Source: an uncultured virus (IMG/VR IMGVR_UViG_2775506815_000003) | Taxonomy: Duplodnaviria > Heunggongvirae > Uroviricota > Caudoviricetes | IMG/VR virus record: IMGVR_UViG_2775506815_000003 | Location: 1 to 64,000 of that record | Strand: one strand, 5' to 3' | DNA: 64,000 nt | Part shown: positions 1 to 64,000 of the stretch, in pieces | Layout of the letters: each line of letters starts with the position of its first letter | Numbering within the stretch: the first letter of the stretch is position 1 | Made by a program: the position numbers and the translations under genes | The notes under the pieces: generated by a model | The model's input: the letters and a program-made list of their open reading frames with translations, nothing else | What the model was told of the DNA's origin: nothing | Databases searched by the model: none

Positions 1-1638
1 TTACTTTTTTCTAGAATCAGCTCCAAACATGACAATATTTATATCTTCTCCGTCCCATATGATTTTATCTACTACGGATCTTATTAAATTTCTTTTCTGA
101 ATTACATCTGAGGTATCTATCATATTAGCAAATTTAATTATTATATCATCAACGATATCTATATTATCTTCTTTAATATTATTAGATTCCCTTTTTTCTT
201 CTAATTCGAATAATCTTTCTTTTAAATTTGAATTCTTTTTATCCAGCTCATTAATTTGAACAATTATATATTTAGTAGCATTAGATTCTTGACCTTCTGA
301 TAAAGAACCTACTAAATTGGCTATGGCTTTATCATTATCATCTATATTGGCCTTTATTTCCTTTATTTCAGCGTCCAAACTGATTTTAGCACTACTTATA
401 CTAACCTTGTCCTTTTCTATCTTTCTGGAAAGGGTAGAGCCTTTATAGGATAGTTTTTTAATCTCATCTATGACAAGCTGGTCTAAATCATTACCTTTTA
501 TATTTTTTATATCACATTTTTCTCTTTTACTCTTTTCTTTCAGCTCACATATATAATAAAAAGCTTGAACACCGTCCTTATTAACACGTCCCATTTTTGG
601 TCGCATAAAACTACCACAATTACCGCACCTTAATATACCAGATAAAAGCGATTCTGAATTTTTAACTTTCCTGAAAGTTTTAGATTTATTCTTATTAATC
701 ATATTTTGCACCCTCACCCAATCTTTTCCTCTTATTATTCCTGGATGTTTGCCTACGGCTATAATCCATTCTGAGTTATCTCTTAGCCTATTTGTAGTAT
801 TTTTCTTTTGTACAGTCTTATTATATGCCATGATACCTTTTTTACCTGTAAACTTATTTGAATCAGCATATACCTCATAATCATTATCAATGAAGTAGTT
901 ATATGTATTTTCATCAGCTGTAGCATATACAGGATTAGTTAAAATAGATCTTAGTGAAAATCTAGTATAATTTTTGTTGTTTTTAGTTTTAATATTATTT
1001 TGTATACAAAATGTTTCTAACTGAGTTAATGAATCCAATTCTAAGAACTTCTCATATATTAGTTTCACAGTTTTTATCTCCTGAGCTATAGGAGTAAGCT
1101 TAAATAATTTTCTTTTTTTTGCATTATGATCTAGATAGACAATCTCCTGAGAATCGAAGCCAGTAGGAGTAGTTCCACCAAGCCATCTGCCAGTTTTGGC
1201 TAATTGCAGCATATTATCTCTAATCCTTTCTGCTATAGTCTCTCTTTCTAGTTGAGCAAATACACTGGCTATGTACATCATTGCACGACCCATAGGAGTG
1301 GATGTATCAAATTGTTCCTTAATAGATACAAAAGATATATCATTCTCATGAAGATCTTCTATAAGAGTAGAGAAGTCAGCTATGTTCCTACTGATTCTAT
1401 CCAGTCTATAGCATATTAATACATTAAATTTCTTAGCCTTAACATCACGCATCATAAGCTTAAACTGTGGTCTATCGGTATTACCACCTGAAAACCCTTC
1501 ATCTTCATATATGGTAATGTCATCATCAGTAGAATTAAAATGTCCATAAACATACTCTTTACATAATTGTATTTGATTTTCTATAGAATCACCACGAGTT
1601 GTGAATTTCGATTTACGAGAATAAATTGCTATTTTCAT
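1..1638 (-). CDS. Large serine recombinase (SpoIVCA-like integrase of element 1)
   Basis: AIYSRKS catalytic Ser, DEGFSGG, YRLDRISR, recombinase domain, LSGILRCGNCG zinc ribbon, coiled coil. Confidence 0.95.
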   Translation of the reverse strand: MKIAIYSRKSKFTTRGDSIENQIQLCKEYVYGHFNSTDDDITIYEDEGFSGGNTDRPQFKLMMRDVKAKKFNVLICYRLDRISRNIADFSTLIEDLHENDISFVSIKEQFDTSTPMGRAMMYIASVFAQLERETIAERIRDNMLQLAKTGRWLGGTTPTGFDSQEIVYLDHNAKKRKLFKLTPIAQEIKTVKLIYEKFLELDSLTQLETFCIQNNIKTKNNKNYTRFSLRSILTNPVYATADENTYNYFIDNDYEVYADSNKFTGKKGIMAYNKTVQKKNTTNRLRDNSEWIIAVGKHPGIIRGKDWVRVQNMINKNKSKTFRKVKNSESLLSGILRCGNCGSFMRPKMGRVNKDGVQAFYYICELKEKSKREKCDIKNIKGNDLDQLVIDEIKKLSYKGSTLSRKIEKDKVSISSAKISLDAEIKEIKANIDDNDKAIANLVGSLSEGQESNATKYIIVQINELDKKNSNLKERLFELEEKRESNNIKEDNIDIVDDIIIKFANMIDTSDVIQKRNLIRSVVDKIIWDGEDINIVMFGADSRKK

Positions 1639-1640
1639 TG

Positions 1641-1685
1641 AATCACCCCATTGGTATTTATATGTTTATTATATTGGAAAGTATG
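1641..1685 (-). promoter_or_regulatory. Putative sigmaE promoter and RBS of recombinase 1
   Basis: Minus strand TCATA-17 nt-CATATAAAT then GGGGTGA RBS; 38/39 identical to 58540-58578. Confidence 0.65.
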
Positions 1686-1877
1686 AAAAAAGAAAAGCTA
1701 TTGGCATGATTTGAGTTGTTGGTTTATTGATTTTAATTTTTCTATTTAATAGTTATAGGAACACTAGGTATTATTTTTATCATGAAGTATTCTTCCTAAT
1801 CCTGTAAGTTAATCTTCATTTAAAATAGTTATTTTCACTAAAACTGTATCAGTTTTTTCATTAATAGTCCCTCTTCA

Positions 1878-1905
1878 AAACATATGTTTGTATATTATTA
1901 TAGCA
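1878..1905 (-). promoter_or_regulatory. LexA-like palindrome next to an extended -10 facing the integrase
   Basis: AAACATATGTTT palindrome 1878-1889; minus-strand TGcTATAAT at 1897-1905. Confidence 0.45.
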
Positions 1906-2039
1906 TAAACAAGTTAGAATGTTGGTAAAAAAACATTTAGAGTATATATAAAAAACTAGTAAAATTTATGAAAATGAGTTATATTATATATAGTTGGACA
2001 TATAAATAAATTGATTTTAAAGTTTTTAGGAGTGGTTAT

Positions 2040-2606
2040 GTGCTTAAAGATAAGGATATTAGGACAATTTTGATAAAAGAAATCACTAAATCAAATCGAG
2101 GTAACGATTATAGACTTGTAGAAGAACTAGCTGTATGCGATGGAGATGCAAGGGTTGATATTGCTTTAATAAATGGCAAATTATGCGGATATGAAATAAA
2201 AAGTGATAGAGATACCTTGGGAAGATTACCTAAACAAGTTAAAGCATATAATAGAACGTTCGATATCATGACTATTGTTGTTGGTGAAAAGTATAGAGAA
2301 ATGATAGAAGAAAAAGTTCCAAGCTGGTGGGGAATAAAAGTTGCCTACAAAGATAATAGTAATAAAGTATATATTGAAAATATTAGGCCTGCATCTTTTA
2401 ATGATGACGTTGATGCTCGTTCTGTTCTGGAATTATTGTGGAGAGATGAAATTTTAGAGTTGTTAAAAAATAAAGGAATAAGAGGGCTATCTAATAAGAA
2501 TAGAAGAATGCTAAGAGATATAGCCATTGAAACTATACCTCCTAGCGAGATAAAAGAATATACAAGAGAAATTTTAAAGATTAGAGAAGACTGGAGAGCT
2601 GATTAA
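2040..2606 (+). CDS. sce7726-family protein (PD-(D/E)XK-like)
   Basis: EELAV..ARVDIA..GYEIKSDRDTLGRL..Q motif. Confidence 0.75.
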   Translation: MLKDKDIRTILIKEITKSNRGNDYRLVEELAVCDGDARVDIALINGKLCGYEIKSDRDTLGRLPKQVKAYNRTFDIMTIVVGEKYREMIEEKVPSWWGIKVAYKDNSNKVYIENIRPASFNDDVDARSVLELLWRDEILELLKNKGIRGLSNKNRRMLRDIAIETIPPSEIKEYTREILKIREDWRAD

Positions 2607-3585
2607 CTACAAAAGTTATATGATGATTGGTCCCAACTTTTCTCCAAGTAGATAAATTTCCGCACTTTTCAATTCCTTTAGAACATCTAGTGAAAATATA
2701 GTTATCACCCCAGGAAAAATCTTGTCCACTAAAATCTTTGAGATTTATTAATTTTTGGCAAAGAGAAACTACATTTTCTACATCTAGGCCACCTTTTTTC
2801 GTGGAATCTCCTCTGATAACAATAAATGAATCATTAGTTGAGTACCTAATGTTAAAGGCTGGGCTCATTCCAGGAATATATTCAAAAAAGCTAGGGTGGT
2901 TAATGCAATAATCAGAGTATTTCAGCTTAATATTATATCGCTTTTCCAAATAAAGCAATGAACTCCACAGTTGGTAGTCATAACGGCTAATGTGATGAAT
3001 CTCATATTTTCCGAAAGAGCTTAATGTTTTAGGAAAAGCACTACTTGATAAAATAATATTTCTAAAAGATTGTATTTCAGGTATGTCTGGTAGTAAGGCT
3101 TTTGCAACAATCTTTTTTTCTCCAAAATTATTTTCGTTAATTTCTCTTAAATCTATTATTAAGTCAATGTTGTTATAGCCGAACTCATCCTTTAGTTCCA
3201 TCAAACTACTGTCTAAATCATCTAAATCATCGCTGGTTATTCTAATTGCTATACCATTTTTTGAGTAATTATTAGCCTCTTTTATTGCATCTTTATTATC
3301 TGACAAGAATACTACTGGAATTACATATTTGGGGTCACATTGGCTTAGCAAATCAAAATATATTTCTCCACTATTTTCTTCATAAACTTCTGGTAAAATA
3401 TCAAAATAAAAATATCTGTTCTTCCAATTATTTAAAGAATCTTTGAGCTTAGAAAAATTAAAATCGGGCGTTATTTCTATTAATGGAACTATTTTATCTT
3501 TTATAGAATCTTCCAGTTCTTTTAAAGCTCCTTGTTCTCCTTGTTTCCATTTAAGAATAGGAATATAAGTAAAATTTGTTTTCAT
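2581..3585 (-). CDS. Beta-family / sce7725-like protein
   Basis: YIPILKWKQGE N-terminus, YSDY, IRYS, FSWGD, WRKVGTNHH C-terminus. Confidence 0.75.
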   Translation of the reverse strand: MKTNFTYIPILKWKQGEQGALKELEDSIKDKIVPLIEITPDFNFSKLKDSLNNWKNRYFYFDILPEVYEENSGEIYFDLLSQCDPKYVIPVVFLSDNKDAIKEANNYSKNGIAIRITSDDLDDLDSSLMELKDEFGYNNIDLIIDLREINENNFGEKKIVAKALLPDIPEIQSFRNIILSSSAFPKTLSSFGKYEIHHISRYDYQLWSSLLYLEKRYNIKLKYSDYCINHPSFFEYIPGMSPAFNIRYSTNDSFIVIRGDSTKKGGLDVENVVSLCQKLINLKDFSGQDFSWGDNYIFTRCSKGIEKCGNLSTWRKVGTNHHITFVVNQLSSLL

Positions 3586-3720
3586 AGTAATCCCCCTTAA
3601 GAAAATAATTATAAGTAATAGTTGACAATATAAACGATAATTAAAAATTTAATATAAACATATTTAATCATCTCCTTAATTTGATTTACTTAATATATAA
3701 GAAAAGCAATGGAGATAAAA

Positions 3721-3736
3721 GCTACCCAAAGGTAGC
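3721..3736 (-). terminator. Hairpin terminator
   Basis: GCTACC-caaa-GGTAGC followed by T run on minus strand. Confidence 0.5.
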
Positions 3737-3737
3737 T

Positions 3738-4187
3738 TTATATCCCTAATGCTTCTTTAGACTTAGATCCAAGAATACCATCTACAGTAAGTTTGTTATC
3801 CTTTTGGAACTTTTTAAGAGCTTCCTTACTTTTCTTTCCCATGATTCCATCAGCTTTACCGCAGTCATAACCTAACTCATTAAGCTTTTCCTGAGCTTTC
3901 TTTATATCTTCAGATTTAGTAGAACTGGAGCTTTTCTTTGATGATGTAGTAGGTTTTTTAGTAGAAGTTTTACTACTATAAGGACAAACTCCGTCTTTAT
4001 GTAAGTGTGCAGTATTTCCACCACAGTGGTAGTGATAGCTACCTAATCCACTTTTATTCTTATTGTCCTTATGCCCACCGCTAGAATCTGTTCTACCTGG
4101 ATGACCTATAACAATAGTAGAACTAAGCGATAAAGCGACTGCTAGTCCTAATGAAGCAATCTTTTTTGATGAAAATTTCTTTTTCAT
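3738..4187 (-). CDS. Secreted YHYH-motif protein with peptidoglycan-binding domain
   Basis: Signal peptide, HPGRTD..GGH..YHYHCGG, C-terminal ADGIMG..FQKDNKLTVDG. Confidence 0.85.
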   Translation of the reverse strand: MKKKFSSKKIASLGLAVALSLSSTIVIGHPGRTDSSGGHKDNKNKSGLGSYHYHCGGNTAHLHKDGVCPYSSKTSTKKPTTSSKKSSSSTKSEDIKKAQEKLNELGYDCGKADGIMGKKSKEALKKFQKDNKLTVDGILGSKSKEALGI

Positions 4188-5905
4188 TTGAAATTCCTCC
4201 TTTGTATTTTAAATAATTTATTTGTTATCCATGAACCAAGTTTAAAAGAAACAATTGCTATAAAAAATAGTAAAAGAAGACCGATAAATGCATTATCTAC
4301 TTTTATTGCTATGAAAAGCGATAATACAGCCCACAAAAAGAATGATATTGTTATTTTTAAAATAGGAAATGATATATTTAATTTTTTTTCTGAAGTGAGA
4401 TTTGTTTTTGTATAGCTAAGATCGTTTATATAATCAAAATAATGTAAGGAACCTATATCTTCTTTATTAATTAATACCTTTCTCGGTTTACTACCTTCAT
4501 ATCCGCCTACAATGCCTCTATCTTCCATTTCATCAACAATTCTTGCTGCCCTTGCATATCCAATCTTTAGCTTTCTTTGCAACAGCGAAATAGAAGCCTG
4601 TCCTTCTTCTATTACTAGATAAATTGCTTTTGGCAATAATTCATCTACATCATAAATAATATTTTCAACTTCAACTTCGTTTTGAATGTTTTCTACAATA
4701 TTATTTTCATGTTTATTTATAAAATGGTTTACTACTTTTTTAATTTCTTCATTACTAATAAAAGCTCCTTGGATTCTTATTGGCTTTAATTCTTTCATAG
4801 AATAGAATAACATATCGCCTTCATTTAAAAGTTTTTCAGCTCCAGCTGTATCAAGTATTATTCTAGAATCGGATTGAGAAAATACCCTAAAAGATATCCT
4901 TGAAGGAAAGCTATTTTTAAAAACATTTGCGATAGAGGGTATTTGTGTAGTTACTATTAAATAAATTCCTGCAGCTCTTGCCATTTGTGCTAACCTACAA
5001 ATGCAATTTTCAATCTCTTGAGCAGATACCATCATCAAATCAGCTAATTCATCTATAATGATAACTATCTTGGACAACTTTTCTTCCTCATTATTTTTAA
5101 ATTTTTCATTATAGGAAGTTATATCCCTTACATTGTTTTTTGTAAATAGTTTATATCTATTTTCCATTTCAGCAATAGCCCAATTAAGAGCGGAAACAGC
5201 TTTTTTTGGTTCAGTAACTACTGGTATTAATAAGTTAGGGATTCCATTATAAATACTCAATTCAACTACTTTAGTATCTATAAGTAAAAGTTTTACATCA
5301 TCTTGAGTAGGTCTATATAAAATACTAGTTATTAAAGCATGAATACAAATGCTTTTTCCAGTTCCAGTTGATCCAGCTATAAGAAGATGTGGCATTTCAT
5401 CTATACTTTTAATAATTATTTTTCCATTAGTGCTTTTTCCTAATACTAGAGGTATTTCAAAATTAGTATTTTTATATTCATCAGAGTTTAATATATCATG
5501 TAAAAAAACTAATTTTCTATCATAATTTTCAGAGTTACATGTAGTATCTAATGATAGCGTTATCATTTTTATTAATATATCCCTGTCCCATAATTCAACA
5601 TTATTTGCTTCAGATAGTTCTATAGCATTGGGAGTAAAATAATTATTTGTAACTACCATACATTTATTAGCCCGATAATAATTTTTTGCACCAATAATTT
5701 CTTGTATGGCGGAAATGCCTACAGTATTGCTATATCTTTTGGCCTGGATAACTGTTCTATCCTTATCCTTTGAAATAATTAAGTCTGCTCCATAGTCATT
5801 AGAGGCTGGGGTAATTTCTACTTCATATCCTAAATTTTTAAAAAGATTAAATAAATAATTTTCAAATTCTATACCAGATAGATTATCTATACATAGTTCA
5901 TCCAT
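4184..5905 (-). CDS. Mrr-like endonuclease fused to FtsK/SpoIIIE ATPase, gamma domain and C-terminal TM helices
   Basis: EFE..DYGADL..IQAKRY; PHLLIAGSTGTGKS; IIIDELADLM; SISLLQRKLKIGYARAAR; hydrophobic tail. Confidence 0.85.
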   Translation of the reverse strand: MDELCIDNLSGIEFENYLFNLFKNLGYEVEITPASNDYGADLIISKDKDRTVIQAKRYSNTVGISAIQEIIGAKNYYRANKCMVVTNNYFTPNAIELSEANNVELWDRDILIKMITLSLDTTCNSENYDRKLVFLHDILNSDEYKNTNFEIPLVLGKSTNGKIIIKSIDEMPHLLIAGSTGTGKSICIHALITSILYRPTQDDVKLLLIDTKVVELSIYNGIPNLLIPVVTEPKKAVSALNWAIAEMENRYKLFTKNNVRDITSYNEKFKNNEEEKLSKIVIIIDELADLMMVSAQEIENCICRLAQMARAAGIYLIVTTQIPSIANVFKNSFPSRISFRVFSQSDSRIILDTAGAEKLLNEGDMLFYSMKELKPIRIQGAFISNEEIKKVVNHFINKHENNIVENIQNEVEVENIIYDVDELLPKAIYLVIEEGQASISLLQRKLKIGYARAARIVDEMEDRGIVGGYEGSKPRKVLINKEDIGSLHYFDYINDLSYTKTNLTSEKKLNISFPILKITISFFLWAVLSLFIAIKVDNAFIGLLLLFFIAIVSFKLGSWITNKLFKIQRRNFK

Positions 5906-6391
5906 GGGAATCCTCCTTCAAGCGATTTATCTATGGAAATAATTATATTATGAAACCTTAGTAATATAATGTTATTTAAATTATGTGCTAAAACGAAACC
6001 AAATATCTTGAAACCCAATTGGTGTGATTAACTTCGCACCGATTTTTTATTGCCTATATGTAACAATGGCGAATAAGAGGCTTATATTACATATAACAGA
6101 TAAATATAAAATACATAGGAGGTAGAATAAATAAAAAATATATTAATGCACAACGCTTATTTACAAAGTTTAGATGTTTAACCTATGAAAATAATTACTA
6201 TAGTTTAAAAAAATATAGTAGGTAATTGAAAAATATTAATATTTATTATTAAGTTTTTGTAACAATACATAATATGGTAAGCCGGCATTTTAAGCCATTA
6301 CAGCTAGTAGCATTTTATATATATTATAATAACTAAATATATATTGTGTTTAACTAATAAATATAAAAAAATGGACCTACAAGGCGCATGG

Positions 6392-6420
6392 TTGACACGT
6401 TTGTAGTATCGTGGTATTAT
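6392..6420 (+). promoter_or_regulatory. sigmaA promoter overlapped by inverted repeat
   Basis: TTGACA-17-TATTAT; CTACAAGGCG/CGTTTGTAG arms flank the -35. Confidence 0.55.
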
Positions 6421-6482
6421 ATCTATAATGTAAAAAACATTACATACAATTTATGATTAAGAAAATAAAAATATAATATCTA

Positions 6483-6530
6483 TTGCATACAGAACAGATG
6501 TTTGCTATAATATATTTAAACATACGTTCG
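6483..6530 (+). promoter_or_regulatory. sigmaA promoter with two LexA (SOS) boxes
   Basis: TTGCAT-17-TATAAT; GAACAGATGTTT in spacer; AAACATACGTTCG at 6518-6530. Confidence 0.75.
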
Positions 6531-6565
6531 CCACTGATTACTTACATAAAAAGGGGGTCCTGCTA

Positions 6566-6706
6566 GTGGTGGAGGATACAGAGTACATAAAGAATTTAAA
6601 CATCATGCAAAGAGCATTTAAAGATAAAAACAATAAAGAAATAGAACGACTGATAAATTTTATAGCCGATGAAGAAGCTAAACTTATTAAAAATAAAAGC
6701 AGTTAA
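6566..6706 (+). CDS. 46-aa SOS-regulated protein, candidate antirepressor
   Basis: AAGGGGG RBS, GTG start, convergent with repressor; below ORF-track cutoff. Confidence 0.6.
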   Translation: MVEDTEYIKNLNIMQRAFKDKNNKEIERLINFIADEEAKLIKNKSS

Positions 6707-6715
6707 CTTATATGG

Positions 6716-7198
6716 TTAATTGCTTTTACTATTATTATCATTATTATTTAATAGTTCTTGTATTTTAATATGTTTGGCTATTATTTCAGCTAGTTCCTCA
6801 TATGTTTTGTTCTCGTAATTAAACCCTTTATTAATCATTACTTGTCTAAATTCATCTAAGGCTTTATATTCTTTTTGAAACTCTTTTTTCAGTTTTTCTT
6901 CTTGCTTGTAAGTATTTCTTATACTAGAGTTTTCTAAGTTTTTTTTGTTAAATTCTGATTCAATATCTTCATCTTTTATATATCCTGCAGCTTTCATAAA
7001 GTCTGTGTAAGTTACATTATTTTTAGCAGTACTAGCTAATCCTTTTAATATTTCTGGGGAAGGAGGATTATCCATTTTGTTATTTAGTAATTTAGATATA
7101 TAAGTTCTGTTAACTCCACTTAGTTTGGAGTATTCAGTAGTGTTTAAGTCCCCCATAGCCTGTAATAATAATTCTTTAAAAAGTTCTTTGTCAAACAT
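6716..7198 (-). CDS. CI-like XRE HTH repressor
   Basis: N-terminal HTH (SGVNRTYISKLLN..PSPEILKGLA), divergent from cro; no S24 peptidase domain. Confidence 0.8.
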   Translation of the reverse strand: MFDKELFKELLLQAMGDLNTTEYSKLSGVNRTYISKLLNNKMDNPPSPEILKGLASTAKNNVTYTDFMKAAGYIKDEDIESEFNKKNLENSSIRNTYKQEEKLKKEFQKEYKALDEFRQVMINKGFNYENKTYEELAEIIAKHIKIQELLNNNDNNSKSN

Positions 7199-7232
7199 AT
7201 AAACCCCTCCTAAATAGTATTTTATACATAAG

Positions 7233-7347
7233 CGTGAAAATATTCAACACATCACTACGTAAAATCTTTTCACGCAATTCCGTGAAAATAGTTGACAGCA
7301 TTAAAATCGAATGATATTATGTATATACAGGGTGAAAAAAGTTAACA
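7233..7347. promoter_or_regulatory. Lysis/lysogeny switch: 17-bp operators and early promoter
   Basis: cGTGAAAA.....ACa-type boxes at 7233, 7258 (inverted), 7281, 7331; TTGACA(7292)-17-TATTAT(7315). Confidence 0.8.
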
Positions 7348-7361
7348 AAAGGAGGATGATT

Positions 7362-7625
7362 ATGATACCAAATATAGAAAAATTGCAACAACTTGTTGAT
7401 AAAAAGTTTAATGGAAACAAGTCGGCTTTTGCTAAAGCTATTGGGATTGAAAGGTCACACATATCTCATATATTAAAAGATGGAACTGGGGCAGGTGCAA
7501 TGTTTTTTGGAGCATTGATGCAGTATTGTGAGAAAGAAAATTTAAAATTTAAAGATTATATTTTTCTACCAACAAATGTGAATAAAATTAACGATAGAAA
7601 CCAAGGTAACAACCATACAGCCTAA
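7362..7625 (+). CDS. Cro-like HTH regulator
   Basis: FAKAIGIERSHISHIL HTH; AGGAGG RBS supports start at 7362. Confidence 0.75.
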   Translation: MIPNIEKLQQLVDKKFNGNKSAFAKAIGIERSHISHILKDGTGAGAMFFGALMQYCEKENLKFKDYIFLPTNVNKINDRNQGNNHTA

Positions 7626-7746
7626 TAATTATCTCACATAAGTAGATTCAAAAAAAGAAGTAAATATTGGAAGGAGTAAGATAGGTGGAAGAATACTACC
7701 TTATAGCTTTCATACAAAATTGTGTAAAACACGCAGTAACCAAGTA

Positions 7747-7775
7747 ATAGGACAAATTAATTAATTCATATAAAT
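7747..7775 (+). promoter_or_regulatory. Putative sigmaE promoter with SpoIIID-like site
   Basis: ATA-17-CATATAAAT (same -10 as both recombinases); TAGGACAAA overlapping the -35. Confidence 0.55.
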
Positions 7776-7797
7776 ATTATGAAAGGAGTGGGGAGTT

Positions 7798-7977
7798 TTG
7801 AATATTACAGTTCACTTACCAACAACTAAAGAAGGATGGCAAATGCTAAACGAAAGAATGGCAGAGATACATTCAGAATTTATAATAAACCAAATAAACA
7901 ATCTCCCCTGTAGTTATGAAGAGAAGTTAGAAATCTTAGAAGGGGTTAAGAAGAGAGTAGAGGAGGAGGGAGTGTGA
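7798..7977 (+). CDS. 59-aa protein, candidate recombination directionality factor
   Basis: MNITVHLPTTKEGWQMLNERMAEIH...; AAAGGAG RBS, TTG start; function inferred from promoter. Confidence 0.6.
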   Translation: MNITVHLPTTKEGWQMLNERMAEIHSEFIINQINNLPCSYEEKLEILEGVKKRVEEEGV

Positions 7978-8252
7978 TGGATAAAACAATGATAGTGAGT
8001 AATTTAGAAATTCTTAGCAATTATATTAAAAAGGATATTGAACATACAAATACGAGTATAGAGCATTGGAAAAAGCGTGTTGAAGAAATTGGAGAGGGTA
8101 CTATAGCATTTCCAATTGAAAATGAAACCTATGGAGAAACATTAGATAGAAGTATAGAGAATAAAAAGTATCTTATGAAACTCCTTGAGGATAACAACAA
8201 TTTGATAAATACGTTAAGGAAAGGAGAGAAAGGAAGAGATGAAACAGATTAG
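7974..8252 (+). CDS. Hypothetical phage protein
   Basis: ORF with RBS in early operon. Confidence 0.6.
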   Translation: MMDKTMIVSNLEILSNYIKKDIEHTNTSIEHWKKRVEEIGEGTIAFPIENETYGETLDRSIENKKYLMKLLEDNNNLINTLRKGEKGRDETD

Positions 8253-8355
8253 ATTGGTAGCTTTTACTTGCAAAGCTAAAGATTTACCTTCCAGACTAGA
8301 AGAAGAATTGAAGAAGGTAGAAAGGAAATTAAAACAATCTAAAAAATCAGCTTAA
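8239..8355 (+). CDS. Small hypothetical protein (38 aa)
   Basis: MKQIRLVAFTCKAK..., purine-rich RBS, overlaps upstream ORF. Confidence 0.45.
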   Translation: MKQIRLVAFTCKAKDLPSRLEEELKKVERKLKQSKKSA

Positions 8356-8426
8356 ATATTTATCTATCTACTTTAATTGTATATCCTAATTGACTTATAA
8401 ACAATGAATTGTAATGCAAGAAAGAG

Positions 8427-8960
8427 GTGAAAAAGATGTTCAAAGATGCACGATTAAAAACTGGATTAACAATCGAAGAGGCAGCGGCAAAAACTTATGT
8501 AAGTCCAAGAGCTTTGATAAATTACGAGCAAGAAAATACTACACCTGGTCCAGATGTAGCACTACAAATGAGTAAGGTTTATAAAGACCCTTGGTTAACT
8601 CAAAGGTATTGCAAAGATTGTTGTGCAATAGGACGAGCATACTCATATGAGATATTAGATAATGTTAATTTAGATCCTGCAAGTGTAATGCTTAAACTAG
8701 TTGGAGAAATGAAAGAAGCCCAAGATGTGTTAAACAATATGTTAGCTTTAGCAGTAAATAAAAATGAAAGAGAAGATTTCAAAGAGTGTGAATGGGAGGA
8801 ATTTGTTAGATATTTACATGAATTTTTAGATGTAGAACATAACGTAGAAATATTAAAGATATCACTAAATAAATGGTGTGACATGGCTGAGTTGATAGCC
8901 GAACATAATCAGAAATGTAAGTTAAGAGGGTATGTAGGAGGTGAAGTAAGTGAAAGATGA
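8427..8960 (+). CDS. XRE HTH phage regulator
   Basis: FKDARLKTGLTIEEAA..RALINYEQ. Confidence 0.75.
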   Translation: MKKMFKDARLKTGLTIEEAAAKTYVSPRALINYEQENTTPGPDVALQMSKVYKDPWLTQRYCKDCCAIGRAYSYEILDNVNLDPASVMLKLVGEMKEAQDVLNNMLALAVNKNEREDFKECEWEEFVRYLHEFLDVEHNVEILKISLNKWCDMAELIAEHNQKCKLRGYVGGEVSER

Positions 8961-9249
8961 TACGGTTTTAGACTTAAGATACAACATAGCAGCCTTGTAT
9001 ATAGCAATTTTAAAGGAAGGCATAGCAACACCAGAGCAGGCATTTGCGGTTGTCTCCAATACATCAGTTATAAAAGCCACTACAGATGAAGATGTGAAAG
9101 ACATGATAGCAATGAGAAATCAAGGACTAACTTATAAACAAATAGCTGAAATATATGGTTCAACAGATTCAAATATATATCACAGAATTGAATATAAAAA
9201 AAGACCTTTCAGCCACCAACTGAAAAGGTCGAAAACAAAAACTATTTAA
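8950..9249 (+). CDS. Small HTH DNA-binding protein
   Basis: GLTYKQIAEIYG motif. Confidence 0.6.
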   Translation: MKDDTVLDLRYNIAALYIAILKEGIATPEQAFAVVSNTSVIKATTDEDVKDMIAMRNQGLTYKQIAEIYGSTDSNIYHRIEYKKRPFSHQLKRSKTKTI

Positions 9250-9281
9250 CTTATTATACCACATTGAAAGGAGAATAAAAG

Positions 9282-9485
9282 ATGGATGCTATCGGAATAT
9301 ATATAAATCATGTAAATCAATCTAAAACAGGGATTGAAAAGGAAATGTATTATCTAATTGAGCAAAATATGGAACTAGAAAGAATTTTAAGAGAAGCGAA
9401 AGAAGCTGAGAGGAAATTAAATAAAAACAAAGAGAGGTTTATGGAGTTAGCAGTACAGTATGCGAATATGAAGGGAGATATATAA
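9282..9485 (+). CDS. Hypothetical coiled-coil protein
   Basis: ORF with AAAGGAG RBS. Confidence 0.55.
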   Translation: MDAIGIYINHVNQSKTGIEKEMYYLIEQNMELERILREAKEAERKLNKNKERFMELAVQYANMKGDI

Positions 9486-9971
9486 ATGCTTAAATTGTAT
9501 GAGTTAACGGAAATGTATAGGAATATTCAAGAGTTAATAAGTGATGATGATGTAGATGTTAAATCTTTAGAAAATGCACTAAGTCAAATTGAAGGTGACA
9601 TCAATTCTAAGGCTGAGAACATAGCTAAATTGATTAGAGGCATGGATGGAGATATAGAAGCATTAAAAACCGAAGAAAAGAGATTAACAGATAGAAGAAA
9701 GGCTTTAGAGAATAAAAAGAACGGGATTAAGAATTATTTAGAAATGCAATTAAAAGCCATGGAAATTGATAAAGTTAAAACTCCATTGTTTACAGTATCA
9801 ATACAAAACAATCCTCCAAGTGTTGACGTAATAAATGAAGAACTTATTCCGAAAGAGTTTACAAAAACGACAACAACAGTATCAAGAAAAGATATTCTAG
9901 AAGCTTTGAAGAATGGAGAAGAAGTTCCGGGAGTAGAGTTGAAACAAACTAAATCATTAAGAATTAGATAG
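9486..9971 (+). CDS. Siphovirus Gp157-family protein
   Basis: KLYEL N-terminus, NNPPSV, GEEVPG..SLRIR C-terminus. Confidence 0.85.
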   Translation: MLKLYELTEMYRNIQELISDDDVDVKSLENALSQIEGDINSKAENIAKLIRGMDGDIEALKTEEKRLTDRRKALENKKNGIKNYLEMQLKAMEIDKVKTPLFTVSIQNNPPSVDVINEELIPKEFTKTTTTVSRKDILEALKNGEEVPGVELKQTKSLRIR

Positions 9972-9983
9972 GAGGGTTTTGAT

Positions 9984-10880
9984 ATGACTAATAAGATAGC
10001 AAATAAAAATAATAGTATCGCACAAAATCATACAGTTAAATCTTTATTAAATATTGAAGGATATCAAAAAAGGTTTAGAGAGGTATTAGGGAGTAGAGCA
10101 CCTCAGTTTATGAGTAGCATTATAAGTGCAGTAAACAGTAATGCAGCACTAGGAGAATGTGAACCAAATACAGTTATTCAATCGGCATTAAAAGCAGCAA
10201 TATTAGATTTGCCCATAGAAGATAATTTCGGATTTGCATATTTAGTGCCTTATTACAATAGTAAAAAAGGATATAAAGAATGTCAATTTCAACTAGGATA
10301 TAAAGGTTGTATTCAACTGGCTTTAAGGACAGGCATGTATAGAAACATTAATGTAATAGACGTAAGAGAAGGAGAACTGAAAAGTTGGAATCCTCTTACA
10401 GAGGAGCTAGAAGTTGAATTTATCGTAGATGAAAAAGAAAGAGAAAGTAAAGGAGTATTAGGATATGCAGGGTATTTTTCTTTGTTAAATGGATTTGAGA
10501 AAAAAGTTTACTGGACTGTAGAAAGTTTATTAAATCATGCTACGAAATATTCTGCTCAATATAGAAAATATAAATCAGGAATGTGGTCGGACAACTTAGA
10601 TGATATGTGTAAAAAAACTGTAATTAAAAACATGATAAACAAATGGGGAATTCTATCAGTAGAAATGCAAACACCAAATCAGCAATTATTAGAAGCTATA
10701 AAAGCAGACCAAGCGGTAATAAGAAATGAGAATGAATACGACTATGTAGATAATGATCTAGGAGAAATAGTCGAAGCAGAAGTTGAGATAGAGGATAGCA
10801 CCGACGTTAATGATGATTTAGCAGATAATCCAGATTTACCATGGAATAACTCAGATGATGAAGATAATAAATCATTTTAG
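9984..10880 (+). CDS. recT: RecT-family single-strand annealing protein
   Basis: GFAYLVPY, QFQLGYKG.IQLALR, MCKKTV; acidic tail. Confidence 0.9.
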   Translation: MTNKIANKNNSIAQNHTVKSLLNIEGYQKRFREVLGSRAPQFMSSIISAVNSNAALGECEPNTVIQSALKAAILDLPIEDNFGFAYLVPYYNSKKGYKECQFQLGYKGCIQLALRTGMYRNINVIDVREGELKSWNPLTEELEVEFIVDEKERESKGVLGYAGYFSLLNGFEKKVYWTVESLLNHATKYSAQYRKYKSGMWSDNLDDMCKKTVIKNMINKWGILSVEMQTPNQQLLEAIKADQAVIRNENEYDYVDNDLGEIVEAEVEIEDSTDVNDDLADNPDLPWNNSDDEDNKSF

Positions 10881-10915
10881 ACTAGGAGCTTTATGCTCCT
10901 GGTCCTTATAAGTAG

Positions 10916-11176
10916 GTGATGTTTTTGGGTGAATGGATTAGTAAGGAAAAGAGATTAAGAATTTATAAAAGAGATAAATTTAGATGTAGATATTGTGGAA
11001 AGAAGTTAATACATGGGCAATTAAGTTTAGATCATGTAATTCCTAAAAGTAGGGGAGGCACAAATAAATATGAAAATTTGGTTACTTCTTGTGCCCAATG
11101 CCAATGGAGAAAACAAAATATGTTTTTAGAAGAAGTAGGAATGGAGATAATTGAATTGCGAAAGTTAGGTGATTAG
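10916..11176 (+). CDS. HNH endonuclease
   Basis: RD.F.CRYCG..LDHVIPKSRGG..NLVTSC..C. Confidence 0.85.
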   Translation: MMFLGEWISKEKRLRIYKRDKFRCRYCGKKLIHGQLSLDHVIPKSRGGTNKYENLVTSCAQCQWRKQNMFLEEVGMEIIELRKLGD

Positions 11177-12193
11177 ATGCCTGATAATGAAATATTAAAA
11201 GCTGAATTAGAAGATGGATACGGCAGGGTAGCAAACTTATTACTTGAGGCTCTTGCAATGTCAAAATTAAATGGAAAACAAATGAGTATATGTCTATTTA
11301 TTATTAGGAGGACATATTCATGGGGAAAGAAATCAGATGAAATAACTTTAAAAGACTTTGCTTTAGCTTGTGATAGTTCTGAAACCTATATGTCAAAACA
11401 GATAAAACAATTAATTAAATGGAAAGTTGTTTTAAGAAAAAATTATAGTCCAGGTAAGGTTCCAGAGTATGAAATAAACACAAGGGTTGACGAATGGGAC
11501 AAGGGTTGTCTAAACGTTCAAGGGTTAAATGAAAATGTAGTAAACAACACATATATAAGCTCAACCCTTAAACAAAAAGACAAGGGTTGTCTGAATGAAC
11601 AAGGGTTGAACGAAAGTATAAGACAAGGGTTGAACAATCAGGCAAGAGTACCCTTGAACGAAAGGACAAGGGTTGTCCAAGGTCAAAGCTTTGAAAATAC
11701 TGACGTTAAATGGTGTCTTAAAGAAAGTAGTAAAGAAAGTATAAAGAAAGATACTACTACTACAGAAGAGGAACAGTCAAAAACTGGAAACGAAGTTAAT
11801 CCTGTCGCCGATATAGGTGCCGATCCTATACAACAGGATGAGAGTAAAAGAGAATCAGATTTACAGAAGATAGAAGATTACTATAAACGAGAGGTTAGAA
11901 AGAAAGTACTTGTTAGTAATAATGATATGATTGGCATTACTCATGCCTATGATAAATACAAGGATGTAGATTTTATTATATCCGTAATGGAAAGAGCTAA
12001 GCAAGATAACATAAAAAGAAATGGAAGTTGTAAGATTAATTCATTTAACTATTTTGAACAGATTTTTGAAGAAGAATGGGAAAGAAAACATGCGAAAAAG
12101 GAGGCTATCAAAGATGGACCAACTTCAACAAGTAGCAGAAAGAATTTTAAATTCGATAAAAGCCAATTCCTCTGGAACAGAGGAGAAAGTTAA
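11177..12193 (+). CDS. Phage replication initiator (lambda O-like)
   Basis: KAELEDGY.RVAN.LLEAL..RRTYSW.K; internal iterons. Confidence 0.85.
   Translation: MPDNEILKAELEDGYGRVANLLLEALAMSKLNGKQMSICLFIIRRTYSWGKKSDEITLKDFALACDSSETYMSKQIKQLIKWKVVLRKNYSPGKVPEYEINTRVDEWDKGCLNVQGLNENVVNNTYISSTLKQKDKGCLNEQGLNESIRQGLNNQARVPLNERTRVVQGQSFENTDVKWCLKESSKESIKKDTTTTEEEQSKTGNEVNPVADIGADPIQQDESKRESDLQKIEDYYKREVRKKVLVSNNDMIGITHAYDKYKDVDFIISVMERAKQDNIKRNGSCKINSFNYFEQIFEEEWERKHAKKEAIKDGPTSTSSRKNFKFDKSQFLWNRGES
11481..11675. repeat. Replication origin iterons
   Basis: CAAGGGTT at 11481, 11500, 11519, 11581, 11600, 11624, 11667; inverted copies near 11561 and 11650. Confidence 0.85.
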
Positions 12194-12917
12194 ATATGAA
12201 TGCGAGATATGCAAAGACAAAGAATGGATTGATATACGTGATGAAGATGGACTAATAACTTCATCTATGCCTTGTAAATGTAGAGAAGTTAAGCTATATA
12301 AAAGAATACTTGAATCATCAGGAATAACTGAGGCTTTCTTAGAAAGAAACTTTGGAAACTTCAAACCTAAAAATCAAGCTATCGCAAATGCTAAAGCAAT
12401 GGCTATAGATTACGTTAAAAAGTTTGATAAAGTGAAGAATTCTAAAAATAACTCAATAGCCTTTGTAGGACAAGTAGGTGCTGGAAAAACACATCTAAGC
12501 ATAGCAATAGCAAATGAATTGATGAAAAGAAATATTGGAGTTAGATATATGCAGTATAGAGAAGATATAACGAGAATTAAACAAGTTGCAGCAGATGAAG
12601 AAAGCTATGCTAGGGAGATAAACAAATATAAAAATGCAACGGTATTACTCATAGATGATTTATACAAAAATGCCACTTATAAAACTAGATCAGGCTATGA
12701 AATTTTAAATGATGCAGATAAAAGAGCTATGTTTGAAATAATAAATTACAGATATTTTAAGAATGCTCCAATCATAATTTCAAGTGAATATTTAGCCGAA
12801 GATATATTGAGCTTTGATGAAGGCATTGGAAGTAGAATATTTGAAATGTGTAAAGGCTACATTATGGAATTCAAGGGGCAAGAACTTAACTATAGACTTT
12901 ATAAACAAGCCTTATAG
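12114..12917 (+). CDS. DnaC/IstB-like helicase loader ATPase
   Basis: CxxC..C.C, GQVGAGKTHL, LLIDDL; AGGAGG supports start 12114. Confidence 0.9.
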   Translation: MDQLQQVAERILNSIKANSSGTEEKVKYECEICKDKEWIDIRDEDGLITSSMPCKCREVKLYKRILESSGITEAFLERNFGNFKPKNQAIANAKAMAIDYVKKFDKVKNSKNNSIAFVGQVGAGKTHLSIAIANELMKRNIGVRYMQYREDITRIKQVAADEESYAREINKYKNATVLLIDDLYKNATYKTRSGYEILNDADKRAMFEIINYRYFKNAPIIISSEYLAEDILSFDEGIGSRIFEMCKGYIMEFKGQELNYRLYKQAL

Positions 12918-12927
12918 GAGGGATAAC

Positions 12928-13083
12928 GTGAAGCTTTGTTATAAATGCAATAGCCGAATGGTAGAAGTTAAACTAATAGATTTAAGAGGTAAGTCGTACC
13001 GAGCCTTAGTATGCACCTATTGTGGACATACCTATAGCAAGGATAAAGCTTTTAAAGGGAAGTTACAACTTAGAGCAGGATAA
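12928..13083 (+). CDS. Small zinc-ribbon protein
   Basis: CYKC..CTYC; AGGAGG RBS before GTG. Confidence 0.55.
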   Translation: MKLCYKCNSRMVEVKLIDLRGKSYRALVCTYCGHTYSKDKAFKGKLQLRAG

Positions 13084-13310
13084 GGAGGCATAAAGATGTC
13101 AAAGAGCTGCATTGACTGCAATAAAAGATATCCTGGTTGTCATAGCAAATGTAAAGCATATACAGAATACAGTCAACAAATGGAGAGAGAAAAGAGTGTA
13201 GGAGGAAGTGGATCATGAAAAGATGGAAGAAGTGGAAAAAGCTAATTAGAGGGACTTTACTCAGAGAATATATATTCATCAGTATTTTTTCAAGATAAGG
13301 AGAGATATAC

Positions 13311-13826
13311 ATGGGTTATCACAAGGGAGATGGATTTGAAGAGATAATAAACTTAGCAAATTTATCGTATAAAAGAAAAGAGATAGCATTAGTACAGAAG
13401 ATAGCAACACCAATGAAGCCAATTAGAAGGGGAAAGCAAATAGTATCAGCATACTATGAAGAAAAAAGTACACTAGACTACATAGGAATATATGGAGGAG
13501 TACCTATAGCTTTCGATGCAAAAGAAACCAAAGAAGAAACAAGGTTTCCTTTAAACAATGTTCAGCTACATCAAATTAAGTTTATGAAAGAATGGGACAA
13601 ACATGGAGGAATAACATTCTTACTCATATATTTTACTAAACTAGGAGCAGTGTATAGGCTTGATTGGACAACTTTGGACTGGTACTGGAATAGGTATCAA
13701 GAAAATAGAGGTAAAAGAGGATATGGAAGTATACCACTAAATGAATTTGAATGTAATTGTAAGCAATTAAAATCAAGAGATGGAATTATATTAGATTACC
13801 TGGAGGGGATAGAAAATGTCAAATAA
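13311..13826 (+). CDS. recU: RecU Holliday junction resolvase
   Basis: G..FE..IN, STLDYIG, FDAKET, HQI. Confidence 0.9.
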   Translation: MGYHKGDGFEEIINLANLSYKRKEIALVQKIATPMKPIRRGKQIVSAYYEEKSTLDYIGIYGGVPIAFDAKETKEETRFPLNNVQLHQIKFMKEWDKHGGITFLLIYFTKLGAVYRLDWTTLDWYWNRYQENRGKRGYGSIPLNEFECNCKQLKSRDGIILDYLEGIENVK

Positions 13827-14448
13827 GCTTCAAATAATTAATGAGAATACAGGAGAGATTCTTGAAGAACAAAAATTCACAGGAGGATATCATGTAATTT
13901 ACACTAACTTAGAGGACATGGGCAAGTTAAGACATATAAGAAAATTAGATAATGCTAAATTTGGAGACAAGCACTGGATTAAAAACTGGATATATAGACC
14001 TATAGCTGAGAAATTAGTAAAAAGATTTCCAGAGTTAAAGCATATTAAACCTAAAAATATATTGTTTATAGAAGATATGGAATGGGAAAAGCCAGATAGC
14101 TTAAAACCTAAAAAACATTGGATGGCTAAAATATCAAAAGCTAATCAACAATTTTCAGCAATGAGTGGATACGACTATATTCTAGAAACTAGGAGTTATT
14201 TTATTGAAAGGATGGCCAGAGAGCAAATTATAGCACTTATCTATCATGAGCTTAGACATATTGACGAGTGGGGAGATTTACAACCTCACGATATAGAAGA
14301 TTGGGATAACATGGTCGCAACATTAGGCAAGGATTGGGTTGAAACTTCGGCAGAAATTAAGAACTTAATTAAAGATGATATATTTTGGAGACAGTTGGAG
14401 CCAGCTGCTAAACAGTTAGATATGTTTGAAATAAAGGCAGTAAAGTAA
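13816..14448 (+). CDS. Putative phage metallopeptidase
   Basis: LIYHELRHI..PHDIEDW. Confidence 0.7.
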   Translation: MSNKLQIINENTGEILEEQKFTGGYHVIYTNLEDMGKLRHIRKLDNAKFGDKHWIKNWIYRPIAEKLVKRFPELKHIKPKNILFIEDMEWEKPDSLKPKKHWMAKISKANQQFSAMSGYDYILETRSYFIERMAREQIIALIYHELRHIDEWGDLQPHDIEDWDNMVATLGKDWVETSAEIKNLIKDDIFWRQLEPAAKQLDMFEIKAVK

Positions 14449-14465
14449 AATGGGAGGGTCAAATT

Positions 14466-15854
14466 ATGATTAAACTAGTTAGTATAGATAAAATAAAAAA
14501 TCATCCTGAGAATCCACGAAAAGATTTAGGAGATTTAACGGAATTGGCAGATAGTATAAAACAGAATGGAATACTACAGAACCTAACTATAGTGCCATAC
14601 GAAGATGGACACTGCGGATCCTGTAAACATGACAATCCACAGACGGGGTGGTGCAAGATAGACCATCAGGGAGGAGTACCTTGCACAGGATGGGAAAGTA
14701 AAGGTGTATATACAGTAGTGATCGGACATAGAAGATTAGCTGCAGCTAAGAAAGCAGGATTAACAGAAGTCCCATGTTCCATAGCTGACATGGACTATAA
14801 AACACAAATTGGCACAATGCTTGCAGAAAATATGCAACGATCTGATTTAACAGTATATGAGCAAGCTCAAGGGTTTCAGATGATGATGGACCTTGGTGAA
14901 ACAGTATCAAGTATTTCTGAGGAAACGGGGTTTTCAGAAAGTACGGTCCGTAGAAGAATGAAACTCCTTGAGTTGGATCAGGAGAAATTGAAAAAAACAA
15001 TGGGCCGTGGTGCAACTCTTTCTGATTATGTTGAACTTGAAAAAATTGAGGACATAGAGGTAAGGAACCAAGTACTTGAAAAAATAGGAACTAATGATTT
15101 TGATTGGACATTAAGAAGAGCCATAAATGAAGAACAGAGAAAGAAAAAGCTCAATGAGATACTTTTAGAAGTAAAAAAATTTGCTACTGAAACAAAAGAT
15201 ACATCTAGATTGGAATATGAAACTGCATACTGGGGAAGGCCTAGTGAAAAATTCACAATACCTGAAAATGTAGATGAAGTAGAGTATTTTTATGAAATTA
15301 AGCACGATTATATTTATCTTTATTATAAAAGTCCAGAAAGTGAGGATTTGGATAAAAGAAAAGAGGAAAGAGAGAAATTAAGGAAGGAAAAACATTTAAA
15401 ACTTGAGAATCTAACTGAAATAGCATATGAGTTAAGGCGAGGATTTATAAAAAACATTTCCAATACTAAGGCAAGAAAGAACATGAATACAATAATAGAA
15501 GGTACTCTATATACCATGGCGGAGAGTTACTACAGCCTTAATTATGAAGAAATGGCAGATATCATGGACATAGATATAAGTGATAAAGAAAATATAGAAT
15601 GGAAAGATATAGCAGGGGATATATGGAAGCAGCCGGAGTTATATCTATTAAAATCTACTTACTATATACTCGATAACCCTAGCGAAAACTATTTCAACTG
15701 GAATTGTGAATATAGACCAAATGAAAGTCTTGATTATGTGTATGACTTTCTTAAGAAATTAGGATATAAAATGTCTGATGAAGAGATAGCACTTCAAAAC
15801 GGTACACATGAGGTGTTTGTAGATATTGAATGGCCCACAGATAAAAAATATTAG
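14466..15854 (+). CDS. ParB/Spo0J-family protein
   Basis: NPRKDLGDL.ELA.SI..GILQ, GHRRLAAA, ENMQRSDL, HTH. Confidence 0.9.
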   Translation: MIKLVSIDKIKNHPENPRKDLGDLTELADSIKQNGILQNLTIVPYEDGHCGSCKHDNPQTGWCKIDHQGGVPCTGWESKGVYTVVIGHRRLAAAKKAGLTEVPCSIADMDYKTQIGTMLAENMQRSDLTVYEQAQGFQMMMDLGETVSSISEETGFSESTVRRRMKLLELDQEKLKKTMGRGATLSDYVELEKIEDIEVRNQVLEKIGTNDFDWTLRRAINEEQRKKKLNEILLEVKKFATETKDTSRLEYETAYWGRPSEKFTIPENVDEVEYFYEIKHDYIYLYYKSPESEDLDKRKEEREKLRKEKHLKLENLTEIAYELRRGFIKNISNTKARKNMNTIIEGTLYTMAESYYSLNYEEMADIMDIDISDKENIEWKDIAGDIWKQPELYLLKSTYYILDNPSENYFNWNCEYRPNESLDYVYDFLKKLGYKMSDEEIALQNGTHEVFVDIEWPTDKKY

Positions 15855-15866
15855 GGGGATAGATTT

Positions 15867-16010
15867 ATGAAATGTGAGGAAGAAGTTGCTAAATACTGTA
15901 TGCAGGCAGTAAAGTATAAAAAATATGCGAAGGTAAGAAAGTGCAATAAGTGTTGCTTCTACTGTAAGGTTAGATGTGACAATGTGTGTGAAAAAGCATT
16001 GGAGGGATAA
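15867..16010 (+). CDS. Small Cys-rich protein (47 aa)
   Basis: KCNKCCFYCKVRCDNVC; AGGGG RBS. Confidence 0.5.
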   Translation: MKCEEEVAKYCMQAVKYKKYAKVRKCNKCCFYCKVRCDNVCEKALEG

Positions 16011-16456
16011 TGATGAGAGAGATCAAATTTAGAGCATGGGATAAAGATGAAGAAAGAATGATATATTCTGGAACAGAACAAAATGACTATCCTTTTGCTT
16101 GGATGATACACAGTGATGGAATAGATATAGCCGAACACGACGGAACAGATTGGAACTATATTGATAACTTGGTATTAATGCAATATACAGGGTTAAAAGA
16201 TAAAAGCGAAGTGGAGATTTATGAGGGAGATATATACTCAGAGGAAGAATATATATTTGGTAAAATTCAAAAAACATATTGGAAAGTAATTTGGAGTGAA
16301 GAGGATTGTGGATTTCAGTTAGTGGCAAATATAGAAAAAAGTTATAGAGGAGAAAAATATCAGGAAGATGTATTTTTCCCCATAGGAGCGATAATGGGGA
16401 GAAAGATGGAATATGCAGGGAATATACACGAGAATCCAGAGTTATTGGAGGGATAG
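16010..16456 (+). CDS. YopX-family protein
   Basis: REIKFRAWD, MQYTGLKD, IYEGD, GNIHENPELL. Confidence 0.9.
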   Translation: MMREIKFRAWDKDEERMIYSGTEQNDYPFAWMIHSDGIDIAEHDGTDWNYIDNLVLMQYTGLKDKSEVEIYEGDIYSEEEYIFGKIQKTYWKVIWSEEDCGFQLVANIEKSYRGEKYQEDVFFPIGAIMGRKMEYAGNIHENPELLEG

Positions 16457-16458
16457 AA

Positions 16459-16650
16459 ATGGAGATAGAAAAACAGTATAATCAATCAAAGAAACAAAGT
16501 CTTAAGAATGAAATGATAGACTATATAGATGATACATTAAATGCAGCAGAAAGCATGGGGAGCCTTGAGTTCTTCACTATAGAAATGAATGTTCATAATG
16601 GGGAATTAAAAGCTAATTGTACATTAAAGAATAGAAAGAAGGTGTACTGA
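16459..16650 (+). CDS. Hypothetical protein
   Basis: ORF with GGAGG RBS. Confidence 0.55.
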   Translation: MEIEKQYNQSKKQSLKNEMIDYIDDTLNAAESMGSLEFFTIEMNVHNGELKANCTLKNRKKVY

Positions 16651-16651
16651 T

Positions 16652-16975
16652 ATGTGCGGTAATCCTTTTAAAATAGGGGATAATGTAGACGGTGACTTTG
16701 AAGTAGAAGAGTATACTACAAGTTTTATTAATATTGATTCTAATATTTTAATATGGAGAGTTATTGAAGGAATGAAAGTACTGACTCTTGATGAAATATT
16801 AGAACAGACTATAAAATACAATAAAAATCATAGAGAAGCATTAGGAGAGAAGTATGTACCTTTCATAAGAGTTGTTTATGAAACTGGATTATGGGGAGTT
16901 ATATTTGAAGTAGGGAACTATCCACCATTGGGAAAACAATGGATAGTACATGGCATAACAAAAGGATATGCTTAA
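16652..16975 (+). CDS. Hypothetical protein
   Basis: Abutting ORF in operon. Confidence 0.55.
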   Translation: MCGNPFKIGDNVDGDFEVEEYTTSFINIDSNILIWRVIEGMKVLTLDEILEQTIKYNKNHREALGEKYVPFIRVVYETGLWGVIFEVGNYPPLGKQWIVHGITKGYA

Positions 16976-17011
16976 TGAATATAATGTTATTTATGTAAAA
17001 TAGAGGAGAGG

Positions 17012-17281
17012 TTGAAGATGGATTCAATATCATTAGAACAATTAAGGTTAATGAAACATACCATAGGGTTTGAGCCAAATAGAGTTAAAAGAAATAAGTA
17101 CAAAGCTTATCGGAACTACTTTTGTGCTGGGAGTAATGAAATGAAAGAATTTAAAGATTTGATTACTAAAGATATGGCAGTAAAAGATATAAGAGATGGA
17201 TATATATACTACTTTTTAACAAACAAAGGGATAAATTATATATCGGAAGTTACAGGTATAAAAATAACTAAAATAGATTAG
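17012..17281 (+). CDS. Hypothetical phage protein
   Basis: MKHTIG..YRNYF motif; RBS. Confidence 0.55.
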   Translation: MKMDSISLEQLRLMKHTIGFEPNRVKRNKYKAYRNYFCAGSNEMKEFKDLITKDMAVKDIRDGYIYYFLTNKGINYISEVTGIKITKID

Positions 17282-17318
17282 CTGAACATTTCAAGCGTAA
17301 TATATAACAACTAAATAA

Positions 17319-17382
17319 GTCCTACCATACCTAGATGGCGGACACCAAGACTACTTAATTGTAGTTGAGGTGTCTTTTTTTA
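17319..17382 (+). terminator. Double hairpin ending in intrinsic terminator
   Basis: GACACC.AGACTAC/GTAGTT.AGGTGTC plus T run, preceded by a smaller hairpin. Confidence 0.6.
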
Positions 17383-17479
17383 TTACTTGTTAAACGTTGA
17401 ATCAAGTATTTTACAGTTTTATTACAATTTCATCAAGTAAAGAGATTGCATAATGGAAATTTATCATTAGGAGGATAAT

Positions 17480-17809
17480 ATGCAGATACTTATAACAGAA
17501 ATAGAAAGATTAAGGAAAGATTTAAACAATACAGTAGGAGAGCTCCAGAAGGCAGGATATAAGAAAGCAAAGACAGAGTATACTTACAGGATAGCATTAG
17601 CAAAAGAACTCTTAAAATTAAGAGATGGAGGGCTACCAGCTACACTTACCAATGATGTAGCTAGAGGAAATGAAGAAATAGCAAAATTTAAATTTAATAG
17701 AGATGTAGCAGAAACTATGTATGAATCTACATTAGAAAAGTTAAGAGCTATAAAAATAGAGTTAGGAATAGTAGAAAGGCAGATAGAAGCGACTAGGAGA
17801 GGAGAATAG
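17480..17809 (+). CDS. Hypothetical helical phage protein
   Basis: ORF with AGGAGG RBS. Confidence 0.6.
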   Translation: MQILITEIERLRKDLNNTVGELQKAGYKKAKTEYTYRIALAKELLKLRDGGLPATLTNDVARGNEEIAKFKFNRDVAETMYESTLEKLRAIKIELGIVERQIEATRRGE

Positions 17810-17823
17810 GAGGGACGAGCATT

Positions 17824-18213
17824 ATGCTGCTTATATCGACATATCAGGATTTACTTAGAGAAATAGAAATATACGAAAATAGATTAGATGATTTATATAG
17901 GGAGGATTATGCACTTAGAAGGATAGAATATAATAGAATAGATTTAGATGTATATGTAGAAAGAAAGCATAAATTAAATAATGAGGCAGCAATAATACAA
18001 GCTATCCTTGACGATAAAAGAGAAACTCAAAGACAAATATTAGAGAAACTAAAGCAACTTGAAGGATTAGAATACAAAATAGCATATAAGAGATTCATAG
18101 AAGGAAAGACGTTAAATGAAATAGCTGGGGAATTAGGGTACTCTTATCAATATATGAAAGAAGTGTCCGCTAAAACCTACCAAGAACCTACTGACAGGAG
18201 AATAGCTCCATGA
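17824..18213 (+). CDS. Late transcriptional activator-like (sigma70 region 4 HTH)
   Basis: FIEGKTLNEIAGELGYSY; position before packaging genes. Confidence 0.7.
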   Translation: MLLISTYQDLLREIEIYENRLDDLYREDYALRRIEYNRIDLDVYVERKHKLNNEAAIIQAILDDKRETQRQILEKLKQLEGLEYKIAYKRFIEGKTLNEIAGELGYSYQYMKEVSAKTYQEPTDRRIAP

Positions 18214-18318
18214 TACTATGTTAATATAAGATTAATATACAAAAGGATATATCAAAGTTGGCTGTGAATCTCACCTCTTCTGGGTGGGATTTTTTATTAT
18301 GCAAAATGAGGTGAGAGA

Positions 18319-18495
18319 ATGAATATAGGAGAAATTATAAGGTTTAGGGATATAGATATATATAGGAAGTTAAAAACTATGGTGAGAAGGCAGCAAAAGA
18401 AAGAAATTAAGCTTGGAGATAGACCTGAGAGACTTATGCAGCATGATAGTTATAGAAGGAAAGGGAGAAGGATTAAGCAAGTGAAGTGGGGATAA
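18319..18495 (+). CDS. Small basic protein (58 aa)
   Basis: GAGGTG RBS; LMQHDSYRRKGRRIKQ. Confidence 0.55.
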   Translation: MNIGEIIRFRDIDIYRKLKTMVRRQQKKEIKLGDRPERLMQHDSYRRKGRRIKQVKWG

Positions 18496-18552
18496 TAAAA
18501 GTCATAGATAAAACCTCCTTCCAAGGCACGTCTTTATAGGCGTGTCTTTTCT

Positions 18553-18594
18553 TGTCGAAAAATATATAGAGGATTTTAGAGATTTATGTAGAAG
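18553..18594 (+). promoter_or_regulatory. Spo0A box plus sigmaH-like promoter
   Basis: TGTCGAA at 18553; AGGA-17-GAAG. Confidence 0.5.
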
Positions 18595-18620
18595 TAGGTA
18601 GGAAAAGGGAGGGGATAAAA

Positions 18621-19205
18621 ATGAGTAAAAATGACGGAAAAAAGCAGGTAATAATAGGACTTATAATTAGTTTTCTATTATACGGATTGTTATGGTTTTT
18701 TTATTTGATAGCTGGAAGTTTTTTGAAATACACAACACCAGATATTAACACTTGGATGAATATAGTTGTTACAACATTTGGTACATTTTTTGGACCATAT
18801 GCAGCAATCCTAAGTACTTTATGGCTGCAGAATAAAAACAAAGAAGAAGAATTGGATAAAAATATAGAGTTTAGTAAAAATATTATTAATCTATTTTTAA
18901 TTCATGAAATAAAATATAACCTTAACAATGTATTGGGCGGCAAAGATGTGTTTTATGAAAGGTTTAAAAATGAAGATAAACCAACCCAATTTGGTTATAG
19001 AAACATAGAAATAAAGTCTGATGAATTTGATAAAATAAAGTATGAATTAATTAAATATAATAATGAAGATGTCAATGATATTATTGAATTGTATTTTATG
19101 TTTGAAACTTTAAAAAGTAACAAAGACATTAGCAAATTTAATCAAAAACAATTTGATGAAATTAAAAAAGTCTATCTAAAAAATGTTGACAAATATTTAG
19201 ATTAA
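18621..19205 (+). CDS. Moron, membrane protein
   Basis: Two N-terminal TM segments, AT-rich, own promoter. Confidence 0.7.
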   Translation: MSKNDGKKQVIIGLIISFLLYGLLWFFYLIAGSFLKYTTPDINTWMNIVVTTFGTFFGPYAAILSTLWLQNKNKEEELDKNIEFSKNIINLFLIHEIKYNLNNVLGGKDVFYERFKNEDKPTQFGYRNIEIKSDEFDKIKYELIKYNNEDVNDIIELYFMFETLKSNKDISKFNQKQFDEIKKVYLKNVDKYLD

Positions 19206-19258
19206 AAATTAGAATTCTAATAATGTTCTTAGTTTTTAGAAATGTTTCTATATAATTA

Positions 19259-19309
19259 TGTCGAAACTTGTGATAAGTAAATAAAGGATTTCCTTCTTTC
19301 TTGTAGAAT
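19259..19309 (+). promoter_or_regulatory. Spo0A box plus sigmaH promoter
   Basis: TGTCGAA at 19259; AAAGGATT with AGGA-17-GAAT. Confidence 0.6.
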
Positions 19310-19334
19310 AAATAGAGGGAAAGGGGGAAAAAGT

Positions 19335-19602
19335 ATGGCANAGACCATGGATAGAAGAGACAATTGATAAAAACTGTAGAATTTGTGGAGAGAAAAAAGA
19401 GTTTTCAATATACTGGGTTTTAGATTCTAATGAGTCATTTTATATTTGTAGGGATTGTTATTTCATCTTGAGGGGTCTTTTTATTGATACGATGCTAGAG
19501 AAAGAAGAAGAGGAAGGAATTTCTATATTAAATCAGCTGAAAGAGTTAGAGACAAAGATAAACAAAATAAAAAGTATGAGAAAAAAGAATGAGCAATACT
19601 AA
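19335..19602 (+). CDS. Moron, small zinc-finger protein (frame broken only by the ambiguous N at 19341)
   Basis: Removing the N gives an 88-aa ORF with CRIC..CRDC, strong RBS and terminator at ~19608-19631. Confidence 0.6.
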
Positions 19603-19690
19603 ATTAAAGAGCCCTAACAAGGCTCTTTTTTAATACAAAAAACCAATATACAAAACAAACGAATGGCAATTAGCAATGAGGTGGTGATAG

Positions 19691-20434
19691 ATGGCTAGAG
19701 CTAGAAATCCAGATAGAATAAAGGCAGAAAAAATATATTTAGAACATGAAGGAAATATTGAATTAGTTAAGATTGCAGAAATATTAGATAGACCTCCAGG
19801 AACAATTAGAGGTTGGAAAAATAAAGATAAATGGGATGATAAAATAAATGGAACGTTCCAGAAAAAAGATAACAAGAATACGGAACGTTCCAAAAAAGAA
19901 AGAGGGGGTCAACCTGGCAATAAAAATGCAGTTGGTCATGGAGCACCTCCTGAAAATAAAAATGCTGAAAAACATGGATTCTTTTCAAAGTATCTTCCTG
20001 AGGAAACAATGGATATTATCCAAGAGATACAAGAAAGGGATCCTATTGATTTATTATGGGATGGCATACAAATACAATATGGAGCCATTATCAGAGCTCA
20101 AAGGATTATGCATGTGGAAAGTAAAGGGGAAATGATAAAGGAATTAAAGAAACAAAAAGAATATGATAGCGAAACTGTATCATCATCTGAAATTGAATAT
20201 GAATTTCAGTTTGCATGGGATAGGCAAGCTACATTCCTTCAAGCTCAGAGTAGAGCTATGGCAGAATTGAGAAGTCTAATAAAGCAGTATGATGAGTTGC
20301 TTAATAGTAACAGAGATTTAGCAACAGAAGAACAAAGGTTAAGGATTGAAAAGCTAAAAGCAGATATCGAAAAGGTTAAGAGCCAAGACAATGATGAATC
20401 TATAGAAATAGTAATCAAGCGAAAGGGCGAATAA
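19691..20434 (+). CDS. Terminase small subunit
   Basis: [32 protein letters not shown]. Confidence 0.9.
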
Positions 20435-20436
20435 TA

Positions 20437-21735
20437 ATGGTAGTAGAAAAAGAAGTTAATCCTCACTTTGAAGACTTTATATTTGATTGGAATTATAAGA
20501 CTTATTTGCTTGCAGGTGGCTATGGCAGCAGTAAAAGTTATCATGTAGCCTTAAAACTAATATTAAAATTATTACAAGAGAAAAGAAAAGCTTTAGTAGT
20601 TAGAGAAGTATTTGAAACTATAAGGGATAGTTGCTATGCATTATTTGAAGAAATAATTTCAGATCTAGAACTAGATGACAGAATAAAATGTACTACTTCT
20701 CCAATGCAGATAAAGTTTCCAAACGGAAGTCAAATAATATTTAAGGGAATGGATAAGCCAGCTAAGTTGAAGTCTATACATGGAGTAACTATTGTATGGA
20801 TAGAGGAATGTTCAGAACTTAAATATGAAGGTTATAAAGAGCTTTTAGGTAGGGCGAGACATCCAAGTCTACCCATTCACTTTATACTATCAACTAATCC
20901 AGTAGGAGAGGATAATTGGACCTATAAACATTTCTTTAAGGATGAACAGAATGACATATTTATTTTGGATGATGAAGAACTATATAAAAAAAGAACAATT
21001 ATAAAAAATAACACATATTATCATCATAGCCTAGCTGATGATAATTTATTTTTGCCTGAAAGCTATGTAGAACAGTTGGATGAACTTAAAATTTATGATC
21101 CTGACTTATATAGGATAGCTAGGCTTGGCAGATTTGGCATAAATGGTATTAAGGTACTTCCACAATTTGAAGTAGATCCCCATTGGAAAGTTATGAGAGA
21201 AGTAAACAGGATACCTGAAAAGTTTAAAAGAATCGGCTTAGATTTTGGGTTTGAAGATTCTTACAATGCATTAGTTAGAATAGCTATAGATGACAAAGAA
21301 AAGATACTGTATATATACTATGAGTACTATAGAAACAATCAAACAGACGATTATACTGCCAGAGATTTAGAAGAGTTTAGATTATCTAAGGAACTGGTAA
21401 TAGCAGATAGCGAAGATCCTAAAGCGATTAGATACTTTAATCAGCAAGGATTTAGAATGATAGGAGCCAAAAAGTTTCCAGGATCAAGATTGTCTAACAC
21501 TAGAAAGGTTAAGAGATTTAAAAAAATTATATGTTCTGAGAATTGTAGAAATGCAATAAGGGAGCTTAGAAATTTAACATATAAAGAAGATAGAAATGGT
21601 AATTTAATATATGATGAATTTAACATAGATAGTCACTGCTTTAGTGCAATATGGTATGCACTAGACGGATACGAAGTGGCAGATATAAAAGAAAAAGCTA
21701 ACGAGAGACCTAAAGGGGTGAGAAGGAAAAGATGA
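20437..21735 (+). CDS. PBSX-family terminase large subunit
   Basis: [22 protein letters not shown]. Confidence 0.95.
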
Positions 21736-23315
21736 GTAAAGAAAATAGGAAAAGCACAGGACATCCTGGAATCTTTGAAATGATGAAAGAAGCAGAAAAG
21801 AAAATAGTAACAAGTTCTAAACAACTTGAGGATTTCAAAGAATTATATGGAGATGTTCTACACCCTCCATATGAACCAAAAGATTTATTAAGAATAGTAG
21901 AAGAAAGTTCTATTTTAAAGCAATATATAAATGCTATGTCTACAAACATAGCAATGTTTGGACATGGAATAAAATACAAAGATGACTTTGATTATGACAG
22001 AGAAGAAGATGAAACGGTAAAGAAAGAAGCAGACAGAGAATGGGATAAATTGACTAGACTGTATAAATACATTAATCCTACAGAACCTTTTAAAAAGGTA
22101 ATAGAAAAAATGATTATAGACAGAGAATCAATAGGATGGGGGACTATAGAAGTAATGAGAGATGGAAAAGGAGAAGTAAGCCATATAGAATACTGTAGAG
22201 CTGCAAATATTAGAATTGCTAGGCTAAAATCAGAAGAATACAATCCTATAGAATTTGAAGTTATAGAAAAAGATGATAATGGAGAATATACAACACAAAC
22301 CTATTTTAAGAAGTTTAAAAAGTTCGTTCAACTTATAGGAGGGAATAAAAGATATTTTAAAGAATTTGGAGATCCTAGACATCTAAACTATGAAACCGGA
22401 GAATATGGCGACAATGTTCCTGAAGAAAGAAGAGCTAATGAAATAGCTTTTTTCCCTATACATGATCCGTCAACTGATTACGGAATACCTAGATGGACTG
22501 GTTCTTTAGTTGATGTAATAGGCAATAGATCAAGTGAAGTACTTAACTTTACTTACTTTGAAAGTGGGACTATGCTTCCGGCAGCTATTATCGTTGATGG
22601 GGGGCAGCTTACAGAAGAAAGTATATTGGCTTTACAAGAAGGAAAAGGAATAGGAAATGCATTTAAGTTATTGCTACTTGAAACAGCTCCATTTGAAGGA
22701 GAAGGCACTATTATTACAGAAAGTAATAAAAATAAAGTTACAACTAAGATAGAGAAGTTAGCAGACACTATGAACAAAGATGCACTATTCCAAGAATATC
22801 AAAAAAATAATAAGGAAAAGGTTAGGGATAATTTTAGGCTTCCACCTATTTTTACTGGCCAATCTTCTGATTATACAAGAGCTACTGCTGAAACAGCTAG
22901 AAAAATAGCAGAGGAACAAATATTTGTACCTGAAAGGGAAGATATTACAAGTATTTTTAATACAATTATTAACAATGAATTAGGAATTAAATATGTTGAG
23001 ATGTATCTTAGGGGACCAAATTTTAGTAATATAATAGAAAAATCTGAAGCTCTTAGCCCATATATCCAGGCAGGGGCAGCAACACCAAATATGTTAATAG
23101 AACCTTTAGAAGAATTATTAGGTGTAAACATAGATCCATTACCTGATGAAATAGGGAATATACCTATAGAGTTACTTAAGCTTCAATTAAGCATGAGACA
23201 ACAAGATTTATCAGACTCTAAAATGGAAATAGAAAAATCAGATAAAACTATTGATGTACTATATGAAATGATGAGTGAGATTAAAAAATATCTCAGTGAT
23301 AATAATGATGAATAA
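21732..23315 (+). CDS. Portal protein (PBSX/XkdE-like)
   Basis: [27 protein letters not shown]; follows terminase. Confidence 0.9.
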
Positions 23316-24276
23316 AAATAATGCTGCAACACAAATATATAAATCTATAGATAAAACTTTAAATAAATTAATAGAATCTAGTGCAAAAAACTACCTAAAA
23401 GATCTTAGAAAACATAGTTGGCATAAAACAGCATTAAAAGGATATAAAAACCTTTCTAAAGAGCTTTTAAAGCTTTTAAAAGGACAAGCTAATAAGTATG
23501 CTAAAACTATAGAAGGTAAAGAGCTATTCAAGAAAAAAATTAAAAAAGATGAAGATGAAGACGATAGTGACGATATAGAAGATATAATTGAAGATTTGAT
23601 AGAATATGAAGAAAAATATGATAATGTAGTAGATGATGATATCAAGGGGCTCATTGAAGAATTAAAAGAAGAAATGATAGAAGAGTTAGAAAAACTTTTT
23701 GAAGAAGAAATAGAAGAAAATTTACTGATTGCTGCAGCTAAAAATATATCACAAGATTTAGGTATAAAATTTAACTTTAATAAGTTTAATGAGTTTACAA
23801 GAGACTATTTAAAAGATAAAAAAATAAATTGGGCCAAACAAGTTCAAGAAACTACAGAGAAACGGATAAAAAAAATATTAGTGCAAGGATTTGAAGAAGG
23901 ATTAGGAAGCTATGATATAGCTAAAATTATATATAAAGATAACACTTTCAGCTACAATAGGGCTGAAACTATAGTAAGAACTGAAGTGATTAGTTCCTGC
24001 AATTATGCAGATAATGTTATATGGAACATTGATGATAATATTATAGGGAAAGAATGGAGCTCTGTAGGTGATGGAAGGAGTAGATTGTCTCACTCATCAG
24101 CTAGTGGCCAAAAGGTTCCTAAAGATAAGCCTTTTATTATAGGTGGGTACAAGTTAATGCATCCAGGAGATACTTCCTTAGGAGCACCTGCAAGTGAAAT
24201 TATTAGTTGTAGATGTACTATGCGTCCCATTTTTAAAGGAGAAAGCTTAAAAAGTAAAATTGACAATGAAAAATAA
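23275..24276 (+). CDS. Minor capsid / head morphogenesis protein (Mu F-like)
   Basis: RAETIVRTE, KEW..D.R.R.SH, HPGD..E.ISCRC. Confidence 0.85.
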   Translation: MRLKNISVIIMMNKNNAATQIYKSIDKTLNKLIESSAKNYLKDLRKHSWHKTALKGYKNLSKELLKLLKGQANKYAKTIEGKELFKKKIKKDEDEDDSDDIEDIIEDLIEYEEKYDNVVDDDIKGLIEELKEEMIEELEKLFEEEIEENLLIAAAKNISQDLGIKFNFNKFNEFTRDYLKDKKINWAKQVQETTEKRIKKILVQGFEEGLGSYDIAKIIYKDNTFSYNRAETIVRTEVISSCNYADNVIWNIDDNIIGKEWSSVGDGRSRLSHSSASGQKVPKDKPFIIGGYKLMHPGDTSLGAPASEIISCRCTMRPIFKGESLKSKIDNEK

Positions 24277-24340
24277 AAGCACTTACCAAATAAAAACAGT
24301 AAGTGCTTTTATTATATCTATTATCTTTTATCTTTGAAAG

Positions 24341-24775
24341 GTGGTGAAAACATTGAGTTCAATAGAGAAAACTTTTGAGGTTGCTATTGCTAAGGTTGAC
24401 AAAGAAAATAAAATTGTTGAAGGTGTAGTTTATAGGCCTTCAAAAGAGTTTAATGAAAAAGGAGAACCTACAGACTATAAAGATAGTCATGGAGACTGGA
24501 TGACTGAGGAAGATGTAAAGAAAGCATGTCATAACTTTTCTAAAAAGTTAGCAATAACGAAAGGTGCAGTAATAGATAAACAACATAATGAAAAGGCTGG
24601 CTATGGCCATGTAGTAGAGAATTATATTGCCAAGACAGATATACCCGACATTGGAGCTAAAAAAGGTGATTGGTGTGCTGCTGTAGAGGTAAGTGATGAT
24701 AAAACATGGCAACAAGTTTTAAAGGAAGAGATAACAGGTTTTTCTATAGGCGGTAAGGCTATATATATTAAGTAG
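24341..24775 (+). CDS. XkdF-like prohead protease
   Basis: V.GVVY.P, DSHGD, IDKQH, TGFSIGG. Confidence 0.8.
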   Translation: MVKTLSSIEKTFEVAIAKVDKENKIVEGVVYRPSKEFNEKGEPTDYKDSHGDWMTEEDVKKACHNFSKKLAITKGAVIDKQHNEKAGYGHVVENYIAKTDIPDIGAKKGDWCAAVEVSDDKTWQQVLKEEITGFSIGGKAIYIK

Positions 24776-24791
24776 GAAAGGAGGAATCAAG

Positions 24792-25541
24792 TTGCCAAGA
24801 ATGACAGATGTTGATGTAGATTTTATTAGCTTAGTCAATAAGGGGGCTAATAAGCAAAAGATACAAATATATAAATCAGAAGATTATAAGCCTGATACTT
24901 CTTCTAATGATAATGAAAATATTGAAGAAGTGACAGGTTTTTTTAATGCTATTAAATCCTTTTTTACAGGAGAAAGTGGATTAAAGAAAGAAGCAAAAAA
25001 TTCCGTTAAAGGATTTAAAGAAAGAATAGGGACCAAAGAAATTATGGATAATATTTGGAGAATAAATGATACTTTGGTGCAGACCATGAGGGATATTTTA
25101 AATAGTCCTGATATAAAAGATAAAAAAGCAGCTTTAAACACCGCCATAGATGAGCATAATGAATATCTTAAATCGAAGGTTTCTGGTGTTGATGATGTAA
25201 AAAAATCATTAGAATTTTTAAAAGAAAGGGGTAATGAAGATATGAAAAAAGAGGACTTACAAGATGTAATAAAAGAGGTAATTAAGCCATTAGATGAAAA
25301 AATAAAGGCCATAGAAAAAGAAGTTAATCCAGGAGACGAAGAAGATAATAAAGATGAAGTTCAAAAAGGAGAAATAACAAAAGAAGATATTAAGAAAGCG
25401 TTGGAAGAAGTGATTAATCCTTTAGAAGAAAGAATTAGTAAAATTGAAAACTTTAAAGGAATCTCCAAGCAATTAAATGGAGACTTAGAAGATCAGCATA
25501 TAAAGAAGTCTACAAGTGTATTTTCCGGAATTGATATATAA
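24792..25541 (+). CDS. Scaffold-like protein
   Basis: VDFISLVNKGAN start; charged coiled coil before capsid gene. Confidence 0.65.
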   Translation: MPRMTDVDVDFISLVNKGANKQKIQIYKSEDYKPDTSSNDNENIEEVTGFFNAIKSFFTGESGLKKEAKNSVKGFKERIGTKEIMDNIWRINDTLVQTMRDILNSPDIKDKKAALNTAIDEHNEYLKSKVSGVDDVKKSLEFLKERGNEDMKKEDLQDVIKEVIKPLDEKIKAIEKEVNPGDEEDNKDEVQKGEITKEDIKKALEEVINPLEERISKIENFKGISKQLNGDLEDQHIKKSTSVFSGIDI

Positions 25542-25578
25542 GAAAAATTTTAAATTCAAATTTAAGGAGGAATAATTT

Positions 25579-26526
25579 ATGGGAAACTATAGCAATCAAG
25601 CAATAATAAACAAAGGAAGAACTTTAGCAACAGGACAAACTAATGGAATGTTAAATCCAGAGCAGTCAGAAAGATTTATGCAGATGGTATTTGATGATAG
25701 TTCCTTTCTAGGAGAGCTTAGGCATGAAATGAGAGGTTCCACTAAGGGAACTATTGAAAAATTAGGTGTAGGAAGAAGGTTGCTTAGAAAAAAGGTAGAG
25801 GGAGATGCACCAGCTGATGGCGATTTAGTAGAACCAGTTTTAGGCGCAGTACCTTACTCTACTACAGATATAGTATTAGGAGCAGAGATTTCAGAGAAGT
25901 TTATTAGAGAAAATATTGAAAAAGAAGGTTTTGAAGAGGTATTTATGGGAATGATAGCTCAGCAAATTAAAGTAGACCTTTTAGACTTGGGGTTCAATGG
26001 CGATACCTCATATACTGGACCTGACGCTGCATTTGTAACTATAACGGATGGATTTATCAAAGGATTAGAAACAGATTCACATATCTTAGATGCCGGAGCT
26101 TTACAAGGTGGAAATTTCACTGATGATATGTTTACTGGAGCATTGAAACTGTTACCAACGAAATATTTTAATAGAACAAACTATAAATGGATAGCTAATA
26201 CAAGAACATATATTACCTGGTTAGAATATTTAAAACAGAAAGAGACAACTGCAGGTGATATGGCTATATTAAATGGTCAAAATTTAAATCCATTGTCAGT
26301 AGGTTGGAAAGAGGTTCCTAACTTCCCAGATGGAAAAATCATATTAGCAGATCCTAAGAACCTTACAATTGTAAATACTTATGATATTAAAATAAGAAAA
26401 ACCACTGAAGGTAGAAGTGCGGTAATGAAAGACATGAGATACTATGCAGTACATCTTGATGTTGACGCTATTATCATGGAGAAAGATGCTATTGTAGTAA
26501 TAAATAATGTTCCTTTAACTGTATAG
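25579..26526 (+). CDS. Major capsid protein (XkdG-like)
   Basis: G.LNPEQ..RF, ENIE, DL.FNGD, DPKNL. Confidence 0.85.
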   Translation: MGNYSNQAIINKGRTLATGQTNGMLNPEQSERFMQMVFDDSSFLGELRHEMRGSTKGTIEKLGVGRRLLRKKVEGDAPADGDLVEPVLGAVPYSTTDIVLGAEISEKFIRENIEKEGFEEVFMGMIAQQIKVDLLDLGFNGDTSYTGPDAAFVTITDGFIKGLETDSHILDAGALQGGNFTDDMFTGALKLLPTKYFNRTNYKWIANTRTYITWLEYLKQKETTAGDMAILNGQNLNPLSVGWKEVPNFPDGKIILADPKNLTIVNTYDIKIRKTTEGRSAVMKDMRYYAVHLDVDAIIMEKDAIVVINNVPLTV

Positions 26527-26538
26527 GAGGGGTTAAAT

Positions 26539-26808
26539 ATGATAGTGAGATTAAATAAAGGAGTGAGGAGCTATTATGCAGCTCCTTATACTTTTACCAA
26601 GGAGAATCCTGAACAAAAGGTATCTGCCGAATTAGGTGGATACCTTTTGGGGACCGGATACTTTAAAAAAATAAAGGATATAGAGAGGGAAGTAAAAATT
26701 GAGAATACTAACTTAGATCCAGAAGAAGAAGCAAGTGAACAAAAGAAACTTTATGATGAAGCTCAAAAGGAATCAAAGAAAAAATCTACTAAAAAAGAAG
26801 ACAAATAG
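26539..26808 (+). CDS. Small head-associated protein
   Basis: Position after capsid gene. Confidence 0.55.
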   Translation: MIVRLNKGVRSYYAAPYTFTKENPEQKVSAELGGYLLGTGYFKKIKDIEREVKIENTNLDPEEEASEQKKLYDEAQKESKKKSTKKEDK

Positions 26809-26816
26809 GTGATAAT

Positions 26817-27395
26817 ATGTATCTTACTGTTAAAGATATTAAAAATTCAAGGGTAGCTTCATTAACTGAGCTACCCGATAGCTTTATAGAAAAAAGATTA
26901 ATTGATCTAAGTAAAGTTATAGATGAATATTGTAATACTACATTTAAACCTACTCAGGCAGAGTGGAAAACTGATCTAAGGTTAAAAGTTAGAACTTTAA
27001 AAAAGCCTTTGATAAGCGTTGAAGAAGTTAAAGTATTAGATGAAGCTCTAGTTGAAGATGAAGATTATTATGTATATCCTGAAAAGAATTTAATAGAGTT
27101 TGAGGATATATCGAGGTATAAAAAAAGAAAAAAAGCTTTAAATTTTAAATACACCTATGGATATGTAGAAGTACCAGCAATAGTTAAAGAAGTACTCCTG
27201 GAACTATTCAAAGATAGTTTAGAAAGTGCAAATACTGTTGGGAAAATTAAGTCGGAACAGTGGGAAGATTATTCTTATACATTATCTGATAGTACGGAAA
27301 CTACTCAAAATATATTATCTAGATTAGATAGATTCATAGAAGATGAGGAAGAAATAGTAGAAGGCAAGAATAAAATAAGAGCTATGCTGCTATAG
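26817..27395 (+). CDS. Head-tail connector
   Basis: IDEYCN, YTYGY..VP..VK, KSE..DYSYT. Confidence 0.7.
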   Translation: MYLTVKDIKNSRVASLTELPDSFIEKRLIDLSKVIDEYCNTTFKPTQAEWKTDLRLKVRTLKKPLISVEEVKVLDEALVEDEDYYVYPEKNLIEFEDISRYKKRKKALNFKYTYGYVEVPAIVKEVLLELFKDSLESANTVGKIKSEQWEDYSYTLSDSTETTQNILSRLDRFIEDEEEIVEGKNKIRAMLL

Positions 27396-27406
27396 GTGGT
27401 GGTCAA

Positions 27407-27697
27407 ATGTTTTTAAAGGGATTAATACACGAAGTAGACATATATCCTATAGAAGTAAATACTTCAAATAGGACTCAAAAAAACCAAATGAGAACTAAAG
27501 AGAAAGTATTAGAAAATATAAAATGTAGAATAGTTAAAGATGAAAAAATAATGTTTGATCCTCATATTAAACTTAAAACTGGTGATTTAATAAAAGACAG
27601 AAACTCAGAAAAAGAATACACAGTTGAAAATGAATATACGGCTATAGGTTTTAATATTCATCATAGAAGCTATAAGGTTAAAAAGAAGGTAATATAG
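27407..27697 (+). CDS. Head-tail adaptor / closure protein
   Basis: Synteny and size. Confidence 0.55.
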   Translation: MFLKGLIHEVDIYPIEVNTSNRTQKNQMRTKEKVLENIKCRIVKDEKIMFDPHIKLKTGDLIKDRNSEKEYTVENEYTAIGFNIHHRSYKVKKKVI

Positions 27698-28240
27698 ATG
27701 AAAGATTATTTTAAAATAGTTATTAACCAGGAGAACTTAAGTAAACTATTTAATAGATATGGAGAAGAATTAACTGAAAAGGCTGTAAGGGTAGTAAATA
27801 AATATGCAAATCTAACAGCAAGAGATGCAAAACAAATAATACATGATTATAAATATAGGGATACTGGAAGGCTTATAAATTCAATTAAGCCTTCTATTTA
27901 TGCTTATACTGAAAAGATAGCAGGAGAGGTTAATGCAGGAACCAAGTATGCAGAGGCCATTCACGAGGGAGCAAAACATCCTATAGAGGGTTCTGAGGAG
28001 ACAGAAAGATTCTTTGTTCCGTTTAGGGTAGCTCCGAGTCTATTTAAATGGGCAGTTAGAAACAAGGTTATAGAAACTATAGATGGAGTATATAGGTTAG
28101 TTAGCACTGGACAAATAGTTGAGCCAAACAAAGGAGGATTGTTGGTCCATATAGCACCAACTAAGTACTTTGAAGAACCTTATAATAAATACAAAGATAA
28201 GTTTATTGAGGAAATGAATAACATTATAAATGATAATTAG
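27698..28240 (+). CDS. HK97 gp10-like neck protein
   Basis: DTGRL.NSI, YAEAIHEG. Confidence 0.75.
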   Translation: MKDYFKIVINQENLSKLFNRYGEELTEKAVRVVNKYANLTARDAKQIIHDYKYRDTGRLINSIKPSIYAYTEKIAGEVNAGTKYAEAIHEGAKHPIEGSEETERFFVPFRVAPSLFKWAVRNKVIETIDGVYRLVSTGQIVEPNKGGLLVHIAPTKYFEEPYNKYKDKFIEEMNNIINDN

Positions 28241-28248
28241 GTGATTTT

Positions 28249-28761
28249 ATGAAAAATTATTTTTATACAACGGAAATAGCTAATAAAATAAAGGAATTAT
28301 TAGATGAAAAGCTACCAATTGAGGTAGCTAAAAATATCTCTGTAGGAGATTTTACCGTATTACCAGCACCAGATAAACTAGAAGAATACTTGCCAGCAGT
28401 TATTATTAATCTTAGTGATAATGATGTGGTTGATAGTAACATCAGTTTGGATATATATAGTCAACAATACACTTACGACATACACTATTTATTTCCCTAT
28501 AGACTAAGAGAATTTGAAGATACTCCAATTGAAGCTATAAAAAGTGCTGAATATATAGCTAATGTCTTAATGAATTATAGGACATTAAATGATTTCACTA
28601 TAGATCCTACAGAGAATGAAGCAGGAGGACAAGTAATAACTAGTGCTATATCAAATTTAAGCTTTGATAATGCAGAAACAAAGTTATTTAGGGCCTTAGA
28701 AGTACCATCTTATATTGTTCATATTGAATATTATTTAGCATTTAGAACTTTTAGAGGATAG
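28249..28761 (+). CDS. Tail terminator-like protein
   Basis: Synteny. Confidence 0.55.
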   Translation: MKNYFYTTEIANKIKELLDEKLPIEVAKNISVGDFTVLPAPDKLEEYLPAVIINLSDNDVVDSNISLDIYSQQYTYDIHYLFPYRLREFEDTPIEAIKSAEYIANVLMNYRTLNDFTIDPTENEAGGQVITSAISNLSFDNAETKLFRALEVPSYIVHIEYYLAFRTFRG

Positions 28762-28774
28762 GAGGGTTATAACT

Positions 28775-29038
28775 GTGAAAAAAATTATTTTTAAAGGTTT
28801 AGGACCTACTGGGAATGTGGTCCATGAAGAAAATATTATAGAAGATGGAGCTATAGTTAAAGTAGAAGATGAAGTTGCGAAAGCTTATATTAAAGCGGGA
28901 TTAGCCTATGAAGTTATAGATGAACTTGAAGCTATAAAAATACAAGAGCAGGTTAGAAAAAATAAGGAAAGAAGAAAGGAAGTGTCAAAGGCCGTAGGGG
29001 AAAAGGCTATAGGAGAAAAGAAGGGAGGAAATAAATAA
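28775..29038 (+). CDS. Hypothetical virion protein
   Basis: Synteny, RBS. Confidence 0.55.
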   Translation: MKKIIFKGLGPTGNVVHEENIIEDGAIVKVEDEVAKAYIKAGLAYEVIDELEAIKIQEQVRKNKERRKEVSKAVGEKAIGEKKGGNK

Positions 29039-29868
29039 TGGCACAAGAAAGGTTGTCGAAAAGGATTAACATAGGTGTAGCTGATATTACATTTACACCT
29101 GACGATTCTAGTATTCCTATTTATTTAGGACTTACAAAGGGTGGAACTAAACTAGAATACAATCCAGAATATTATGATATAGAATCTGATCAAACCGGAA
29201 AAACACCTCTAGATAGTATTTTAATAGGTGAAGCTGTAAAAGTCACTGCTAATTTGTTAGACACTTCCCTTGAACATATATCAGCTGTAGTACCTACAGC
29301 TGATAAAGAAGAAGAAGGTGGAAAAATAAAAGCAGTAACCTTTGGAAGAAGACCAGGATTAAGATTAGGAGATAAAGCAGGAGTTTTAAGAGTACATCCT
29401 GTAAGTGCAGGAGTAGGAAGAACAGATAAAGATGTTATTGTATATAGAGCTGCCAATAAAGCAAGTTTGGAGTTAGCTTATGAACTAGAAAATGAATGGG
29501 TAATACCATGTGAATTCGTTGGTTATCCTGATGATTTTAGACCGGAAGGCGATCAGCTGTTTAGGATAGGAGAATATACTCATTATAAAGAACCTAAGAA
29601 GCGTATAATTTCATTTTGGATTACACCTGCAAATCCAGATGTAAAAGTAGGTTCTACAATAAAATTTAAAGCTAATGCAATGTATGAAGATGGAACAGCA
29701 GAGGATTTAACAAATAAAGCAAAATGGATTAGTTCTGAAGAAGAAGTTGCTACTATTAAATTAGATGGTAATGAAGCTGTAGCAACAGGAGTAAGCACTG
29801 GAACAGTAGTTATACAAGCACAATTAACAGGGTATTCAAGTTCAACTACTCTTGTAGTTAATGGATAA
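29038..29868 (+). CDS. Major tail protein with C-terminal Ig-like (Big_2) domain
   Basis: LGLTKGG, DQTG.TP; W.SS.EEVATI..G.ATGVSTG. Confidence 0.8.
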   Translation: MAQERLSKRINIGVADITFTPDDSSIPIYLGLTKGGTKLEYNPEYYDIESDQTGKTPLDSILIGEAVKVTANLLDTSLEHISAVVPTADKEEEGGKIKAVTFGRRPGLRLGDKAGVLRVHPVSAGVGRTDKDVIVYRAANKASLELAYELENEWVIPCEFVGYPDDFRPEGDQLFRIGEYTHYKEPKKRIISFWITPANPDVKVGSTIKFKANAMYEDGTAEDLTNKAKWISSEEEVATIKLDGNEAVATGVSTGTVVIQAQLTGYSSSTTLVVNG

Positions 29869-29897
29869 TATAAATAATATCAGGAGGTTTAAGTAAT

Positions 29898-30302
29898 ATG
29901 AAAACTATTAAACTTAATAATATTGAAGTTAAAATTAGAAGAGCTAAAGTAAAAGAAATAAAAGAGCTTATAAAAGATATGGCTGCCAAGATTACAGAGG
30001 TAGCCAATTTTATTTATCAAAAGCCTATGACAGATGATGAGTTTATAAACTCTTTGCCAGAATTTATTATAGAAAACATAGAGTTCTTTGAAAAGTATGT
30101 ATTAAAATTTACTATTGATTTTACTCAAGATAACTTTGATGATTTAGATTTCTTAGATTCTTTAAAACTTGTAAAAGAGATCGTTATTCATAACGGAATA
30201 AGTGAGGATTTTATTAAAAGTTTTTTTTACAACTTAAAGAAAACTTTAAAGGAACAAACAAAGGACGAGTTTGTGAAGGAGATTCCCAACGTAGAAGTTT
30301 AG
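29898..30302 (+). CDS. Tail assembly chaperone G
   Basis: Between tail tube and tape measure; T8 slippery run at 30221-30228. Confidence 0.75.
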   Translation: MKTIKLNNIEVKIRRAKVKEIKELIKDMAAKITEVANFIYQKPMTDDEFINSLPEFIIENIEFFEKYVLKFTIDFTQDNFDDLDFLDSLKLVKEIVIHNGISEDFIKSFFYNLKKTLKEQTKDEFVKEIPNVEV

Positions 30303-30616
30303 AGGAATTAGGAGAAGATTTTATTTACACAACACTAGATATTATTATACAGGACTATAAATGGACTATTGATTATATTTACAACTTAGATTTTTATGAT
30401 TTTCTAATGATCTATAAAAAAATAAAAGAAAGAGAAGAAAACAAAGCATTATTTGAACTAAGAAGACTACAATTGCTAACTCAAGCTATACATTCAACGG
30501 AACCACAAAACTTTATAGATGAATTAGAAGATATTATAAATAATGAACCTTCAAAAGAGATTATAGGAGATCTAGAGGAACTAGAAAAATTGAAACATAC
30601 AAGAGAGGTGGTGTAG
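30221..30616 (+). CDS. Tail chaperone T extension reached by -1 frameshift
   Basis: -1 frame open from T8 run through ORF 30407-30616. Confidence 0.75.
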   Translation, partial: FFLQLKENFKGTNKGRVCEGDSQRRSLEELGEDFIYTTLDIIIQDYKWTIDYIYNLDFYDFLMIYKKIKEREENKALFELRRLQLLTQAIHSTEPQNFIDELEDIINNEPSKEIIGDLEELEKLKHTREVV

Positions 30617-33082
30617 TTGCAAGAAAATAAAGTAAGGGTTGTCTTTGAAGCCATATTAGATAAATTTAAAAACAATGTGAAAGAAGCAGCTAAGGTAACA
30701 TTAGAGATAGGAGAAGCTGGAGAAAAAGCATCTAAAAAAGTAAATTTTGATGATGCAAACGAAAGTGTGAATACTCTTGAAAAAAATCTAAATAAGTTAA
30801 AAGGGACTTTAAAGACCATAACTGTAGGTTATATTGGAAAAAAGTTATTTGATATTAATAAGGAAAATATAGAGTACTTTGCGAACTTCCAAGAAGGAAT
30901 GAAAGCTGTTCATACTCTTCTTCCTGATATGACGGAAGCAGCACTAGAAGAAATGTCTAAACAGGCTAAGCAATTTGCTATAGATATGAAAGTGTTACCT
31001 GAGCACATCACCCCTGCCCTTTATGATGCTATTTCAGCTGGAGTTCCTGATGTTGAAGCATTTGATTTTCTAAAAGATGCTCAAATAGCAGCTAGAGGTG
31101 GCCGTACAGATATAGCTACAAGTGTTGATTTTCTTACAAATGTTGTGAATGCATATGGTAGAGAAGTTATAACTGCAAAGGAAGCCTCTGACGCTATGTT
31201 TGTAGCTATGAGAAATGGAAAGGTTTCCTTTGCCGAAATGGCTGCTCAGATGTATAGTGTTATACCAGCAGCCTCAGCTATAGAATTACCATTTGATAAT
31301 ATTGTCGCAGCTGTAGGTAGAATGGGAGCACAAAGTATTCCAGTGGCGCAGGCAACCACTCAATTAGGTGCATTCCTAAAGGAATTATCAAGTGCTGATT
31401 CTAAAGCAGGAGATATATTTCGTCAAGCTACTAAAAAGACTTTAAGAGAATTTATAGCAGAGGGAAACAATCTACAAGATATCATAATGGTCATGGATGC
31501 AGCGGCAAAACAATTAAAGGTAGAAGCTTCGAATTTATTTGGATCTAAAGAAGCAGGAAGTGTAGTTTTATCTCTTACAGAAGGTAAAGAGGAATTTGCT
31601 AAGGACCTTCTAGATATGCAAAATGCAGCAGGTGCTACAGAGGAAGCTTATAATAAACTAAATAACACTATGAGAGCTACATTTGATGGAATACAGTCTA
31701 AAATAGCTGTATTTAAATTAAATGTAGCAGATAAATACTTCCCACAAGTGCAGGATGCAGCAGATAAATTAGATGAAAGTCTTAAGAGAATGGGCGAAAA
31801 TGGAACTTTAGACAGGTTAGCTCAAAGCATAGGGAACATAATAGCAACAATAATAACGCAATTTGATAATATACTTAACAATTTGGACAATATAATAGCA
31901 AAAATAGATAGTTTAGCAAGTTTCATAGAAGGAAGATTACCGGCTATTATCACAGTAGTTAAAAACCTTGCAAAGGCTTTTATATTTCTTAAGTCGGTTA
32001 TGCTTGTCGCTGATTTTGTAAAATTATTAGCGAATCCTGCCGGAATAGCAATAGCTGTAATAGGAGCATTAATATTTGCTATTATTAAATTATCTATTAA
32101 ATATGAAGGATTTCATAATTTTTTAATAGTAAGTTTTCAAGGAATAAAATTATTGTTTTTAATTCTAGCGAAGGCTATAGTATGGGGAATTGACAAAATT
32201 TTAAAAGCACTTAGTAAGTTGTTAGGCTGGATTCCAGGAATAGGAGATGCAATTAAAGCTGCAGCAGACAAATCTAGTGAGGAACTAAGCAGATTAAATT
32301 CGGAGATAGATGATACCATAGAAAAAATACAAGGATTAAATAATCAAAAAGTAGAGGTTGAATTTGAAGTTACTAATGCTGATTATGAAAAGGAAAAAGA
32401 TTTTATTTTTGATCCTAAGAGGCCAATAAAAGATCAGTTAAAAGAACGTGGTTTAGATAAAAATGATGAATCAAAACCGAATATAAATGTAGAAGGCGTT
32501 AAAGTATCAGATAATTTATCTTCTGGCAAAGGAATCAAAAAGAAAATAACCATACATGATAGAATTAGAGATGTAGAGGATAAATATAGTCCAGATATTG
32601 ATTTATATGAAAGTAGAGCAGAACTATCAAAAGTAAAAGATGATAAGGATGGTATAAGATCAAACAAAAATCTTATAGCTGAATCACTTAGGCGACAGGC
32701 TAATGATTTACTAAATCTACAAATGAAAAGTAAAGGTCAGGATGCTAAAATAGTTGAAGCAGCAAGAAATAAGATATTGATAAAAATAGAGGAAACTTTA
32801 AAAGGAATAAATGAGAGCGTAAATAAGATAGTAGGTGATTTTAATACACCGAGTGATTTAAGGGTGTTAACTGAGTACCAATATAAAGTAGAAAAAGCTG
32901 ATAACAAGCTTAGTAAAAGGCTAGTGTATTCTCCTGATATAAGTATGTATTTAACTATAGAAGATACTGGGGAAAAAGGAGTTGCACAAGTAAAAGATGA
33001 AATTAATCATTTCACTAGTGCAATATTTGACAACAAAAACGATTTAGTTACCAAATTTATGCAAGATGTGACAAGAAATTAG
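30617..33082 (+). CDS. Tape measure protein (TP901-like)
   Basis: Ala-rich helical, LY.AISAG, LFG.KEA, TM stretch. Confidence 0.9.
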   Translation: MQENKVRVVFEAILDKFKNNVKEAAKVTLEIGEAGEKASKKVNFDDANESVNTLEKNLNKLKGTLKTITVGYIGKKLFDINKENIEYFANFQEGMKAVHTLLPDMTEAALEEMSKQAKQFAIDMKVLPEHITPALYDAISAGVPDVEAFDFLKDAQIAARGGRTDIATSVDFLTNVVNAYGREVITAKEASDAMFVAMRNGKVSFAEMAAQMYSVIPAASAIELPFDNIVAAVGRMGAQSIPVAQATTQLGAFLKELSSADSKAGDIFRQATKKTLREFIAEGNNLQDIIMVMDAAAKQLKVEASNLFGSKEAGSVVLSLTEGKEEFAKDLLDMQNAAGATEEAYNKLNNTMRATFDGIQSKIAVFKLNVADKYFPQVQDAADKLDESLKRMGENGTLDRLAQSIGNIIATIITQFDNILNNLDNIIAKIDSLASFIEGRLPAIITVVKNLAKAFIFLKSVMLVADFVKLLANPAGIAIAVIGALIFAIIKLSIKYEGFHNFLIVSFQGIKLLFLILAKAIVWGIDKILKALSKLLGWIPGIGDAIKAAADKSSEELSRLNSEIDDTIEKIQGLNNQKVEVEFEVTNADYEKEKDFIFDPKRPIKDQLKERGLDKNDESKPNINVEGVKVSDNLSSGKGIKKKITIHDRIRDVEDKYSPDIDLYESRAELSKVKDDKDGIRSNKNLIAESLRRQANDLLNLQMKSKGQDAKIVEAARNKILIKIEETLKGINESVNKIVGDFNTPSDLRVLTEYQYKVEKADNKLSKRLVYSPDISMYLTIEDTGEKGVAQVKDEINHFTSAIFDNKNDLVTKFMQDVTRN

Positions 33083-33100
33083 AATATTATCAACAAATCT

Positions 33101-33143
33101 CTTTTATTTTATGTATAATGGAAATATATACATAAAATAAAAG
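33101..33143. repeat. 17-bp perfect inverted repeat spanning moron -10 and RBS
   Basis: CTTTTATTTTATGTATA / TATACATAAAATAAAAG with 9-nt loop. Confidence 0.8.
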
Positions 33144-33154
33144 GGGGAATAAAT

Positions 33155-33778
33155 GTGGGATGCTTAGCAATCATAGTATTAGCTATAGTTATAAGCTCTA
33201 TCATGGATTATGCTTATTTGCTTATCACTTTTCTCATAATTGGACTCATTATCTCAATAATAGTTGGAAAAAGCAATAAGAAAAAGGCTATTGAAAGAGC
33301 TAATGAGATTGAAATTATATCTAGGAAAATGGATAGTGATGGCATCCCTATTGTGGATACATCATTAATCTTGAGTCCAAGAGAGAAGTGCCATTATCAG
33401 GGGAAAGGAATAAGATTAATAACTTCAAGAAGAATTACGAGATACGAAGGGAAATCTTCTGTTGCAAGTTTAAGAATAGCAAAAGGTCTCACAGTTAGAA
33501 CTGGTAGTTCAAGAGGTGTGCCGATAAGAGAGGATGTGAGCGATAAATATCAAGGAGAAATTGCAATTACAAATAAAAGGATTGTTTTCTTAGGAGATAA
33601 AGGATTTGAGTTTTCGTATGATGATATAACAGCTTTAGATTATTACTCTGATGCGATAGCTTTTCAAGTTAATAGCAAACGATATGTAATATCTTCTACT
33701 GAAATAGATTATATACAAATTATAATCGATAAAGTAATGGAACAAGATGCCCTGTATTATGGTGCAAAAAATAAATAA
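33155..33778 (+). CDS. Moron, membrane-anchored protein with PH-like domain
   Basis: N-terminal TMs, G.IAITNKRIVF. Confidence 0.7.
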   Translation: MGCLAIIVLAIVISSIMDYAYLLITFLIIGLIISIIVGKSNKKKAIERANEIEIISRKMDSDGIPIVDTSLILSPREKCHYQGKGIRLITSRRITRYEGKSSVASLRIAKGLTVRTGSSRGVPIREDVSDKYQGEIAITNKRIVFLGDKGFEFSYDDITALDYYSDAIAFQVNSKRYVISSTEIDYIQIIIDKVMEQDALYYGAKNK

Positions 33779-33852
33779 TGAAATAGGTCGAGGGGTTTTA
33801 TTAGAATCCAGCCTCTACTAAACTCATAGAAGACATGAAAGGGAGGAATTAA

Positions 33853-34608
33853 ATGAATAATAATACTTTTTACTCTATCATGCTACAAGCTTGTTTGAGT
33901 GGAACTATGATTTATTTAATAACAATAGCAATAATATTTTTCACTAAAAGGGCTAAAAATAAAGAGGTCACAACAGCTTCTATAGTAATTTCTGCGATAA
34001 TAATCTATGGACTAGTATTTACAGGAGTTTACGTAGAGCTGACTGAGGATTCAAGTGTTGAGTCTGAACTAGTAGTTAATGATAGTATAAAACAGGATGG
34101 AGTTAAAGCGAATACCCTTCCTAAATATGAAAGAATTGAGACAGAAGAGGTTCATTATGCGAACATAGAAAGATTTGTGATAAAAGTTTTAATTAAAGAT
34201 GAGGTTTCAAAACAACAGTTGATTGATATTAGTGAAGAGATAGTAAATGAAACAATAAATCAAAGAAGAACTTTTCATGCATTGGCAATACACTATTATA
34301 CTCATATGGAATTAGTAAACAATCGAGCATCTCTTGGAATATTCACCTATGCTCCAAATGGTAGATGGAAAGATGCCAGTGAAGCCAAGTCGGATTTTTC
34401 AAATTTCTTAGGAGATACTACAGAATTAATTGAGAAAAATTGGGAAGATAAACCTACTGATCAAGAAATAAGGATGTACCAAGATTATGATGGCTTTGAG
34501 ATGAGAGATGATGGGATTAAGTTTGTTGCTGAAAAGTATAATATAAGTGAAGGCGAGGCCAAAAATCATATAGATAGAGTATATCATTGGATATATAATA
34601 TAAAATAA
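33853..34608 (+). CDS. Moron, membrane protein
   Basis: Two TMs, soluble C-domain; terminator at ~34647-34672. Confidence 0.7.
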   Translation: MNNNTFYSIMLQACLSGTMIYLITIAIIFFTKRAKNKEVTTASIVISAIIIYGLVFTGVYVELTEDSSVESELVVNDSIKQDGVKANTLPKYERIETEEVHYANIERFVIKVLIKDEVSKQQLIDISEEIVNETINQRRTFHALAIHYYTHMELVNNRASLGIFTYAPNGRWKDASEAKSDFSNFLGDTTELIEKNWEDKPTDQEIRMYQDYDGFEMRDDGIKFVAEKYNISEGEAKNHIDRVYHWIYNIK

Positions 34609-34697
34609 TGACTATTTATATAAGATAGAGATAGTAAAAAAAGAAAAAAGCACTCTTAGTTGAGTGCTTTTTAAATTCTCAAAAGGCAGGTGAATAT

Positions 34698-35510
34698 ATG
34701 AGAAGTTTATTAAAGCATCATAAACTAAACTTGATTCAAGCAAGACATAAAAAAATAATCGAAGACACTTTTGAAAGTGGATTGGGAGAGTGGAAAGTAA
34801 TAGAGGGAGATTGGCATAAGGTAACGGTAGATACTAATGAGGATAAAAAAACAGGAATAGAAGGAGATTTCCTTATTAATTCAGCTGGTAGCTATTATGG
34901 GGGAGTTGTAGAAAGAAATGTAGAATTAAATAATTATGGTGAGATAGTATTTGAAAGATATATAAAGAATGATAATGTGAAGACTGGTACAAATAAGCTT
35001 AACTTTTATATAGATAATATACTTAAATTAAGTATAGATGGACCAACTCCCTGGAGAAGAATAGAACCTATAGGCATTTCTCCGGGTAAGCATAAGATAA
35101 AGTTTGAATATATAGTTAATGGAGGACAAAATCCTATAGGTAAAAGTGGTATATTTGATACTTTCACTATATGGGAAGGAAGAACAATAAACACTACTAT
35201 AGCTAAATATACTCCTCCTAGACCTCATAAGCAAATAGCACAAACTAAAACTTTAAGAGGATATACAAGGTTCCAAGAAATGACTGAAAGTGATACTGAA
35301 ATAAACTTTTCAGCCATATTCGATGGAGCTTCTTTTTTAGAATTTATGGTTAATAATGATAAAATCTTTTATTTTGTAGATGAATTTGGAGTATGTTATA
35401 GAGGAATATTCCCAAGCAATATAGAGCCAGAATCCAAAGCCTTAAATTCTTTATATTATATAAACTTAAATATGATATGCCCACAAAAGGTAGGTGTAGG
35501 ATTTGTATAG
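34698..35510 (+). CDS. Distal tail-like protein
   Basis: Synteny after tape measure. Confidence 0.55.
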   Translation: MRSLLKHHKLNLIQARHKKIIEDTFESGLGEWKVIEGDWHKVTVDTNEDKKTGIEGDFLINSAGSYYGGVVERNVELNNYGEIVFERYIKNDNVKTGTNKLNFYIDNILKLSIDGPTPWRRIEPIGISPGKHKIKFEYIVNGGQNPIGKSGIFDTFTIWEGRTINTTIAKYTPPRPHKQIAQTKTLRGYTRFQEMTESDTEINFSAIFDGASFLEFMVNNDKIFYFVDEFGVCYRGIFPSNIEPESKALNSLYYINLNMICPQKVGVGFV

Positions 35511-37155
35511 GTTTACAAGAGAATTTCTTGAATATCTAGCAGATAAACTTCAAATAGGAGATAACTCCCCAAATTATGATATGAGGATATATAAAAAAAT
35601 AAACAACAATGAATATGATAGCACTCCTGTTAGGCTTGGGAAAGATATTTTTACTATAGATATAGATCGGCGCTGGAATATGGCAGCAGACGAACTACAG
35701 GTAGGGATAAACAATATAAATGGGCAATATTCTCCTGATTATAGTACAAAAAAATTATTTGACGGAGTAAATAAATTATATCCCAGTGGATATAACCAGG
35801 TACTTGTCCCCTTCAATCAAGTGGAAATAGACTTAGGTTATAATGACCAGCTTGTTAGAATATTTACAGGACAACTGCAAGAAGTAGATATTAAAGAAGT
35901 CCCTCCTACAATTAATATAGCTGCTAAGAATGAATTTAGGAAACTACTTAAACCAATAGATCCTGTTTGGAGTAGAAGTTTAATATATGAAAATAAAAGG
36001 GCTATAGAAATAATTATAGATCTTTGTAAACGAGCTGGAGTAGACAATATAGTATTTGATATAGATGAAGTAGAAAATTTTGATTATACTATCGAAAAAG
36101 CAGAATTCGAGTTAGGAACTTTCTATAAGGATGCTATAGATACTATATTAGAAACTATGGGCCATAGGATTTATGCAGATAGATTTGGAGTAATGAAGAT
36201 ACAAAAATTAGAGGTTTATACACAGAAAGATGTTGAGCACTGGGAATTTAATGATTATGTTGATTTAAGCCAAGGGGGATATAAGATTGATTCATCCATT
36301 ATTAGAAATAGAATTATAGTTCAGAGTGAAAGCAACTGGAAGGCATACGAAGATCCTTATTTAATTAACTATTGCAACGGAGAAAGAATTCCTATGGGAA
36401 TAGAAGTACCCTGGGCAGAAACTGATGAACAAAAGAAAATGGTTGCTAATAATTTTTTTATTCAGATGAGAAGAAAGTTAAGAAGAATTACTATAGGGAC
36501 TATAGGTAACCCTACTATGGATACCGGAGACTTAGCAAAGCTCAAGATGTTAATATCAACTGCTAATGATAAATATATGATAGTTGGTATTAGAAGTAGT
36601 TTTTCTGATAGTGGTTATTTTGATATTGTAGACCTTGAGTTTGTTTCAAAAGACGGAGAGATAGCAGTTGAAGCAAAAGGTGATTATGGAACTACAGAAG
36701 AAGGTACAAGGGATAAAAGTAATTTAGCTTATAGTACAAGAGATAAGATAGTAGATGAAGCTAAAAAATGGATAGGGACATATTATCAATGGGGCGGTAA
36801 TAAAGCCTTTAATCCAAATCATTATGGATTAGACTGCTCACATTTTACTTATACAGTATATAGTAAGTTTGGACTTATGGATTACTATAGAACAGCAATA
36901 GGACAATATAATTGGGCCAAGAAAATAAATAAAGGCAATCTGCAAAAAGGGGATTTGGTATTCTATACTAATTCAAAAGGGACTGTTAATCATGTTGGTA
37001 TTTATATAGGAAATGATAAAGTTATTAGTGCTAATGGAGGAGATTCAACAACTACAACTATAGGTAAGGCAAGGCAAAGAAATGCAAAGGTTAAAATACA
37101 CAATTTAAATTATAGAAAAGGTAATATTTATTACGGAAAGGCACACAACATATAA
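35503..37155 (+). CDS. Baseplate hub / tail protein with NlpC/P60 peptidase
   Basis: YQWGG..GLDCSHF, GDLVF, HVGIY. Confidence 0.85.
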   Translation: MYRFTREFLEYLADKLQIGDNSPNYDMRIYKKINNNEYDSTPVRLGKDIFTIDIDRRWNMAADELQVGINNINGQYSPDYSTKKLFDGVNKLYPSGYNQVLVPFNQVEIDLGYNDQLVRIFTGQLQEVDIKEVPPTINIAAKNEFRKLLKPIDPVWSRSLIYENKRAIEIIIDLCKRAGVDNIVFDIDEVENFDYTIEKAEFELGTFYKDAIDTILETMGHRIYADRFGVMKIQKLEVYTQKDVEHWEFNDYVDLSQGGYKIDSSIIRNRIIVQSESNWKAYEDPYLINYCNGERIPMGIEVPWAETDEQKKMVANNFFIQMRRKLRRITIGTIGNPTMDTGDLAKLKMLISTANDKYMIVGIRSSFSDSGYFDIVDLEFVSKDGEIAVEAKGDYGTTEEGTRDKSNLAYSTRDKIVDEAKKWIGTYYQWGGNKAFNPNHYGLDCSHFTYTVYSKFGLMDYYRTAIGQYNWAKKINKGNLQKGDLVFYTNSKGTVNHVGIYIGNDKVISANGGDSTTTTIGKARQRNAKVKIHNLNYRKGNIYYGKAHNI

Positions 37156-37167
37156 AGGAGAGTATAT

Positions 37168-37548
37168 ATGTCAAGATTTAATGATGTTAGAGAGCCTATT
37201 GAATATGTAGTAAATCAATACTTTCAGAAAAAGAAAACTATAAATGCTAATATAGGAGAAGGTGCTACCTATACACCTAGTGGTGGAGATTATATAGATG
37301 AAAATTTACCACAAGCACCAGTTTATTTAATTAGAGATGAGAGTAATAAGCTTATAAAAGCTATTTATGGGAACTTAGAAGCCCTACTAGATGAAGACGA
37401 AGAAGCCGATCCTGTTATTTGGCAGCAGGAGCTTATAAGGAATGAAGAAGGAAAATTAATATTAGTTATAACTACTTATCCTGATGGAGAGATGGTAGAA
37501 AATGAGTTGATTAGAAACTATGAAGGAAGATTAGAAAAGTATATGTAA
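37168..37548 (+). CDS. Tail-region hypothetical protein
   Basis: ORF with RBS. Confidence 0.6.
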   Translation: MSRFNDVREPIEYVVNQYFQKKKTINANIGEGATYTPSGGDYIDENLPQAPVYLIRDESNKLIKAIYGNLEALLDEDEEADPVIWQQELIRNEEGKLILVITTYPDGEMVENELIRNYEGRLEKYM

Positions 37549-37563
37549 AAGGAAAGTGATACT

Positions 37564-38082
37564 ATGCTTACTTATGTTGTCAATTGGGATGAATTTGCTG
37601 AAGAATTAGGAAAAGGCATAAAAATAGATAATGTAAATATAGATACATCTGGAGTTGAATCAATACTTACAACTTATTTTCCTGAAATAATAGATTTATT
37701 AAAAGATATTAGAGATGAACTTTATAAAATGAGGACTAAGTATGAAAACTACAATCAAAAGATTAAAGGCTTTTATAATAGAACTATAAATAAAGAGAAA
37801 AATATAATAGAGTGGATACCTGAAAAACATACTTTTTTAACTGATGTATCTTTCTCACATTCTAATATAGAAGGAATAGATGATTATTTTAACTTATCAG
37901 TAGAAAAAGATAATGTAGAATTAATATTCCAGCAGATATATTTAAAAGATTCATTGCAGCATAAACATTTTAATAAATTCTTTCCAGTGCCTGCAGGAAT
38001 GAAAATTAAGTTGACACACTTTAATCCAAGTCTTACTGAAAAATGTGTTTGGTATGACTTAGAATATTTAGAACACAAGTAG
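37564..38082 (+). CDS. Tail-region protein, paralogue of N-terminus of 38381 ORF
   Basis: YVVNWDE..KHFN.F.PVPAG..VWYDLEY. Confidence 0.65.
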   Translation: MLTYVVNWDEFAEELGKGIKIDNVNIDTSGVESILTTYFPEIIDLLKDIRDELYKMRTKYENYNQKIKGFYNRTINKEKNIIEWIPEKHTFLTDVSFSHSNIEGIDDYFNLSVEKDNVELIFQQIYLKDSLQHKHFNKFFPVPAGMKIKLTHFNPSLTEKCVWYDLEYLEHK

Positions 38083-38090
38083 GTGAGTGT

Positions 38091-38381
38091 ATGGGATATA
38101 TATTAGTTAAGCATTTGGATATATCAGATTGCTTAAATGATTACTTAGTAATTTATACTGAAAAATTAGAAGTAGAGTATGGAGAACATACACTTAGACC
38201 TAAAGAATTCAAAGGATATAAAAATATTCCCTATCCTGAACCTATAGAATTAAATCCTAATCCTTGTGATGAGTGGGAACCAAAAGAAAAAGAACCTATA
38301 TCATATGGCTATCAAAGGGCAGAGATAAGTCCTAATAGACCATTTTTTTATGTAGAATTCTATTATAAGGCGGTGGAATAG
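38091..38381 (+). CDS. Tail-region hypothetical protein
   Basis: ORF with RBS. Confidence 0.55.
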   Translation: MGYILVKHLDISDCLNDYLVIYTEKLEVEYGEHTLRPKEFKGYKNIPYPEPIELNPNPCDEWEPKEKEPISYGYQRAEISPNRPFFYVEFYYKAVE

Positions 38382-40372
38382 TGAGTTTACCAAAATATAT
38401 AGTAAACTGGGATGAACTACTGGATCTTTTTAAAGACAAAATAAACATTGATGTAAAAGATATAGGGTTAGGAGATTTAGAGGACTATTTAAATGAAAAA
38501 TTAGGTGAAATAATAGACTTATTAAAGCAGATACTGGATTTGTTTACAGAAAAGGGGTTACAGAGAATACACTCAATGGCTGAGAATATTCCTGCTATGG
38601 TAGGAACTTATAAATTTTCTAAGACCTTTGATGCAGATATATTATTAATAGGGATAACCTATTCACAATCGGCATGGAAATACCAAGATAGCTGGGATTT
38701 AGAAATAGGAGGAAGACTATTATTTGATGATATAGCAACAAAGGAATTAGGAGAACATAAAAACTTTAATGTATTTTATTTAGTACCTGCAGGTACTCCT
38801 ATAAATATTCTTTATCATAATACAAGTGGGAACAGTAGAATAGTGTGGTTTGATATTGAATACATTGATCTTATAACACAAATTGTAACACCCCAAGTGC
38901 CAACTGGCGGAGTAGTAATAAACTATCTTACAGAAGAAGGGATATTATTAGATAGTGATACTAAGGCTGGACTTTCAATTAGAAGTCATGTTTTTTTAGC
39001 TAAAGAAATAAGCGGATATAGGAAACTAGAGCCTACAAGTCAAACAGTTGAACTTACAGAAGATAACCCTATGGCAGTAGTTAATTTTTACTATAAAGAA
39101 CTTACTGGTACTATAATATTAAAATATGAAACGACAGATGGCAATGTATTATTGGCAGATGATATATTTGAAAACTTAATATTTGATATATATACTTATG
39201 AGGCTAAAAAGGTATATGGTTACAAGCCTTTAAATAATAGTATTAAGCTAAGACTAACTCCTAATGATGATTATATAGAATATACCTTCTTATATGAACT
39301 AATAAAAGGTACTATAATACTCAAATATCAAGATGATGATGGAAAAACTTTATCAAGCGATCTAGAATATAGAGATTTACTGCTAGACAGGTATTCTTAT
39401 GACGCTAAATATATACCTGGATATAAAGCATTGGTTAGCAGTATTACATTAACTTTAACTGAAGATAACACTTTTATAGAGTACGTATTTATTTATGAAA
39501 AAATAAAAGGAAATGTAACCTTAAAATATCAACTTGAAAATGGTATAAGCATAGCAAAGGATACTGTTATAACTGATTTAGAGTTAGGATATTATACTTA
39601 TTATGCTAAACATATAGAAAAATTTGAACTTATAGAGGGACAAAATAATCCTATTACATTGAATTTAGCAGAAGAAAATAATAATATTGAATATATATTT
39701 ATATATAAGAAGATTAAAGGAACTATAATATTAAAATATGAGCTTGAAGATGGCAGCAAAATTGCAGAAGATATTGTATATGAAGAATTAGATTTAGGAT
39801 TTCATAAATATTATGCAAAAAAAATAGAGGGCTATGAATTATTAGAAGAAAAAACAAGTCCAGTAGTTTTAAACTTAACATTAGAAAATAGGTATATAGA
39901 GCATATCTTCAAATATAAAAAGTTTGAAGATAAAATAGAAGATATATTTGTATATTCTAAAAAACGTACGATTGTAGGAGTTGTATATATAGATGAAGAT
40001 ATAGAGGCATTAGAAATTAAAGGATACTTTGATAGTGTAACAGGAGATTTTTGGCCTGATTTAAATGTACGAGCACCAGATAAAACATGGTTTGGCTATA
40101 ATACACCTAACTTAGATACCTATAGTGGTGGTAGTTTGCATAGCTTAAATTGTTGTGAAAGCATTGAATATAATGGTTGGGGTAAGCCAATTGAAGTATA
40201 TAAAATATCAAAACCAATGAAAGGCTATTGGCTAGTTGAAGCAAGAGGAGATAATGCACCAGAAAAGAGCTTAGTAGAAATATCATCTACTATTAACTTT
40301 AAGAAAGTATATAATTTAGTACACGAAAACAAAGATAACAGTGACAAGTTTTACGACAGATTTATACCATAA
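38381..40372 (+). CDS. Tail-region protein with ~5 MucBP-like repeats
   Basis: Repeats GTIILKY..DG..L..D..Y.Y.AK.I.GY..F.Y. Confidence 0.8.
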   Translation: MSLPKYIVNWDELLDLFKDKINIDVKDIGLGDLEDYLNEKLGEIIDLLKQILDLFTEKGLQRIHSMAENIPAMVGTYKFSKTFDADILLIGITYSQSAWKYQDSWDLEIGGRLLFDDIATKELGEHKNFNVFYLVPAGTPINILYHNTSGNSRIVWFDIEYIDLITQIVTPQVPTGGVVINYLTEEGILLDSDTKAGLSIRSHVFLAKEISGYRKLEPTSQTVELTEDNPMAVVNFYYKELTGTIILKYETTDGNVLLADDIFENLIFDIYTYEAKKVYGYKPLNNSIKLRLTPNDDYIEYTFLYELIKGTIILKYQDDDGKTLSSDLEYRDLLLDRYSYDAKYIPGYKALVSSITLTLTEDNTFIEYVFIYEKIKGNVTLKYQLENGISIAKDTVITDLELGYYTYYAKHIEKFELIEGQNNPITLNLAEENNNIEYIFIYKKIKGTIILKYELEDGSKIAEDIVYEELDLGFHKYYAKKIEGYELLEEKTSPVVLNLTLENRYIEHIFKYKKFEDKIEDIFVYSKKRTIVGVVYIDEDIEALEIKGYFDSVTGDFWPDLNVRAPDKTWFGYNTPNLDTYSGGSLHSLNCCESIEYNGWGKPIEVYKISKPMKGYWLVEARGDNAPEKSLVEISSTINFKKVYNLVHENKDNSDKFYDRFIP

Positions 40373-40440
40373 AACAGTTACCTTTATAAAGACTTATGAG
40401 AAATCATAGGTCTTTTAATTTTATTTGAAAGGGTGATTAT

Positions 40441-40620
40441 TTGAATAAGGCATTAAAATGTGATAATGCATATTTAGGAGATAAAAACATGGCTAAAGCT
40501 ATATTTTGTAAGTCAAATGCTAATCTTTGTAGCTATCAGTTTTATTGTTCAAACTATGGCCACTATATAAATTCAGATGGGTGTTTTAAATGTAAAAATT
40601 TTATTGAAACGGAGGTATAA
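40441..40620 (+). CDS. Small Cys-rich protein (59 aa)
   Basis: AAAGGGTG RBS, TTG start, six Cys. Confidence 0.5.
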   Translation: MNKALKCDNAYLGDKNMAKAIFCKSNANLCSYQFYCSNYGHYINSDGCFKCKNFIETEV

Positions 40621-40622
40621 AA

Positions 40623-41627
40623 ATGGGTTTAGAATTAAGATGGATAGAAGGTATTACAACTGTAAAAGATTTTGTAAAATCTATAGCTACAATAATGACA
40701 CAAGGCGAGGGTAGTGCATATTGGAATTTAGTATATCCTTCTAAAATATCAGAGATAACTAATAAGGCTATAGTAAGCACCAAGCCTTTTTCAGTAGATG
40801 AAGAAGGGAAACAAACAGATGAACAAACAGAGTTCTATCTAATGATTGAGAGACCTGTTATTGAATCAAAAGAAGATGAAGAAATGGAATTTACATTGAA
40901 TCATGTAGAATTAACTATTGGCCATAAACTTAATGAAACTAAAGATGGTTTTGAAAAAGAAAACTATAGTGAGAAAGCGAGATTTGCCTGGTATAGAGAT
41001 TTAAAATATGTAGAAGGCTTATATTATGGTGATTGGCTACCTATAAGATACTGGATGAATATAGATTTAAAAACAATAAATTTAGTGGTACAAGGAGAAC
41101 CTTCTATAGATGTTCATCCATACAACAACTTCTTATTTTCATGGGCTTATATAGGAGCTATTGAAAGTTATGAAGGAGGGGATAAGGATGTAAGAGGTAA
41201 CTTTGCTTTAACAGTAGGAAGTGATTTACCACCTAATAGAAGCCTTAGATTTGGAGCTAATACAGGAACAGGAGTATTAGATATAACAATGGCTTATTCG
41301 AGAGCAGGAGCACCATACCAAGCTCATATGGCAAAATTTAAAACTGATAATCCTTACAGAGATAAATATTTTATAGGGCCTAGTGAATGGACCCATAAAT
41401 TCCATCATGATGAAATAACGGTTATTCACAAATATGATAGGGAAAGAGGAAAATTAAGAAATGTATTAATAGGTGATAGAAGCGCCATATACCATAACGA
41501 CGAATTAGTATATAAAAAGGGTACACCAGAGGAAGAAGTATATAGAGCTTTTCAAATCAATACACCTTATTGGATGGTTGAAGAATCAGCAAATCCTCTA
41601 TATGGGATAATATTAAAAAAGAGTTAG
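40623..41627 (+). CDS. Tail-region structural protein
   Basis: Long ORF in tail cluster. Confidence 0.6.
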   Translation: MGLELRWIEGITTVKDFVKSIATIMTQGEGSAYWNLVYPSKISEITNKAIVSTKPFSVDEEGKQTDEQTEFYLMIERPVIESKEDEEMEFTLNHVELTIGHKLNETKDGFEKENYSEKARFAWYRDLKYVEGLYYGDWLPIRYWMNIDLKTINLVVQGEPSIDVHPYNNFLFSWAYIGAIESYEGGDKDVRGNFALTVGSDLPPNRSLRFGANTGTGVLDITMAYSRAGAPYQAHMAKFKTDNPYRDKYFIGPSEWTHKFHHDEITVIHKYDRERGKLRNVLIGDRSAIYHNDELVYKKGTPEEEVYRAFQINTPYWMVEESANPLYGIILKKS

Positions 41628-41630
41628 CAC

Positions 41631-43943
41631 ATGCTAAGTTTTAAGTTTAAGTATCTTACAAGACCATCCAACGCTTATAAAATAAAGTATGGATTAGAGT
41701 CAAAATCTTTACCATATAAATTTAACTATCCAATAGGATTAAGCAATGGAAAATATATGTTTAGATATGATAGAAGGAATGAAATATTTATAGAAAAAGA
41801 TCCTGGTCCTTTTGTTAGATTTGGTAGTGAACTATATAAATTTAAAAATGATAATATATTTATTAAAAAATTAGATGAGATAGTCATAGATAAAGAAACG
41901 ATACTTAATAAAGAATTTAATAGCAGCTTGTTTAAAAGTAGTGAAGTAGTTTTAAAGAAACCAAATATAAAACACCTAGAAAAAGAAAAGTTTGTGTTAT
42001 TGAATTTTATAAATGAGAAATCTATGTTCATAGAAGAAGAAAAAATATTAATTAAGAATAATTTAAAGGATTTAATAATAGAAATTACAAATTTATTATT
42101 AAAACTAAATAAAGAAAAAAAATTAGAGATTGATAACAAAAACTACCTCCTAGATTCTTCTATAAAGCCTTTATTTAAGGATGTTGATATAAATACATTG
42201 GAAAGGATAAAAAATTCAATACAGAAGGAATATGAACGCATTTTAACCAAATGTCATATATTTTCCCTTGAAAAAGATGTAGCACTTAATGATTTGATAA
42301 AAAACTATAAAAAAGACTTCTTTTACAATAGAAACGAGATTCTTTTATATTTAAACAAAATAAAAAGTTCATTAATAGATGCTGAAGAATATAAAATAAA
42401 TAAAATTTTTTTAAAAGGTATTACTAAAGATATAAAAGGATTTGTATTAATTAAAGAAGAGACTAAAGAAATAATTTTAAAGGTTACCTTCTTATTAAAT
42501 AAAATTTCAAATAATTTTACTAAAGAAGAATCGGTAAATTTATATAGAATTATAAGGGAAACCTATAAAGAAAAAGAGCTGGCCACAAATATACTATTTC
42601 TTTATGCAGTATATGAATTAGAAAAGGATATTAAAGACAAAGATCTTCATGAAACTATTAAAGGGAATATTTTAAAAGAGAAATTGAATGATTTAGAAAA
42701 AGATTATAAAAAAGATGGATTTAAAGATAGTAAGATTAAGGAAATAGAAAAGCTAGTCATAAAAGAGATATTAGAGGAATTAAAGGTTATCATATTTAGA
42801 AAAATAACTAAACATGAAATAGATCTAGAAAATTATAAGCTGCTTGAAAAATTCGTGGAAAAACTAGTAGAAGTTGAAAATGACTTTGAAACTTTTGACA
42901 GAGAAATTTTAAAGGAATTATACCAGGAAAAAGATTTAGAAGGACTAATTAAAAAGTTCATAGTAAGAGAATTAATAACAGAGAACGAAATGAAGCAGTT
43001 AAAAAAGTTACCTATAGGTAATATTCTGCTAGATATAATAAAGGAATTAGAAAAAGTAAGTTATTTAGATATAAATATAGAGAAGGAAAAGAATTTAAAT
43101 ACTTCTGCCTATAGAGAAATAATGAAGAACAAAGTTAGTTTAGATACAGTTAGAAAACTTATAGTAATAGATAAAGATAAGGAGAAGGAACTTAAAATAG
43201 CTTTAAAAGAATTTGAAACACAATATATAGATGGAAAGACAGTGGATTTATATAAAAGGTTTTGGTTCATAAGAGCAACCGATCCAAAGGATTGGAAGAT
43301 ACTACCTTATAGTGATTATCCTTATGAAGAAAAGCCTTTATATTTTGGAAATGAACTTATTCCTGATAATTGGCAGCTGGAAATGATACCATCACTATAT
43401 AAAGAAATAAAAGAACATCCTATACCCTTTGGTAGTGATTTAGGGCTAAAGGAAATGGAGTTAAGTATAAATATAATGATTGAAGTTATAAACATACTAA
43501 TTCTTATATGGTCTAGATTGTATTACGATTTTACAGGGTATACAGGATCACAAGCAGTTATAAGACTTACTCAAACCTTATATGACTGGCTTATGCTTGA
43601 AACTTCATTAGAAGAAATGGAGAGAAAGGGTTCGAGAGAACACTATTTTAGATGTTACAGATGGATAAGGTGGGAAGCAGAAAAAGTATCTATAAAAGCA
43701 AAAGATGATATGAATTTAAATGGAAATAATTATATTAGTGAGCTTATATTTGAGCTTATTTATTATATGGAGAATCACCACTTTGACACTACACCTTTAT
43801 TTTATGCAGTAGAAAAAATGGATGAATTTAGAGCCTTAATTCCTTCTGATGAACCCCAAGGAAATATTAACTTTATATTGGATAAAGTTAAAGGAATAAG
43901 ACACAGAATAATAGAATGTAGATCTAAAAAGTCAAATGAATAG
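41631..43943 (+). CDS. Large tail-region protein with degenerate K/E-rich central repeats
   Basis: 770 aa, low-complexity middle, globular C-terminus. Confidence 0.6.
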   Translation: MLSFKFKYLTRPSNAYKIKYGLESKSLPYKFNYPIGLSNGKYMFRYDRRNEIFIEKDPGPFVRFGSELYKFKNDNIFIKKLDEIVIDKETILNKEFNSSLFKSSEVVLKKPNIKHLEKEKFVLLNFINEKSMFIEEEKILIKNNLKDLIIEITNLLLKLNKEKKLEIDNKNYLLDSSIKPLFKDVDINTLERIKNSIQKEYERILTKCHIFSLEKDVALNDLIKNYKKDFFYNRNEILLYLNKIKSSLIDAEEYKINKIFLKGITKDIKGFVLIKEETKEIILKVTFLLNKISNNFTKEESVNLYRIIRETYKEKELATNILFLYAVYELEKDIKDKDLHETIKGNILKEKLNDLEKDYKKDGFKDSKIKEIEKLVIKEILEELKVIIFRKITKHEIDLENYKLLEKFVEKLVEVENDFETFDREILKELYQEKDLEGLIKKFIVRELITENEMKQLKKLPIGNILLDIIKELEKVSYLDINIEKEKNLNTSAYREIMKNKVSLDTVRKLIVIDKDKEKELKIALKEFETQYIDGKTVDLYKRFWFIRATDPKDWKILPYSDYPYEEKPLYFGNELIPDNWQLEMIPSLYKEIKEHPIPFGSDLGLKEMELSINIMIEVINILILIWSRLYYDFTGYTGSQAVIRLTQTLYDWLMLETSLEEMERKGSREHYFRCYRWIRWEAEKVSIKAKDDMNLNGNNYISELIFELIYYMENHHFDTTPLFYAVEKMDEFRALIPSDEPQGNINFILDKVKGIRHRIIECRSKKSNE

Positions 43944-43954
43944 GAGGGTATACA

Positions 43955-44269
43955 ATGCCTAATAAAGTAAGAGTTATAGAGAAAAAATGGTCTGTACTTA
44001 CAAGGCCTTATTTTATGTATAATGGATCAGCAGTAGTAATGAATGATATACAAGCAAAACATCCTTGTCAGAATTCTAATGCACAATGTCCACAATATAC
44101 TTCTTTAGTAAACGGAAAAGACGCTTGGACTGTATATTATACGTCTACATCATTTGTAGAAATTAGAAATGCAGTAAGGAAGCTATTATATGAAGTAGGA
44201 TTAAAAAAAGAAGATATACAAGTAGTAGAGTTCGTAAATCATGATTATATCATCACACCATTAACTTAG
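43955..44269 (+). CDS. Hypothetical protein
   Basis: ORF with RBS. Confidence 0.55.
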   Translation: MPNKVRVIEKKWSVLTRPYFMYNGSAVVMNDIQAKHPCQNSNAQCPQYTSLVNGKDAWTVYYTSTSFVEIRNAVRKLLYEVGLKKEDIQVVEFVNHDYIITPLT

Positions 44270-44282
44270 GGGTGATTTTTTT

Positions 44283-45254
44283 ATGCATTTAGTTAAAGTT
44301 GAGGATGGGCTACTAGAGATAGACAATTTCCTTTTAACTTCTCCTATAGAAGATTTCCTGGGGAATGGTGAATATCACCGGACTCCGGATAAATTTATTT
44401 TACAAAAAGGTGAAGTTGAGAGACGACTAAATTATAATGAAGTACTTATTATTGTTGAGAAAGAACCTGTAATATTGGATAAGGATGATAGGTTTGAATT
44501 CTATTTAAGTGATGAAGAAAATAAAGCAGGAATAGAAGAAATCTATAATACTGAATATACTCGATATTGGAAACTAATATACCATGATGGCTTTATACAA
44601 GGATATAATTCGGATAATGCAAAGGAATGGTTTAATGTAGGAGGCACTAAGTTTAACAGACCTTTATATCAAGGCTTTAAAGCAAAAGGAAAAGAACTTA
44701 CTATAAAAAGTTATCAAGTGTATAGAAGCCCTTATATAACTATACAAAATTATTATCCAGGAACTTTAGTTAAGTTATTTGATGTTGAAGGTAATCTTAT
44801 AAAGGAAAGAAAATTTGAAGATAACAATGAATGTAACCTATTTTTAGATTATCCTATGTTAGGCACACTAGAATTTTATGATTCTTCAGGAGAGATGGTT
44901 TATAAAAGCAACCCCATATATTTTAAGTATGGGGATGTTTTTATGTTTACAGAATATAATCTTCAGTTATTCTACAGAGGGCAGTTGTTAACTCATGAAA
45001 CTACTACACTTTACAGTTTAGTAGAAACTGTAGTTTTAAAAAATAACTCAGAAGAGGTTTATAAGAACATTGAATTATCAATAAACAAAAACAATACTGA
45101 TGATATAACTATAAGTCTTGATAATATTGATTTTTATGAAAACTTATTAATAGATGAAATGAATCCAGGAGAAGAGCAAAAAATCTTCATAAAAATAATT
45201 AAAGATAAAACAACACTATTTAAGATGAATGACTTTACCCTAGAAATAACATAA
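44283..45254 (+). CDS. Tail-region beta-rich protein
   Basis: ORF in cluster. Confidence 0.55.
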   Translation: MHLVKVEDGLLEIDNFLLTSPIEDFLGNGEYHRTPDKFILQKGEVERRLNYNEVLIIVEKEPVILDKDDRFEFYLSDEENKAGIEEIYNTEYTRYWKLIYHDGFIQGYNSDNAKEWFNVGGTKFNRPLYQGFKAKGKELTIKSYQVYRSPYITIQNYYPGTLVKLFDVEGNLIKERKFEDNNECNLFLDYPMLGTLEFYDSSGEMVYKSNPIYFKYGDVFMFTEYNLQLFYRGQLLTHETTTLYSLVETVVLKNNSEEVYKNIELSINKNNTDDITISLDNIDFYENLLIDEMNPGEEQKIFIKIIKDKTTLFKMNDFTLEIT

Positions 45255-45266
45255 AGGAGTGATCTT

Positions 45267-45629
45267 ATGGATGCTTTGAGGGATAACAACAAAGTACCAA
45301 GCATGTTAGCAGCAGATACAGAAGGAAAAAGAACAATTCCTATAAAAGCCACTGAAAGTGGTTCCTTGATGGTAACGGGCAGTAAGAGACTTAAAGAAGT
45401 AATAAGAATTGATTTAAGTGATCCAAGAAATAAGATTTTATTTGATAAATCTTTCAGTGAAATAACTGTTCCATTAATAGAAGGGACTTTTAAATTATAT
45501 TTAGATGAACCAGTAGAAAGCAGATCTTTAACGATAAATAGAGCTTTAAGTATAGAAACTACTGCTGAGAAATTCTATATTTCTAACGATAGTAGCAAAG
45601 GCAATGCTGAAATATGGCTATGGGAATAA
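45267..45629 (+). CDS. Hypothetical protein
   Basis: ORF with RBS. Confidence 0.55.
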   Translation: MDALRDNNKVPSMLAADTEGKRTIPIKATESGSLMVTGSKRLKEVIRIDLSDPRNKILFDKSFSEITVPLIEGTFKLYLDEPVESRSLTINRALSIETTAEKFYISNDSSKGNAEIWLWE

Positions 45630-45641
45630 GGAGGAATAAAA

Positions 45642-46043
45642 ATGGCAGTTAAATTTTTTTCAACTGAAAATAATAGCGGGAATTGTGAAGGGGGAAACAT
45701 AAATGTAAAACAAGTAACAAAAATGAATGTTGTAGCCACCTCAGATAATCCACACGTTATAGAAATACCTATTCCATACACAAATACATTTGATAAATTA
45801 CCAATTGAGGTTTTGAAACTAGAAGGAAAAGAACAAGTAATAGTGGAAACAGTAGCTCAATTTGATAATGCAGATGCAACAGATTTTGAACCAAACGAAT
45901 TTGTAGAGTTTGATGGTACTATGCATCTAAAAACAGATTATGTATTTGATACTGAAGTAGCAAATGAAAAGGATGGAATCTATAGTTTTGATTTAAATAA
46001 GTTAGATGATTTTAAAGATTTAATAGATATTAAATGCATATAG
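45642..46043 (+). CDS. Hypothetical tail-region protein
   Basis: ORF with RBS. Confidence 0.55.
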   Translation: MAVKFFSTENNSGNCEGGNINVKQVTKMNVVATSDNPHVIEIPIPYTNTFDKLPIEVLKLEGKEQVIVETVAQFDNADATDFEPNEFVEFDGTMHLKTDYVFDTEVANEKDGIYSFDLNKLDDFKDLIDIKCI

Positions 46044-46055
46044 GAGAGTGTTAGA

Positions 46056-47816
46056 ATGGCTAATGGAAACTTTGCAGGAGGGGATGGCAGTCTTGCCAAT
46101 CCTTTTCTAATAGAAGATGCACATGATTTAAATGTAGTTAGGAATGGGTTAGATAAACATTATAAGCTAGTAAAAAATATAAATTTGGATATAGAACCTT
46201 ATAACCAAGGGGATGGATGGGAGCCAATATCTAAGTTCTGGGATGATGCAACTAGATTTAGAGGAGTAATAGACGGAGATGGACATTTTATAGTAGGTCT
46301 TTATAGTAAAATAAATGGATTAATAGGACATACAATAAATGCACAAATAAGAAACTTAAATCTAATAAACGTACATGTAGAAGGAAGTCACCCATACTTA
46401 GGAGGACTACTGGGGCATACAAGAAATACTGTAATAGAAAAATGTAATATAAGCGGGGTGGTAGATGGTAGAAGTAAAACGGAAATAAGTGAGAGTGATT
46501 TGGGTGGTTTGGTGGCGAGAGTTCACAATGGTGGAACTTTAAAGAATTGTAAATCATCATGTAAAGTCTATACTAATAGACATACTTATGTTGGAGCATT
46601 AGTAGGAGCTGTGATAGATTCAACAATAACGGATTGTGTGTCTATAGGAAATATTAAACTGAGAGGGGTCCAAACACATGGTAGTAGTGCAAGATTATTC
46701 TGGGATATGTCTCTATACGGAGGAAATGATGGCGGGCTTACAACTACTCAGATGCAAAACACACAAACATTTATAGATGTTGGGTGGGATAATATACTGA
46801 ATAATGATGAAAGTAATGTGTGGATTCTAGAAGAAGGGAAATATCCAGAGCTATGGTTTGAGAAGCTTGTTAAGTTAAAAAGATATTTGTTCCAGTGTGG
46901 TAACAATATCATGAAGCCAACGGAAAATGGATTAAGCAAAATAGGAGATATGCCAGCAACCAGTCAAATGTTTGATGATTATGGCACAGATGACTTAAGT
47001 GACATAATAGGCAAAGTTGATAAAGCCTTTGAAATGAAATACAAAGAAGATTTAGAGGATAGGAAATTATATAGATATAAATTAATTGGATTTAAAGATA
47101 TATGTATTTTAAGAAATGTAAAAGAAACAATTATAGACCCAGATATAGAGCTAGGAACACAATTATTAAATCCATTAGACGGTTATGAAAGATATTATGC
47201 AAATCATAGTAATTTTAGTTATACGGGAACCTGGGACATTTCTGGAGCTAATAATAATTATAAAACTACTACAACTCCTAATTCTACTGCTACGTTCATG
47301 GTTCCAAAAGATGGGGATTTATTACTTCTTGGTAATGTAAGATATAGCTTTAGACCATCAAAAATAGAAGTTTTAGTAAATGGTGTCTTAGATGGAAGAT
47401 TCAGCCAAGTGTATAGTGATGCAATAGACAATGGCAGAAGTCTTTCTGTATGGGCAATGGTGAAAAATATGAAAGTTGGAGATAAAGTGAAGATAGTTCC
47501 ATATGGCTTAACATCAAATGTTTTATTTTCACTACATGCTATAGATATAGGAGGAAAATTTAGAAATTTAATCTATAAGGATAACAAATACTACATCTAT
47601 CAAGATAATGAGTTTATAGAAGTTGAACCTACTATAGAAAATTTTGAGAAATATGGTATAGATTTATTGGATATAGTAACAACCCCCACTGATAAAGTAA
47701 GAACAACTATGGAAGCAAAAGGTGATTTAGGAGATGGAAGAGAATTTTCTAAAGTATTTGATATGACTGAATTTAAGAAACAATTTAGAAATATAAAGAA
47801 GATAAATGAGGTTTAA
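46056..47816 (+). CDS. GLUG-repeat beta-helix adhesin/fibre-like protein
   Basis: FAGGDGS..NPFLI, GGLVA/GALVG repeats. Confidence 0.75.
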   Translation: MANGNFAGGDGSLANPFLIEDAHDLNVVRNGLDKHYKLVKNINLDIEPYNQGDGWEPISKFWDDATRFRGVIDGDGHFIVGLYSKINGLIGHTINAQIRNLNLINVHVEGSHPYLGGLLGHTRNTVIEKCNISGVVDGRSKTEISESDLGGLVARVHNGGTLKNCKSSCKVYTNRHTYVGALVGAVIDSTITDCVSIGNIKLRGVQTHGSSARLFWDMSLYGGNDGGLTTTQMQNTQTFIDVGWDNILNNDESNVWILEEGKYPELWFEKLVKLKRYLFQCGNNIMKPTENGLSKIGDMPATSQMFDDYGTDDLSDIIGKVDKAFEMKYKEDLEDRKLYRYKLIGFKDICILRNVKETIIDPDIELGTQLLNPLDGYERYYANHSNFSYTGTWDISGANNNYKTTTTPNSTATFMVPKDGDLLLLGNVRYSFRPSKIEVLVNGVLDGRFSQVYSDAIDNGRSLSVWAMVKNMKVGDKVKIVPYGLTSNVLFSLHAIDIGGKFRNLIYKDNKYYIYQDNEFIEVEPTIENFEKYGIDLLDIVTTPTDKVRTTMEAKGDLGDGREFSKVFDMTEFKKQFRNIKKINEV

Positions 47817-47858
47817 AATAATAGTTTGATATTATTTAGAGAGGAGGAAAGAGAATAA

Positions 47859-49397
47859 GTGAACATACATCGATTAATGAAAGAACATGGGGTAGCTTGG
47901 TGGAAATGTAAAAATGATACAGATGATATTTTAGTAGATGAACTTGGCATATATAACGGAACTGTTAAAGGAGCTAAGTTAATTGATACTTCTATAGGAA
48001 AAGCTAGAAGATTTGAGGGTGGAAGTAATATTATAGAATTTAATTCTATAGTAATTCCAAAAACTGGAGCTTGTTCAATCAGATTTAAAATGATGATACC
48101 AGAAATACCAACTAGTTTAGGGCGAATATTATCAACAAGAAATACTACTGCTGAGAACGGAATATATATAATAATAAAAGAAACAGGGGATATAGAAGTC
48201 GCCTTGTTTGATGTTGGAAATCCAAGTACTTCAGTGGCTACATTGAGATATCCTTTTCCAATAGATGGACAATGGCATGACATTGGAATTATATGGTCTG
48301 ATACTATCAAAGGTAGTGATGTTAAGTTATATATAGATAATATGTCAACTCCAGTAAAAGAAACTTTTACAAGTAATCCAATAAGTTTTAATATGGCAAA
48401 TGTGCTAAGGATAGGGAATGTTTCTCAATTAAATCAAGGCTTAGTAGGGGATATTACACAAGTAGAGATTTTTAATTCAGTTATAGATTTTTCAAAAGTA
48501 ATATATAGTAATAATAAATATTTAATAAAATCTCAAAATAAAGTTAATACACTATTTGAAGGAGTATGGACTGATATTACAGAAAATATAATAGATATAG
48601 ATAACATAACCCAAGAAGAATATAAACAATATGGAATGAAATTTTTAGAAGATGTTCCAATAGATTTTATAAATCAATTAAAAGAATTTGAAGTTTTAGC
48701 TTATTCAAAAGATGATGAAAATCCTAAACTAGAATTAACTGTTGATGAATATAAACCTATTATGACTTTAGATGACCCAGAAATAGTTACACTAACAGAT
48801 TCCAATAATCCACTATTACATATAGAAGGGTATAGAGATTTAAGACCTTATTGTAAGAGTGATGTTAAGAATCTGTTAATACAGTCTTCTATAGAGCCAA
48901 ATATGAAAATAACAAGTGTACCTAAGCCACAATTAATTAAGCCAAAGGATGATATTGTATTTAGAGAACTAAGTAAAGTATTAGACTTTCAAGTAATTGC
49001 AACAGAATCAAATGAGGGAAGAATAAGAATTATATTTAGTATAGATAGCGGAGCTACTTGGATGACATACAATGAAGCTACACAAGATTTTGTAGAAATA
49101 AACGAACAAGATTTAGATGAAGTTGAGGAAAATGGAATAAAAATATCTGTACTTAATTCAATAAAAGAAAAATGGGGAGATATTGTTACAAAAGGCAAAG
49201 TTAGATTCGCATACTACTTAAAAATTGATAATCTATCTGATACAGCAGAAATTGATGAGTTAATAGCTACTTTAAATATTTTAGGATTTTGGGAATCTAC
49301 AATACATGAAGAAGATTATGATTATAGATATGATAATGTTACTATTTATATAGAATTATATAGAGATGGGAGTTACAAGATAAATTATACAGAATAG
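47859..49397 (+). CDS. LamG-like domain protein with shared C-terminal module
   Basis: DGQWHDI, LYIDN; SIDSGATW..RFAYYL..DGSYKINY. Confidence 0.7.
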   Translation: MNIHRLMKEHGVAWWKCKNDTDDILVDELGIYNGTVKGAKLIDTSIGKARRFEGGSNIIEFNSIVIPKTGACSIRFKMMIPEIPTSLGRILSTRNTTAENGIYIIIKETGDIEVALFDVGNPSTSVATLRYPFPIDGQWHDIGIIWSDTIKGSDVKLYIDNMSTPVKETFTSNPISFNMANVLRIGNVSQLNQGLVGDITQVEIFNSVIDFSKVIYSNNKYLIKSQNKVNTLFEGVWTDITENIIDIDNITQEEYKQYGMKFLEDVPIDFINQLKEFEVLAYSKDDENPKLELTVDEYKPIMTLDDPEIVTLTDSNNPLLHIEGYRDLRPYCKSDVKNLLIQSSIEPNMKITSVPKPQLIKPKDDIVFRELSKVLDFQVIATESNEGRIRIIFSIDSGATWMTYNEATQDFVEINEQDLDEVEENGIKISVLNSIKEKWGDIVTKGKVRFAYYLKIDNLSDTAEIDELIATLNILGFWESTIHEEDYDYRYDNVTIYIELYRDGSYKINYTE

Positions 49398-51082
49398 AGG
49401 TGATTTAGATGGCTAATGGATTGTTTGCAGGTGGAGATGGTAGTGCTAATAATCCTTATTTGATTGAGGATGCTCATGATTTGGATGCTATTAGAAATGG
49501 ATTAGATAAGCACTATAGACTTATAAATGATATTGATTTAAATATAGAACCTTATAATGAAGGAGGAGGATGGAATCCTATAGGAAGTTTACAGATCCCA
49601 TTCGCTGGGAGCTTCAATGGGGATGGTCATAAGATAGAAAATTTGTATATCAATAGACCAAATGGGAGTTATCAAGGCTTATTTTCTACTATTATTAATA
49701 GTAGTTTGAAAAACATTACACTAGAAAAAGTAAATATTACAAGCCGTTCTAATATCGGAAGTTTAGTAGGGATAACGAGAGGTTCTAGTACAATAGAAAA
49801 TGTAAGCTCTACAGGAACTGTTAGAGTAAGCACGATTTCTGGAGGATTGATTGGAAGAGTTGATTGGAGAGAAGAAGACGAAGTATATATAAAATCTTTA
49901 AAATTTGATGGAGAGATTATTGGTGGTTCAGAAGACGGTGGAGAAGTGTCATATATAGGTGGGATTATAGGAATTTTGAAAGGGAACATAGAGAATTCTT
50001 ACTTTACGGGGAAAATAACATTTAAAAATAATGTTTTAAGATGTGGTGGAATTGTAGGGAATGTTTACCCTGATAGTAAGATAAAAAACACATATGCTAG
50101 TAACAAATTTGATATATCAGTAGTAGAGACAATCACACAACTAGGCGGAGTATTTGGGTATTTATCTAATGCAACAACTTCTGTAGTTACTAATTCATTT
50201 TGGAATATAGAAACATCTGGAATCACAACACCTGCAGTTGGAAGTACTGGGTTAACAACTCAACAAATGAAAGCAGTTCAAACATTTATAGATGCAGGTT
50301 GGGATAAAGAGCTAAATGATGAAGGTAATCCTATATGGATTTTAAAAGATGGAGAATACTCTAAATTATGGTTTGAACAAGAAACGAAACCAAATCTATA
50401 TTTATTCCAATGTGGTAATAGTATAATAACTACAAAAAAAGATGGCTCATTAGAAAAAGTAGGAGAAATACCAGTTACAAAAGAAATGTTTGATGAGTAT
50501 GGTATAGAATATTTACCGAATACTATAGGACAAATTAGCAATGAAGAACCTAAAAAATTATTAATAAATTCAATAATAGAACCTAAAATTAATATTACTT
50601 CTATACCAAAACCACAAATGATATTTCCAACAGGAGACATAATCATCCCAAGTGGAGCAAATCTATTAAATGTAGCTGTTGATGGTAAATCAAATAATGA
50701 CTTAGTAAAGATGATATTTAGTATAGATAGTGGAAATACATGGTTAACAATAGATGAATCTAATAATATAATCCAGATAGACCATAACAATCTAGGTGAT
50801 GTAAAAAATAAAGGTATGACATTATCTATGATAAACAATGTAGGGTCAATCTGGAGTAATCTGGTGTCTGACAAAATAAGATTTGCATATTATCTAGAGA
50901 TAGAATCATTAGATGATGAGGAATATCTAGATAATTTAGACATAACTCTATATGTACCTGCAAAATGGGAAGCTATAGATGAGTATAGATATGGATATGG
51001 AAATGAAAAAATCCATGTTCGATTATATAAAGATGGAAGTTACAAGATAAATTATACAGAATAGAGGTGATTTAGATGGCTA
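49371..51082 (+). repeat. 45-bp exact direct repeat at gene junctions (49371-49415, 51038-51082)
   Basis: AGTTACAAGATAAATTATACAGAATAGAGGTGATTTAGATGGCTA twice. Confidence 0.9.
49409..51064 (+). CDS. GLUG-repeat protein with shared C-terminal module
   Basis: N-terminus paralogous to 46056, C-terminus to 47859. Confidence 0.75.
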   Translation: MANGLFAGGDGSANNPYLIEDAHDLDAIRNGLDKHYRLINDIDLNIEPYNEGGGWNPIGSLQIPFAGSFNGDGHKIENLYINRPNGSYQGLFSTIINSSLKNITLEKVNITSRSNIGSLVGITRGSSTIENVSSTGTVRVSTISGGLIGRVDWREEDEVYIKSLKFDGEIIGGSEDGGEVSYIGGIIGILKGNIENSYFTGKITFKNNVLRCGGIVGNVYPDSKIKNTYASNKFDISVVETITQLGGVFGYLSNATTSVVTNSFWNIETSGITTPAVGSTGLTTQQMKAVQTFIDAGWDKELNDEGNPIWILKDGEYSKLWFEQETKPNLYLFQCGNSIITTKKDGSLEKVGEIPVTKEMFDEYGIEYLPNTIGQISNEEPKKLLINSIIEPKINITSIPKPQMIFPTGDIIIPSGANLLNVAVDGKSNNDLVKMIFSIDSGNTWLTIDESNNIIQIDHNNLGDVKNKGMTLSMINNVGSIWSNLVSDKIRFAYYLEIESLDDEEYLDNLDITLYVPAKWEAIDEYRYGYGNEKIHVRLYKDGSYKINYTE

Positions 51083-51594
51083 TAGGTAATCGAAACAGTG
51101 GAACCCAAGTATCAAAAAATTATTGGGATATAGAAGCAAGTGGTCAAACTACATCTGAAGGAGCAGCAGGAAAGACTACACAAGAAATGAAGACACCTTC
51201 TACCTATAGATGGGAGCATATATATAATCCGGAGAATAATAATGAGAAAGTATGGATTCTCAAAGAGGATGAATATCCTAGGTTATGGTATGAAGCTGGA
51301 CTAAATAGAAAAAAATACTTAGTTCATGATACAAGAAATGGGTACTTATATACAATTAAAAATGATAAACTAGAACCTATAAATTCCATGATACCTATAG
51401 AGGTTAATGATTTTGAAAAAGGAACGGAAGAATTATCAGATATTATTGGAGAAAGAGAAATATCTGCAAATATGAAAAAAGTATCTGATAAAGAGTTTGA
51501 GGATTATAATGTTTATGAGTATCCAATTTGTGGTTATAGCAGATTATATAAAATAAATATTTATGGTAAAGGAATACCAAATATAAAGGGGTGA
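51076..51594 (+). CDS. Shortened GLUG-paralogue
   Basis: YWDIE.SG, KTTQEMK, VWILKE.EYP.LW only. Confidence 0.55.
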   Translation: MAIGNRNSGTQVSKNYWDIEASGQTTSEGAAGKTTQEMKTPSTYRWEHIYNPENNNEKVWILKEDEYPRLWYEAGLNRKKYLVHDTRNGYLYTIKNDKLEPINSMIPIEVNDFEKGTEELSDIIGEREISANMKKVSDKEFEDYNVYEYPICGYSRLYKINIYGKGIPNIKG

Positions 51595-51601
51595 TTAAGC
51601 A

Positions 51602-52894
51602 ATGAGTGAAGTAATAAAATGGGATAAAATTGGAGACTATATTATATTATCTGAAAATGGGTTGACATTATCTAGAGAAGTCTTACACTCTAGTGCATAT
51701 TATCAAGGGGCAATAGCAAACTCAAATGGAAAATCTGGAAAATTCTATTGGGAAATAGATATGTTGTCAGTTAAAAACTATATAATGGTTGGATTATTAA
51801 ATTCAACGGCAAATATTCAGAGTATGGGCAGAACTGTTGAAGATGCCCAAAAAGCTATACCACTTTCAAGAAGCTATAGTTCATCGGCCACGGGAAGTAC
51901 TATAAGAATTAAATTTGATACTATAAATAGGGTTTTAGAAGTTGATGATTATAAAATTACTAATGCAGGGGGTTTTCCAGCAGTAGTAATGTCTCCAGCT
52001 GTAGGTAATTCTATAAGAGCTAATTTTGGGGCTACTCCATTTAAATACCCTATTCCAGAAGGATATAGGCCATATAATGATGTAGAAGAGGGAGAAATGC
52101 CCGATTGTTTTCATTATTCTTTAATAAAGTCTGAAAATAAATATTATGATATTGATTTAGATAATAGTTCTTTGTTTGAAGTTCCTTTTGAATTAGAATC
52201 ATTCATAAATAGTAATGTAAATACTGAAACAATAAAATCTATGGATGATTCAGGAAAATTGTTAGTTAATAATCTTCTGAACCCTATTATAACATCTATA
52301 AGTGAATCAGACTTGATGATTGAGATATCAGCATTTAGAGATATAAGAGTTACAACAAGTTTAGATTTACAATTAGATATATTAAGCATAGATAAACCTG
52401 CTATAGACTTAAAAGCTATTCCAAAACCACAAATAATTATTTCAAAAGATAATATACCAATACCAGTAAATGCAAGAATAATGGATATGAACTTAATTGC
52501 TACAGAAAATAAAGGTTCTTTAAGAATCATTTTTAGTACAGATGATGGAGTAACTTGGAATACTTTAAATAAAGAAGAATTAAATGTAATAAACATAGAT
52601 ATAAATAATTTAGATGAAGTAAAGAAAAAAGGTTTAAATATAGATGATTTTAATAACATAGGATGGATGTGGGATTCTATTATAAAGAAAAATAAAATAA
52701 GATTTGCATATTATCTAGAAATAGATAGTAAAGAAGATAAAGCAGAGACCAAAGAAATGAATGCTGTATTTACTGTAATAAGTACTTGGAAAAAAGCTAA
52801 ACATAAAAAAGCTTTCAACTATGAATACACAAATACTAAACTTATAGTAGAAATCTATAATGATGGAAGCTATAAAATCAATTATAAAGAGTAA
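51602..52894 (+). CDS. SPRY-like domain protein with shared C-terminal module
   Basis: SGKFYWEI, ANFGATPFKYPIPEGY; RFAYYL..DGSYKINY. Confidence 0.75.
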   Translation: MSEVIKWDKIGDYIILSENGLTLSREVLHSSAYYQGAIANSNGKSGKFYWEIDMLSVKNYIMVGLLNSTANIQSMGRTVEDAQKAIPLSRSYSSSATGSTIRIKFDTINRVLEVDDYKITNAGGFPAVVMSPAVGNSIRANFGATPFKYPIPEGYRPYNDVEEGEMPDCFHYSLIKSENKYYDIDLDNSSLFEVPFELESFINSNVNTETIKSMDDSGKLLVNNLLNPIITSISESDLMIEISAFRDIRVTTSLDLQLDILSIDKPAIDLKAIPKPQIIISKDNIPIPVNARIMDMNLIATENKGSLRIIFSTDDGVTWNTLNKEELNVINIDINNLDEVKKKGLNIDDFNNIGWMWDSIIKKNKIRFAYYLEIDSKEDKAETKEMNAVFTVISTWKKAKHKKAFNYEYTNTKLIVEIYNDGSYKINYKE

Positions 52895-52952
52895 CCCTGA
52901 GAAGGGATTTTTTTATGCCCTTTTTAAGAAAAAATTTAGGAGGAGATGGAAA

Positions 52953-53363
52953 ATGAACCATAAAACAATTTTTAATGGAATTATAGCAACGGTAGGGACA
53001 GTATTAACTTATTTAATTGGTGGATGGAATGCTTCATTAAAAATATTAGCTGTATTTATAATAAGTGATTATCTAACTGGTATAATGAATGGATTCGTTA
53101 ACAAAAAATTATCCAGTTCAGTTGGATTTAATGGATTATTAAGAAAAGCTGCTATATTTTTTGTGATCATAATAGCTAATCAGTTGGACTTAGCGGTTAA
53201 TAACGATAATAATCTTTTCAGAACCATGGCTTGTTATTTTTATATAGCCAATGAAGGGATTAGTATAACAGAAAATTTAGCTATGCTAGGTGTTACATTA
53301 CCAGACTTTATGGTAAATGCTTTGAATAAGTTAAAAGAAGAAAGCAACGATATTATAAAATAA
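52953..53363 (+). CDS. Phage holin (holin 4 family)
   Basis: GGW, DYLTG, LSS.VG..G..RK, NEGISI.EN; RBS supports start 52953. Confidence 0.9.
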   Translation: MNHKTIFNGIIATVGTVLTYLIGGWNASLKILAVFIISDYLTGIMNGFVNKKLSSSVGFNGLLRKAAIFFVIIIANQLDLAVNNDNNLFRTMACYFYIANEGISITENLAMLGVTLPDFMVNALNKLKEESNDIIK

Positions 53364-53465
53364 AAAGTATTTTATTTAAAATCTTATACAAATATAGTAA
53401 ATAAGGTACCTTTGCCCCATATTAAGCAAAGGTACCTTTTAATATTAAATTAGGAGGTATTAATT

Positions 53466-54716
53466 ATGGTAAAAGTATTTTTAGATCCAGGACATGGAGG
53501 TAGTGATCCGGGAGCTTTAGGAAATGGTTTGAGGGAAAAAGACATAGCTCTATCAGCAACATTGAAAATAGGAGAAATCCTAAAAAATCATAATGTGGAA
53601 GTATATTATTCAAGAACAACAGATGTCTTTATAGAATTATCAGAAAGAGCTAGAAAAGCAAACAATATTGGTACAAATATTTTTGTTTCAATACATTGTA
53701 ATGCATATGATGGAACTGCTAAAGGTGTAGAAACTTATAGTTATCCAGGTGCCGTACAAGGTGCTAAATTATCAAAAAATATTCTTGATAGCATAATTGC
53801 TAGTGGAGTATATGCATCTAACAGAGGAACTAAAACAGCCAACTTTGCAGTACTAAGAGAAACCAATATGACAGCTGCATTAGTCGAAATGGCTTTTATA
53901 GATAATCCTCAAGATGCTGATATACTAAAATATAGGCAAGATGATTTAGCTAAAGCAATATCAAAAGGAATTTTGAATTATTTAGGTATTAAATATGTAG
54001 CTAATAATAAAGAGGAAACAAAAAAAACTCCTATTATTGGAAAAGCAACTGCAACAGTAGAGCAAATGAAAAAATGGGCTATGGACAAAGGTGCAAATCA
54101 AAAGTTTATTGATTTAGCGCCTTTGTTTTACTCAATATCTAATAAAGCTGGAATAAATCCCATAGTGACATATACACAAAGCGCCAAAGAGACAGGTTAT
54201 ATGAAGTTCGGAGGAGTATTAGATATAACATACAACAATCCATGTGGAATGAAGATATTAGCTGGTGGTGGAGACAAAGATCCTAATGCACACAAAAGGT
54301 TTGAGAACTGGGAAGAAGGAATACAGGCTCAAGTAGATCATTTAGCTTTATATGCTGGAGCTAACGGATACCCAAAATCTAATACTCCAGACCCTAGGCA
54401 CTTTCCTTATTTAAAAGGTAGTGCTGCTACAGTCGAAAGTTTAGGTGGTAAATGGGCCCCAAGCTCCAGTTATGGAACTGATATTGCAAAAATGATAAAG
54501 GAAGTTGAGAACACAAAAGTTCCAAGTATGGAAGAGGCAAAAGAAGAAAAACAACTTAATAAAATAAAAATAGATCTTCATGGCAAACAACTAGAAGTAA
54601 AAGGCATTTATGAAGAAGGGGCTAACTATATACCAGTTAGATTTTTAGAAAACCTAGGATATAAAATAGATTGGAAAAATGGAGCTGTGACGATAAATTA
54701 CAAGGAAGATAAGTAA
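53466..54716 (+). CDS. Endolysin: amidase_3 plus glucosaminidase-like domain
   Basis: LDPGHGG.DPGA, SIHCNA, LVEMAF; QSAKETG, NNPCG. Confidence 0.9.
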   Translation: MVKVFLDPGHGGSDPGALGNGLREKDIALSATLKIGEILKNHNVEVYYSRTTDVFIELSERARKANNIGTNIFVSIHCNAYDGTAKGVETYSYPGAVQGAKLSKNILDSIIASGVYASNRGTKTANFAVLRETNMTAALVEMAFIDNPQDADILKYRQDDLAKAISKGILNYLGIKYVANNKEETKKTPIIGKATATVEQMKKWAMDKGANQKFIDLAPLFYSISNKAGINPIVTYTQSAKETGYMKFGGVLDITYNNPCGMKILAGGGDKDPNAHKRFENWEEGIQAQVDHLALYAGANGYPKSNTPDPRHFPYLKGSAATVESLGGKWAPSSSYGTDIAKMIKEVENTKVPSMEEAKEEKQLNKIKIDLHGKQLEVKGIYEEGANYIPVRFLENLGYKIDWKNGAVTINYKEDK

Positions 54717-54792
54717 AAAAAATTAGGTCCAAAACTGCTAAAATAGTTTTTATCTTATAAATAAAATAGACAGAAAGAAGTGTGAAGCAAAT

Positions 54793-55032
54793 ATGAATTT
54801 AGTAAATATTACAGACTTAAATCTTATAGTATTTCTAGTATCGAAAGGTCATGAAATAAAAAACAGTAAGTTAGATGGCAATAGAAGCATAATATATTTT
54901 GAAAGAAACCCAAAACTTAGATCAGATATTATAAAATTTGCAAATGGTACTGAAAGTATTAATATAACAGAGTATCAAGCAACAGAGCAAAGGGTTAAAA
55001 CACTTTTATATCAAAATAAAAACTATAAATAA
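54793..55032 (+). CDS. Small hypothetical protein (DUF5659-like)
   Basis: I.DL.L..FL..KG..YF. Confidence 0.5.
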   Translation: MNLVNITDLNLIVFLVSKGHEIKNSKLDGNRSIIYFERNPKLRSDIIKFANGTESINITEYQATEQRVKTLLYQNKNYK

Positions 55033-55127
55033 ATTTAATGTAATTTTAATTTATATCCAAAACTACTTTCAACTTTAAACTTTCATATGCAACTTTCAAC
55101 TATTTGAAATAGTTGGAGGTTGTTAGT

Positions 55128-56159
55128 ATGGAAAGTATAAAAGTATTATCATTGTTTTCAGGAATAGGAGCATTTGAAAAGGCATTAACAAATTTAGACA
55201 TTAACTATGAAATAGTAAATTATTGCGAAATAGATAAGTATGCAAGTCATGCTTATAGCGTGATACACGCTGTAAGTGAAGATTTAAATTTAAAAGATAT
55301 CACTAAGATAGATATAGGATGTCTACCTTATTGTGATTTGATAACCCATGGATCGCCTTGTCAAGATTTCTCTGTATCGGGAGAAAATAAAGGTGGAGAT
55401 GAGGGAAGTAATACAAGATCAAGTTTAATGTGGAATACTGTAAGCATAGTAAAACACATTAGACCTCGATATGTGGTGTGGGAGAATGTAAAAAATGTAC
55501 TATCTAAGACACATGAACATAATTTTGATAAATATATTAATACTCTTAGAAAACTAGGCTATAACAATTATTATAAAGTATTAAATGCTAAAGATTTTAA
55601 CATACCCCAAAATAGGGAACGTATATTTGTAGTGTCTGTTCGGAATGATGTTAAGATATCAGATACTTGGATAGAAGATATAAATACTAAGGAACTGAGT
55701 ATGTGCTTAAAAGATATAATAGAACCTATAGAAATGGTTCCAGAAAAATATTATTTAAGTGAGAGTGTAACTAGTAAGTTAATATATAGACAAAATACTA
55801 CGGCCAAGAGTGGAATTACAATAGTAGGAGATTTAAATAATAGTGAACTAAAAATGAATAAACGCATATTTTCAACATTAGGCATATGTTCTACTATCCT
55901 TACCACTAATCCACCTAAAATATATATAGAAACTCCTACTGATACTGGATATAAAATCAGAAAGCTAATGCCAGTAGAGTGTTGGCGGTTGATGGGTTTC
56001 AGTGATAAGGATTATTGGAGGGTAAAGGAGACACTAGAGAAAACATTTTATAAAGGGAAAGATAGGACAGACAGTCAAATGTATAAAATGGCAGGAAATT
56101 CCATAGTGGTAAATGTATTAGAGTCTATATTTAAAAGTTTATTAATAGACCAGGATTAA
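55128..56159 (+). CDS. Orphan C5-cytosine DNA methyltransferase
   Basis: FSGIG, GSPCQDFS, ENV, QNRER, GNSI. Confidence 0.93.
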   Translation: MESIKVLSLFSGIGAFEKALTNLDINYEIVNYCEIDKYASHAYSVIHAVSEDLNLKDITKIDIGCLPYCDLITHGSPCQDFSVSGENKGGDEGSNTRSSLMWNTVSIVKHIRPRYVVWENVKNVLSKTHEHNFDKYINTLRKLGYNNYYKVLNAKDFNIPQNRERIFVVSVRNDVKISDTWIEDINTKELSMCLKDIIEPIEMVPEKYYLSESVTSKLIYRQNTTAKSGITIVGDLNNSELKMNKRIFSTLGICSTILTTNPPKIYIETPTDTGYKIRKLMPVECWRLMGFSDKDYWRVKETLEKTFYKGKDRTDSQMYKMAGNSIVVNVLESIFKSLLIDQD

Positions 56160-56175
56160 GTTCCTGGTCTTTTTT
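56146..56175 (+). terminator. Intrinsic terminator
   Basis: AGACCAGGA/TCCTGGTCT plus T run. Confidence 0.75.
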
Positions 56176-56348
56176 ATTTTTTGCATTCTATTTAAATATT
56201 CTGAAATATATTGAGGCAATACAAGAAAAATTATCTTTACATTTAGCCTAGAACAAGCTTTTATAATAGCACTAATAGAATTCCTATAGTACCATTATAT
56301 AATCGCTGCAATGGCCTATAAAAGCCTAATATGAGGAAAATGCTCTAT

Positions 56349-56834
56349 TTAAAAGATATTTTTATAAATTTCATAAAAATGAGAAGAATCATCTAATAAA
56401 TGACGAATATTTTTGTAATTTTGCCTTGCCGGAGGAGATTCTTCCTTCTCCCATCTAGAAATAGTTTTTCTATGAACATTTAATAAATCTCCTAATTTCT
56501 TTTGGGTTAAATTCAAATTCATTCTTATACTTATAATTTTATTACCATAATCACTACTAATAAAATTAAAATAATCATCATATACAATTGAAGGTTTTAC
56601 TTTAAGGGCTATACAAATTTTATTTATAATATCTATAGAATGCTCTACTAAATTATTTTCATATCTAATTATAGTAGCTCTATCTAAATTGGATTTAGTG
56701 GCTAATTCTTCTTGAGTAAAATTATTAAGTAGTCTATAATATTTGATACGAGAGCCTATAGTAGATAAATCAGAAATACCCTTTAATAAATTTTGATTGT
56801 GATTAAATGTTTCCGTAGTGATACTATTGCCAAT
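56349..56834 (-). CDS. Start-less double XRE-HTH reading frame running into the att site
   Basis: IGSRIKYYRLLNNFTQEELA..DRATIIRYE and LTQKKLG..HRKTISRWE; no ATG/GTG/TTG before first HTH. Confidence 0.75.
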   Translation of the reverse strand: MGNSITTETFNHNQNLLKGISDLSTIGSRIKYYRLLNNFTQEELATKSNLDRATIIRYENNLVEHSIDIINKICIALKVKPSIVYDDYFNFISSDYGNKIISIRMNLNLTQKKLGDLLNVHRKTISRWEKEESPPARQNYKNIRHLLDDSSHFYEIYKNIF

Positions 56835-56852
56835 GAAATATTGATGACTATA
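56814..56852. other. attR-like site of element 1 (crossover GA at 56835-56836)
   Basis: AATGA core; TAGTGAT/ATGACTA inverted arms 12 and 7 nt from centre. Confidence 0.65.
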
Positions 56853-56924
56853 AGGGCTAATAAAAAATCCAAAATAGAGGTATCATTACAAGAGCCTATA
56901 GGAGTAGATAAAGAAGGCAATGAA
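56832..56924 (+). CDS. sigK: Internal fragment of pro-sigmaK (split gene segment)
   Basis: NEILMTIRANKKSKIEVSLQEPIGVDKEGNE matches SigK region 2.4-3 (PIGxDKEGNE; SigE has PLNIDWDGNE); similarity stops at both AATGA. Confidence 0.9.
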
Positions 56925-56946
56925 TTACCCTTAACGGTTTATCTAT
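56904..56946. other. attL-like site of element 2 (crossover GA at 56922-56923)
   Basis: AAT-GA-ATT core; TAGATAAA/TTTATCTA arms 9 and 14 nt from centre. Confidence 0.75.
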
Positions 56947-56989
56947 CTTCAAGGGTACATATTGAAAAATACATAAGTATAGGGTTTGT

Positions 56990-58537
56990 CTATTTAGGCA
57001 GCTTTGGAAACAAAGTTAGAGTAAATTGGTCATTTCTTTGCTCTTTTTCTTTTTCATATACGGCAGAATCTAATACAGACTTAAGTAGTTTATTTTTCCT
57101 TTCTGGATCATCAGTCTTAGGGTATAGGTCCAATACCTTTTTTACCTTAGGAATTATATTTCGTTGAGCATCAATTCTTTTTTCTTCATTTTTTATATTT
57201 TTAGAAGTATTCTCTATGTTGAATTTAGTGTCATCAATCCTTTGAGCTAATAACTGTGACCTTTCTAAATAAGTATTTACATCATAAATTCCTCTTTCAA
57301 GTAAATCGTGTAAATTGTTTTTCTGCTTTTCTAATTCTTCTAATTCATTTTTTAGTCTGCTTAGGGAAAGTTTATGCATTCTTAAAGTATTGTTTGCTTT
57401 AGATTTATTTTCCTTGTCTTCTACATTGTCCCATTCAGCTTTATATTCTTCTAGCCATTCCTCTAGTCCTTTGAGAAGTCTTTGTTCTACAAACTTAAAC
57501 TTAGAACTTTTATTGTTACAACTAGTGTTATAACAGACTATATGAGGGTCTATATTGTTGGTATATGGTCTATACACCATAGAAGAACCACATTTTGAAC
57601 AAATGATAATACCAGCCAAAGGATTAGTTATTTTAGTTTTATATGGCACATGGCTTCTCTTTTTAAGGATTTCTTGAGCTTTATCAAATATATCATTACT
57701 TATTAATGGTTCATGTTTACCTTTTACACTTATCCATTCTTCACGGGGTAAACTTTTTACTTCTTTTATTTGTTCAGGATTATCAGATTTTTTATATACT
57801 TTCTTTCTCCATTGAATCTTTCCAACATATACTTCATTCTTAATGATATTTAGGACCAAGTGACTGGACCAGTTTTTTCCCGTGTATGTTTTATACCCTA
57901 GCTCGTTCAATTTATTAGCAATTTTACCGCCGCCCATGTTGTGGTTTGCATATAAATCAAATATCATTTTAACAATAGGTGCTTGTTCTGGATGTGGAGT
58001 TAGAGTTCTGGTTTTCCCTTCACAGACGATTTCATATCCAAAGGGAGGTAATGGTCCTAAAAAGTTTCCATCTTCTATAGAACGAACTCTGCCACGTTGT
58101 AAACGTCTATTTATTATTTTTAATTCCTTCCTAGCCATAAAAGCTTCAAACTCAGAATATTCTTCGTCAAATTCATCTTGAAGGTCATAAGTTTTTCTAG
58201 GAGTAATAATTTTTGTGTTAGATTCTTTGAAAGTTTCTAGTATTAAACCTTGCTCCTGCATATTGCCACGACCTAATCTATCCATGTCCATTACTAGAAC
58301 TGCATCGTATTCTTTATTCTTGACTTCTTTTAGTAATTCAAGCATTTCAGGTCTATGAACTAAACTCTCCCCAGAAACTATTTCTTCACGAATCCTTAAT
58401 ATATTAAGGCCTTTCTCCTTGGCCACTTTAAGCAATATTTTTTTATGTTTAGCTAAAGTTTCACCTTCACCATACTTTTCAGCTTCTTCATCAGCCCTAG
58501 ACTTACGAAGATACATGCAAATACGATCCATAGTCAT
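56990..58537 (-). CDS. Large serine recombinase of element 2
   Basis: MYLRKSR, EEIVSGE, DMDRLGRG, LAGIIICSKCG, coiled coil; intact 515 aa. Confidence 0.95.
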   Translation of the reverse strand: MTMDRICMYLRKSRADEEAEKYGEGETLAKHKKILLKVAKEKGLNILRIREEIVSGESLVHRPEMLELLKEVKNKEYDAVLVMDMDRLGRGNMQEQGLILETFKESNTKIITPRKTYDLQDEFDEEYSEFEAFMARKELKIINRRLQRGRVRSIEDGNFLGPLPPFGYEIVCEGKTRTLTPHPEQAPIVKMIFDLYANHNMGGGKIANKLNELGYKTYTGKNWSSHLVLNIIKNEVYVGKIQWRKKVYKKSDNPEQIKEVKSLPREEWISVKGKHEPLISNDIFDKAQEILKKRSHVPYKTKITNPLAGIIICSKCGSSMVYRPYTNNIDPHIVCYNTSCNNKSSKFKFVEQRLLKGLEEWLEEYKAEWDNVEDKENKSKANNTLRMHKLSLSRLKNELEELEKQKNNLHDLLERGIYDVNTYLERSQLLAQRIDDTKFNIENTSKNIKNEEKRIDAQRNIIPKVKKVLDLYPKTDDPERKNKLLKSVLDSAVYEKEKEQRNDQFTLTLFPKLPK

Positions 58538-58539
58538 AA

Positions 58540-58582
58540 AATCACCTCATTGGTATTTATATGTTTATTATATTGGAATATT
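58540..58582 (-). promoter_or_regulatory. Putative sigmaE-type promoter and RBS of recombinase 2
   Basis: 38/39 identical to 1641-1679; CATATAAAT -10, GAGGTGA RBS. Confidence 0.6.
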
Positions 58583-58793
58583 GGGGAAAAGGAAAGTAGT
58601 TTAGTTGAAGTTATGTGGAATAGGCCTACAATAAGTGAAATATATGTTCTTTTGTTATTATGGCGTATTTAAATTAAAATGTAGAAATAAATAAAATAAT
58701 TTACTTTTAACTATGAAATAATATTTTTTAAGAATAAAGTTCCTTTTGAGTACATAATATTATATAATGATCATGACAAGGAGGGATAATAAA

Positions 58794-58931
58794 ATGAAAG
58801 AGCTTATTTGTACAACTTTATTGACAATAATTACCTATACCGCTACGCAGTTTTTCTCCATAAATAATTCAGCTTTGGAAGCGTTGGTAAATTCAATCCA
58901 GTTGTTATCCCAATCTTTTTTATGTGGGTAA
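58794..58931 (+). CDS. 45-aa hydrophobic peptide
   Basis: AAGGAGGG RBS; MKELICTTLLTIITYTATQFF... Confidence 0.5.
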   Translation: MKELICTTLLTIITYTATQFFSINNSALEALVNSIQLLSQSFLCG

Positions 58932-59006
58932 GAGTTCCTAAAAATTATCTAAAAGTTATGTGTTTTAAAAGCGTAAATATAAAATATCTAATAAATATTA
59001 AATTAG

Positions 59007-59357
59007 ATGATTGCAAAATCTCTGATACTCATTTTTACTCATTTTAGAGAAATTAGGCAGGATTTATTGATGTTAGATCAAACAAATGATAGTAGAATAC
59101 TCAAACAGAATTTTGGAGATATAATGTATTTGTCTACTATTGAAGTAAATAATGGAATAATTGATTTGTCATATTATATTGATGAGGGAAGCTTAATTAT
59201 TCAATCTAAAAATAGAGTTAAATATAAGGTATTCTTTAGAATATCCGAAGACCTTTTTCAAAAAGTAAATTCAGTGTTTACTGATAATAAAGGTATTTCA
59301 TATAACAGTGATAGCGTGAAAAATAATTCGAAGCAAAGCAAAAATGAGTATACTTAA
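59007..59357 (+). CDS. Hypothetical protein
   Basis: ORF only. Confidence 0.35.
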   Translation: MIAKSLILIFTHFREIRQDLLMLDQTNDSRILKQNFGDIMYLSTIEVNNGIIDLSYYIDEGSLIIQSKNRVKYKVFFRISEDLFQKVNSVFTDNKGISYNSDSVKNNSKQSKNEYT

Positions 59358-59404
59358 TAAAGGCCTATAAAGGTCTCAAAAATTAAGTTTAATTTTGTTT
59401 ATAG

Positions 59405-60662
59405 CTATGCCACAGAAATATCCGTATCTTTTATAATACCATTAGAGATTAATAGTTTTATAGCTTGATTAAGGGCTTTCTCTTTTTGTTTATTCATTAA
59501 TTCTTGTGGCATATCAATTTTATATAGATCAGAAGGATTCCATACTTCCTCTGTTACAAACATATTATAAATAGCAGTTAGTATCATCCTCGCTATAACG
59601 ATAATTGCTCTCTTTTTTCCTCTCCTTTTGTAAATGCATTCATATTTATTTTTGTAGTAAGGAGATTTGTCCGATTTAACGGCAGTATGGGCAACTTGTA
59701 CCAATGCTGGTTTGAGGTAAACTCCAGCACGTGTAATTCGAACAGATTTCTTCTTACCAGCAGATTCATTGTTGCCTGGTGTTAAACCAACCCGGCAACA
59801 CAAACGCTTAGAGCTGGAAAATTGAGACATACCAATACCAATCTCAGAAATAATAGTGATAGCTGAGTCCCTTTTGACCCCGGGAATGGTACATAAAATA
59901 TTTACATGATTTTCATAGGGCATAATCATCTTATTTAAATTTTCATCAATCTCTGCAATTGATGAAGTGACATAATTAAGATGTGATCTAACCATTAATA
60001 TGCGTTCTTTTTGTTCTTGTGTCATTTGGTAACCTTCAATAGATTCAATTACTAGATCTGCTTTTTTCTTTAAGCTTTTTTGTAAAAGTGAAGTACAATA
60101 GTCTGGGTTAAATGAATCTGAAGAAATTAGATAGTCTGTGATGGAAGTGGCAGATTTGCCAAACATGTCGGAAACGACAGCATCAAAGGCTACATTACCA
60201 ACAGTGAAAGCATTTTGAAATCTATTTTTTTCACTACTTCTACAAGAAACAAGTTTTGAACGATGACGAGTATATTCACGAAGAATACTAATTGGCTTAC
60301 TGGGGATATAAACTTCCAGATACTAAACCTAAACGAAACAGATCACCAATCCATTTAGAATCTTTGACATCATCCTTATTACCTTTTATTGCTTTAACCC
60401 ATTTAGGGTTAGCAATGGTTACGTTGATAGTGTCCTCTAAAATGTTAAAAACAGGTATCCAATACTTTCCTGTAGATTCCATGTATACATCATAGCAGTT
60501 GTTATCAATAAGCCATTGCTTAAATTGTAAGATGGAATTATTAAAAGTAGAGAATCTCTTTTTTGAATAATGTGGGGTAATCCCCTGTGAAATGATGATT
60601 GTGGCAACGAGAAAAGTTTTATGCACATCGACACCACAACAAATAGGATAAACAACTTTCAT
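59405..60662 (-). pseudogene. IS110-family transposase, frameshifted near 60300
   Basis: GVDVHK, MESTG.YW, K.D..D; TIPGV, GLTP..ESAG; one-base shift joins the two ORFs. Confidence 0.9.
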
Positions 60663-60783
60663 AGCACAGCCTCCTTTTAAGATAATGAGGAGAAGACATT
60701 GACTGAATCGTCACACATATAACTATTAGCTAAAGCAATGATTAGCGTGCGGACTTTTAGTACCAATTATTTGTGCTTGAAAG

Positions 60784-61467
60784 ATGGTTCTTATTAATAG
60801 TGATAAAAGTGAGCAAAAAGATTTCCAATATGATTTATTTCCGGCGCTAAAGAAGAGCTTGACACAATTAAATAAGGATAGGAAAATAGATTTAATTCTC
60901 TTATCTGGCGATTTAATTGATAAGAGAGGAAGGGGATTTGAAAATATAGATGTAGCATTTAATCGATTTAGAAAAGAATTTATATTGCCTATTAGTGAAG
61001 AGTTGAATATCCCAGAGAATTTATTTATACTAACTCCAGGTAATCATGATGTTGATCGAACTAAAATTAACCCTAATACAGATAGGGGTCTTAAAATTAA
61101 CCTACAAAATACAGATGTTGTTAATAGGGAGATTGAAGAAAATAATCCTGATAATATAAGGGGTATATTGTCATATAAAAATTTTGAAAGAGAATTTTAT
61201 AAAGATAGTGATAATTCAATAATAACTGATTTTCATTCATCACACATAATAAATATAGATGGATTGAGGTTTAGTATATCTTGTATAAACTCAGCATGGA
61301 CATGTTATGAATCAGATGAAACAGATAGGCTGATTATAGGAGATAGACAAATAAGTAATGCATATAACGAAATTAAAGATTGTGATGTTAAGATAGCTTT
61401 GATGCATCATCATTTTGATTTACTAATAAAGTTTGATAAGCGTGATGTAAAAAATAAAATTGGATAG
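60784..61467 (+). pseudogene. Metallophosphoesterase fragment, truncated by flanking IS elements
   Basis: LSGDL, PGNHDVDR, NSAW, MHH; lacks N-terminal DxH motif; ends in IS3 IRL. Confidence 0.75.
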
Positions 61468-61529
61468 GTTACACTTAATAGGACAGATCTTTACTTAACA
61501 TGGTACAATAAAATCAGGAGGAGATTTTA

Positions 61530-61804
61530 ATGACCAGGAAACGTTATGATGAAGATTTTAAAAGACAGTTAGTAAAGATCTATAACCAAGGAAATCACAG
61601 CTATAGAAGCCTTGCTGATGAATATGGTGTAGCTGCCCCTACTATCAGAACATGGGTAATGAGATATAATAATTCCCAGTCTTTTAATATAGAAGAAAAT
61701 AGAACTGAAGAAGATAGAGAATTAATAGAGCTTAGAAAGAAAGTAAAACAACTGGAAATGGAGAATGATATCTTAAAGCAGGCAGCACTACTACTAGGCA
61801 AAAA

Positions 61805-61808
<4 letters not shown>
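61530..61808 (+). CDS. IS3 OrfA
   Basis: [27 protein letters not shown]. Confidence 0.85.
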
Positions 61809-62667
<859 letters not shown>

Positions 62668-62768
62668 TTTTAAATAAAATCTATGTTAAGTATGATTTTA
62701 TCTAAAAAGGGGTTGCCAATCCAGTATTTAATCCTATTGGTTCATTAAGTATAAATAATATTCAATCA

Positions 62769-64000
62769 TTGTTATCAATCAATGGACATCAATTACGACT
62801 TCCTAGGATTGAAATTAAAATGAATAGCATAAGAGATCAAATAATTATAAATAATAATAAAATTCAACTAATTAATAAAGAGTTTGCAGATTATGTTGTC
62901 AGCTATTATTTTAGCAAAAAAGATGTCAAAGAATTTATAAAATGTATTTTTGATTGGTTTGCACATGGCCAAGAAGTAGAGTATGCTCTAATTGGAGACT
63001 TCTTAAGATATGGTAAAAGATATGAAAAAATGAACTACATAAAAATCGAAGAGTTATTAGATAGGTTTATTAACAAAAAATATGAATTAGGAGATGCAAA
63101 CTCTTTATTCAAATTAGGCATATATATTTATTATGAATATGCAGAAATGAAAAATTATGCTATTAAACTTCTTGAAAAAGCTAATGATATGAATAATTTA
63201 GATGCTAAAGCTGCATTAGGAATTTGTTATTTAGATGGAAGTAACTTAAATGAAATTAATAAAGTAAGAGGCGAAAAATTATTAAGAGAAGTAGTTGTAT
63301 TAGATAACATTAAGGCTAAAGAAATATTAGGTAACATGTTAATTAAAGGAAATATAATAAAGAGGAATGAGATTGAAGGGGAGAAGCTTTTAGAAGAAGC
63401 TACTCTAAAAGGGAGTAATTTTGCTAAATATACATTAGCTGTGAGAACATTATTTGGGTATGGTATAAAAGCTGATTCAGACAAAGGAAAGAAATCACTT
63501 TATGAATTAATAGAGGAAAATGATACTAAAGCAATGATTGCACTTGGGGAAGCGCTAATAGACGGAATTGGTAGTAGTTTTAATGTAGACGAAGGAATAA
63601 AGTTATTGAATAATGCCATTGATCTAGGAAATAATAGAGCAAAATTATATTTAGCATGTAGATTTGTTTTAGGTGAAGGAGTAGAGCAAGATTGTAGAAA
63701 AGGAATAAGAATGGTTGAAGAACTAGCTGAAAAGGGAGAGACAGATGCTAAACTTTATCTAGCGAATTATTAATTAAAGGAAGATATGTAGATAAAAACG
63801 TTGAAAAAGGCTTAGATATATTAAAAAAATTGATGAGAGGTAATAATACAGATGCTATCATTGTATACTCTAAATTACTTATAGAAGGAAAAGGGATTAA
63901 TCAGGACATTAATGAAGGAATTAAGTTATTAGAAGATCTAGTAGAGAAAGATAATTTAGATGCTATCCATGAATTAGGCAAGTTATTAATAGATGATGAA
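62769..64000 (+). pseudogene. SEL1/TPR-repeat protein, frameshift near 63770, continues past window
   Basis: Repeating A...LG..L..G.G...D..G..LL..A; repeats resume in another frame after the stop. Confidence 0.75.

Follow-up and report, generated by a model that had tools for sequence, protein, structure and literature searches.

Two related prophages in one sigK gene carry unrelated integrase genes behind a near-identical putative expression cassette

The stretch of DNA that we analysed (64,000 nucleotides, hereafter the window) belongs to a genome from which an intact sigK gene is absent. With the curated model TIGR02846, three pieces of the gene were found on one strand. The first piece, corresponding to model positions 14-115, ends just left of the window (G000:C14:378641-378935), the second (model positions 106-151) is at about 56.82-56.95 kb of the window, and the third (model positions 138-226) is about 19.5 kb past its right end (G000:C14:462420-462683). 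Their translations read ...TYAARCIEN, EILMTIRANKKSKIEVSLQEPIGVDKEGNE and ISLLDILGSEMDD..., respectively. An ambiguous base (N) is present in the coding 5' end of sigK, at about 378.64 kb of G000:C14, and the true start codon is thus not fixed. In a genome of the same genus (G017) sigK is intact, with a score of 364 bits against a cut-off of 298.65, and the three pieces align end to end on this gene, which gave the exact junctions; relatives are contiguous across each of the two insertion sites, which are 93 bp apart. The three pieces aligned on the intact gene bear out that both excisions are needed to rebuild sigK: precise excision of both elements is predicted to restore an open frame colinear with intact orthologues. 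The genes spoIVA, spoIIIAA, spoIIID, spoIID, spoIIM and yqfD are all present in the genome, which points to a spore-former needing both excisions.

The two insertions, E1 and E2, are both of phage origin (Table 1). E1 is bounded by two copies of AATG, the right-junction core being at 56832-56835, and its PHROG annotation runs from regulators through terminase, portal, capsid and tape measure to holin and endolysin. E2, 26,538 bp in total and bounded by two copies of AATGAA, retains a repressor/cro switch, a DnaB-type helicase and other phage genes, plus IS110 copies. Inside the window it contains an IS110-family transposase split into two ORFs (DEDD_Tnp_IS110 and Transposase_20) and IS3-type HTH fragments (59405-60662 and 61530-62226), which are signs of decay. 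At the outer ends of the elements, inverted-repeat arms lie around a central dinucleotide within the common core (the symmetry was judged by eye), as would be expected for serine-recombinase attP sites. Both insertion cores fall in AATGAAAT(A) repeats encoding N-E-I.

Some further features of the elements were recorded. A cargo block between rec1 and the E1 repressor (1981-5905) contains the phrog_984 gene and genes for a Beta_protein (PF14350), a PG_binding_1 protein and a fusion of Mrr_cat nuclease, FtsK/SpoIIIE ATPase and FtsK_gamma, and it looks like a defence or accessory island. Three consecutive tail-region genes (46017-52894) have repeated C-terminal modules (phrog_15809 three times; direct repeats D1-D3, D9 and D18), which suggests duplicated receptor-binding domains. 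In E2, an ORF for a hydrophobic peptide of about 45 residues (MKELICTTLL...; 58795-58931), preceded by a strong RBS, is located 5' of rec2 on the opposite strand.

Each element has its own large serine recombinase gene adjoining its left junction, and the stop codon of rec1 is 27 nt from the 5' piece of sigK. Both products have the Pfam trio Resolvase, Recombinase and Zn_ribbon_recom and, as the first-pass annotation had stated, they are very different despite the common sequence upstream, with 22% identity over 501 aligned positions. Relatives at E<=1e-60 were sought in an order-level sample of 401 genomes, and were found in 40 genomes for rec1 and in 25 for rec2; only the genome described here has both types together. 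When the identity to rec1 is at least 54% and flanking DNA is available, all 11 loci (L043-L053; L071 has no flanking DNA and was left out) adjoin a sigK 5' piece that ends at site 1. The same holds for L054, which is 51% identical to rec1, and no sigK was found in the flanks of L056 and L057 (also 51%) or of any rec1 locus of lower identity. Rec2-type loci with at least 62% identity, our own included, adjoin a sigK piece ending at site 2 in six cases out of six, and relatives with at most 47% identity in none of 22. This distribution suggests that each recombinase family owns one sigK site. Minimal elements of 2.4-3 kb are present in G004, G022 and G092; that of G022 (L049) is of the rec1 type and its recombinase frame holds one TAA, while that of G092 (L051), of the same type, has about 410 bp besides the recombinase.

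Table 1. Features of the two elements, positions being those of the window unless another contig is given
Feature	Position	Strand	Description
E1	1..56835		complete siphovirus-type prophage, 56,863 bp, starts 27 nt left of the window
rec1	1..1638	-	545-aa large serine recombinase, E1 integrase
Cassette copy 1	1635..1697	-	39-mer at 1641-1679, 5' of rec1
Copy 1 RBS	1642-1649	-	GGGGTGAT
Copy 1 CATA-type box	1655-1664	-	CATATAAATA
Copy 1 TATAAT	1668-1673	-
Copy 1 candidate -35	1680-1686	-	TCATACT, with ATA
Cargo gene	1981..2606	+	188 aa, phrog_984, divergent from rec1
E1/E2 patch	5996-6639		72%
E1 candidate RDF	7747..7977	+	59-aa ORF at 7798-7974
Putative promoter of E1 RDF-like gene	7747-7776	+	ATAGGACAAA (7747-7756), N10, CATATAAATA (7767-7776)
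E1/E2 patch	8216-8354		88%
E1/E2 patch	8812-9276		473 bp, 84%
E1/E2 patch	17309-18498		1,191 bp, 90%
sigK middle piece	56832..56924	+	93 bp, 31 codons (…NEILMTIRANKKSKIEVSLQEPIGVDKEGNE), between E1 and E2
E2, left part	56925..64000		decayed prophage, about 19.4 kb more beyond the window; IS110 and IS3 fragments and TPR/Sel1 gene inside the window
rec2	56990..58537	-	515-aa large serine recombinase, E2 integrase
Cassette copy 2	58534..58596	-	39-mer at 58540-58578, 5' of rec2
Copy 2 RBS	58541-58548	-	GAGGTGAT
Copy 2 CATA-type box	58554-58563	-	CATATAAATA
Copy 2 TATAAT	58567-58572	-
Copy 2 candidate -35	within 58575-58583	-	CAATATT, with ATA
E2 candidate RDF	L152:4975-5202		outside the window

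A pattern search of the window for the 39-mer gave exactly two matches on the + strand, identical at 38 of 39 positions and differing at a single C/T position, and this was as the first-pass annotation had described. No match is expected on the basis of 100 shuffles, and a search of the whole genome (3,568,817 bp) for the 31-nt core with up to three mismatches returned just two sites, both in the window. A weaker likeness of the two copies reaches 63 nt (84%), the 24 nt flanking the 39-nt core being about 62% identical between E1 and E2. Both 39-mers are directly 5' of a minus-strand large serine recombinase gene, and their minus strand holds CATATAAAT(A) and the RBS in both copies, again as claimed. 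A perfect TATAAT, absent from the earlier description, has its first base 35 nt from the ATG in both of them. No part of the window reached the gathering score of an Rfam family, and the folding z-scores of the two leaders (0.16 and -0.03) correspond to structure not beyond that of shuffled controls. We consider, with good confidence, that the 39-mer is the central part of the segment from which the recombinase gene takes its promoter, leader and RBS. It may also be observed that two 39-bp direct repeats 56.9 kb apart could recombine, deleting the body of E1, the sigK middle piece and rec2; such a deletion would leave sigK unrepairable, and the duplicated repeat would therefore be a liability rather than an obvious benefit.

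The 39-mer was also sought before other sigK-associated recombinases, a check that the first-pass annotation had proposed, and was found at some rec1-type genes only. In the family of 25 genomes the cassette, with three mismatches, occurs in two others, G015 and G016; in G015 it is 5' of a rec1-type gene 79% identical to ours and matches at 34/39 positions. In G016 (L014), as in L147, it persists before rec1-type genes that are internally or almost wholly deleted, remnants of former elements. The cassette of G064 matches at 35/39 although the recombinase protein is just 51% identical, those of G125 and G189 contain indels, and two viral contigs, of 81 and 52 kb, bear a copy of the G064 type. 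All the copies outside this genome (G015, G016, G064 and the viral contigs) are of the rec1 type. The closest rec1 relatives, G011 (83%) and G024 (79%), are without the cassette (19-21/39, which is background), and so are the closest rec2 relatives, G003 and G004 (74-75% identity; 21/39 ungapped, also background). Since G011 and G024 have other upstream sequences, members of the rec1 family can do without the cassette. Among 185,579 reference genomes the 18-nt core matched 76 times, and three of these matches have the extended cassette, two of them at rec1-type genes beside sigK and one in a remnant; the remaining 73 have no recombinase or sigK nearby and a likeness limited to the 18-mer. When metagenomes were scanned with the RBS and first codons as the anchor, five matches were obtained, and as three of them were of one cassette type, the new diversity was too little for a conservation analysis. 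When the eight distinct copies were aligned, the E1 and E2 copies differed from each other at 1 of 39 positions and from every other copy at 3-10, and they had in common three derived states unseen in the other six. By this alignment they are each other's closest relatives, that is, sister sequences, and the cassette appears to be rare and tied to prophage-borne recombinases of the rec1 type, with rec2 of this genome as the single exception. A second type of cassette, TTACAn, N16/17, TGCTATAAT, precedes the rec1-family genes L046, L062, L064, L071 and L072, and in four of these five (not L071) there is a near-perfect palindrome, AAACATATGTTT, just 5' of the RBS.

The comparison of E1 with E2 by BLASTN revealed ten colinear patches in the same orientation at E<=1e-6, four of which are given in Table 1. 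The leftmost patch is the cassette, and it stops at the recombinase start codon. Apart from the cassette core, which is 97% identical, the patches have 72-90% identity. As the patch ends at the start codon, one integrase ORF appears to have been replaced by another while the cassette before it was kept, and the simplest reading would be a common backbone with a swap of the integrase ORF at the gene boundary. The identity of the core (38/39) is higher than that of any other patch (<=90%), and therefore shared descent alone may not suffice; in fact, at 90% identity one mismatch or fewer in 39 nt has a probability of about 9%, by simple arithmetic. Besides shared descent, one would need the signals to be under purifying selection, a short conversion to have occurred recently, or both.

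A small gene is found at the same place in E1 and E2, after the repressor/cro switch and flanked by homologous patches. The 59-aa ORF of E1 is a homologue, 64% identical, of the 65-aa ORF of the G022 minimal element, and E2 contains a 76-aa, 55%-identical homologue of the 63-aa ORF of the minimal rec2-type element of G004. Neither small-ORF family has a Pfam or PHROG match, and no BLASTP similarity was found between the two. Considering that the place is the same and the flanks are homologous but the proteins are dissimilar, this module was apparently swapped too. The rec1-type family counts 19 homologues, none of them named; of the 12 genomes that have a rec1-type gene associated with sigK, 9 contain it, as compared to one weak hit in the other 389, and in eight of these nine it shares a contig with the recombinase gene, 0.2-7.8 kb away from the 5' end of the latter. 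The rec2-type family is present in all six genomes with a sigK-associated rec2-type gene and in two more with distant rec2-like genes. This co-occurrence with the recombinase families makes the small ORFs candidate recombination directionality factors (RDFs). The G092 minimal element lacks an RDF-like ORF of its own in cis, although a small ORF related to the family is present on another contig, and no skr-like ORF overlapping the 5' end of rec1 or rec2 was found.

The sequences upstream of these RDF-like genes are conserved. At all nine rec1-type loci we found ATAGGACAA(A/T), N10, (C/A)ATAT(A/T)(A/T)(A/T)(T/G)A, and at seven of nine rec2-type loci ATAGTACAA, N11 and a CATAAAT-like box. The SpoIIID site has the consensus GGACAA. 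Both designs consist of a sigmaE-type -35 ATA, a box similar to this site and a mother-cell -10, a layout like that mapped for the C. difficile RDF gene CD1234 (Table S7, PMC3789822). To judge from these motifs, the clearest mother-cell signals of the locus are the putative sigmaE/SpoIIID-type promoters of the RDF-like genes and not the cassette.

As regards the sigma factor that might read the cassette, its invariant feature is TATAAT, present in 8/8 copies at 34-35 nt from the ATG. Among 48 non-redundant recombinase upstream regions, 9 have TATAAT at -37 to -33, as compared to 3.3% of 2,668 genes of this genome, and the geometry matches that of the mapped constitutive sigmaA promoter of C. 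difficile CD1231, as given in the accessible part of its description. Moreover, E1 is a complete temperate prophage, and its integrase must therefore work in vegetative cells. The best sigmaA -35 in each of the eight copies has only 2-3 matching bases out of 6, a TG extension is present in none, and in neither copy of this genome is the TATAAT picked up by a generic sigma-70 consensus scan. On balance, we give some sigmaA-type activity of the cassette a little better than an even chance.

In B. subtilis, the -10 element recognized by sigmaE is CATACAHT. Both copies of the cassette have a -10 of this CATA type, CATATAAATA, a 10-mer that recurs unchanged as the -10 of the E1 RDF-like gene, and in CATATAAA the eighth base is A and not T, as in spoIVA and spoIIIAA of this genome. 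The C. difficile sigmaE -10 is CATATTAT or CATATAAT, and A at the eighth base also occurs in some of its mapped promoters (Table S7, PMC3789822). A -35 ATA falls within the usual spacing of 15-18 nt, at 17 nt in E1 (TCATACT) and 15 nt in E2 (CAATATT), which are the distances reported in the first-pass annotation; an ATA at a permitted distance is also found by chance in 46 of the 178 genes with a CATA box (about 26%). E2 reads CAATATT-N13-CATATAAAT, with the same spacing as spoIVA and spoIIIAA here, which read (T/G)CATATT, N13, CATAT(A/T)TAT. The strict pattern ATA-N15-17-CATATWWAT occurs 90 times in the genome and precedes only 13 genes, including spoIVA, spoIIIAA, the E1 RDF-like gene, rec1 and rec2, three of the 13 being hits by construction because the pattern was built partly on spoIVA, spoIIIAA and the RDF gene; our sigmaE patterns were derived from this genome and not from the 47 mapped C. 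difficile promoters (PMC3789822, Table S7). It is also present before the phrog_984 cargo gene (1981-2007). These findings favour the idea that the cassette is chiefly a sigmaE promoter of the mother cell, with or without SpoIIID, and that both recombinases are induced together in sporulation. The idea gains from the native rec2-type promoters, which have CATATAAT or CATA(A/C)AAT boxes, mostly with a correctly spaced ATA (in the non-redundant sigK-associated rec2-type genes, a CATA box 19-30 nt from the start in 4/4 and an ATA at 15-17 nt in 3/4), from the enrichment of the CATA box in recombinase upstream regions (12/48 vs. 2.8% background), from the G092 minimal element, which has no ORF longer than 38 aa besides the recombinase, and from B. 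subtilis spoIVCA, whose dependence on sigmaE and SpoIIID, noted in the first-pass annotation, agrees with the accessible text of two papers (PMC5025042, PMC6957869). On the other hand, an ATA at 13-19 nt is absent from all six copies of other genomes, whose -10 ends differently, in ...AAC or a variant (four CATATAAC, one AATATAAC and one CATATACA), the predicted start would fall at the RBS and give a leader of about 12 nt, the RDF-like genes have much better conserved promoters of this kind, and the C. difficile precedent, in the available part of its description (PMC5025042), makes sigmaE dependence of a recombinase unnecessary. Of the sigmaE-like promoter first proposed, the pattern is thus real in this genome, but it is the TATAAT that is invariant. 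We regard a cassette that is chiefly sigmaE-dependent as possible, with the balance against it, and a sigmaE-dependent component in this genome as plausible, at or somewhat below an even chance; the sigmaA and sigmaE readings are not mutually exclusive. A true dual promoter, in which a sigmaA -10 would serve lysogeny while the mother-cell -10 had undergone a derived C-to-A change and each copy had its ATA placed independently, seems rather unlikely.

The near-identity of the two copies might also be due to a recent short gene conversion or recombination between the co-resident E1 and E2, and not to ancestry retained in a common backbone. The drop from 97% in the core to the values of the other patches and of the flanking 24 nt, together with the three derived states, would be explained in this way, and E2 retains before its ATG the TTT of rec2-type genes, as in G003. 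However, a tract of 39 nt is very short, purifying selection on promoter and RBS in an old patch would give the same picture, and neither donor nor recipient can be told from the sequences, so that we consider a conversion only tentatively, as an account that is more probably wrong than right. It is improbable that the block is conserved mainly as an operator, bound by a protein of phage or host such as a repressor, the RDF or SpoIIID, rather than as a core promoter. AAACATAT does recur in the second cassette type as the palindrome AAACATATGTTT, 3' of a textbook TTACAn-N16/17-TGCTATAAT promoter, and two ATATAA(A)T repeats can be read in the block one helical turn apart, but the cassette has no dyad symmetry, the SpoIIID-like box GGACAA of the RDF genes is absent from it, and no partner protein was identified. 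Finally, a chance match, a dispersed repeat or a part of an att site can be practically discounted, as nothing except the AT-richness of the 39-mer speaks for any of them. The first was rejected because zero matches are expected, and the third because the cores AATG and AATGAA with their inverted-repeat arms are elsewhere, at the sigK junctions. The dispersed repeat, which the first-pass annotation had named as an outcome contrary to its reading, was rejected because the genome has two copies and 73 of the 76 reference matches share the 18-mer only.

The explanation that we prefer, and hold as a whole to be probable, is that two related mosaic prophages with different site-specific recombination modules inserted 93 bp apart in sigK, and that the 39-mer is the core of an expression cassette just 5' of the integrase gene in sigK-targeting temperate phages. 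Each prophage would pair its own recombinase with its own small RDF-like gene, and both recombinases would be transcribed and translated from essentially the same signals. TATAAT, as a sigmaA-type element, would give basal expression of the recombinases, and the overlapping ATA...CATATAAATA may add sigmaE-dependent expression in this genome; the mother-cell timing of both excisions would derive mainly from the sigmaE/SpoIIID-type promoters of the RDF-like genes. That the cassette is an active promoter is what we infer from its motifs, and the poor -35 and the TATAAT uncalled by the sigma-70 scan count against it, as do, for the explanation in general, the closest rec1 relatives without the cassette (G011 and G024) and an identity of 38/39 that exceeds that of any other patch. 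In the first-pass annotation, a shared or exchanged regulatory cassette was thought to synchronise both excisions. The part about a cassette shared by two sigK-associated recombinases holds, and the sharing is better explained by mosaic kinship than by selection for synchrony.

The arrangement recalls skinCd of C. difficile, with the recombinase CD1231 and the RDF CD1234, in which, according to the accessible portion of Serrano et al. (2016; PMC5025042), a constitutive recombinase is combined with a sigmaE-controlled RDF. In both cases a sigK-intervening element has a large serine recombinase at its edge, the recombinase gene is behind a TATAAT with a short leader (the mapped start of CD1231 is 21 bp from the start codon; PMC5025042, same portion), and a separate small gene has a sigmaE/SpoIIID-type promoter. 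In particular, the CD1234 promoter, GTATAAGACAAG...CATATTTT (Table S7, PMC3789822), may be compared with ATAGGACAAA...CATATAAATA of the E1 RDF-like gene. Unlike skinCd as described there, two elements are present in one gene here and the recombinases adjoin the upstream sigK piece; moreover, CD1231 is without a sigmaE consensus, whereas the cassette copies of this genome fit a sigmaE-type pattern by sequence. With the skin element of B. subtilis (SpoIVCA and Skr) our elements share a recombinase, a small RDF, here a candidate, and an excision in the mother cell that rebuilds sigK, which in our case is predicted. In the available text on that system (PMC6957869), the sigmaE/SpoIIID promoter is more than 200 bp 5' of spoIVCA and skr overlaps the 5' end of spoIVCA, whereas here the cassette falls inside the last 60 nt before the ATG, and the RDF-like gene belongs to the early operon, at a distance of 6-11 kb. 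SPbeta, with SprA and SprB, has a vegetative integrase promoter and a sporulation promoter for an RDF located in a phage operon, and its recombination units can be swapped between elements, as far as the consulted parts of Abe et al. (2014, PMC4191935) and Suzuki et al. (2020, PMC6957869) go; the exchange was engineered there, while here the swap of integrase and RDF-like gene is apparently natural and the prophages are stacked in one gene.

A survey of skin elements in Firmicutes (Galperin et al., 10.1101/2022.02.25.481979) describes, in its accessible text, elements of 2.6-48 kb or more with a SpoIVCA-like recombinase at the edge, some of which are full prophages, and includes members of the Tissierellia; in all of those described there sigK is split into two fragments, as compared to three here. 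Prophages in sigK are also recorded, in the parts of the articles available to us, for C. tetani and C. perfringens (PMC5553647, PMC3442830). In the literature searched, the sources being partly accessible, we found no sporulation gene split by two elements (the supplementary Table S7 of Galperin et al. may list cases), no two related prophages with different recombinase families 93 bp apart, no common recombinase expression cassette at a module boundary and no report of the two RDF-like families with their conserved promoters. Skin-type elements, a large serine recombinase with a small RDF, sigmaE/SpoIIID control of the RDF and exchangeable recombination units are all of known kinds.

Excisable elements in sporulation genes are a textbook case of developmentally programmed DNA rearrangement. 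One sigma-factor gene that needs two independent excisions by unrelated recombinases would be a natural system for studying how such rearrangements are coordinated, be it by shared recombinase signals, by parallel sigmaE/SpoIIID-type promoters on the two RDF candidates, or by both. Should the dual promoter be true, two unrelated recombinases would be co-induced in the mother cell of an organism whose sigK needs two independent excisions. The locus also brings to light two candidate RDF families that are new and have conserved promoters, and it presents in natural sequence what was earlier demonstrated by engineering, the exchange of integrase and RDF modules, here apparently at gene boundaries. 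If this is correct, related phages that swap these modules while keeping the cassette would be able to occupy adjacent sites of one developmental gene.

Follow-up and report, generated by a model that had tools for sequence, protein, structure and literature searches.

How does a sporulating cell recover a working sigK gene when mobile elements have split it at more than one site, and what directs the resident recombinases toward excision? The question arises from a 64,000-nt stretch of DNA (the window, G000:C14:378964-442963) whose left edge adjoins the 5' part of sigK. Inside this sporulation sigma factor gene, at the site CIEN|EILM, resides a complete-looking siphovirus-type prophage of 56.9 kb (element A). 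A TIGR02846 search located sigK in three pieces, split by element A, which encodes the recombinase LSR1, and by a second element (element B), which encodes LSR2; piece 1 is abutted by LSR1 and piece 2 by LSR2. The parts of the locus are as follows.

C14:378641-378946, just left of the window: sigK piece 1 (5'), by TIGR02846
1..1638, minus strand: LSR1, large serine recombinase of the prophage, 545 aa, with Pfam Resolvase, Recombinase and Zn_ribbon_recom matches
56817-56954 (C14:435780-435917): TIGR02846 match of sigK piece 2
56832..56835, plus strand: attR core AATG of the prophage, by junction comparison; in-silico excision restores the sigK frame
56836..56924, plus strand: middle fragment of sigK, about 90 bp between both elements, TIGR02846 model positions 106-151, also by translation
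56919..56924, plus strand: attL core AATGAA of the second element, by junction comparison and in-silico excision
56990..58537, minus strand: LSR2, large serine recombinase of the second element, 515 aa, by Pfam; its orthologues abut the same sigK site
C14:462414-462683, beyond the window: sigK piece 3, by TIGR02846
68975-69205 in window coordinates (L002:12976-13206), outside the window: 76-aa partner ORF of element B

The junctions give element A the core AATG with an attB reading ..GAAAATG|AAATATTG.., and element B the core AATGAA with an attB reading ..GGCAATGAA|ATATCA..; imperfect inverted repeats lie in each element, on its own side of the junctions. Some 30 nt separate the 3' end of LSR1 from the attL junction to the sigK 5' piece, just left of the window, and that piece abuts LSR1 in the fetched locus (L001). 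When the three sigK pieces are joined by script at the inferred cores, the result is an open frame of 225 aa, identical to the uninterrupted sigK of a relative at 191 of 226 positions with one gap. Since the rejoined pieces give an intact sigK frame, both elements must leave before sigma-K can be made, and with sigK interrupted twice, sporulation depends on two excisions. A literature search at the level of titles and abstract openings returned no description of a sigK gene split by two elements.

Element A begins at its sigK end with LSR1, followed by cargo genes; a cI-like repressor gene and a divergent early operon occupy the middle, and the late genes (terminase, portal, capsid, tail, holin, endolysin, methylase) come last. 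The early operon contains cro, ORF59, ORF92, HTH genes, Gp157/RecT, HNH and replication genes. Element B, between sigK pieces 2 and 3, is about 26.5 kb long and carries LSR2, IS110- and IS3-type genes, Sel1-repeat genes and phage-like early genes. The features that matter for excision of the prophage, together with the upstream regions of the two recombinases, are these.

1639..1684, minus strand: LSR1 upstream region, TCATA-17-CATATAAAT overlapping TATAAT, near-identical to the LSR2 upstream region
6716..7198, minus strand: cI-like HTH repressor gene, by weak matches to HTH_3 and PHROG repressors; divergently oriented relative to the early operon
7292..7320, plus strand: candidate early rightward promoter, sigma-70-type, TTGACA-17-TATTAT with TG, predicted only (consensus scan, 11/12)
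7311..7625, plus strand: cro-like HTH gene, first of the early operon (phrog_3642 HTH DNA-binding protein, E 2.7e-6); its true start is probably downstream of 7311
7747..7775, plus strand: predicted mother-cell-type promoter, -35 ATA at 7747-7749, 17-nt spacer, -10 CATATAAAT at 7767-7775
7748-7756, plus strand: G[G/T]ACA box TAGGACAAA, overlapping the -35 and spacer
7783..7788, plus strand: AAGGAG ribosome-binding site of ORF59; homologues have a GGAGG-type site at the same place
7798..7977, plus strand: ORF59, candidate recombination directionality factor, 59 aa, TTG start at 7798, TGA stop at 7975-7977
7974..8252, plus strand: ORF92, overlapping the ORF59 stop (GTGTGATG)
58538..58580, minus strand: LSR2 upstream region, with CCAATATAATAAACATATAAATACCAATG common to LSR1

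An earlier note on this DNA had singled out the 59-aa ORF as a candidate recombination directionality factor (RDF), preceded by ATA-17-CATATAAAT with TAGGACAAA overlapping it; this arrangement can be read directly from the sequence at 7747-7775 and 7798-7977. ORF59 has the same orientation as cro and follows it by 172 nt, and it is 6.2 kb from LSR1 and divergent from it. ORF92 is probably co-transcribed with ORF59; in one related locus (L060) the ORF92 homologue has its own copy of the promoter motif.

Is ORF59 a gene at all? It is a real gene under purifying selection, with dN/dS of 0.09-0.24 in six of seven pairs with close homologues and saturation in the seventh. At E <= 0.01, 19 proteins including the window's own form the set of close homologues, the other 18 being 74-91% identical and 58-67 aa long, with a hypothetical protein of Keratinibaculum paraultunense as the sole named source. 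A profile of these 19 sequences, run against 1.84 billion proteins, matched 282 cluster representatives at E <= 1e-3, nearly all of 52-120 aa. No functional name for the family appeared in the 11 records looked up; two of 10 clusters looked up had a source name (a 'hypothetical' or 'uncharacterized' protein) and the rest had none. Deposited phages gave no ORF59 homologue by tblastn at E <= 0.01. Scanned with the close-homologue alignment, a viral contig collection yielded no relative and a genome contig collection one real ORF59 locus. Environmental sequence also touches the region: a metatranscriptome contains a near-identical 211-nt contig spanning 7866-8076, and diverged pieces occur in a waste metagenome. 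The contigs show no start, strand or level, and they do not speak to expression or excision.

The AlphaFold2 monomer of ORF59 (121-sequence alignment, pLDDT 95.5) has an extended N-terminus (residues 1-10), a helix (11-34), a conserved loop (LPCSY) and a second helix (40-58). A predicted two-helix hairpin of this kind has no diagnostic value. Foldseek found no PDB match at E <= 1e-3, a VIA-align wide search gave generic helical hairpins only (Z <= 5.7), the family profile found nothing meaningful among PDB sequences, and the ESM Atlas returned unnamed clusters only, with scores under 0.9. Nor did Pfam yield a match at E <= 0.01, and PHROGs gave no significant match, the best (E 0.029) being to a family of unknown function.

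Genomic context is more informative. In the order-level sample, 401 genomes of the same order were searched; 11 matched ORF59, nine of them solidly, and eight loci were fetched. In seven of the eight, an LSR1 orthologue (58-79% identical) is found 0.2-7.8 kb away from the homologue and divergent to it, and in these same seven the 3' end of that orthologue abuts sigK piece 1. Among these loci there is no conservation of the repressor, cro, ORF92 or most other early genes. All nine genomes with solid ORF59 matches also encode an LSR1 orthologue of at least 59% identity. A class-level sample of 400 genomes, searched with a wider profile, gave 22 matches, from which 20 loci were fetched. A sigK piece is present in 19 of these, the exception being a 1.9-kb contig, and an LSR1-family gene (46-60% identical) in 14, or 16 once two loci were extended. 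Altogether, 26 of the 28 loci contain a sigK piece and 23 an LSR1-family gene, counts that include related, non-independent genomes and genes whose linkage within one mobile element comes from shared descent. The co-occurrence with large serine recombinases that the earlier note had proposed as a check was thus borne out, apart from the genomes G079, G129, G043 and G270 discussed below. The five loci that have no LSR1-family gene are four contig ends (L037, L042, L045, L051) and one orphan (L030).

The association persists in very small elements, of 6.2 kb (L023), 3.2 kb (L027, L039), 2.6 kb (L028) and about 1.6 kb (L053, L055). Those of 1.6-3.2 kb consist of a recombinase, an ORF59 homologue and little or nothing else; L027 adds a dehydrogenase, and L028 is essentially the two genes. 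Elements in the class sample lie either way round within sigK, and the ORF59 homologue is either divergent from the recombinase or directly upstream of it in an operon (7/20 class loci: L048-L050, L052-L055). Beside distant LSR1-like genes (46-51% identical) found outside sigK stands a small gene whose match is weak (E 4e-5 to 7e-3), divergent, 120-220 nt away and preceded by the same promoter motif.

What kind of promoter precedes ORF59? A simple sigma-70 scan did not call the site at 7747-7775. ATA-N17-CATATAAAT occurs four times on both strands of the 3.57-Mb genome, twice within the window. The composite of ATA-N17-CATA with a [GT][GT]ACA[AG] box at the spacer start occurs 12 times in the genome, where only the ORF59 copy precedes a ribosome-binding site and start codon, and this genome-wide search revealed no further regulon members. 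A looser GGACAA-N-ATA pattern has 49 genomic matches, mostly intragenic. The box alone is not enriched, with eight copies of TAGKACAA in the window against 6.2 expected. The real support for an ORF59 promoter comes from conservation of the motif in relatives. All nine of the closest upstream regions contain ATAGGACAA[A/T]-N10-[C/A]ATAT[A/T][A/T]AT, 20-25 nt before the start, and nothing else in them aligns. By regular expression, ATA-N17-[C/A]ATA with a [G/T/A][G/T]AC[A/G] box at the spacer start is present in 17 of 29 upstream regions, or 18 when L056, where the scripted start choice was wrong, is read by eye; shuffled upstream regions gave a mean of 0.06 and a maximum of two matches. The motif is missing or partial in 11-12 of the 29, chiefly operon-type loci, in which the ORF59 homologue is directly upstream of the recombinase.

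The host sigK promoters themselves contain a related arrangement, G[GT]AC-N3-5-CA-N15-19-[C/A]ATA, in 21 of 29 cases (mean 0.09 in shuffles), with the box about 6 nt farther from the -10 than in the ORF59 promoter, where its AC is 13 nt from the -10. In sigma-K promoters the AC lies 16-17 nt from the -10, and the B. subtilis-type SpoIIID consensus is WWRRACAR-Y / GGACAA. For C. difficile, the -35 is given as ATA in sigma-E promoters and as AC in those of sigma-K, with a CATA-type -10 common to both (PMC3789822), and the SpoIIID box as KRTAACARK, a common motif being described for CD1234, sigK and spoIIID (PMC5025042). ATA-17-CATATAAAT conforms to the sigma-E signature (ATA, CATA-type -10, 16-18 nt), by a consensus that is C. 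difficile's. Because the AC is at 13 rather than 16-17 nt and sigma-K is absent before excision, the ORF59 promoter is best read, from its sequence, as sigma-E-type. TAGGACAAA fits the B. subtilis-type SpoIIID box and differs from KRTAACARK; we regard it as a putative SpoIIID site, on the strength of its likeness to that consensus and of the box common to sigK promoters. A spoIIID gene is present in the genome, and its own promoter has no clear copy of the motif.

As the earlier note had said, both recombinase genes have the same -10 as ORF59: CATATAAAT stands 17-18 nt ahead of the ATG of LSR1 (1664-1656, minus strand) and of LSR2 (58563-58555, minus strand), within about 40 nt of near-identical upstream sequence, the proteins themselves sharing only about 22% identity. 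LSR1 orthologues do not conserve the -35, and the sigma factor that would use this upstream region is ambiguous. The best deposited phage integrases reach 44-46% identity with LSR1.

Linkage to LSR1 and sigK, purifying selection and the conserved promoter together make ORF59 most likely the RDF of LSR1, expressed from a mother-cell promoter so that the prophage is cut out of sigK, and also expressed with the early operon. Our confidence in this reading as a whole is good. LSR1 alone would integrate the phage by attP x attB recombination and, once integrated, would be locked on attL and attR. In the mother cell ORF59 would be made from its own sigma-E-type promoter, probably with help from SpoIIID, and we infer that it binds LSR1 and switches it to attL x attR excision. 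Solved RDFs suggest, by analogy, that the two proteins may meet at the junction of the LSR1 zinc-ribbon domain and coiled coil, and by analogy with SprB the likely contact elements of ORF59 would be its C-terminal helix and N-terminal strand. The 76-aa partner would do likewise for LSR2 in the same mother cell and sigK would be rebuilt, the prophage copy in the forespore genome presumably staying integrated. Upon lytic induction, the early promoter at 7292-7320 would probably read through cro into ORF59 (compare the two promoters of sprB, below); no plus-strand terminator is predicted between cro and ORF59, which makes such read-through probable. Expression of ORF59 from the early (cro) promoter is thus plausible.

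Could ORF59 serve both recombinases and drive excision of both elements, as the earlier note had suggested? Both must leave for sigK to be rebuilt, LSR1 and LSR2 share the near-identical upstream sequence described above, and the -10 of element B's own partner gene reads AATAAAAAT in this genome, with A at the first base where relatives have C. Against this stand the low identity of the two recombinases and the distribution of the genes. LSR2 orthologues (61-75% identical) in five genomes all abut sigK piece 2, and the only other gene conserved near them is a homologue of the 76-aa ORF, which is retained even in two loci where the whole element measures about 2.2-2.4 kb (L031, L035). In five of six loci the region upstream of this partner reads ATAGTACAA[A/T]C-N9-CATAAAtT, which is ATA-17-CATA once again. 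The two partner families have no detectable homology (hhalign probability 3.3%). Among the genomes searched, those with ORF59 homologues and those with close LSR2 orthologues do not overlap: the five LSR2 genomes give no ORF59 match, and the ORF59 loci have no LSR2 orthologue. Considering that LSR2 has a partner of its own and that its orthologues never co-occur with ORF59 homologues in the genomes searched, it is very unlikely that ORF59 serves LSR2. The suggestion in the earlier note therefore holds up for LSR1 under a mother-cell-type promoter, where linkage, the mini-elements and a motif kept while its flanks diverge all point the same way, and falls for the pair of elements.

Perhaps, then, ORF59 is a small early phage protein with some other job (a regulator, an anti-repressor, a modulator of phage development within the mother cell) that merely travels with LSR1, which would excise without it or through another factor. 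Some serine recombinases, such as TnpX, do work in both directions without an RDF. Moreover, the closest LSR1 orthologue (83% identical), located in sigK in the 96% complete assembly G079, is accompanied by no ORF59-family match anywhere in that assembly. In G079 the motif is present in two copies between the cro-like gene and the ORF92 homologue, the first preceding a 43-aa ORF and the second the ORF92 homologue itself; another small protein may stand in place of ORF59 there, and the second copy suggests that ORF92 may also be a mother-cell gene. G129 and G043, with recombinases 52-54% identical beside a sigK piece, likewise give no ORF59 match, nor does G270, whose partial recombinase lies at a contig end beside a sigK piece. 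What makes this alternative distinctly improbable is that the 1.6-3.2-kb elements in sigK keep the ORF59 homologue as the recombinase's sole conserved partner, with no phage left to regulate, and that the pairing outlasts changes of orientation and gene order (divergent and operon) and is found as well with LSR1-like genes whose targets are not sigK. A different doubt accepts ORF59 as the RDF and concerns its promoter: ATA-G[G/T]ACA-N-CATA might instead serve sigma-K or sigma-A, represent an extended -35 that the sigma factor itself recognizes, or bind some other host factor. We consider this unlikely, and the less improbable of the two. The departure of the box from the C. difficile SpoIIID consensus, the spoIIID promoter with no clear copy, the recombinase genes with the same CATATAAAT overlapping TATAAT, and the box standing about 6 nt closer to the -10 than in sigK promoters all speak in its favor. 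A promoter used only by sigma-K would deadlock, however, since sigma-K cannot be made before excision, and both the 17-nt distance of ATA from a CATA-type -10 and the 13-nt position of AC point away from sigma-K and toward the sigma-E signature stated for C. difficile. Moreover, the host sigK promoters have the box in common with the partner genes of two unrelated families.

With ORF59 read as the RDF of LSR1, the locus can be set beside several known systems. CD1234 of the C. difficile skin element is described as a 72-aa protein, dependent on sigma-E and SpoIIID and with a start 14 nt before its start codon, which works as an RDF and restricts excision to the mother cell (PMC5025042). As with CD1234 and CD1231, ORF59 is a small acidic protein whose gene is a few genes removed from that of a large serine recombinase in a sigK-intervening element, and as with CD1234 it has a sigma-E-type promoter with a SpoIIID box (putative in ORF59) and a very short leader (PMC5025042). 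The CD1234 box, as described there, lies 46 bp upstream, whereas the ORF59 box overlaps the -35; in further contrast to skin, element A is a full prophage and ORF59 also belongs to an early lytic operon. No C. difficile-named protein was found among the matches listed, the best 120 of 135 to the ORF59 profile.

SPbeta offers the parallel of an active prophage that splits a mother-cell gene, with a 58-aa RDF, SprB (YotN), acting with the 545-aa serine integrase SprA, and with a stress-inducible and a mother-cell promoter for sprB (PMC6957869). SprB is reported to bind DBD2 and the proximal coiled coil of SprA (bioRxiv 10.1101/2025.01.03.631226). The likeness to ORF59 lies in a small RDF (candidate for ORF59) of a 545-aa recombinase, a prophage in a mother-cell gene and dual control (conjectural for ORF59); the target is sigK rather than spsM, and LSR1 is only distantly related to SprA (E 3e-13). 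The ORF59 profile had no SprB/YotN match at E <= 1 in PDB sequences, even though these include the SprA-YotN fusion 9dxd. In the B. subtilis skin element the 64-aa RDF Skr is encoded directly upstream of the sigK recombinase SpoIVCA, in one operon with it and under sigma-E control (PMC6957869). The same order of RDF gene and recombinase recurs in the seven operon-type class loci, unlike the window, where ORF59 is distant and divergent. The gin element in gerE of B. cereus, with GirX and GirC, is a minimal non-phage element that has a 42-aa RDF expressed in mid-sporulation (PMC5595907). The 1.6-3.2-kb relatives resemble it as minimal elements of a serine recombinase and a tiny partner gene; their target is sigK instead of gerE, and GirX comes from Bacilli. 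Complete phages in sigK have precedents too. PhiS63 of C. perfringens is reportedly a prophage residing in sigK. The site-A prophages of C. tetani also reside there, and sigK prophages of these two kinds are inducible or complete (for C. tetani, PMC5553647); we know of no RDF reported for either.

What is already known, then, is the kind of protein (CD1234, Skr, SprB, GirX) and the presence of complete phages in sigK (PhiS63, C. tetani). What is new is the family-wide link to one recombinase clade and the doubly interrupted sigK. Also new, as judged from sequence, are the ORF59 family, which has no Pfam, PHROG or PDB relative or functional name in the records checked, and the predicted promoter grammar conserved among ORF59, an unrelated partner family and sigK itself. 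We know of no sequence or fold common to the RDFs that act on large serine recombinases, so genetics or structure prediction has been needed to find each one. In this case an RDF candidate emerges from comparative genomics alone, along with a family that comprises at least 282 sequence clusters. The skin paradigm of C. difficile and B. subtilis is thereby extended to the window's order and to other orders of Clostridia, and the conserved promoter signature would be a route by which mobile elements plug into the mother-cell programme. In practical terms, two candidate orthogonal integrase-RDF pairs with known attB cores are raw material for reversible genome-engineering tools.

A bolder reading joins three propositions, and for their conjunction we would put the chances a little short of even. 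In the first, sigK is double-locked: two unrelated recombinase/partner pairs would lie 90 bp apart within it, so that sigma-K needs two orthogonal excisions. Each partner gene would have acquired, independently of the other, the promoter grammar (ATA, G[G/T]ACA box, CATA) found in the host's own sigK promoter, and both excisions would be timed by one mother-cell signal, making a natural two-input AND gate. In the next, a widespread clade of Clostridia recombinases, with members at targets other than sigK among them, would have the ORF59 family as its general RDF. The last concerns G074, in which a 2.1-kb element in sigK contains a recombinase only, with no ORF59 homologue. The only good ORF59 copy in that genome is on another contig, preceded by an intact motif and with no recombinase or sigK piece from -12.8 to +27 kb around it. 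This unlinked copy may be a remnant or an RDF acting in trans; on the joint reading, the RDF gene would have left its element and would now act in trans as a host gene.

In the genome that carries the window, two distinct serine-recombinase elements, which lie only about 90 bp apart, divide the sporulation gene sigK into three pieces. At each of the two attB sites the core falls within an identical 10-base string, AATGAAATAT, which codes for N-E-I in both places.

L001:11657-12000; window 56817-56954; C14:462414-462683: the sigK pieces (L001, a flank of the window; C14, its contig)

One N of the genome sequence falls among the opening codons of sigK piece 1 (L001 about 11680, C14 about 378647) and is translated as X.

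The host sigK promoters have a conserved architecture in common, (A)TAGGACTnGCAC-N17-CATATAAT, which a regular expression recovered at 21 of 29 loci (L001:11500-11660 and 28 related loci). The orthologues of LSR2, the large serine recombinase of the second element, have a conserved partner, a 76-aa ORF of that element, with the promoter ATA-17-CATA and an AGTACAA box.

L002:12976-13206 (beyond the window's end, at window coordinate 68975-69205): 76-aa partner ORF, in the second element
window 59405-60662 (-) and L002:5513-6668: IS110-family transposase gene, broken across two frames, plus an IS3-type pair, within the second element

In the window's own genome, the first base of the -10 in this promoter is A, not C. 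Considering this substitution together with the IS110- and IS3-type insertions that the second element also contains, excision of the element may be impaired in this genome.

ORF59, the candidate recombination directionality factor (RDF) of the prophage recombinase LSR1, is overlapped at its stop codon by ORF92 (window 7974-8252). In L060, the locus of a relative that lacks ORF59, the ORF59-type promoter motif occurs immediately 5' of the ORF92 homologue, and also immediately 5' of an unrelated 43-aa ORF.

L060:58-330 (-): ORF92 homologue
L060:686-814 (-): 43-aa ORF

Just 5' of the motif in the window, a GTG-started frame of 20 codons including the stop, with a good RBS, terminates (7686-7746); in two relatives, the stop of an upstream HTH gene is likewise followed directly by the motif.

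The sigK element of one related genome, G074, is 2.1 kb long and holds the recombinase only (L061, G074:C21). The ORF59 homologue of this genome, with an intact motif, resides on a separate contig (L030, G074:C2:12841-13014). Neither a recombinase nor a sigK piece was found between -12.8 and +27 kb of this homologue, which may be an RDF that acts in trans.

Distant ORF59-like genes with the same motif adjoin LSR1-like recombinases outside sigK (46-51% identical), some of which abut ABC-transporter ATPase gene fragments. Other LSR1-like recombinases adjoin subtilisin-like protease gene fragments, and for these no ORF59-like gene was found.

L064-L066, L069, L076-L078; L072, L073, L075: loci of LSR1-like recombinases, with or without an ORF59-like gene

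The prophage also carries cargo genes, which may be defence genes or morons. A PF14350 "Beta protein" gene overlaps a phrog_984 gene; the others encode a peptidoglycan-binding protein and an Mrr-type nuclease domain fused to an FtsK/SpoIIIE ATPase.

window 2040-5905: cargo, in the recombinase-to-repressor interval

Follow-up and report, generated by a model that had tools for sequence, protein, structure and literature searches.

Introduction

Prophages that reside in sporulation genes must leave the mother-cell chromosome without necessarily killing the cell. In integration-dependent immunity, integration by a tyrosine integrase removes the 3′ end of the repressor gene, and the shortened protein is the active, stable form found in the lysogen. 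IS3-family transposases and dnaX represent a different kind of control, in which -1 frameshifting takes place at A_AAA_AAG with a stem-loop a few bases downstream. In skin of B. subtilis, skinCd of C. difficile and SPbeta/spsM, a sporulation gene is split by a prophage or the remnant of one and then rejoined by a large serine recombinase (passages of PMC5025042 and PMC5499854). For Tn916, Tn4451/Tn4453 and ICEs, genes depend for their expression on the joint formed upon circularization (passages of PMC13023037). Here we analyzed a minus-strand open frame encoding two HTH domains at the right end of a prophage in sigK. We put the probability at roughly 0.7 that, as its sequence and that of its relatives suggest, this frame is a genuine phage gene split by attP, whose regulator would be made only while the phage is not integrated.

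Results

Two elements interrupt sigK

In the window (the whole 64,000-nt stretch of IMG/VR record IMGVR_UViG_2775506815_000003 that was analyzed), sigK lies in three pieces corresponding to profile positions 14-115, 106-151 and 138-226. Element A is a complete-looking prophage of 56.9 kb, and element B is a second sigK insertion of 26.5 kb, extending from about 56925 to about 83,430 (window numbering, past the window end). Each carries its own large serine recombinase, with some 90 bp between the two elements, and their flanks match the continuous sigK of a genome of the same genus (G006). The features considered here are the following:

1..1638, minus strand: large serine recombinase (int) of element A, 545 aa, with Resolvase, Recombinase and Zn_ribbon_recom domains; stop codon TAA at 3-1
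6716-7198: separate CI-like gene
56147..56170, plus strand: GC-rich hairpin separating the HTH gene from the convergent C5-methylase gene, with a terminator score for the plus strand only
56349..56834, minus strand: double-HTH gene body (core codon ATT, 160 codons and stop), with two XRE/HTH_3 domains
56805..56831, no strand assigned: P′ arm of attP, whose outer 12 nt at 56805-56816 (ACGGAAACATTT, minus strand) are an inverted repeat of the P arm
56832..56835, no strand assigned: attR core AATG of element A, common to attL and attB, with the crossover in or beside it
56835..56885, minus strand: host-derived continuation of the open frame (antisense sigK), ending at the in-frame TGA 56883-56885, with no start codon inside
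56836..56924, plus strand: sigK middle fragment, about 29 codons between elements A and B
56990..58537, minus strand: large serine recombinase of element B

The attL copy of the AATG core lies 28-31 nt left of window position 1, and the attB copy was found in the intact sigK of a same-genus genome. An imperfect inverted repeat with 11-nt perfect outer arms surrounds the core, and the recombinase gene stands at the element end. The outer 12 nt of the P′ arm encode T-E-T-F in the HTH frame and are invariant in all six sequences compared. The source genome assembly contained no attP or attB junction contigs. When sequencing runs were sampled by sequence words, only two metagenome runs matched, with 6% of words, and no RNA run did.

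A conserved double-HTH frame lacks a start codon in the prophage

The open frame extends on the minus strand from 56882 to a TAA at 56349-56351, giving 177 codons (translation of 56349-56990). It is preceded by an in-frame TGA at 56883-56885, and its bases 56836-56882 are antisense to sigK. Its first ATG, GTG or TTG is at 56522, after the first HTH, where the ORF listing gives an ORF of 57 aa; about 120 codons, including the whole first HTH, are thus without a canonical start. No Shine-Dalgarno-like motif was seen by eye before any in-frame near-cognate codon between 56882 and 56750. The preliminary description had reported about 160 clean minus-strand codons with two XRE HTHs, a frame open through attR to a stop near 56883, and no standard start or ribosome binding site before the first HTH. 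Our observations agree with it on all three points, and the domain matches and structural model given below bear out the two HTHs. Promoter-like matches were no commoner than in shuffles, and in a pattern scan the minus strand showed no terminator-like site, either from int to the window edge or upstream of the HTH body. The genome has a G+C content of 31%, in which the 177 codons of the frame stay open, and its assembly holds no paralogue of the gene.

We found 31 homologues of the double-HTH protein (132-172 aa, E ≤ 0.001), which indicates that the frame is not a chance opening. Their alignment has 10 invariant and 24 nearly invariant columns, with the second HTH no better conserved than the first. 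Pfam HTH_3 (PF01381) matches two stretches, one of them residues 46-98 of the 177-aa frame, with 74 bits against a cut-off of 23 (E 9.4e-21). The AlphaFold2 model (pLDDT 87, pTM 0.73) consists of two helical XRE-type domains, each with the five-helix lambda-repressor-like fold, and the single domains superpose on SinR, C.AhdI, C.BclI and ClgR with an rmsd of 0.8-2.2 Å. In Foldseek, each half gave target-normalised TM scores of 0.73-0.91 (rmsd 0.8-2.2 Å over about 60 residues), the best matches being single XRE domains of SinR, C-proteins, ClgR and ImmR; no structural match was found for the whole chain (best E 4e-3). Single-domain identity to C.Esp1396I variants reached 40%.

A role as controller (C-protein) of a restriction-modification system was considered for the 39-40% single-domain identity and the neighboring C5-methylase gene. 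It was rejected, since the two genes are convergent, which is not the arrangement of controller genes, and since in relatives the HTH gene travels with int/attP and not with the methylase. A search for repeats near int, the CI/Cro region and the HTH gene found operator-like CGTGAAAAT only between the CI-like and Cro-like genes, and nothing ties CGTGAAAAT or other repeats to the double-HTH protein.

Joining the prophage ends restores a complete gene

We rebuilt attP in silico from the record sequence left of window position 1 and the prophage right end. An ATG overlaps the int stop codon (TAATG; window position 1 and the two bases left of the window) and a second lies 6 nt beyond the first; this second ATG and the P arm are located 5-31 nt left of the window. 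Both ATGs are in frame with the HTH body across the AATG core. The rebuilt ORF encodes 169 aa from the second ATG (169-171 codons overall), with the crossover after codon 9 (or 11), and attP thus lies inside the regulator coding sequence. As the start codon is found at the opposite end of the prophage, beside the integrase gene, the gene is complete only in the excised circle.

These findings bear on several points of the preliminary description. It had placed the missing 5′ end in the DNA just downstream of the integrase gene, which is where the in-frame ATGs are, and had proposed to look in attP for an in-frame start, integrase coupling and a ribosome binding site. The first was found in this genome and in every paired relative described below, and the overlap with the int stop fits the second; only L104 has more than a weak Shine-Dalgarno motif ahead of the attP ATG. 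The idea that one recombination rebuilds host sigK on one strand and a phage regulator on the other holds for the regulator ORF in rebuilt attP but not for sigK as a whole: with the gene in three pieces, excision of element A would join only pieces 1 and 2, and element B must leave too.

The same split is found in relatives

A complete in-frame ORF was recovered from the rebuilt attP of all eight prophages whose two ends could be paired. Their integrases are 55-82% identical to that of element A, and their ORFs, of 156-170 aa, begin ATG TTT CCN, with the int stop anywhere from a 1-nt overlap to 23 nt upstream of the ATG. Two metagenomic contigs are natural attP forms with an intact gene (L069, integrase 79% identical; L070, 51%). 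The integrated form of the L069 phage is also available (L068), and there the identical protein segment has no canonical start. Eight database proteins begin with the attP-form N-terminus. The integrase/HTH arrangement recurs in many genera of Tissierellia and Clostridia, which indicates that it is under selection and not an accident of a single genome. Among deposited phages, tblastn with the HTH protein returned only a distant immR match in a Sphingobium phage, indicating that no named phage carries the double-HTH family. A scan of IMG/VR gave two close matches (L009 and L010), both at the cut end of predicted prophages, and a scan with the fusion protein P0063, described below, gave none.

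The preliminary description would have been contradicted by homologues starting at a non-canonical codon inside the element, and part of the family does have a start there. Of 16 related attR ends, seven have no element-side start and six, our own prophage included, have no canonical start at all; nine carry an internal ATG, GTG or TTG. Likewise, seven homologues in the database have their N-terminus in the P′ arm as M-E-T-F, at a site that reads ACG in element A, and for 23 the N-terminus is at the internal position or beyond it. The headless state in the prophage is therefore not universal, many relatives could also express the gene from the prophage, and the element A copy might have lost its start.

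These internal starts speak for expression from the integrated prophage as well, by way of a non-canonical start (ACG in the P′ arm, or ATT/ATA) or, for the second HTH only, from the ATG at 56522; the att-spanning frame would then be incidental. The ACG of element A is one base from ATG, and read-through from the element B integrase gene could, judging from gene order, supply a transcript. However, no Shine-Dalgarno-like motif was seen by eye before any candidate codon of element A, nor before the internal ATG of five loci, and six of the 16 independent prophage ends have an intact, conserved ORF without any canonical start. Were translation to begin at 56522, the 57-aa product would be missing the first HTH, whose conservation equals that of the second. 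In addition, the five codons between the P′ arm and the internal Met position, upstream of where such translation would begin, show substitution of the coding type, with an in-frame pN/pS of 0.19, compared with 0.85 and 0.97 when the frame is shifted (six sequences, 15 non-independent pairs), and the linker varies by whole codons (21, 22 or 23). We consider both expression from the prophage and an incidental frame unlikely. The conservation must be read with one caution, as the ATG and the T-E-T-F codons lie within arms that the integrase must bind, so that their conservation and fixed spacing would be expected even without translation.

The absence from element A of either internal start codon of the relatives could also mean that a one-time regulator gene lost its start and persists in this prophage as a functionless, decaying relic. 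Its loss from small elements fits such a view: among int-bearing small sigK elements of relatives, L101 lacks the HTH body and L102 keeps only its first 39 codons. A relic would not, however, be expected to keep 177 codons open at this G+C content, to retain the invariant and nearly invariant positions of the alignment, to show a pN/pS of 0.39 in the HTH body (from the same pairs), or to have an intact, in-frame ATG on the attP side in an element that otherwise looks complete. We regard this explanation as very improbable.

L101 and L102 also show that int-bearing elements can persist in sigK without the double-HTH protein, which bears on a possible role as a recombination directionality factor or another factor needed for excision of sigK elements. 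The constant position of the gene at the att site of sigK-targeting elements, its fusion to the integrase in two relatives, and, in four relatives whose orientation is opposite, its location immediately downstream of the 5′ half of sigK, possibly within reach of sigK transcription, are all what one would expect of such a factor. Yet element A and five other prophage ends have no canonical start for it before excision, an attP-only fusion acting in this way would inhibit integration, and the two small elements with int in sigK lack all or most of the gene. We saw no similarity of the protein to known directionality factors, its best structural matches being single XRE domains. This role therefore appears quite unlikely to us, and a split phage gene completed in the circle remains the preferred reading.

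The end of int carries a candidate frameshift signal

4..10, minus strand: heptamer A_AAA_AAG, candidate -1 frameshift site, in the zero-frame register of int and directly before its stop

The position of this heptamer suggests a variant of the split-gene reading, in which the phage would chiefly make, instead of a free 19-kDa regulator, an integrase of about 716 aa to which a -1 frameshift adds the double HTH. We hold this to be possible, if short of probable. Twelve of 13 int 3′ ends have an in-register A_AAA_AAG/A heptamer; in these the HTH lies in the -1 frame relative to int, and this frame stays open across the spacer, whose length of 8, 17, 20 or 26 nt is in every case 2 mod 3. The sole exception, L101, is the mini-element that has neither the HTH gene nor the heptamer. 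The zero-frame stop directly follows the heptamer in five of these 12 ends. Since the sequences are related, however, only about three independent spacer changes support the conservation of the frame, and since an ATG is always present, coupled initiation explains the data equally well.

Among sequences with an 8-nt spacer, folding covered five (our own, L079, L083, L080 and L069; L102 has the same spacer and was outside the folded set). In all five, the attP arms form a predicted hairpin that begins 6 nt beyond the heptamer, and it takes this position in the attP form only. The predicted RNA hairpin of L069 attP has a free energy of -27.8 kcal/mol (z -8.0), while in element A the values are -21.6 (z -4.4) for rebuilt attP and -17.9 (z -1.65) for attL. 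As the hairpin and the HTH codons are both confined to attP, the long isoform could come only from circular DNA, and the prophage would make the plain integrase. On the other hand, such a hairpin is an automatic by-product of any palindromic attP, and in the longer-spacer class it lies 14-20 nt from the heptamer or a local hairpin is present in attL too.

Natural fusions also speak for the frameshift. An exhaustive homologue search identified two in-frame integrase and double-HTH fusions, P0063 (716 aa, identical on 15 contigs, with the linker length of element A) and P0057 (736 aa); a word-based search for longer, fused homologues returned only an unrelated protein of 287 aa. In L052, a single TAG is all that separates int from the HTH ORF, the two being in one frame. 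The integrases of Clostridium phage HM T and Terrisporobacter phage TPELB_ph1 likewise finish in two or three lysines, encoded by a run of A. In HM T, an A9 run is the place where int, at its end, is overlapped in the +1 frame by a start-less and unannotated HTH ORF located at the record end; this is again in line with recoding. In TPELB_ph1, however, a -1 shift cannot reach the downstream gene, and the lysine tail common to both integrases suggests that the heptamer may be an inherited feature of the protein and not a recoding signal.

Discussion

The split of the double-HTH gene, its in-frame start, its conservation, the natural attP contigs and the natural fusions are established in silico. 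What appears most likely from these sequences is that circular phage DNA is the sole source of the product, which would arise from a cistron coupled to int or as a frameshift extension of the integrase. We infer from the same data how the gene would be transcribed and translated, which DNA it might target and what its biological role may be. In circular phage DNA, the integrase gene, attP and the double-HTH gene would follow one another on one strand. The P arm, right behind the int stop, would supply the ATG and the other opening codons, 9 (or 11) in all, and the remaining 160 would come from the far side of the crossover. When the phage integrates into sigK at AATG, the start codon would stay at attL and a promoterless, start-less HTH body would end up at attR, at a distance of some 56.9 kb. 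The ORF of 169-171 codons would be rebuilt upon excision or in the circle formed after infection. It would be transcribed together with int. For its translation, ribosomes might re-initiate in coupling with the int stop, or they might shift to the -1 frame at A_AAA_AAG and so add two HTH domains to the integrase. The product would be a DNA-binding protein and, in effect, a sensor of the excised state. Our guess is that it controls the int/lysogeny module or the fate of the excised circle.

More doubtful is the idea that the att site itself acts as a translational switch, with the P/P′ hairpin in the mRNA driving the -1 frameshift. Integration would then remove both the hairpin partner and the HTH codons, one recombination would mend the host sporulation gene on one strand and the phage gene on the other, and there would be two different integrases, one for the free and one for the integrated phage. 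If the frameshift were true, it would be, to our knowledge, the first known case of a recombination site serving as a state-dependent recoding signal, and it would offer a natural blueprint for using serine integrases to make gene expression integration-gated. Whichever mode of translation applies, an attP-only regulator or integrase isoform would be a direct physical read-out of excision and of integration not yet completed. These loci are also relevant to annotation, as gene callers skip or shorten start-less ORFs at prophage ends, as in Clostridium phage HM T.

What is new here is the -1 frame of the HTH relative to int with an in-register heptamer (12 of 13 ends), the attP hairpin 6 nt downstream in the folded 8-nt-spacer sequences, and the in-frame fusions in two relatives. 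Each half of the protein matches the five-helix domain of XRE/Cro-CI-type regulators (SinR, restriction-modification C-proteins, ClgR, ImmR). Here, one chain holds two of these domains and would therefore act as a built-in pseudo-dimer. As in IS3 elements and dnaX, the same heptamer is in register, with a predicted hairpin a few bases downstream in the folded 8-nt-spacer sequences, and the candidate shift would join an HTH module to a recombinase. In IS3 elements, however, the signal is a permanent one and the HTH module precedes it; in element A the module follows downstream, and recombination would be needed to bring about both the hairpin and the ORF behind it.

Element A resembles skin, skinCd and SPbeta/spsM in that a sporulation gene is interrupted and a large serine recombinase is found at the element end. 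It differs in that sigK holds two independent elements about 90 bp apart. It also differs from these accounts, which concern the rebuilding of the host gene, in the reciprocal phage gene on the excised circle, of which the passages of PMC5025042 make no mention. In the passages on Tn916, Tn4451/Tn4453 and ICEs (PMC13023037), the joint supplies or connects a promoter, whereas in element A the coding sequence itself spans the joint. In our searches of openly accessible literature, we found no description of a serine-integrase phage gene whose start is cut from its body by attP. A further parallel is integration-dependent immunity in the mycobacteriophages BPs, Brujita and Charlie (PMC4557955), where attP likewise lies inside a regulator gene whose product reports the integrated or free state. 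Unlike those phages, element A uses a large serine recombinase in place of a tyrosine integrase, and it loses the 5′ end of the gene together with the start codon, so that the prophage copy is predicted to be silent.

Two large serine recombinase elements in sigK

The window corresponds to C14:378964-442963 of a 3.57-Mb genome with ~31% G+C. The sigK profile TIGR02846 matched three separate plus-strand pieces, which means that sigK has been cut twice, by a prophage (element A) and by a second element (element B) that begins only ~90 bp away from it.

Features of the interrupted sigK region (window coordinates)
ends 18 nt left of window, plus strand: sigK piece 1, TIGR02846 positions 14-115
~30 nt left of position 1 to 56835: element A, prophage, ~56.86 kb
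1638-1, minus strand: large serine recombinase of element A (the integrase)
56817-56954, plus strand: sigK piece 2, TIGR02846 positions 106-151
56832-56835: element A core AATG, from comparison with the intact sigK of G006
56919-56924: element B core AATGAA, from the same comparison
~56925 to ~83,430: element B (L111), ~26.5 kb, second sigK-intervening element
58537-56990, minus strand: large serine recombinase of element B
59405-60662, 61530-62226: IS110- and IS3-type transposase fragments of element B
~19.5 kb past window end, plus strand: sigK piece 3, TIGR02846 positions 138-226

In G006, a genome of the same genus, sigK (L092) is uninterrupted and consists of our left flank, middle piece and right flank. 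Among 26 genomes searched (25 relatives and our own), sigK scored above the family cut-off in 14 and was split at the identical codon in several further ones. The two-element layout is shared by L048, from a Marinisporobacter genome, and L054, where an integrase 61-65% identical to integrase B adjoins a short sigK middle piece. Element A looks like a complete siphovirus-type prophage, with a CI-like/Cro-like region, recombination and replication genes, both terminase subunits, and portal, capsid, tail, holin and endolysin genes. The rebuilt attP of element B is a near-perfect palindrome around its core, and no start-less gene was found at its right end.

Two further regions of the prophage were recorded. 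Between the CI-like gene and the integrase (2581-5905, minus strand) lie three genes that may be prophage-borne defence or moron genes, encoding a 573-aa protein with Mrr_cat restriction-endonuclease, FtsK/SpoIIIE ATPase and FtsK-gamma domains, a PG_binding_1 protein and a 'Beta protein' (PF14350). The interval that separates the CI-like gene (6716-7198, minus strand) from the first gene reading rightward contains, at 7231-7347, four direct or inverted repeats of a CGTGAAAAT-type motif; these are likely operators of the lysis-lysogeny switch.

A start-less HTH gene is completed in silico by joining the prophage ends

At the right end of the prophage, a minus-strand open frame of 177 codons runs from 56882 to a TAA at 56349-56351 and is preceded by a TGA at 56883-56885. 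HTH_3 matched two stretches of it (74 bits against a cut-off of 23), and an AlphaFold2 model built from an alignment of 32 sequences (pLDDT 87, pTM 0.73) has two helical domains of XRE type, with an N-terminal helix that is weakly predicted. Each domain matched SinR, restriction-modification controller proteins, ClgR and ImmR in Foldseek searches with the predicted structure, which gave no whole-chain match. The earliest ATG, GTG or TTG of the frame is at 56522 and would yield an ORF of just 57 aa, so that ~120 codons, including the entire first HTH, have no canonical start. Translation, Pfam and AlphaFold2 thus bear out the preliminary description of a ~160-codon double-HTH frame, open to a stop near 56883 and lacking a standard start before the first HTH. 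At 56750-56780, where the first HTH begins (L-S-T-I-G-S-R-I-K), the DNA is similar to the antisense of the sigK codons for S-L-Q-E-P-I-G-V-D at 56890-56915, with two blocks of 10-11 identical bases and a 2-nt indel; this may reflect chance or an old duplication. In a decayed copy (L058) the two resembling stretches are directly adjacent.

The preliminary description had predicted that excision would supply the missing 5′ end from the integrase side. On the integrase strand of attL, the integrase tail R-K-K is followed by a TAA stop overlapped by an ATG (TAATG); a second ATG lies 6 nt beyond the first, and TTT CCG and six further codons then lead to the core codon ATT. The same core codon stands in attR, followed by the HTH body. 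Joining the two in silico at the core gave one continuous reading frame, 169 aa long from the second ATG and 171 aa from the first, in which attL encodes the N-terminus M-E-M-F-P-Q-C-D-Y-S-I and attR continues G-N-S-I-T-T-E-T-F. The left-arm ATG TTT CCG and right-arm CGG AAA CAT constitute the two perfect 11-nt inverted repeats of attP.

The prediction therefore held, with two in-frame ATGs at or after the integrase stop, and it held beyond our own sequence. For seven relatives the other prophage end was taken from the same genome, and attP was rebuilt for all eight pairs, ours included. Each contains a full-length ORF (156-170 aa) that opens with ATG TTT CCN, and the integrase stop lies anywhere from a 1-nt overlap with this ATG to 23 nt upstream. 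A natural attP form was found in a metagenome contig (L069), which reads integrase (79% identical to ours), stop, two bases, ATG TTT CCG and the complete gene; L068, from a related sample and with an identical protein segment, is integrated and has no canonical start.

Distribution of the gene and of its start codons

A search of 5.8 billion proteins returned 31 homologues of 132-172 aa. About one quarter of those aligned start M-F-P, which is the attP form, while the remainder start at an internal Met, at M-E-T-F or with antisense-sigK residues. A scan of 185,579 species genomes returned 24 loci, of which we analyzed 20 (L044-L063, E ~1e-20 or better). In 12, including the decayed L058 and L049, which matched by its sigK 3′ piece only and whose junction was read directly, the HTH gene meets antisense sigK 3′ sequence at the codon where ours does. 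In three, of opposite orientation, the sigK 5′ half immediately precedes the gene and lies on its strand; one (L052) has it directly behind an integrase, and four end at a contig edge. The 11 metagenome loci comprise four integrated copies (L072 and L073 being identical), two attP forms (L069, L070), one in the opposite orientation, two with an unassigned upstream region and two truncated.

We compared 16 integrated ends of our orientation. Seven have no ATG, GTG or TTG from the core to the first HTH, and six of these (ours, L050, L054, L068, L071, L072) lack one over the whole frame back to the last in-frame stop; five have an internal ATG, and four GTG or TTG only. By eye, no SD-like motif precedes the internal ATG in five carrier sequences (drawn from four integrated ends, the integrase-adjacent L052 and the attP contig L070, with L048 and L059 left out). 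The start-less prophage copy is therefore real and recurrent: our own and five others have no canonical start, although nine of the 16 ends do contain an internal one. The chief reservation about a conserved "excision switch" is that not every family member is start-less.

Several loci depart from the usual arrangement. In L056, L060, L061 and L076, where the gene and the adjoining sigK 5′ half lie on one strand, transcription from the sigK promoter would enter the gene. L056 obtains an in-frame GTG from the sigK Arg-Cys codons in a shifted frame, and from their protein sequences we infer that the N-termini of database proteins P0072 and P0077 fit such an origin. Two sigK elements of 2.6 kb (L101 in G017) and 6.2 kb (L102 in G014), in genomes of the same family, keep the integrase and look like skin-like remnants of our prophage's family; L101 has lost the HTH gene, and L102 keeps only its first 39 codons, the part needed as P′ arm. 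One complete genome (CP118523.1; L055, L058, L105) has an intact sigK and two extra copies of sigK 3′ fragment, attR and HTH gene, and one MAG (L053, L108) combines the attR form with an intact sigK; population heterogeneity or phages with an acquired sigK 3′ part are possible sources. The integrase-HTH pair of L052, in an Anaerosolibacter genome, lies away from sigK and has a left arm unlike ATG TTT CC, and a second integrase of the family in that genome (L104) lies at sigK, its arm ATG preceded by a strong SD (AGGAGG).

Evidence on translation across the att site

The arm codons are invariant in DNA (12/12 nt in six sequences), which is uninformative on translation because it is expected for an integrase binding site. 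Over the five codons past the arm, upstream of the internal-Met position, pN/pS was 0.19 in the HTH frame versus 0.85 and 0.97 in the shifted frames, and it was 0.39 in the HTH body, values based on a small sample of six sequences (15 non-independent pairs). The linker between arm and HTH measures 21, 22 or 23 codons, every indel is a whole codon, and no stop codon occurs in the linker of any compared sequence. The strongest indication of translation comes from two predicted fusions, P0063 (716 aa) and P0057 (736 aa), found in an exhaustive search of 1.84 billion representatives, in which Resolvase, Recombinase and Zn_ribbon_recom domains are followed by two HTH_3 domains. Residues 24-560 of P0063 align to residues 1-539 of our integrase (43% identity, E 5e-156) and residues 592-716 to residues 22-147 of our HTH protein (39% identity, E 8e-31), with a linker equal in length to our att-encoded stretch. 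P0063 is identical on 15 contigs (longest 37.5 kb) and is thus not a sequencing error. In L052, integrase and HTH ORF share a frame and are separated by a single TAG.

A -1 frameshift at the integrase end would offer another route: from attP only, it would give an integrase extended by both HTH domains and similar in size to P0063. Among 13 integrase 3′ ends carrying the ATG TTT CC arm, 12 have an A_AAA_AAG heptamer (A_AAA_AAA in L070) in the X_XXY_YYZ register of the integrase, have the HTH gene in the -1 frame, and keep that frame open from heptamer to ATG across a spacer of 8, 17, 20 or 26 nt (all 2 mod 3); the relatives are phylogenetically related, so these and the other counts overstate independence. 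A zero-frame stop immediately follows the heptamer in five of the 12, and the exception, L101, has no heptamer and its arm is in frame 0. In -1 frameshift signals of the dnaX/IS3 type, A_AAA_AAG is followed at 5-9 nt by a stem-loop. As RNA, the attP palindrome forms a hairpin starting 6 nt past the heptamer, both in the natural attP of L069 (-27.8 kcal/mol, z -8.0; 0/200 shuffles as stable) and in our rebuilt attP (-21.6 kcal/mol, z -4.4, versus -17.9 kcal/mol and z -1.65 for attL; mononucleotide shuffles). However, any palindromic attP inherently has such a hairpin; it lies further from the heptamer where spacers are longer, and L081 forms a local hairpin in attL as well. An A-run for K-K(-K) also ends the related integrases of phages HM T and TPELB_ph1, the -1 frame closing at once in the latter, and the ATG is always there, allowing ordinary coupled initiation. 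We consider the frameshift possible, though less likely than not.

HTH ORFs also lie beside the integrases of these phages, each 44% identical to ours. In Clostridium phage HM T (KU517658.1; L112, L113), a single-HTH ORF that lacks annotation and has at least 99 codons (37738-38037 of the record, minus strand) crosses the circular-record junction and overlaps the integrase 3′ end in the +1 frame at an A9 run; no ATG, GTG or TTG precedes its HTH, and it looks like a second, unrelated integrase-linked start-less HTH gene. In Terrisporobacter phage TPELB_ph1 (PP197244.1; L109, 4085-4458) a 103-aa single-HTH ORF follows 62 nt after the integrase, its ATG between perfect 12-nt inverted repeats that are probably attP; this gene, too, would be split by integration if the crossover lies downstream of the ATG.

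Possible role and comparison with known systems

All conclusions on the HTH gene rest on sequence analysis, and our own assembly showed no excision event in the form of attP or attB junction contigs. Having two XRE domains in one chain, the modeled protein presumably binds DNA site-specifically without requiring a dimer partner. Across genome and metagenome loci the gene travels with the integrase and attP rather than with neighbouring cargo, it is dispensable for persistence of small integrase-bearing sigK elements (L101, L102), six of the 16 prophages have no canonical start route to the protein before excision, and the fusions indicate that the integrase tolerates its domains at the C-terminus, or that selection has favoured them there. 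Together these points argue against a directionality factor, a role we disfavour, and the sequence evidence favours action in the free circle. There the protein may exert feedback control on the integrase/lysogeny transcription unit, on whose strand its gene lies, downstream of the CI-like gene and the integrase; we hold this to be possible, at well short of even odds. The remaining weight is divided between helping or controlling attP x attB integration and determining what becomes of the circle after its excision in the mother cell.

By analogy, the nearest principle is the integration-dependent immunity of mycobacteriophages, where attP likewise lies inside a regulator gene, there the repressor; three defining features differ, namely the integrase type, the gene end that is lost and the active state. 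The nearest functional parallel is circularisation-dependent expression in Tn916, Tn4451 and ICEs, in which the joint bears a promoter or a read-through transcript (PMC13023037), whereas here it spans a reading frame. Descriptions of skin, skinCd and SPbeta (PMC5025042, PMC5499854) concern the host gene. A full-text search of literature outside subscription journals turned up no serine-integrase phage gene whose start codon lies across attP. Compared with known att-dependent systems, what appears new in the HTH gene is a start codon placed beyond attP in a serine-integrase system.

Follow-up and report, generated by a model that had tools for sequence, protein, structure and literature searches.

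Elements that interrupt sigK are known from several spore formers. In Bacillus subtilis the gene is split by skin (SpoIVCA, Skr), a prophage-like element with a large serine recombinase gene at its edge that is read opposite to sigK, as at the locus described here; in the accessible portions of the literature, the skin recombination site is characterised by AATGA (PMC10745906) and skin is inserted in another region of sigK than PhiS63, skinCd and skinCt. The Clostridium perfringens phage PhiS63 and the sigK prophages of Clostridium tetani (phiCT453A and relatives) carry integrases 48-53% identical to Int2, one of the two recombinases of the present locus, and use the same insertion place in sigK. 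The sigK-intervening element skinCd of C. difficile is excised by the large serine recombinase CD1231 with the directionality factor CD1234, and the available part of the published record reports it as a single insertion near the PhiS63 site and in the opposite orientation. Further insertion positions in sigK (nt 195 and nt 423) are in print for the B. cereus group, and a survey of 15 genomes gives skin elements of 2.6-48 kb, in both cases according to the excerpts at hand. Outside sigK, the gin element in gerE of Bacillus cereus ATCC 10987 is described in the accessible text as minimal and non-prophage, holding little beyond an integrase and a directionality factor. In the nif genes of heterocystous cyanobacteria (e.g. 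Calothrix NIES-4101), several elements are found per gene or operon and all must be removed; the available descriptions include inverted segments, and both the developmental system and the recombinases are other ones. The arrangement of recognition motifs within att sites was taken from the Listeria (A118-family) integrase, for which the accessible part of Rutherford et al. 2013 (PMC3783163) gives half-site positions of 16-24 (attP) and 11-19 (attB) for the zinc-ribbon motif. A search of article full text, as distinct from supplementary files, returned no report of sigK in three pieces in the portions accessible to it.

The window is the whole stretch of 64,000 nucleotides that was analysed (G000:C14:378964-442963). 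In a profile search, the sigma-K model TIGR02846 gave three separate plus-strand matches on this one contig (Table 1). The middle piece is a micro-exon of ~90 bp lying between a 56,863-bp prophage (element 1) and a 26,538-bp degraded element (element 2), both lengths being measured from shared core to shared core. The first break (site 1) falls within codons for Cys-Ile-Glu-Asn-Glu-Ile-Leu, the second (site 2) within codons for Glu-Gly-Asn-Glu-Ile-Ser. Precise removal of elements 1 and 2 in silico restored an intact gene, as with skin-type elements: a 225-codon open frame with 89% identity to the intact sigK of G001, a genome of the same genus, and colinear at both sites with every intact orthologue aligned (24/24). 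The rebuilt attB1 and attB2 have the 10-mer AATGAAATAT in common, which covers Asn-Glu-Ile codons, and among the intact orthologues AATGA is present at site 1 in 21/24 and at site 2 in 24/24. Unlike the PhiS63 case, a second element is present 90 bp upstream in the same gene. The best explanation, given a probability of roughly 80%, is that the micro-exon is bounded by two independent hybrid att sites of two unrelated large serine recombinases, Int1 and Int2, with crossovers at AA in site 1 and GA in site 2. These two positions are proposed from the symmetry of the rebuilt sites and from the blocks common to their left and right junctions.

Table 1. Coordinates of the split sigK gene, its att sites, the two elements and related loci (window positions, unless a contig or locus is named).
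Feature	Position	Strand	Remarks
sigK 5' piece	C14:378641-378946, just left of window	+	TIGR02846 positions 14-115
sigK micro-exon match	56817-56954	+	TIGR02846 positions 106-151
sigK micro-exon between proposed crossovers	56834..56921	+	TIGR02846 match and translation; model positions ~106-151
sigK 3' piece	83451-83720, past right end of window	+	TIGR02846 positions 138-226
10-mer AATGAAATAT	56832-56841; 56919-56924 continuing past attR2		Rebuilt attB sites
attL1	31 bp left of window start, centre at window -31/-30		Partner junction of attR1
attR1 hybrid site	56805..56858	+	P arm 56805-56831, gene (B') arm 56834-56858
Outer motif AAATGTTTCCG on attR1 P arm	56805-56815		11 bp
Proposed crossover dinucleotide AA, site 1	56832..56833	+	Dyad centre inside AATG block
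attL2 hybrid site	56897..56948	+	Gene (B) arm and element (P') arm
TAGATAAA on attL2 gene (B) arm	56905-56912		9 nt from GA
Proposed crossover dinucleotide GA, site 2	56922..56923	+	Dyad centre of rebuilt attP2
TTTATCTA on attL2 element (P') arm	56938-56945		14 nt from GA
Element 1, part inside window	1..56831	+	Prophage, 56,863 bp core to core
Int1, large serine recombinase, 545 aa	1..1638	-	Resolvase, Recombinase and Zn_ribbon_recom domains
Small ORF, 59 aa, proposed RDF of Int1	7798..7977	+	Homologues in minimal Int1-type elements
Element 2, part inside window	56924..64000	+	Whole element 26,538 bp, end at window 83457
Int2, large serine recombinase, 515 aa	56990..58537	-	Resolvase, recombinase and zinc-ribbon domains
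ORF, 76 aa, in element 2	68975-69205 (L051:4975-5205), beyond window end		Candidate Int2 directionality factor
Int2 homologue	G021		74% identity to Int2
Int2 homologue	G059		73% identity to Int2
Int2 homologue	G345		63% identity to Int2
Int2 homologue	G130		61% identity to Int2
Int2 homologue	G189		45% identity to Int2
G130 sigK loci	L056 (C3:1865-6403); L083 and L084 (C10)		

The assembled sequence contains one ambiguous base (N) at window 19341 and another within the opening codons of the sigK 5' piece (C14 near 378640), which gives an X in the translation of that piece. When public sequencing runs were compared with window positions 56500-57200, four runs were listed, none with more than 0.09 of the sampled words; no run containing this stretch was found, whether of DNA or of RNA.

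For site 2, attP2 was rebuilt by joining the element-side sequences of attR2 and attL2. The product is an imperfect inverted repeat around GA, symmetric at 19/25 positions (next best centre, 13), and this GA lies inside AATGAA, the block common to attL2 and attR2; the inner ten bases of the two arms are perfect complements (left TAAGGGTAAT, right ATTACCCTTA). GA was also the attP dyad in 6/6 Int2-type elements (G000, G021, G059, G345, G130 and G189), with 17-24/25 symmetric positions against at most 12 at other centres. As a check on the method, the same dyad scan was run on PhiS63, where it centred on GA, inside the published, experimentally determined 10-nt core. As given in the accessible text, that core (GTAATGAAAT) contains the AATGAA of site 2, and the PhiS63 attP dyad falls on the same GA; element 2, with its homologous integrase, is inserted at this same core of sigK. 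Site 2 is a PhiS63-type site, already known, though the arm motifs of PhiS63 are unlike those of element 2.

The arms of site 2 were then numbered by half-site as in the Listeria integrase model (PMC3783163). The octamer TAGATAAA is found on both element arms with a 14-nt spacer and on a gene arm with a 9-nt spacer, that is, at positions 16-23 and 11-18, respectively, in agreement with the positions in the accessible portion of that report. Within attL2, TAGATAAA and TTTATCTA form an inverted pair matching at 8/8 positions, 9 and 14 nt from GA, just as the initial annotation had described it. Unlike in the model, the motif is seen on a single gene arm: the copy 5 bp nearer the centre is seen on the B arm of site 2, and the B' arm has none at the expected place, its best match being 6/8 and 2 nt further out. 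On the gene arm of attL2, the outer recognition motif would lie 5 bp closer to the centre than on the element arm, as the zinc-ribbon-domain model predicts, and it may be this domain that reads the motif.

The left junction of element 1, attL1, which is outside the window and so was not visible to the initial annotation, reads AATGC against AATGA in attR1, so the block common to the two is AATG only. The common block is AATG in five of the six Int1-type elements (G000, G004, G016, G009, G012 and G130) and ATAGAAAATG in the other; it never includes the next base, since attL1 reads AATGC in 6/6. Rebuilt attP1 is an imperfect inverted repeat around AA, inside the block common to attL and attR, and AA was the dyad in 6/6 Int1-type elements, with 15-20/25 symmetric positions against at most 10 at other centres. 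The conserved outer block of site 1 occupies half-site positions 18-28 and has no evident shifted copy, unlike the Listeria model: inspection and a shift scan of site 1 gave nothing clear, the scan being highest, though weakly so, at 5 (0.38 and 0.45; background up to 0.41). The B. subtilis skin element presumably occupies site 1.

Strand exchange had initially been placed at GA in both junctions, 87 bp apart, with a 5-bp difference between the arms of each. For the right junction this placement agrees with the dyad of attP2; for the left it is highly improbable, and the evidence that had invited it can be accounted for otherwise. Hexamers AATGAA do occur at both junctions (starts at 56832 and 56919, 87 bp apart), the rebuilt attB sites do share a 10-mer, and an inverted pair, TAGTGAT (56816-56822) and ATGACTA (56844-56850), does match at 6/7 positions 12 and 7 nt from the left GA (56835-56836). 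However, this GA is excluded as the site 1 crossover because attL1 reads AATGC, so that its A is not common to the recombining sites in any of the six elements. The symmetry of attP1 is 7/25 about GA against 19/25 about AA, and with GA as the centre the best match between the element arms is obtained 6 nt out of register (shift of 6 instead of 0). The two inverted pairs were also compared with 6000 random centres in this window, inverted pairs being sought within 26 nt. A pair of at least 6/7 was found at 45% of centres (2698/6000) and one with exactly a 5-nt offset at 4.6% (278/6000); the corresponding rates for an 8/8 pair were 1.4% (83/6000) and 0.1% (6/6000). By these rates the right pair is well beyond chance and the left pair is not, and the latter is weaker still because its centre had been chosen freely. 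About AA, the left pair sits 9 and 10 nt out and the 5-bp offset disappears at this junction; the match is coincidental, and the centre about which it had been read is the wrong one. The proposed crossovers are consequently 90 bp (30 codons) apart, and the distance of 87 bp applies to the hexamer starts. Both fall on codon positions 1-2, so the common codon phase that had been noted is retained even with different dinucleotides (AA and GA). Exchange at AT or TG, with asymmetric binding of the recombinase, would also be compatible with the common block of site 1, as AA, AT and TG all lie inside AATG and symmetry alone does not prove a cut position. This is unlikely: across the six elements the symmetry is 3-5/25 about AT and 5-8/25 about TG against 15-20/25 about AA, the 11-bp outer motif AAATGTTTCCG in G000 is exactly 16 nt from AA on each attP1 arm, and serine recombinases are known to cut at the centre of the dimer-bound site.

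At the right junction, the alternative to be weighed is that the shifted TAGATAAA arose by coincidence between conserved sigK codons and an A+T-rich phage arm. The gene-arm copy does fall in conserved codons (Val/Ile-Asp-Lys) and is fixed by coding, so conservation of the motif on the gene side is uninformative by itself; the motif is missing from the second gene arm, and the shift-5 similarity was not seen in G189, the most distant Int2-type element. Against coincidence, an 8/8 pair with the 5-nt offset is as rare among random centres as stated above, and the positions of the motif equal those of the Listeria integrase motif. The outer motif has the consensus T-A/T-GATAA-A/C, and in 5/5 closer relatives the GATAA core is kept on both element arms at the 14-nt spacing, and at 9 nt on the gene arm, despite variation in the spacer sequence between core and centre. 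When the outer parts of the element arms were compared with the gene arm by shift scan, similarity peaked at a shift of 5 (0.54 and 0.51, against 0.15-0.41 elsewhere). Coincidence is on this evidence improbable. The reading of the right junction holds and is supported by comparison with the related elements.

Under the preferred explanation, two independent sites with crossovers at AA and GA, site 1 would belong to Int1, with strand exchange at the AA that opens the AATG common to attR1 and attL1, and site 2 to Int2, a relative of the clostridial phage integrases that integrate in sigK. Int1 would excise element 1 and Int2 element 2, in each case probably with the aid of a small directionality factor belonging to that element, and both excisions would be needed for an intact sigK. 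As the initial annotation foresaw, a joint between the outer sites would skip the micro-exon in frame (90 bp being 30 codons in the same codon phase), and differing arm motifs would stand in its way. Three differences would block such a joint: the arm motifs are unlike, identity between the two enzymes is only 22%, and the central dinucleotides do not agree, the last of these being a difference that had not been foreseen. No single enzyme would have half-sites in both outer sites, and with serine integrases unequal central dinucleotides block religation. The half-sites that face into the micro-exon (~56834-56858 for site 1 and ~56897-56921 for site 2) do not overlap, so that neither site depends for its completeness on the other being occupied or empty. 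The general view of an in-frame micro-exon between two orthogonal serine-integrase sites is upheld.

Taken one at a time, both att sites are ordinary members of the serine-integrase kind. The unusual part is that both sigK sites are occupied at once, leaving a 90-bp micro-exon with one half-site per system. A broader proposal, which we regard as evenly balanced between right and wrong, is that sigK in G000 and in the unrelated G130 is under a two-key lock, in which two orthogonal serine-recombinase units 90 bp apart would both have to act in the mother cell for sigma-K to be produced. Each unit would have att sites and a central dinucleotide of its own, as well as a separate small directionality factor belonging to a protein family not yet described; the micro-exon would be just long enough for both inward half-sites, and either element could integrate or excise independently. 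If both elements do excise in sporulation, the locus would be a natural case of two orthogonal integrases acting in series on one gene. For each enzyme, the six-member natural series of attP, attB, attL and attR sites would be useful raw material for studying how such sites are read.

The occupancy of the two sites was surveyed in G000 and its relatives. An intact sigK was found in 24/41 genomes. Within this 41-genome sample site 1 was occupied by Int1-type elements in G004, G009, G012 and G016, and site 2 was occupied in G021. G002 and G024 were left out of the counts; their contigs end exactly at site 2, which suggests an insertion there. G005 had been considered as a further split sigK and was rejected, as its two contigs overlap and read through both sites, indicating an assembly break. 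Among 399 genomes scored across the class, an Int1 homologue (E <=1e-90) was found in 39 and an Int2 homologue (E <=1e-60) in 37. Nineteen Int1-homologue loci outside G000 were fetched, and a sigK piece broken at site 1 lay beside the recombinase in 15 of them; the C-terminal sigK piece ran unbroken through site 2 in all 12 of the Int1-homologue loci that show this piece. In G220 and G383 sigK is in two pieces only.

Among the genomes examined, both sites were occupied only in G000 and in G130, a member of another family of the same class. In G130, too, sigK is split into three, with elements of these two types, and the pieces are distributed over two contigs. One of these, of 8.5 kb, holds the micro-exon, an arm of an Int1-type element, and an arm of an Int2-type element together with the integrase of the latter; on the other, a 250-kb contig, 48 kb separate the N-terminal from the C-terminal piece. 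The assembly was probably split by a repeat.

Int1 and Int2 each exceed the cut-offs for PF00239, PF07508 and PF13408, the domains of large serine recombinases, and their genes sit at the left edges of element 1 and element 2, respectively. The stop codon of Int1 is window 1-3, only 3 nt from the outer motif of the attL1 P' arm. The best phage matches of Int1 are 44-46% identical to it, and homologues with 58-83% identity adjoin the same sigK junction in G004, G016, G009, G012 and G130. Int2 shares 60.6% identity with the integrase of phage THSA-485A, 52-53% with the integrases encoded by the Clostridium tetani sigK prophages and 48% with the PhiS63 integrase; in five further genomes (Table 1) an Int2 homologue lies beside a sigK piece broken at site 2.

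Element 1 has Pfam matches to a terminase large subunit, a portal protein, a tail tape-measure-like protein, an amidase and a C5 methylase. Element 2 has the look of a decayed remnant into which IS elements have inserted: its Pfam matches within the window are pieces of an IS110-family transposase, IS3-type HTH pieces, a metallophosphoesterase and Sel1-repeat proteins, those beyond the window are HTH repressors, a DnaB-type helicase and Phg_2220_C, and no virion genes were found among the 23 ORFs scanned with Pfam.

Candidates for directionality factors were sought by comparison with the fully sequenced small elements, which retain little besides an integrase and one small ORF. The 59-aa ORF of element 1 has homologues in both fully sequenced small Int1-type elements, those of G009 (6.2 kb, 78% identity) and G012 (2.6 kb, 59% identity), and is proposed as the candidate directionality factor for Int1. 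The 76-aa ORF of element 2 has homologues in the 2.4-kb G021 element and in G345 and may play the same part for Int2. Neither the 59-aa ORF nor the 76-aa ORF had a significant Pfam match; in PHROGs the former had no significant match and the latter none. Across the candidate directionality-factor ORFs, Pfam gave only matches with E >=0.1, all below cut-offs, and in PHROGs one ORF weakly matched two families of unknown function and the other two ORFs matched nothing.

Some of the loci recovered in the survey differ from the two-element arrangement. The minimal sigK elements (L041 in G021, ~2.4 kb; L038 in G012, ~2.6 kb; G383:C78:116650-120564, ~3.2 kb) hold essentially an integrase and one small conserved ORF, the ORF having been checked in G021 and G012. 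In this they resemble gin as described in the accessible text, from which they differ in gene and in recombinase. In the one-contig genome G345 (L086, G345:C1:176000-183500), the N-terminal sigK piece (3863-4375, minus strand) and the C-terminal piece (5648-5941, plus strand) are 1.3 kb apart, with the Int2-type integrase beside the N-terminal piece and the hybrid sites in inverted orientation; restoration of sigK would consequently need an inversion of ~1.7 kb carrying the 5' half rather than an excision. In G034 (L040, G034:C5:57000-69400), sigK is split almost at site 1 with a 10-bp direct repeat, CATAGATAAT. The 9.7 kb separating the two pieces encode an HD-domain protein, chemotaxis receptors, a MatE transporter and a PLD-like protein, and the six ORFs of 200 aa or more that were scanned include no recombinase.

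Within element 2, an IS110-family transposase is divided between two ORFs (window 59405-60662, minus strand), one carrying the DEDD and the other the Transposase_20 domain, and is probably a frameshifted pseudogene; it is followed by IS3-type fragments at 61530-62226. In element 1, the region next to Int1 (window 2040-5905) carries a 'Beta protein' (PF14350) gene and an Mrr-type restriction-endonuclease domain fused to an FtsK/SpoIIIE ATPase, and these genes may be defence cargo.
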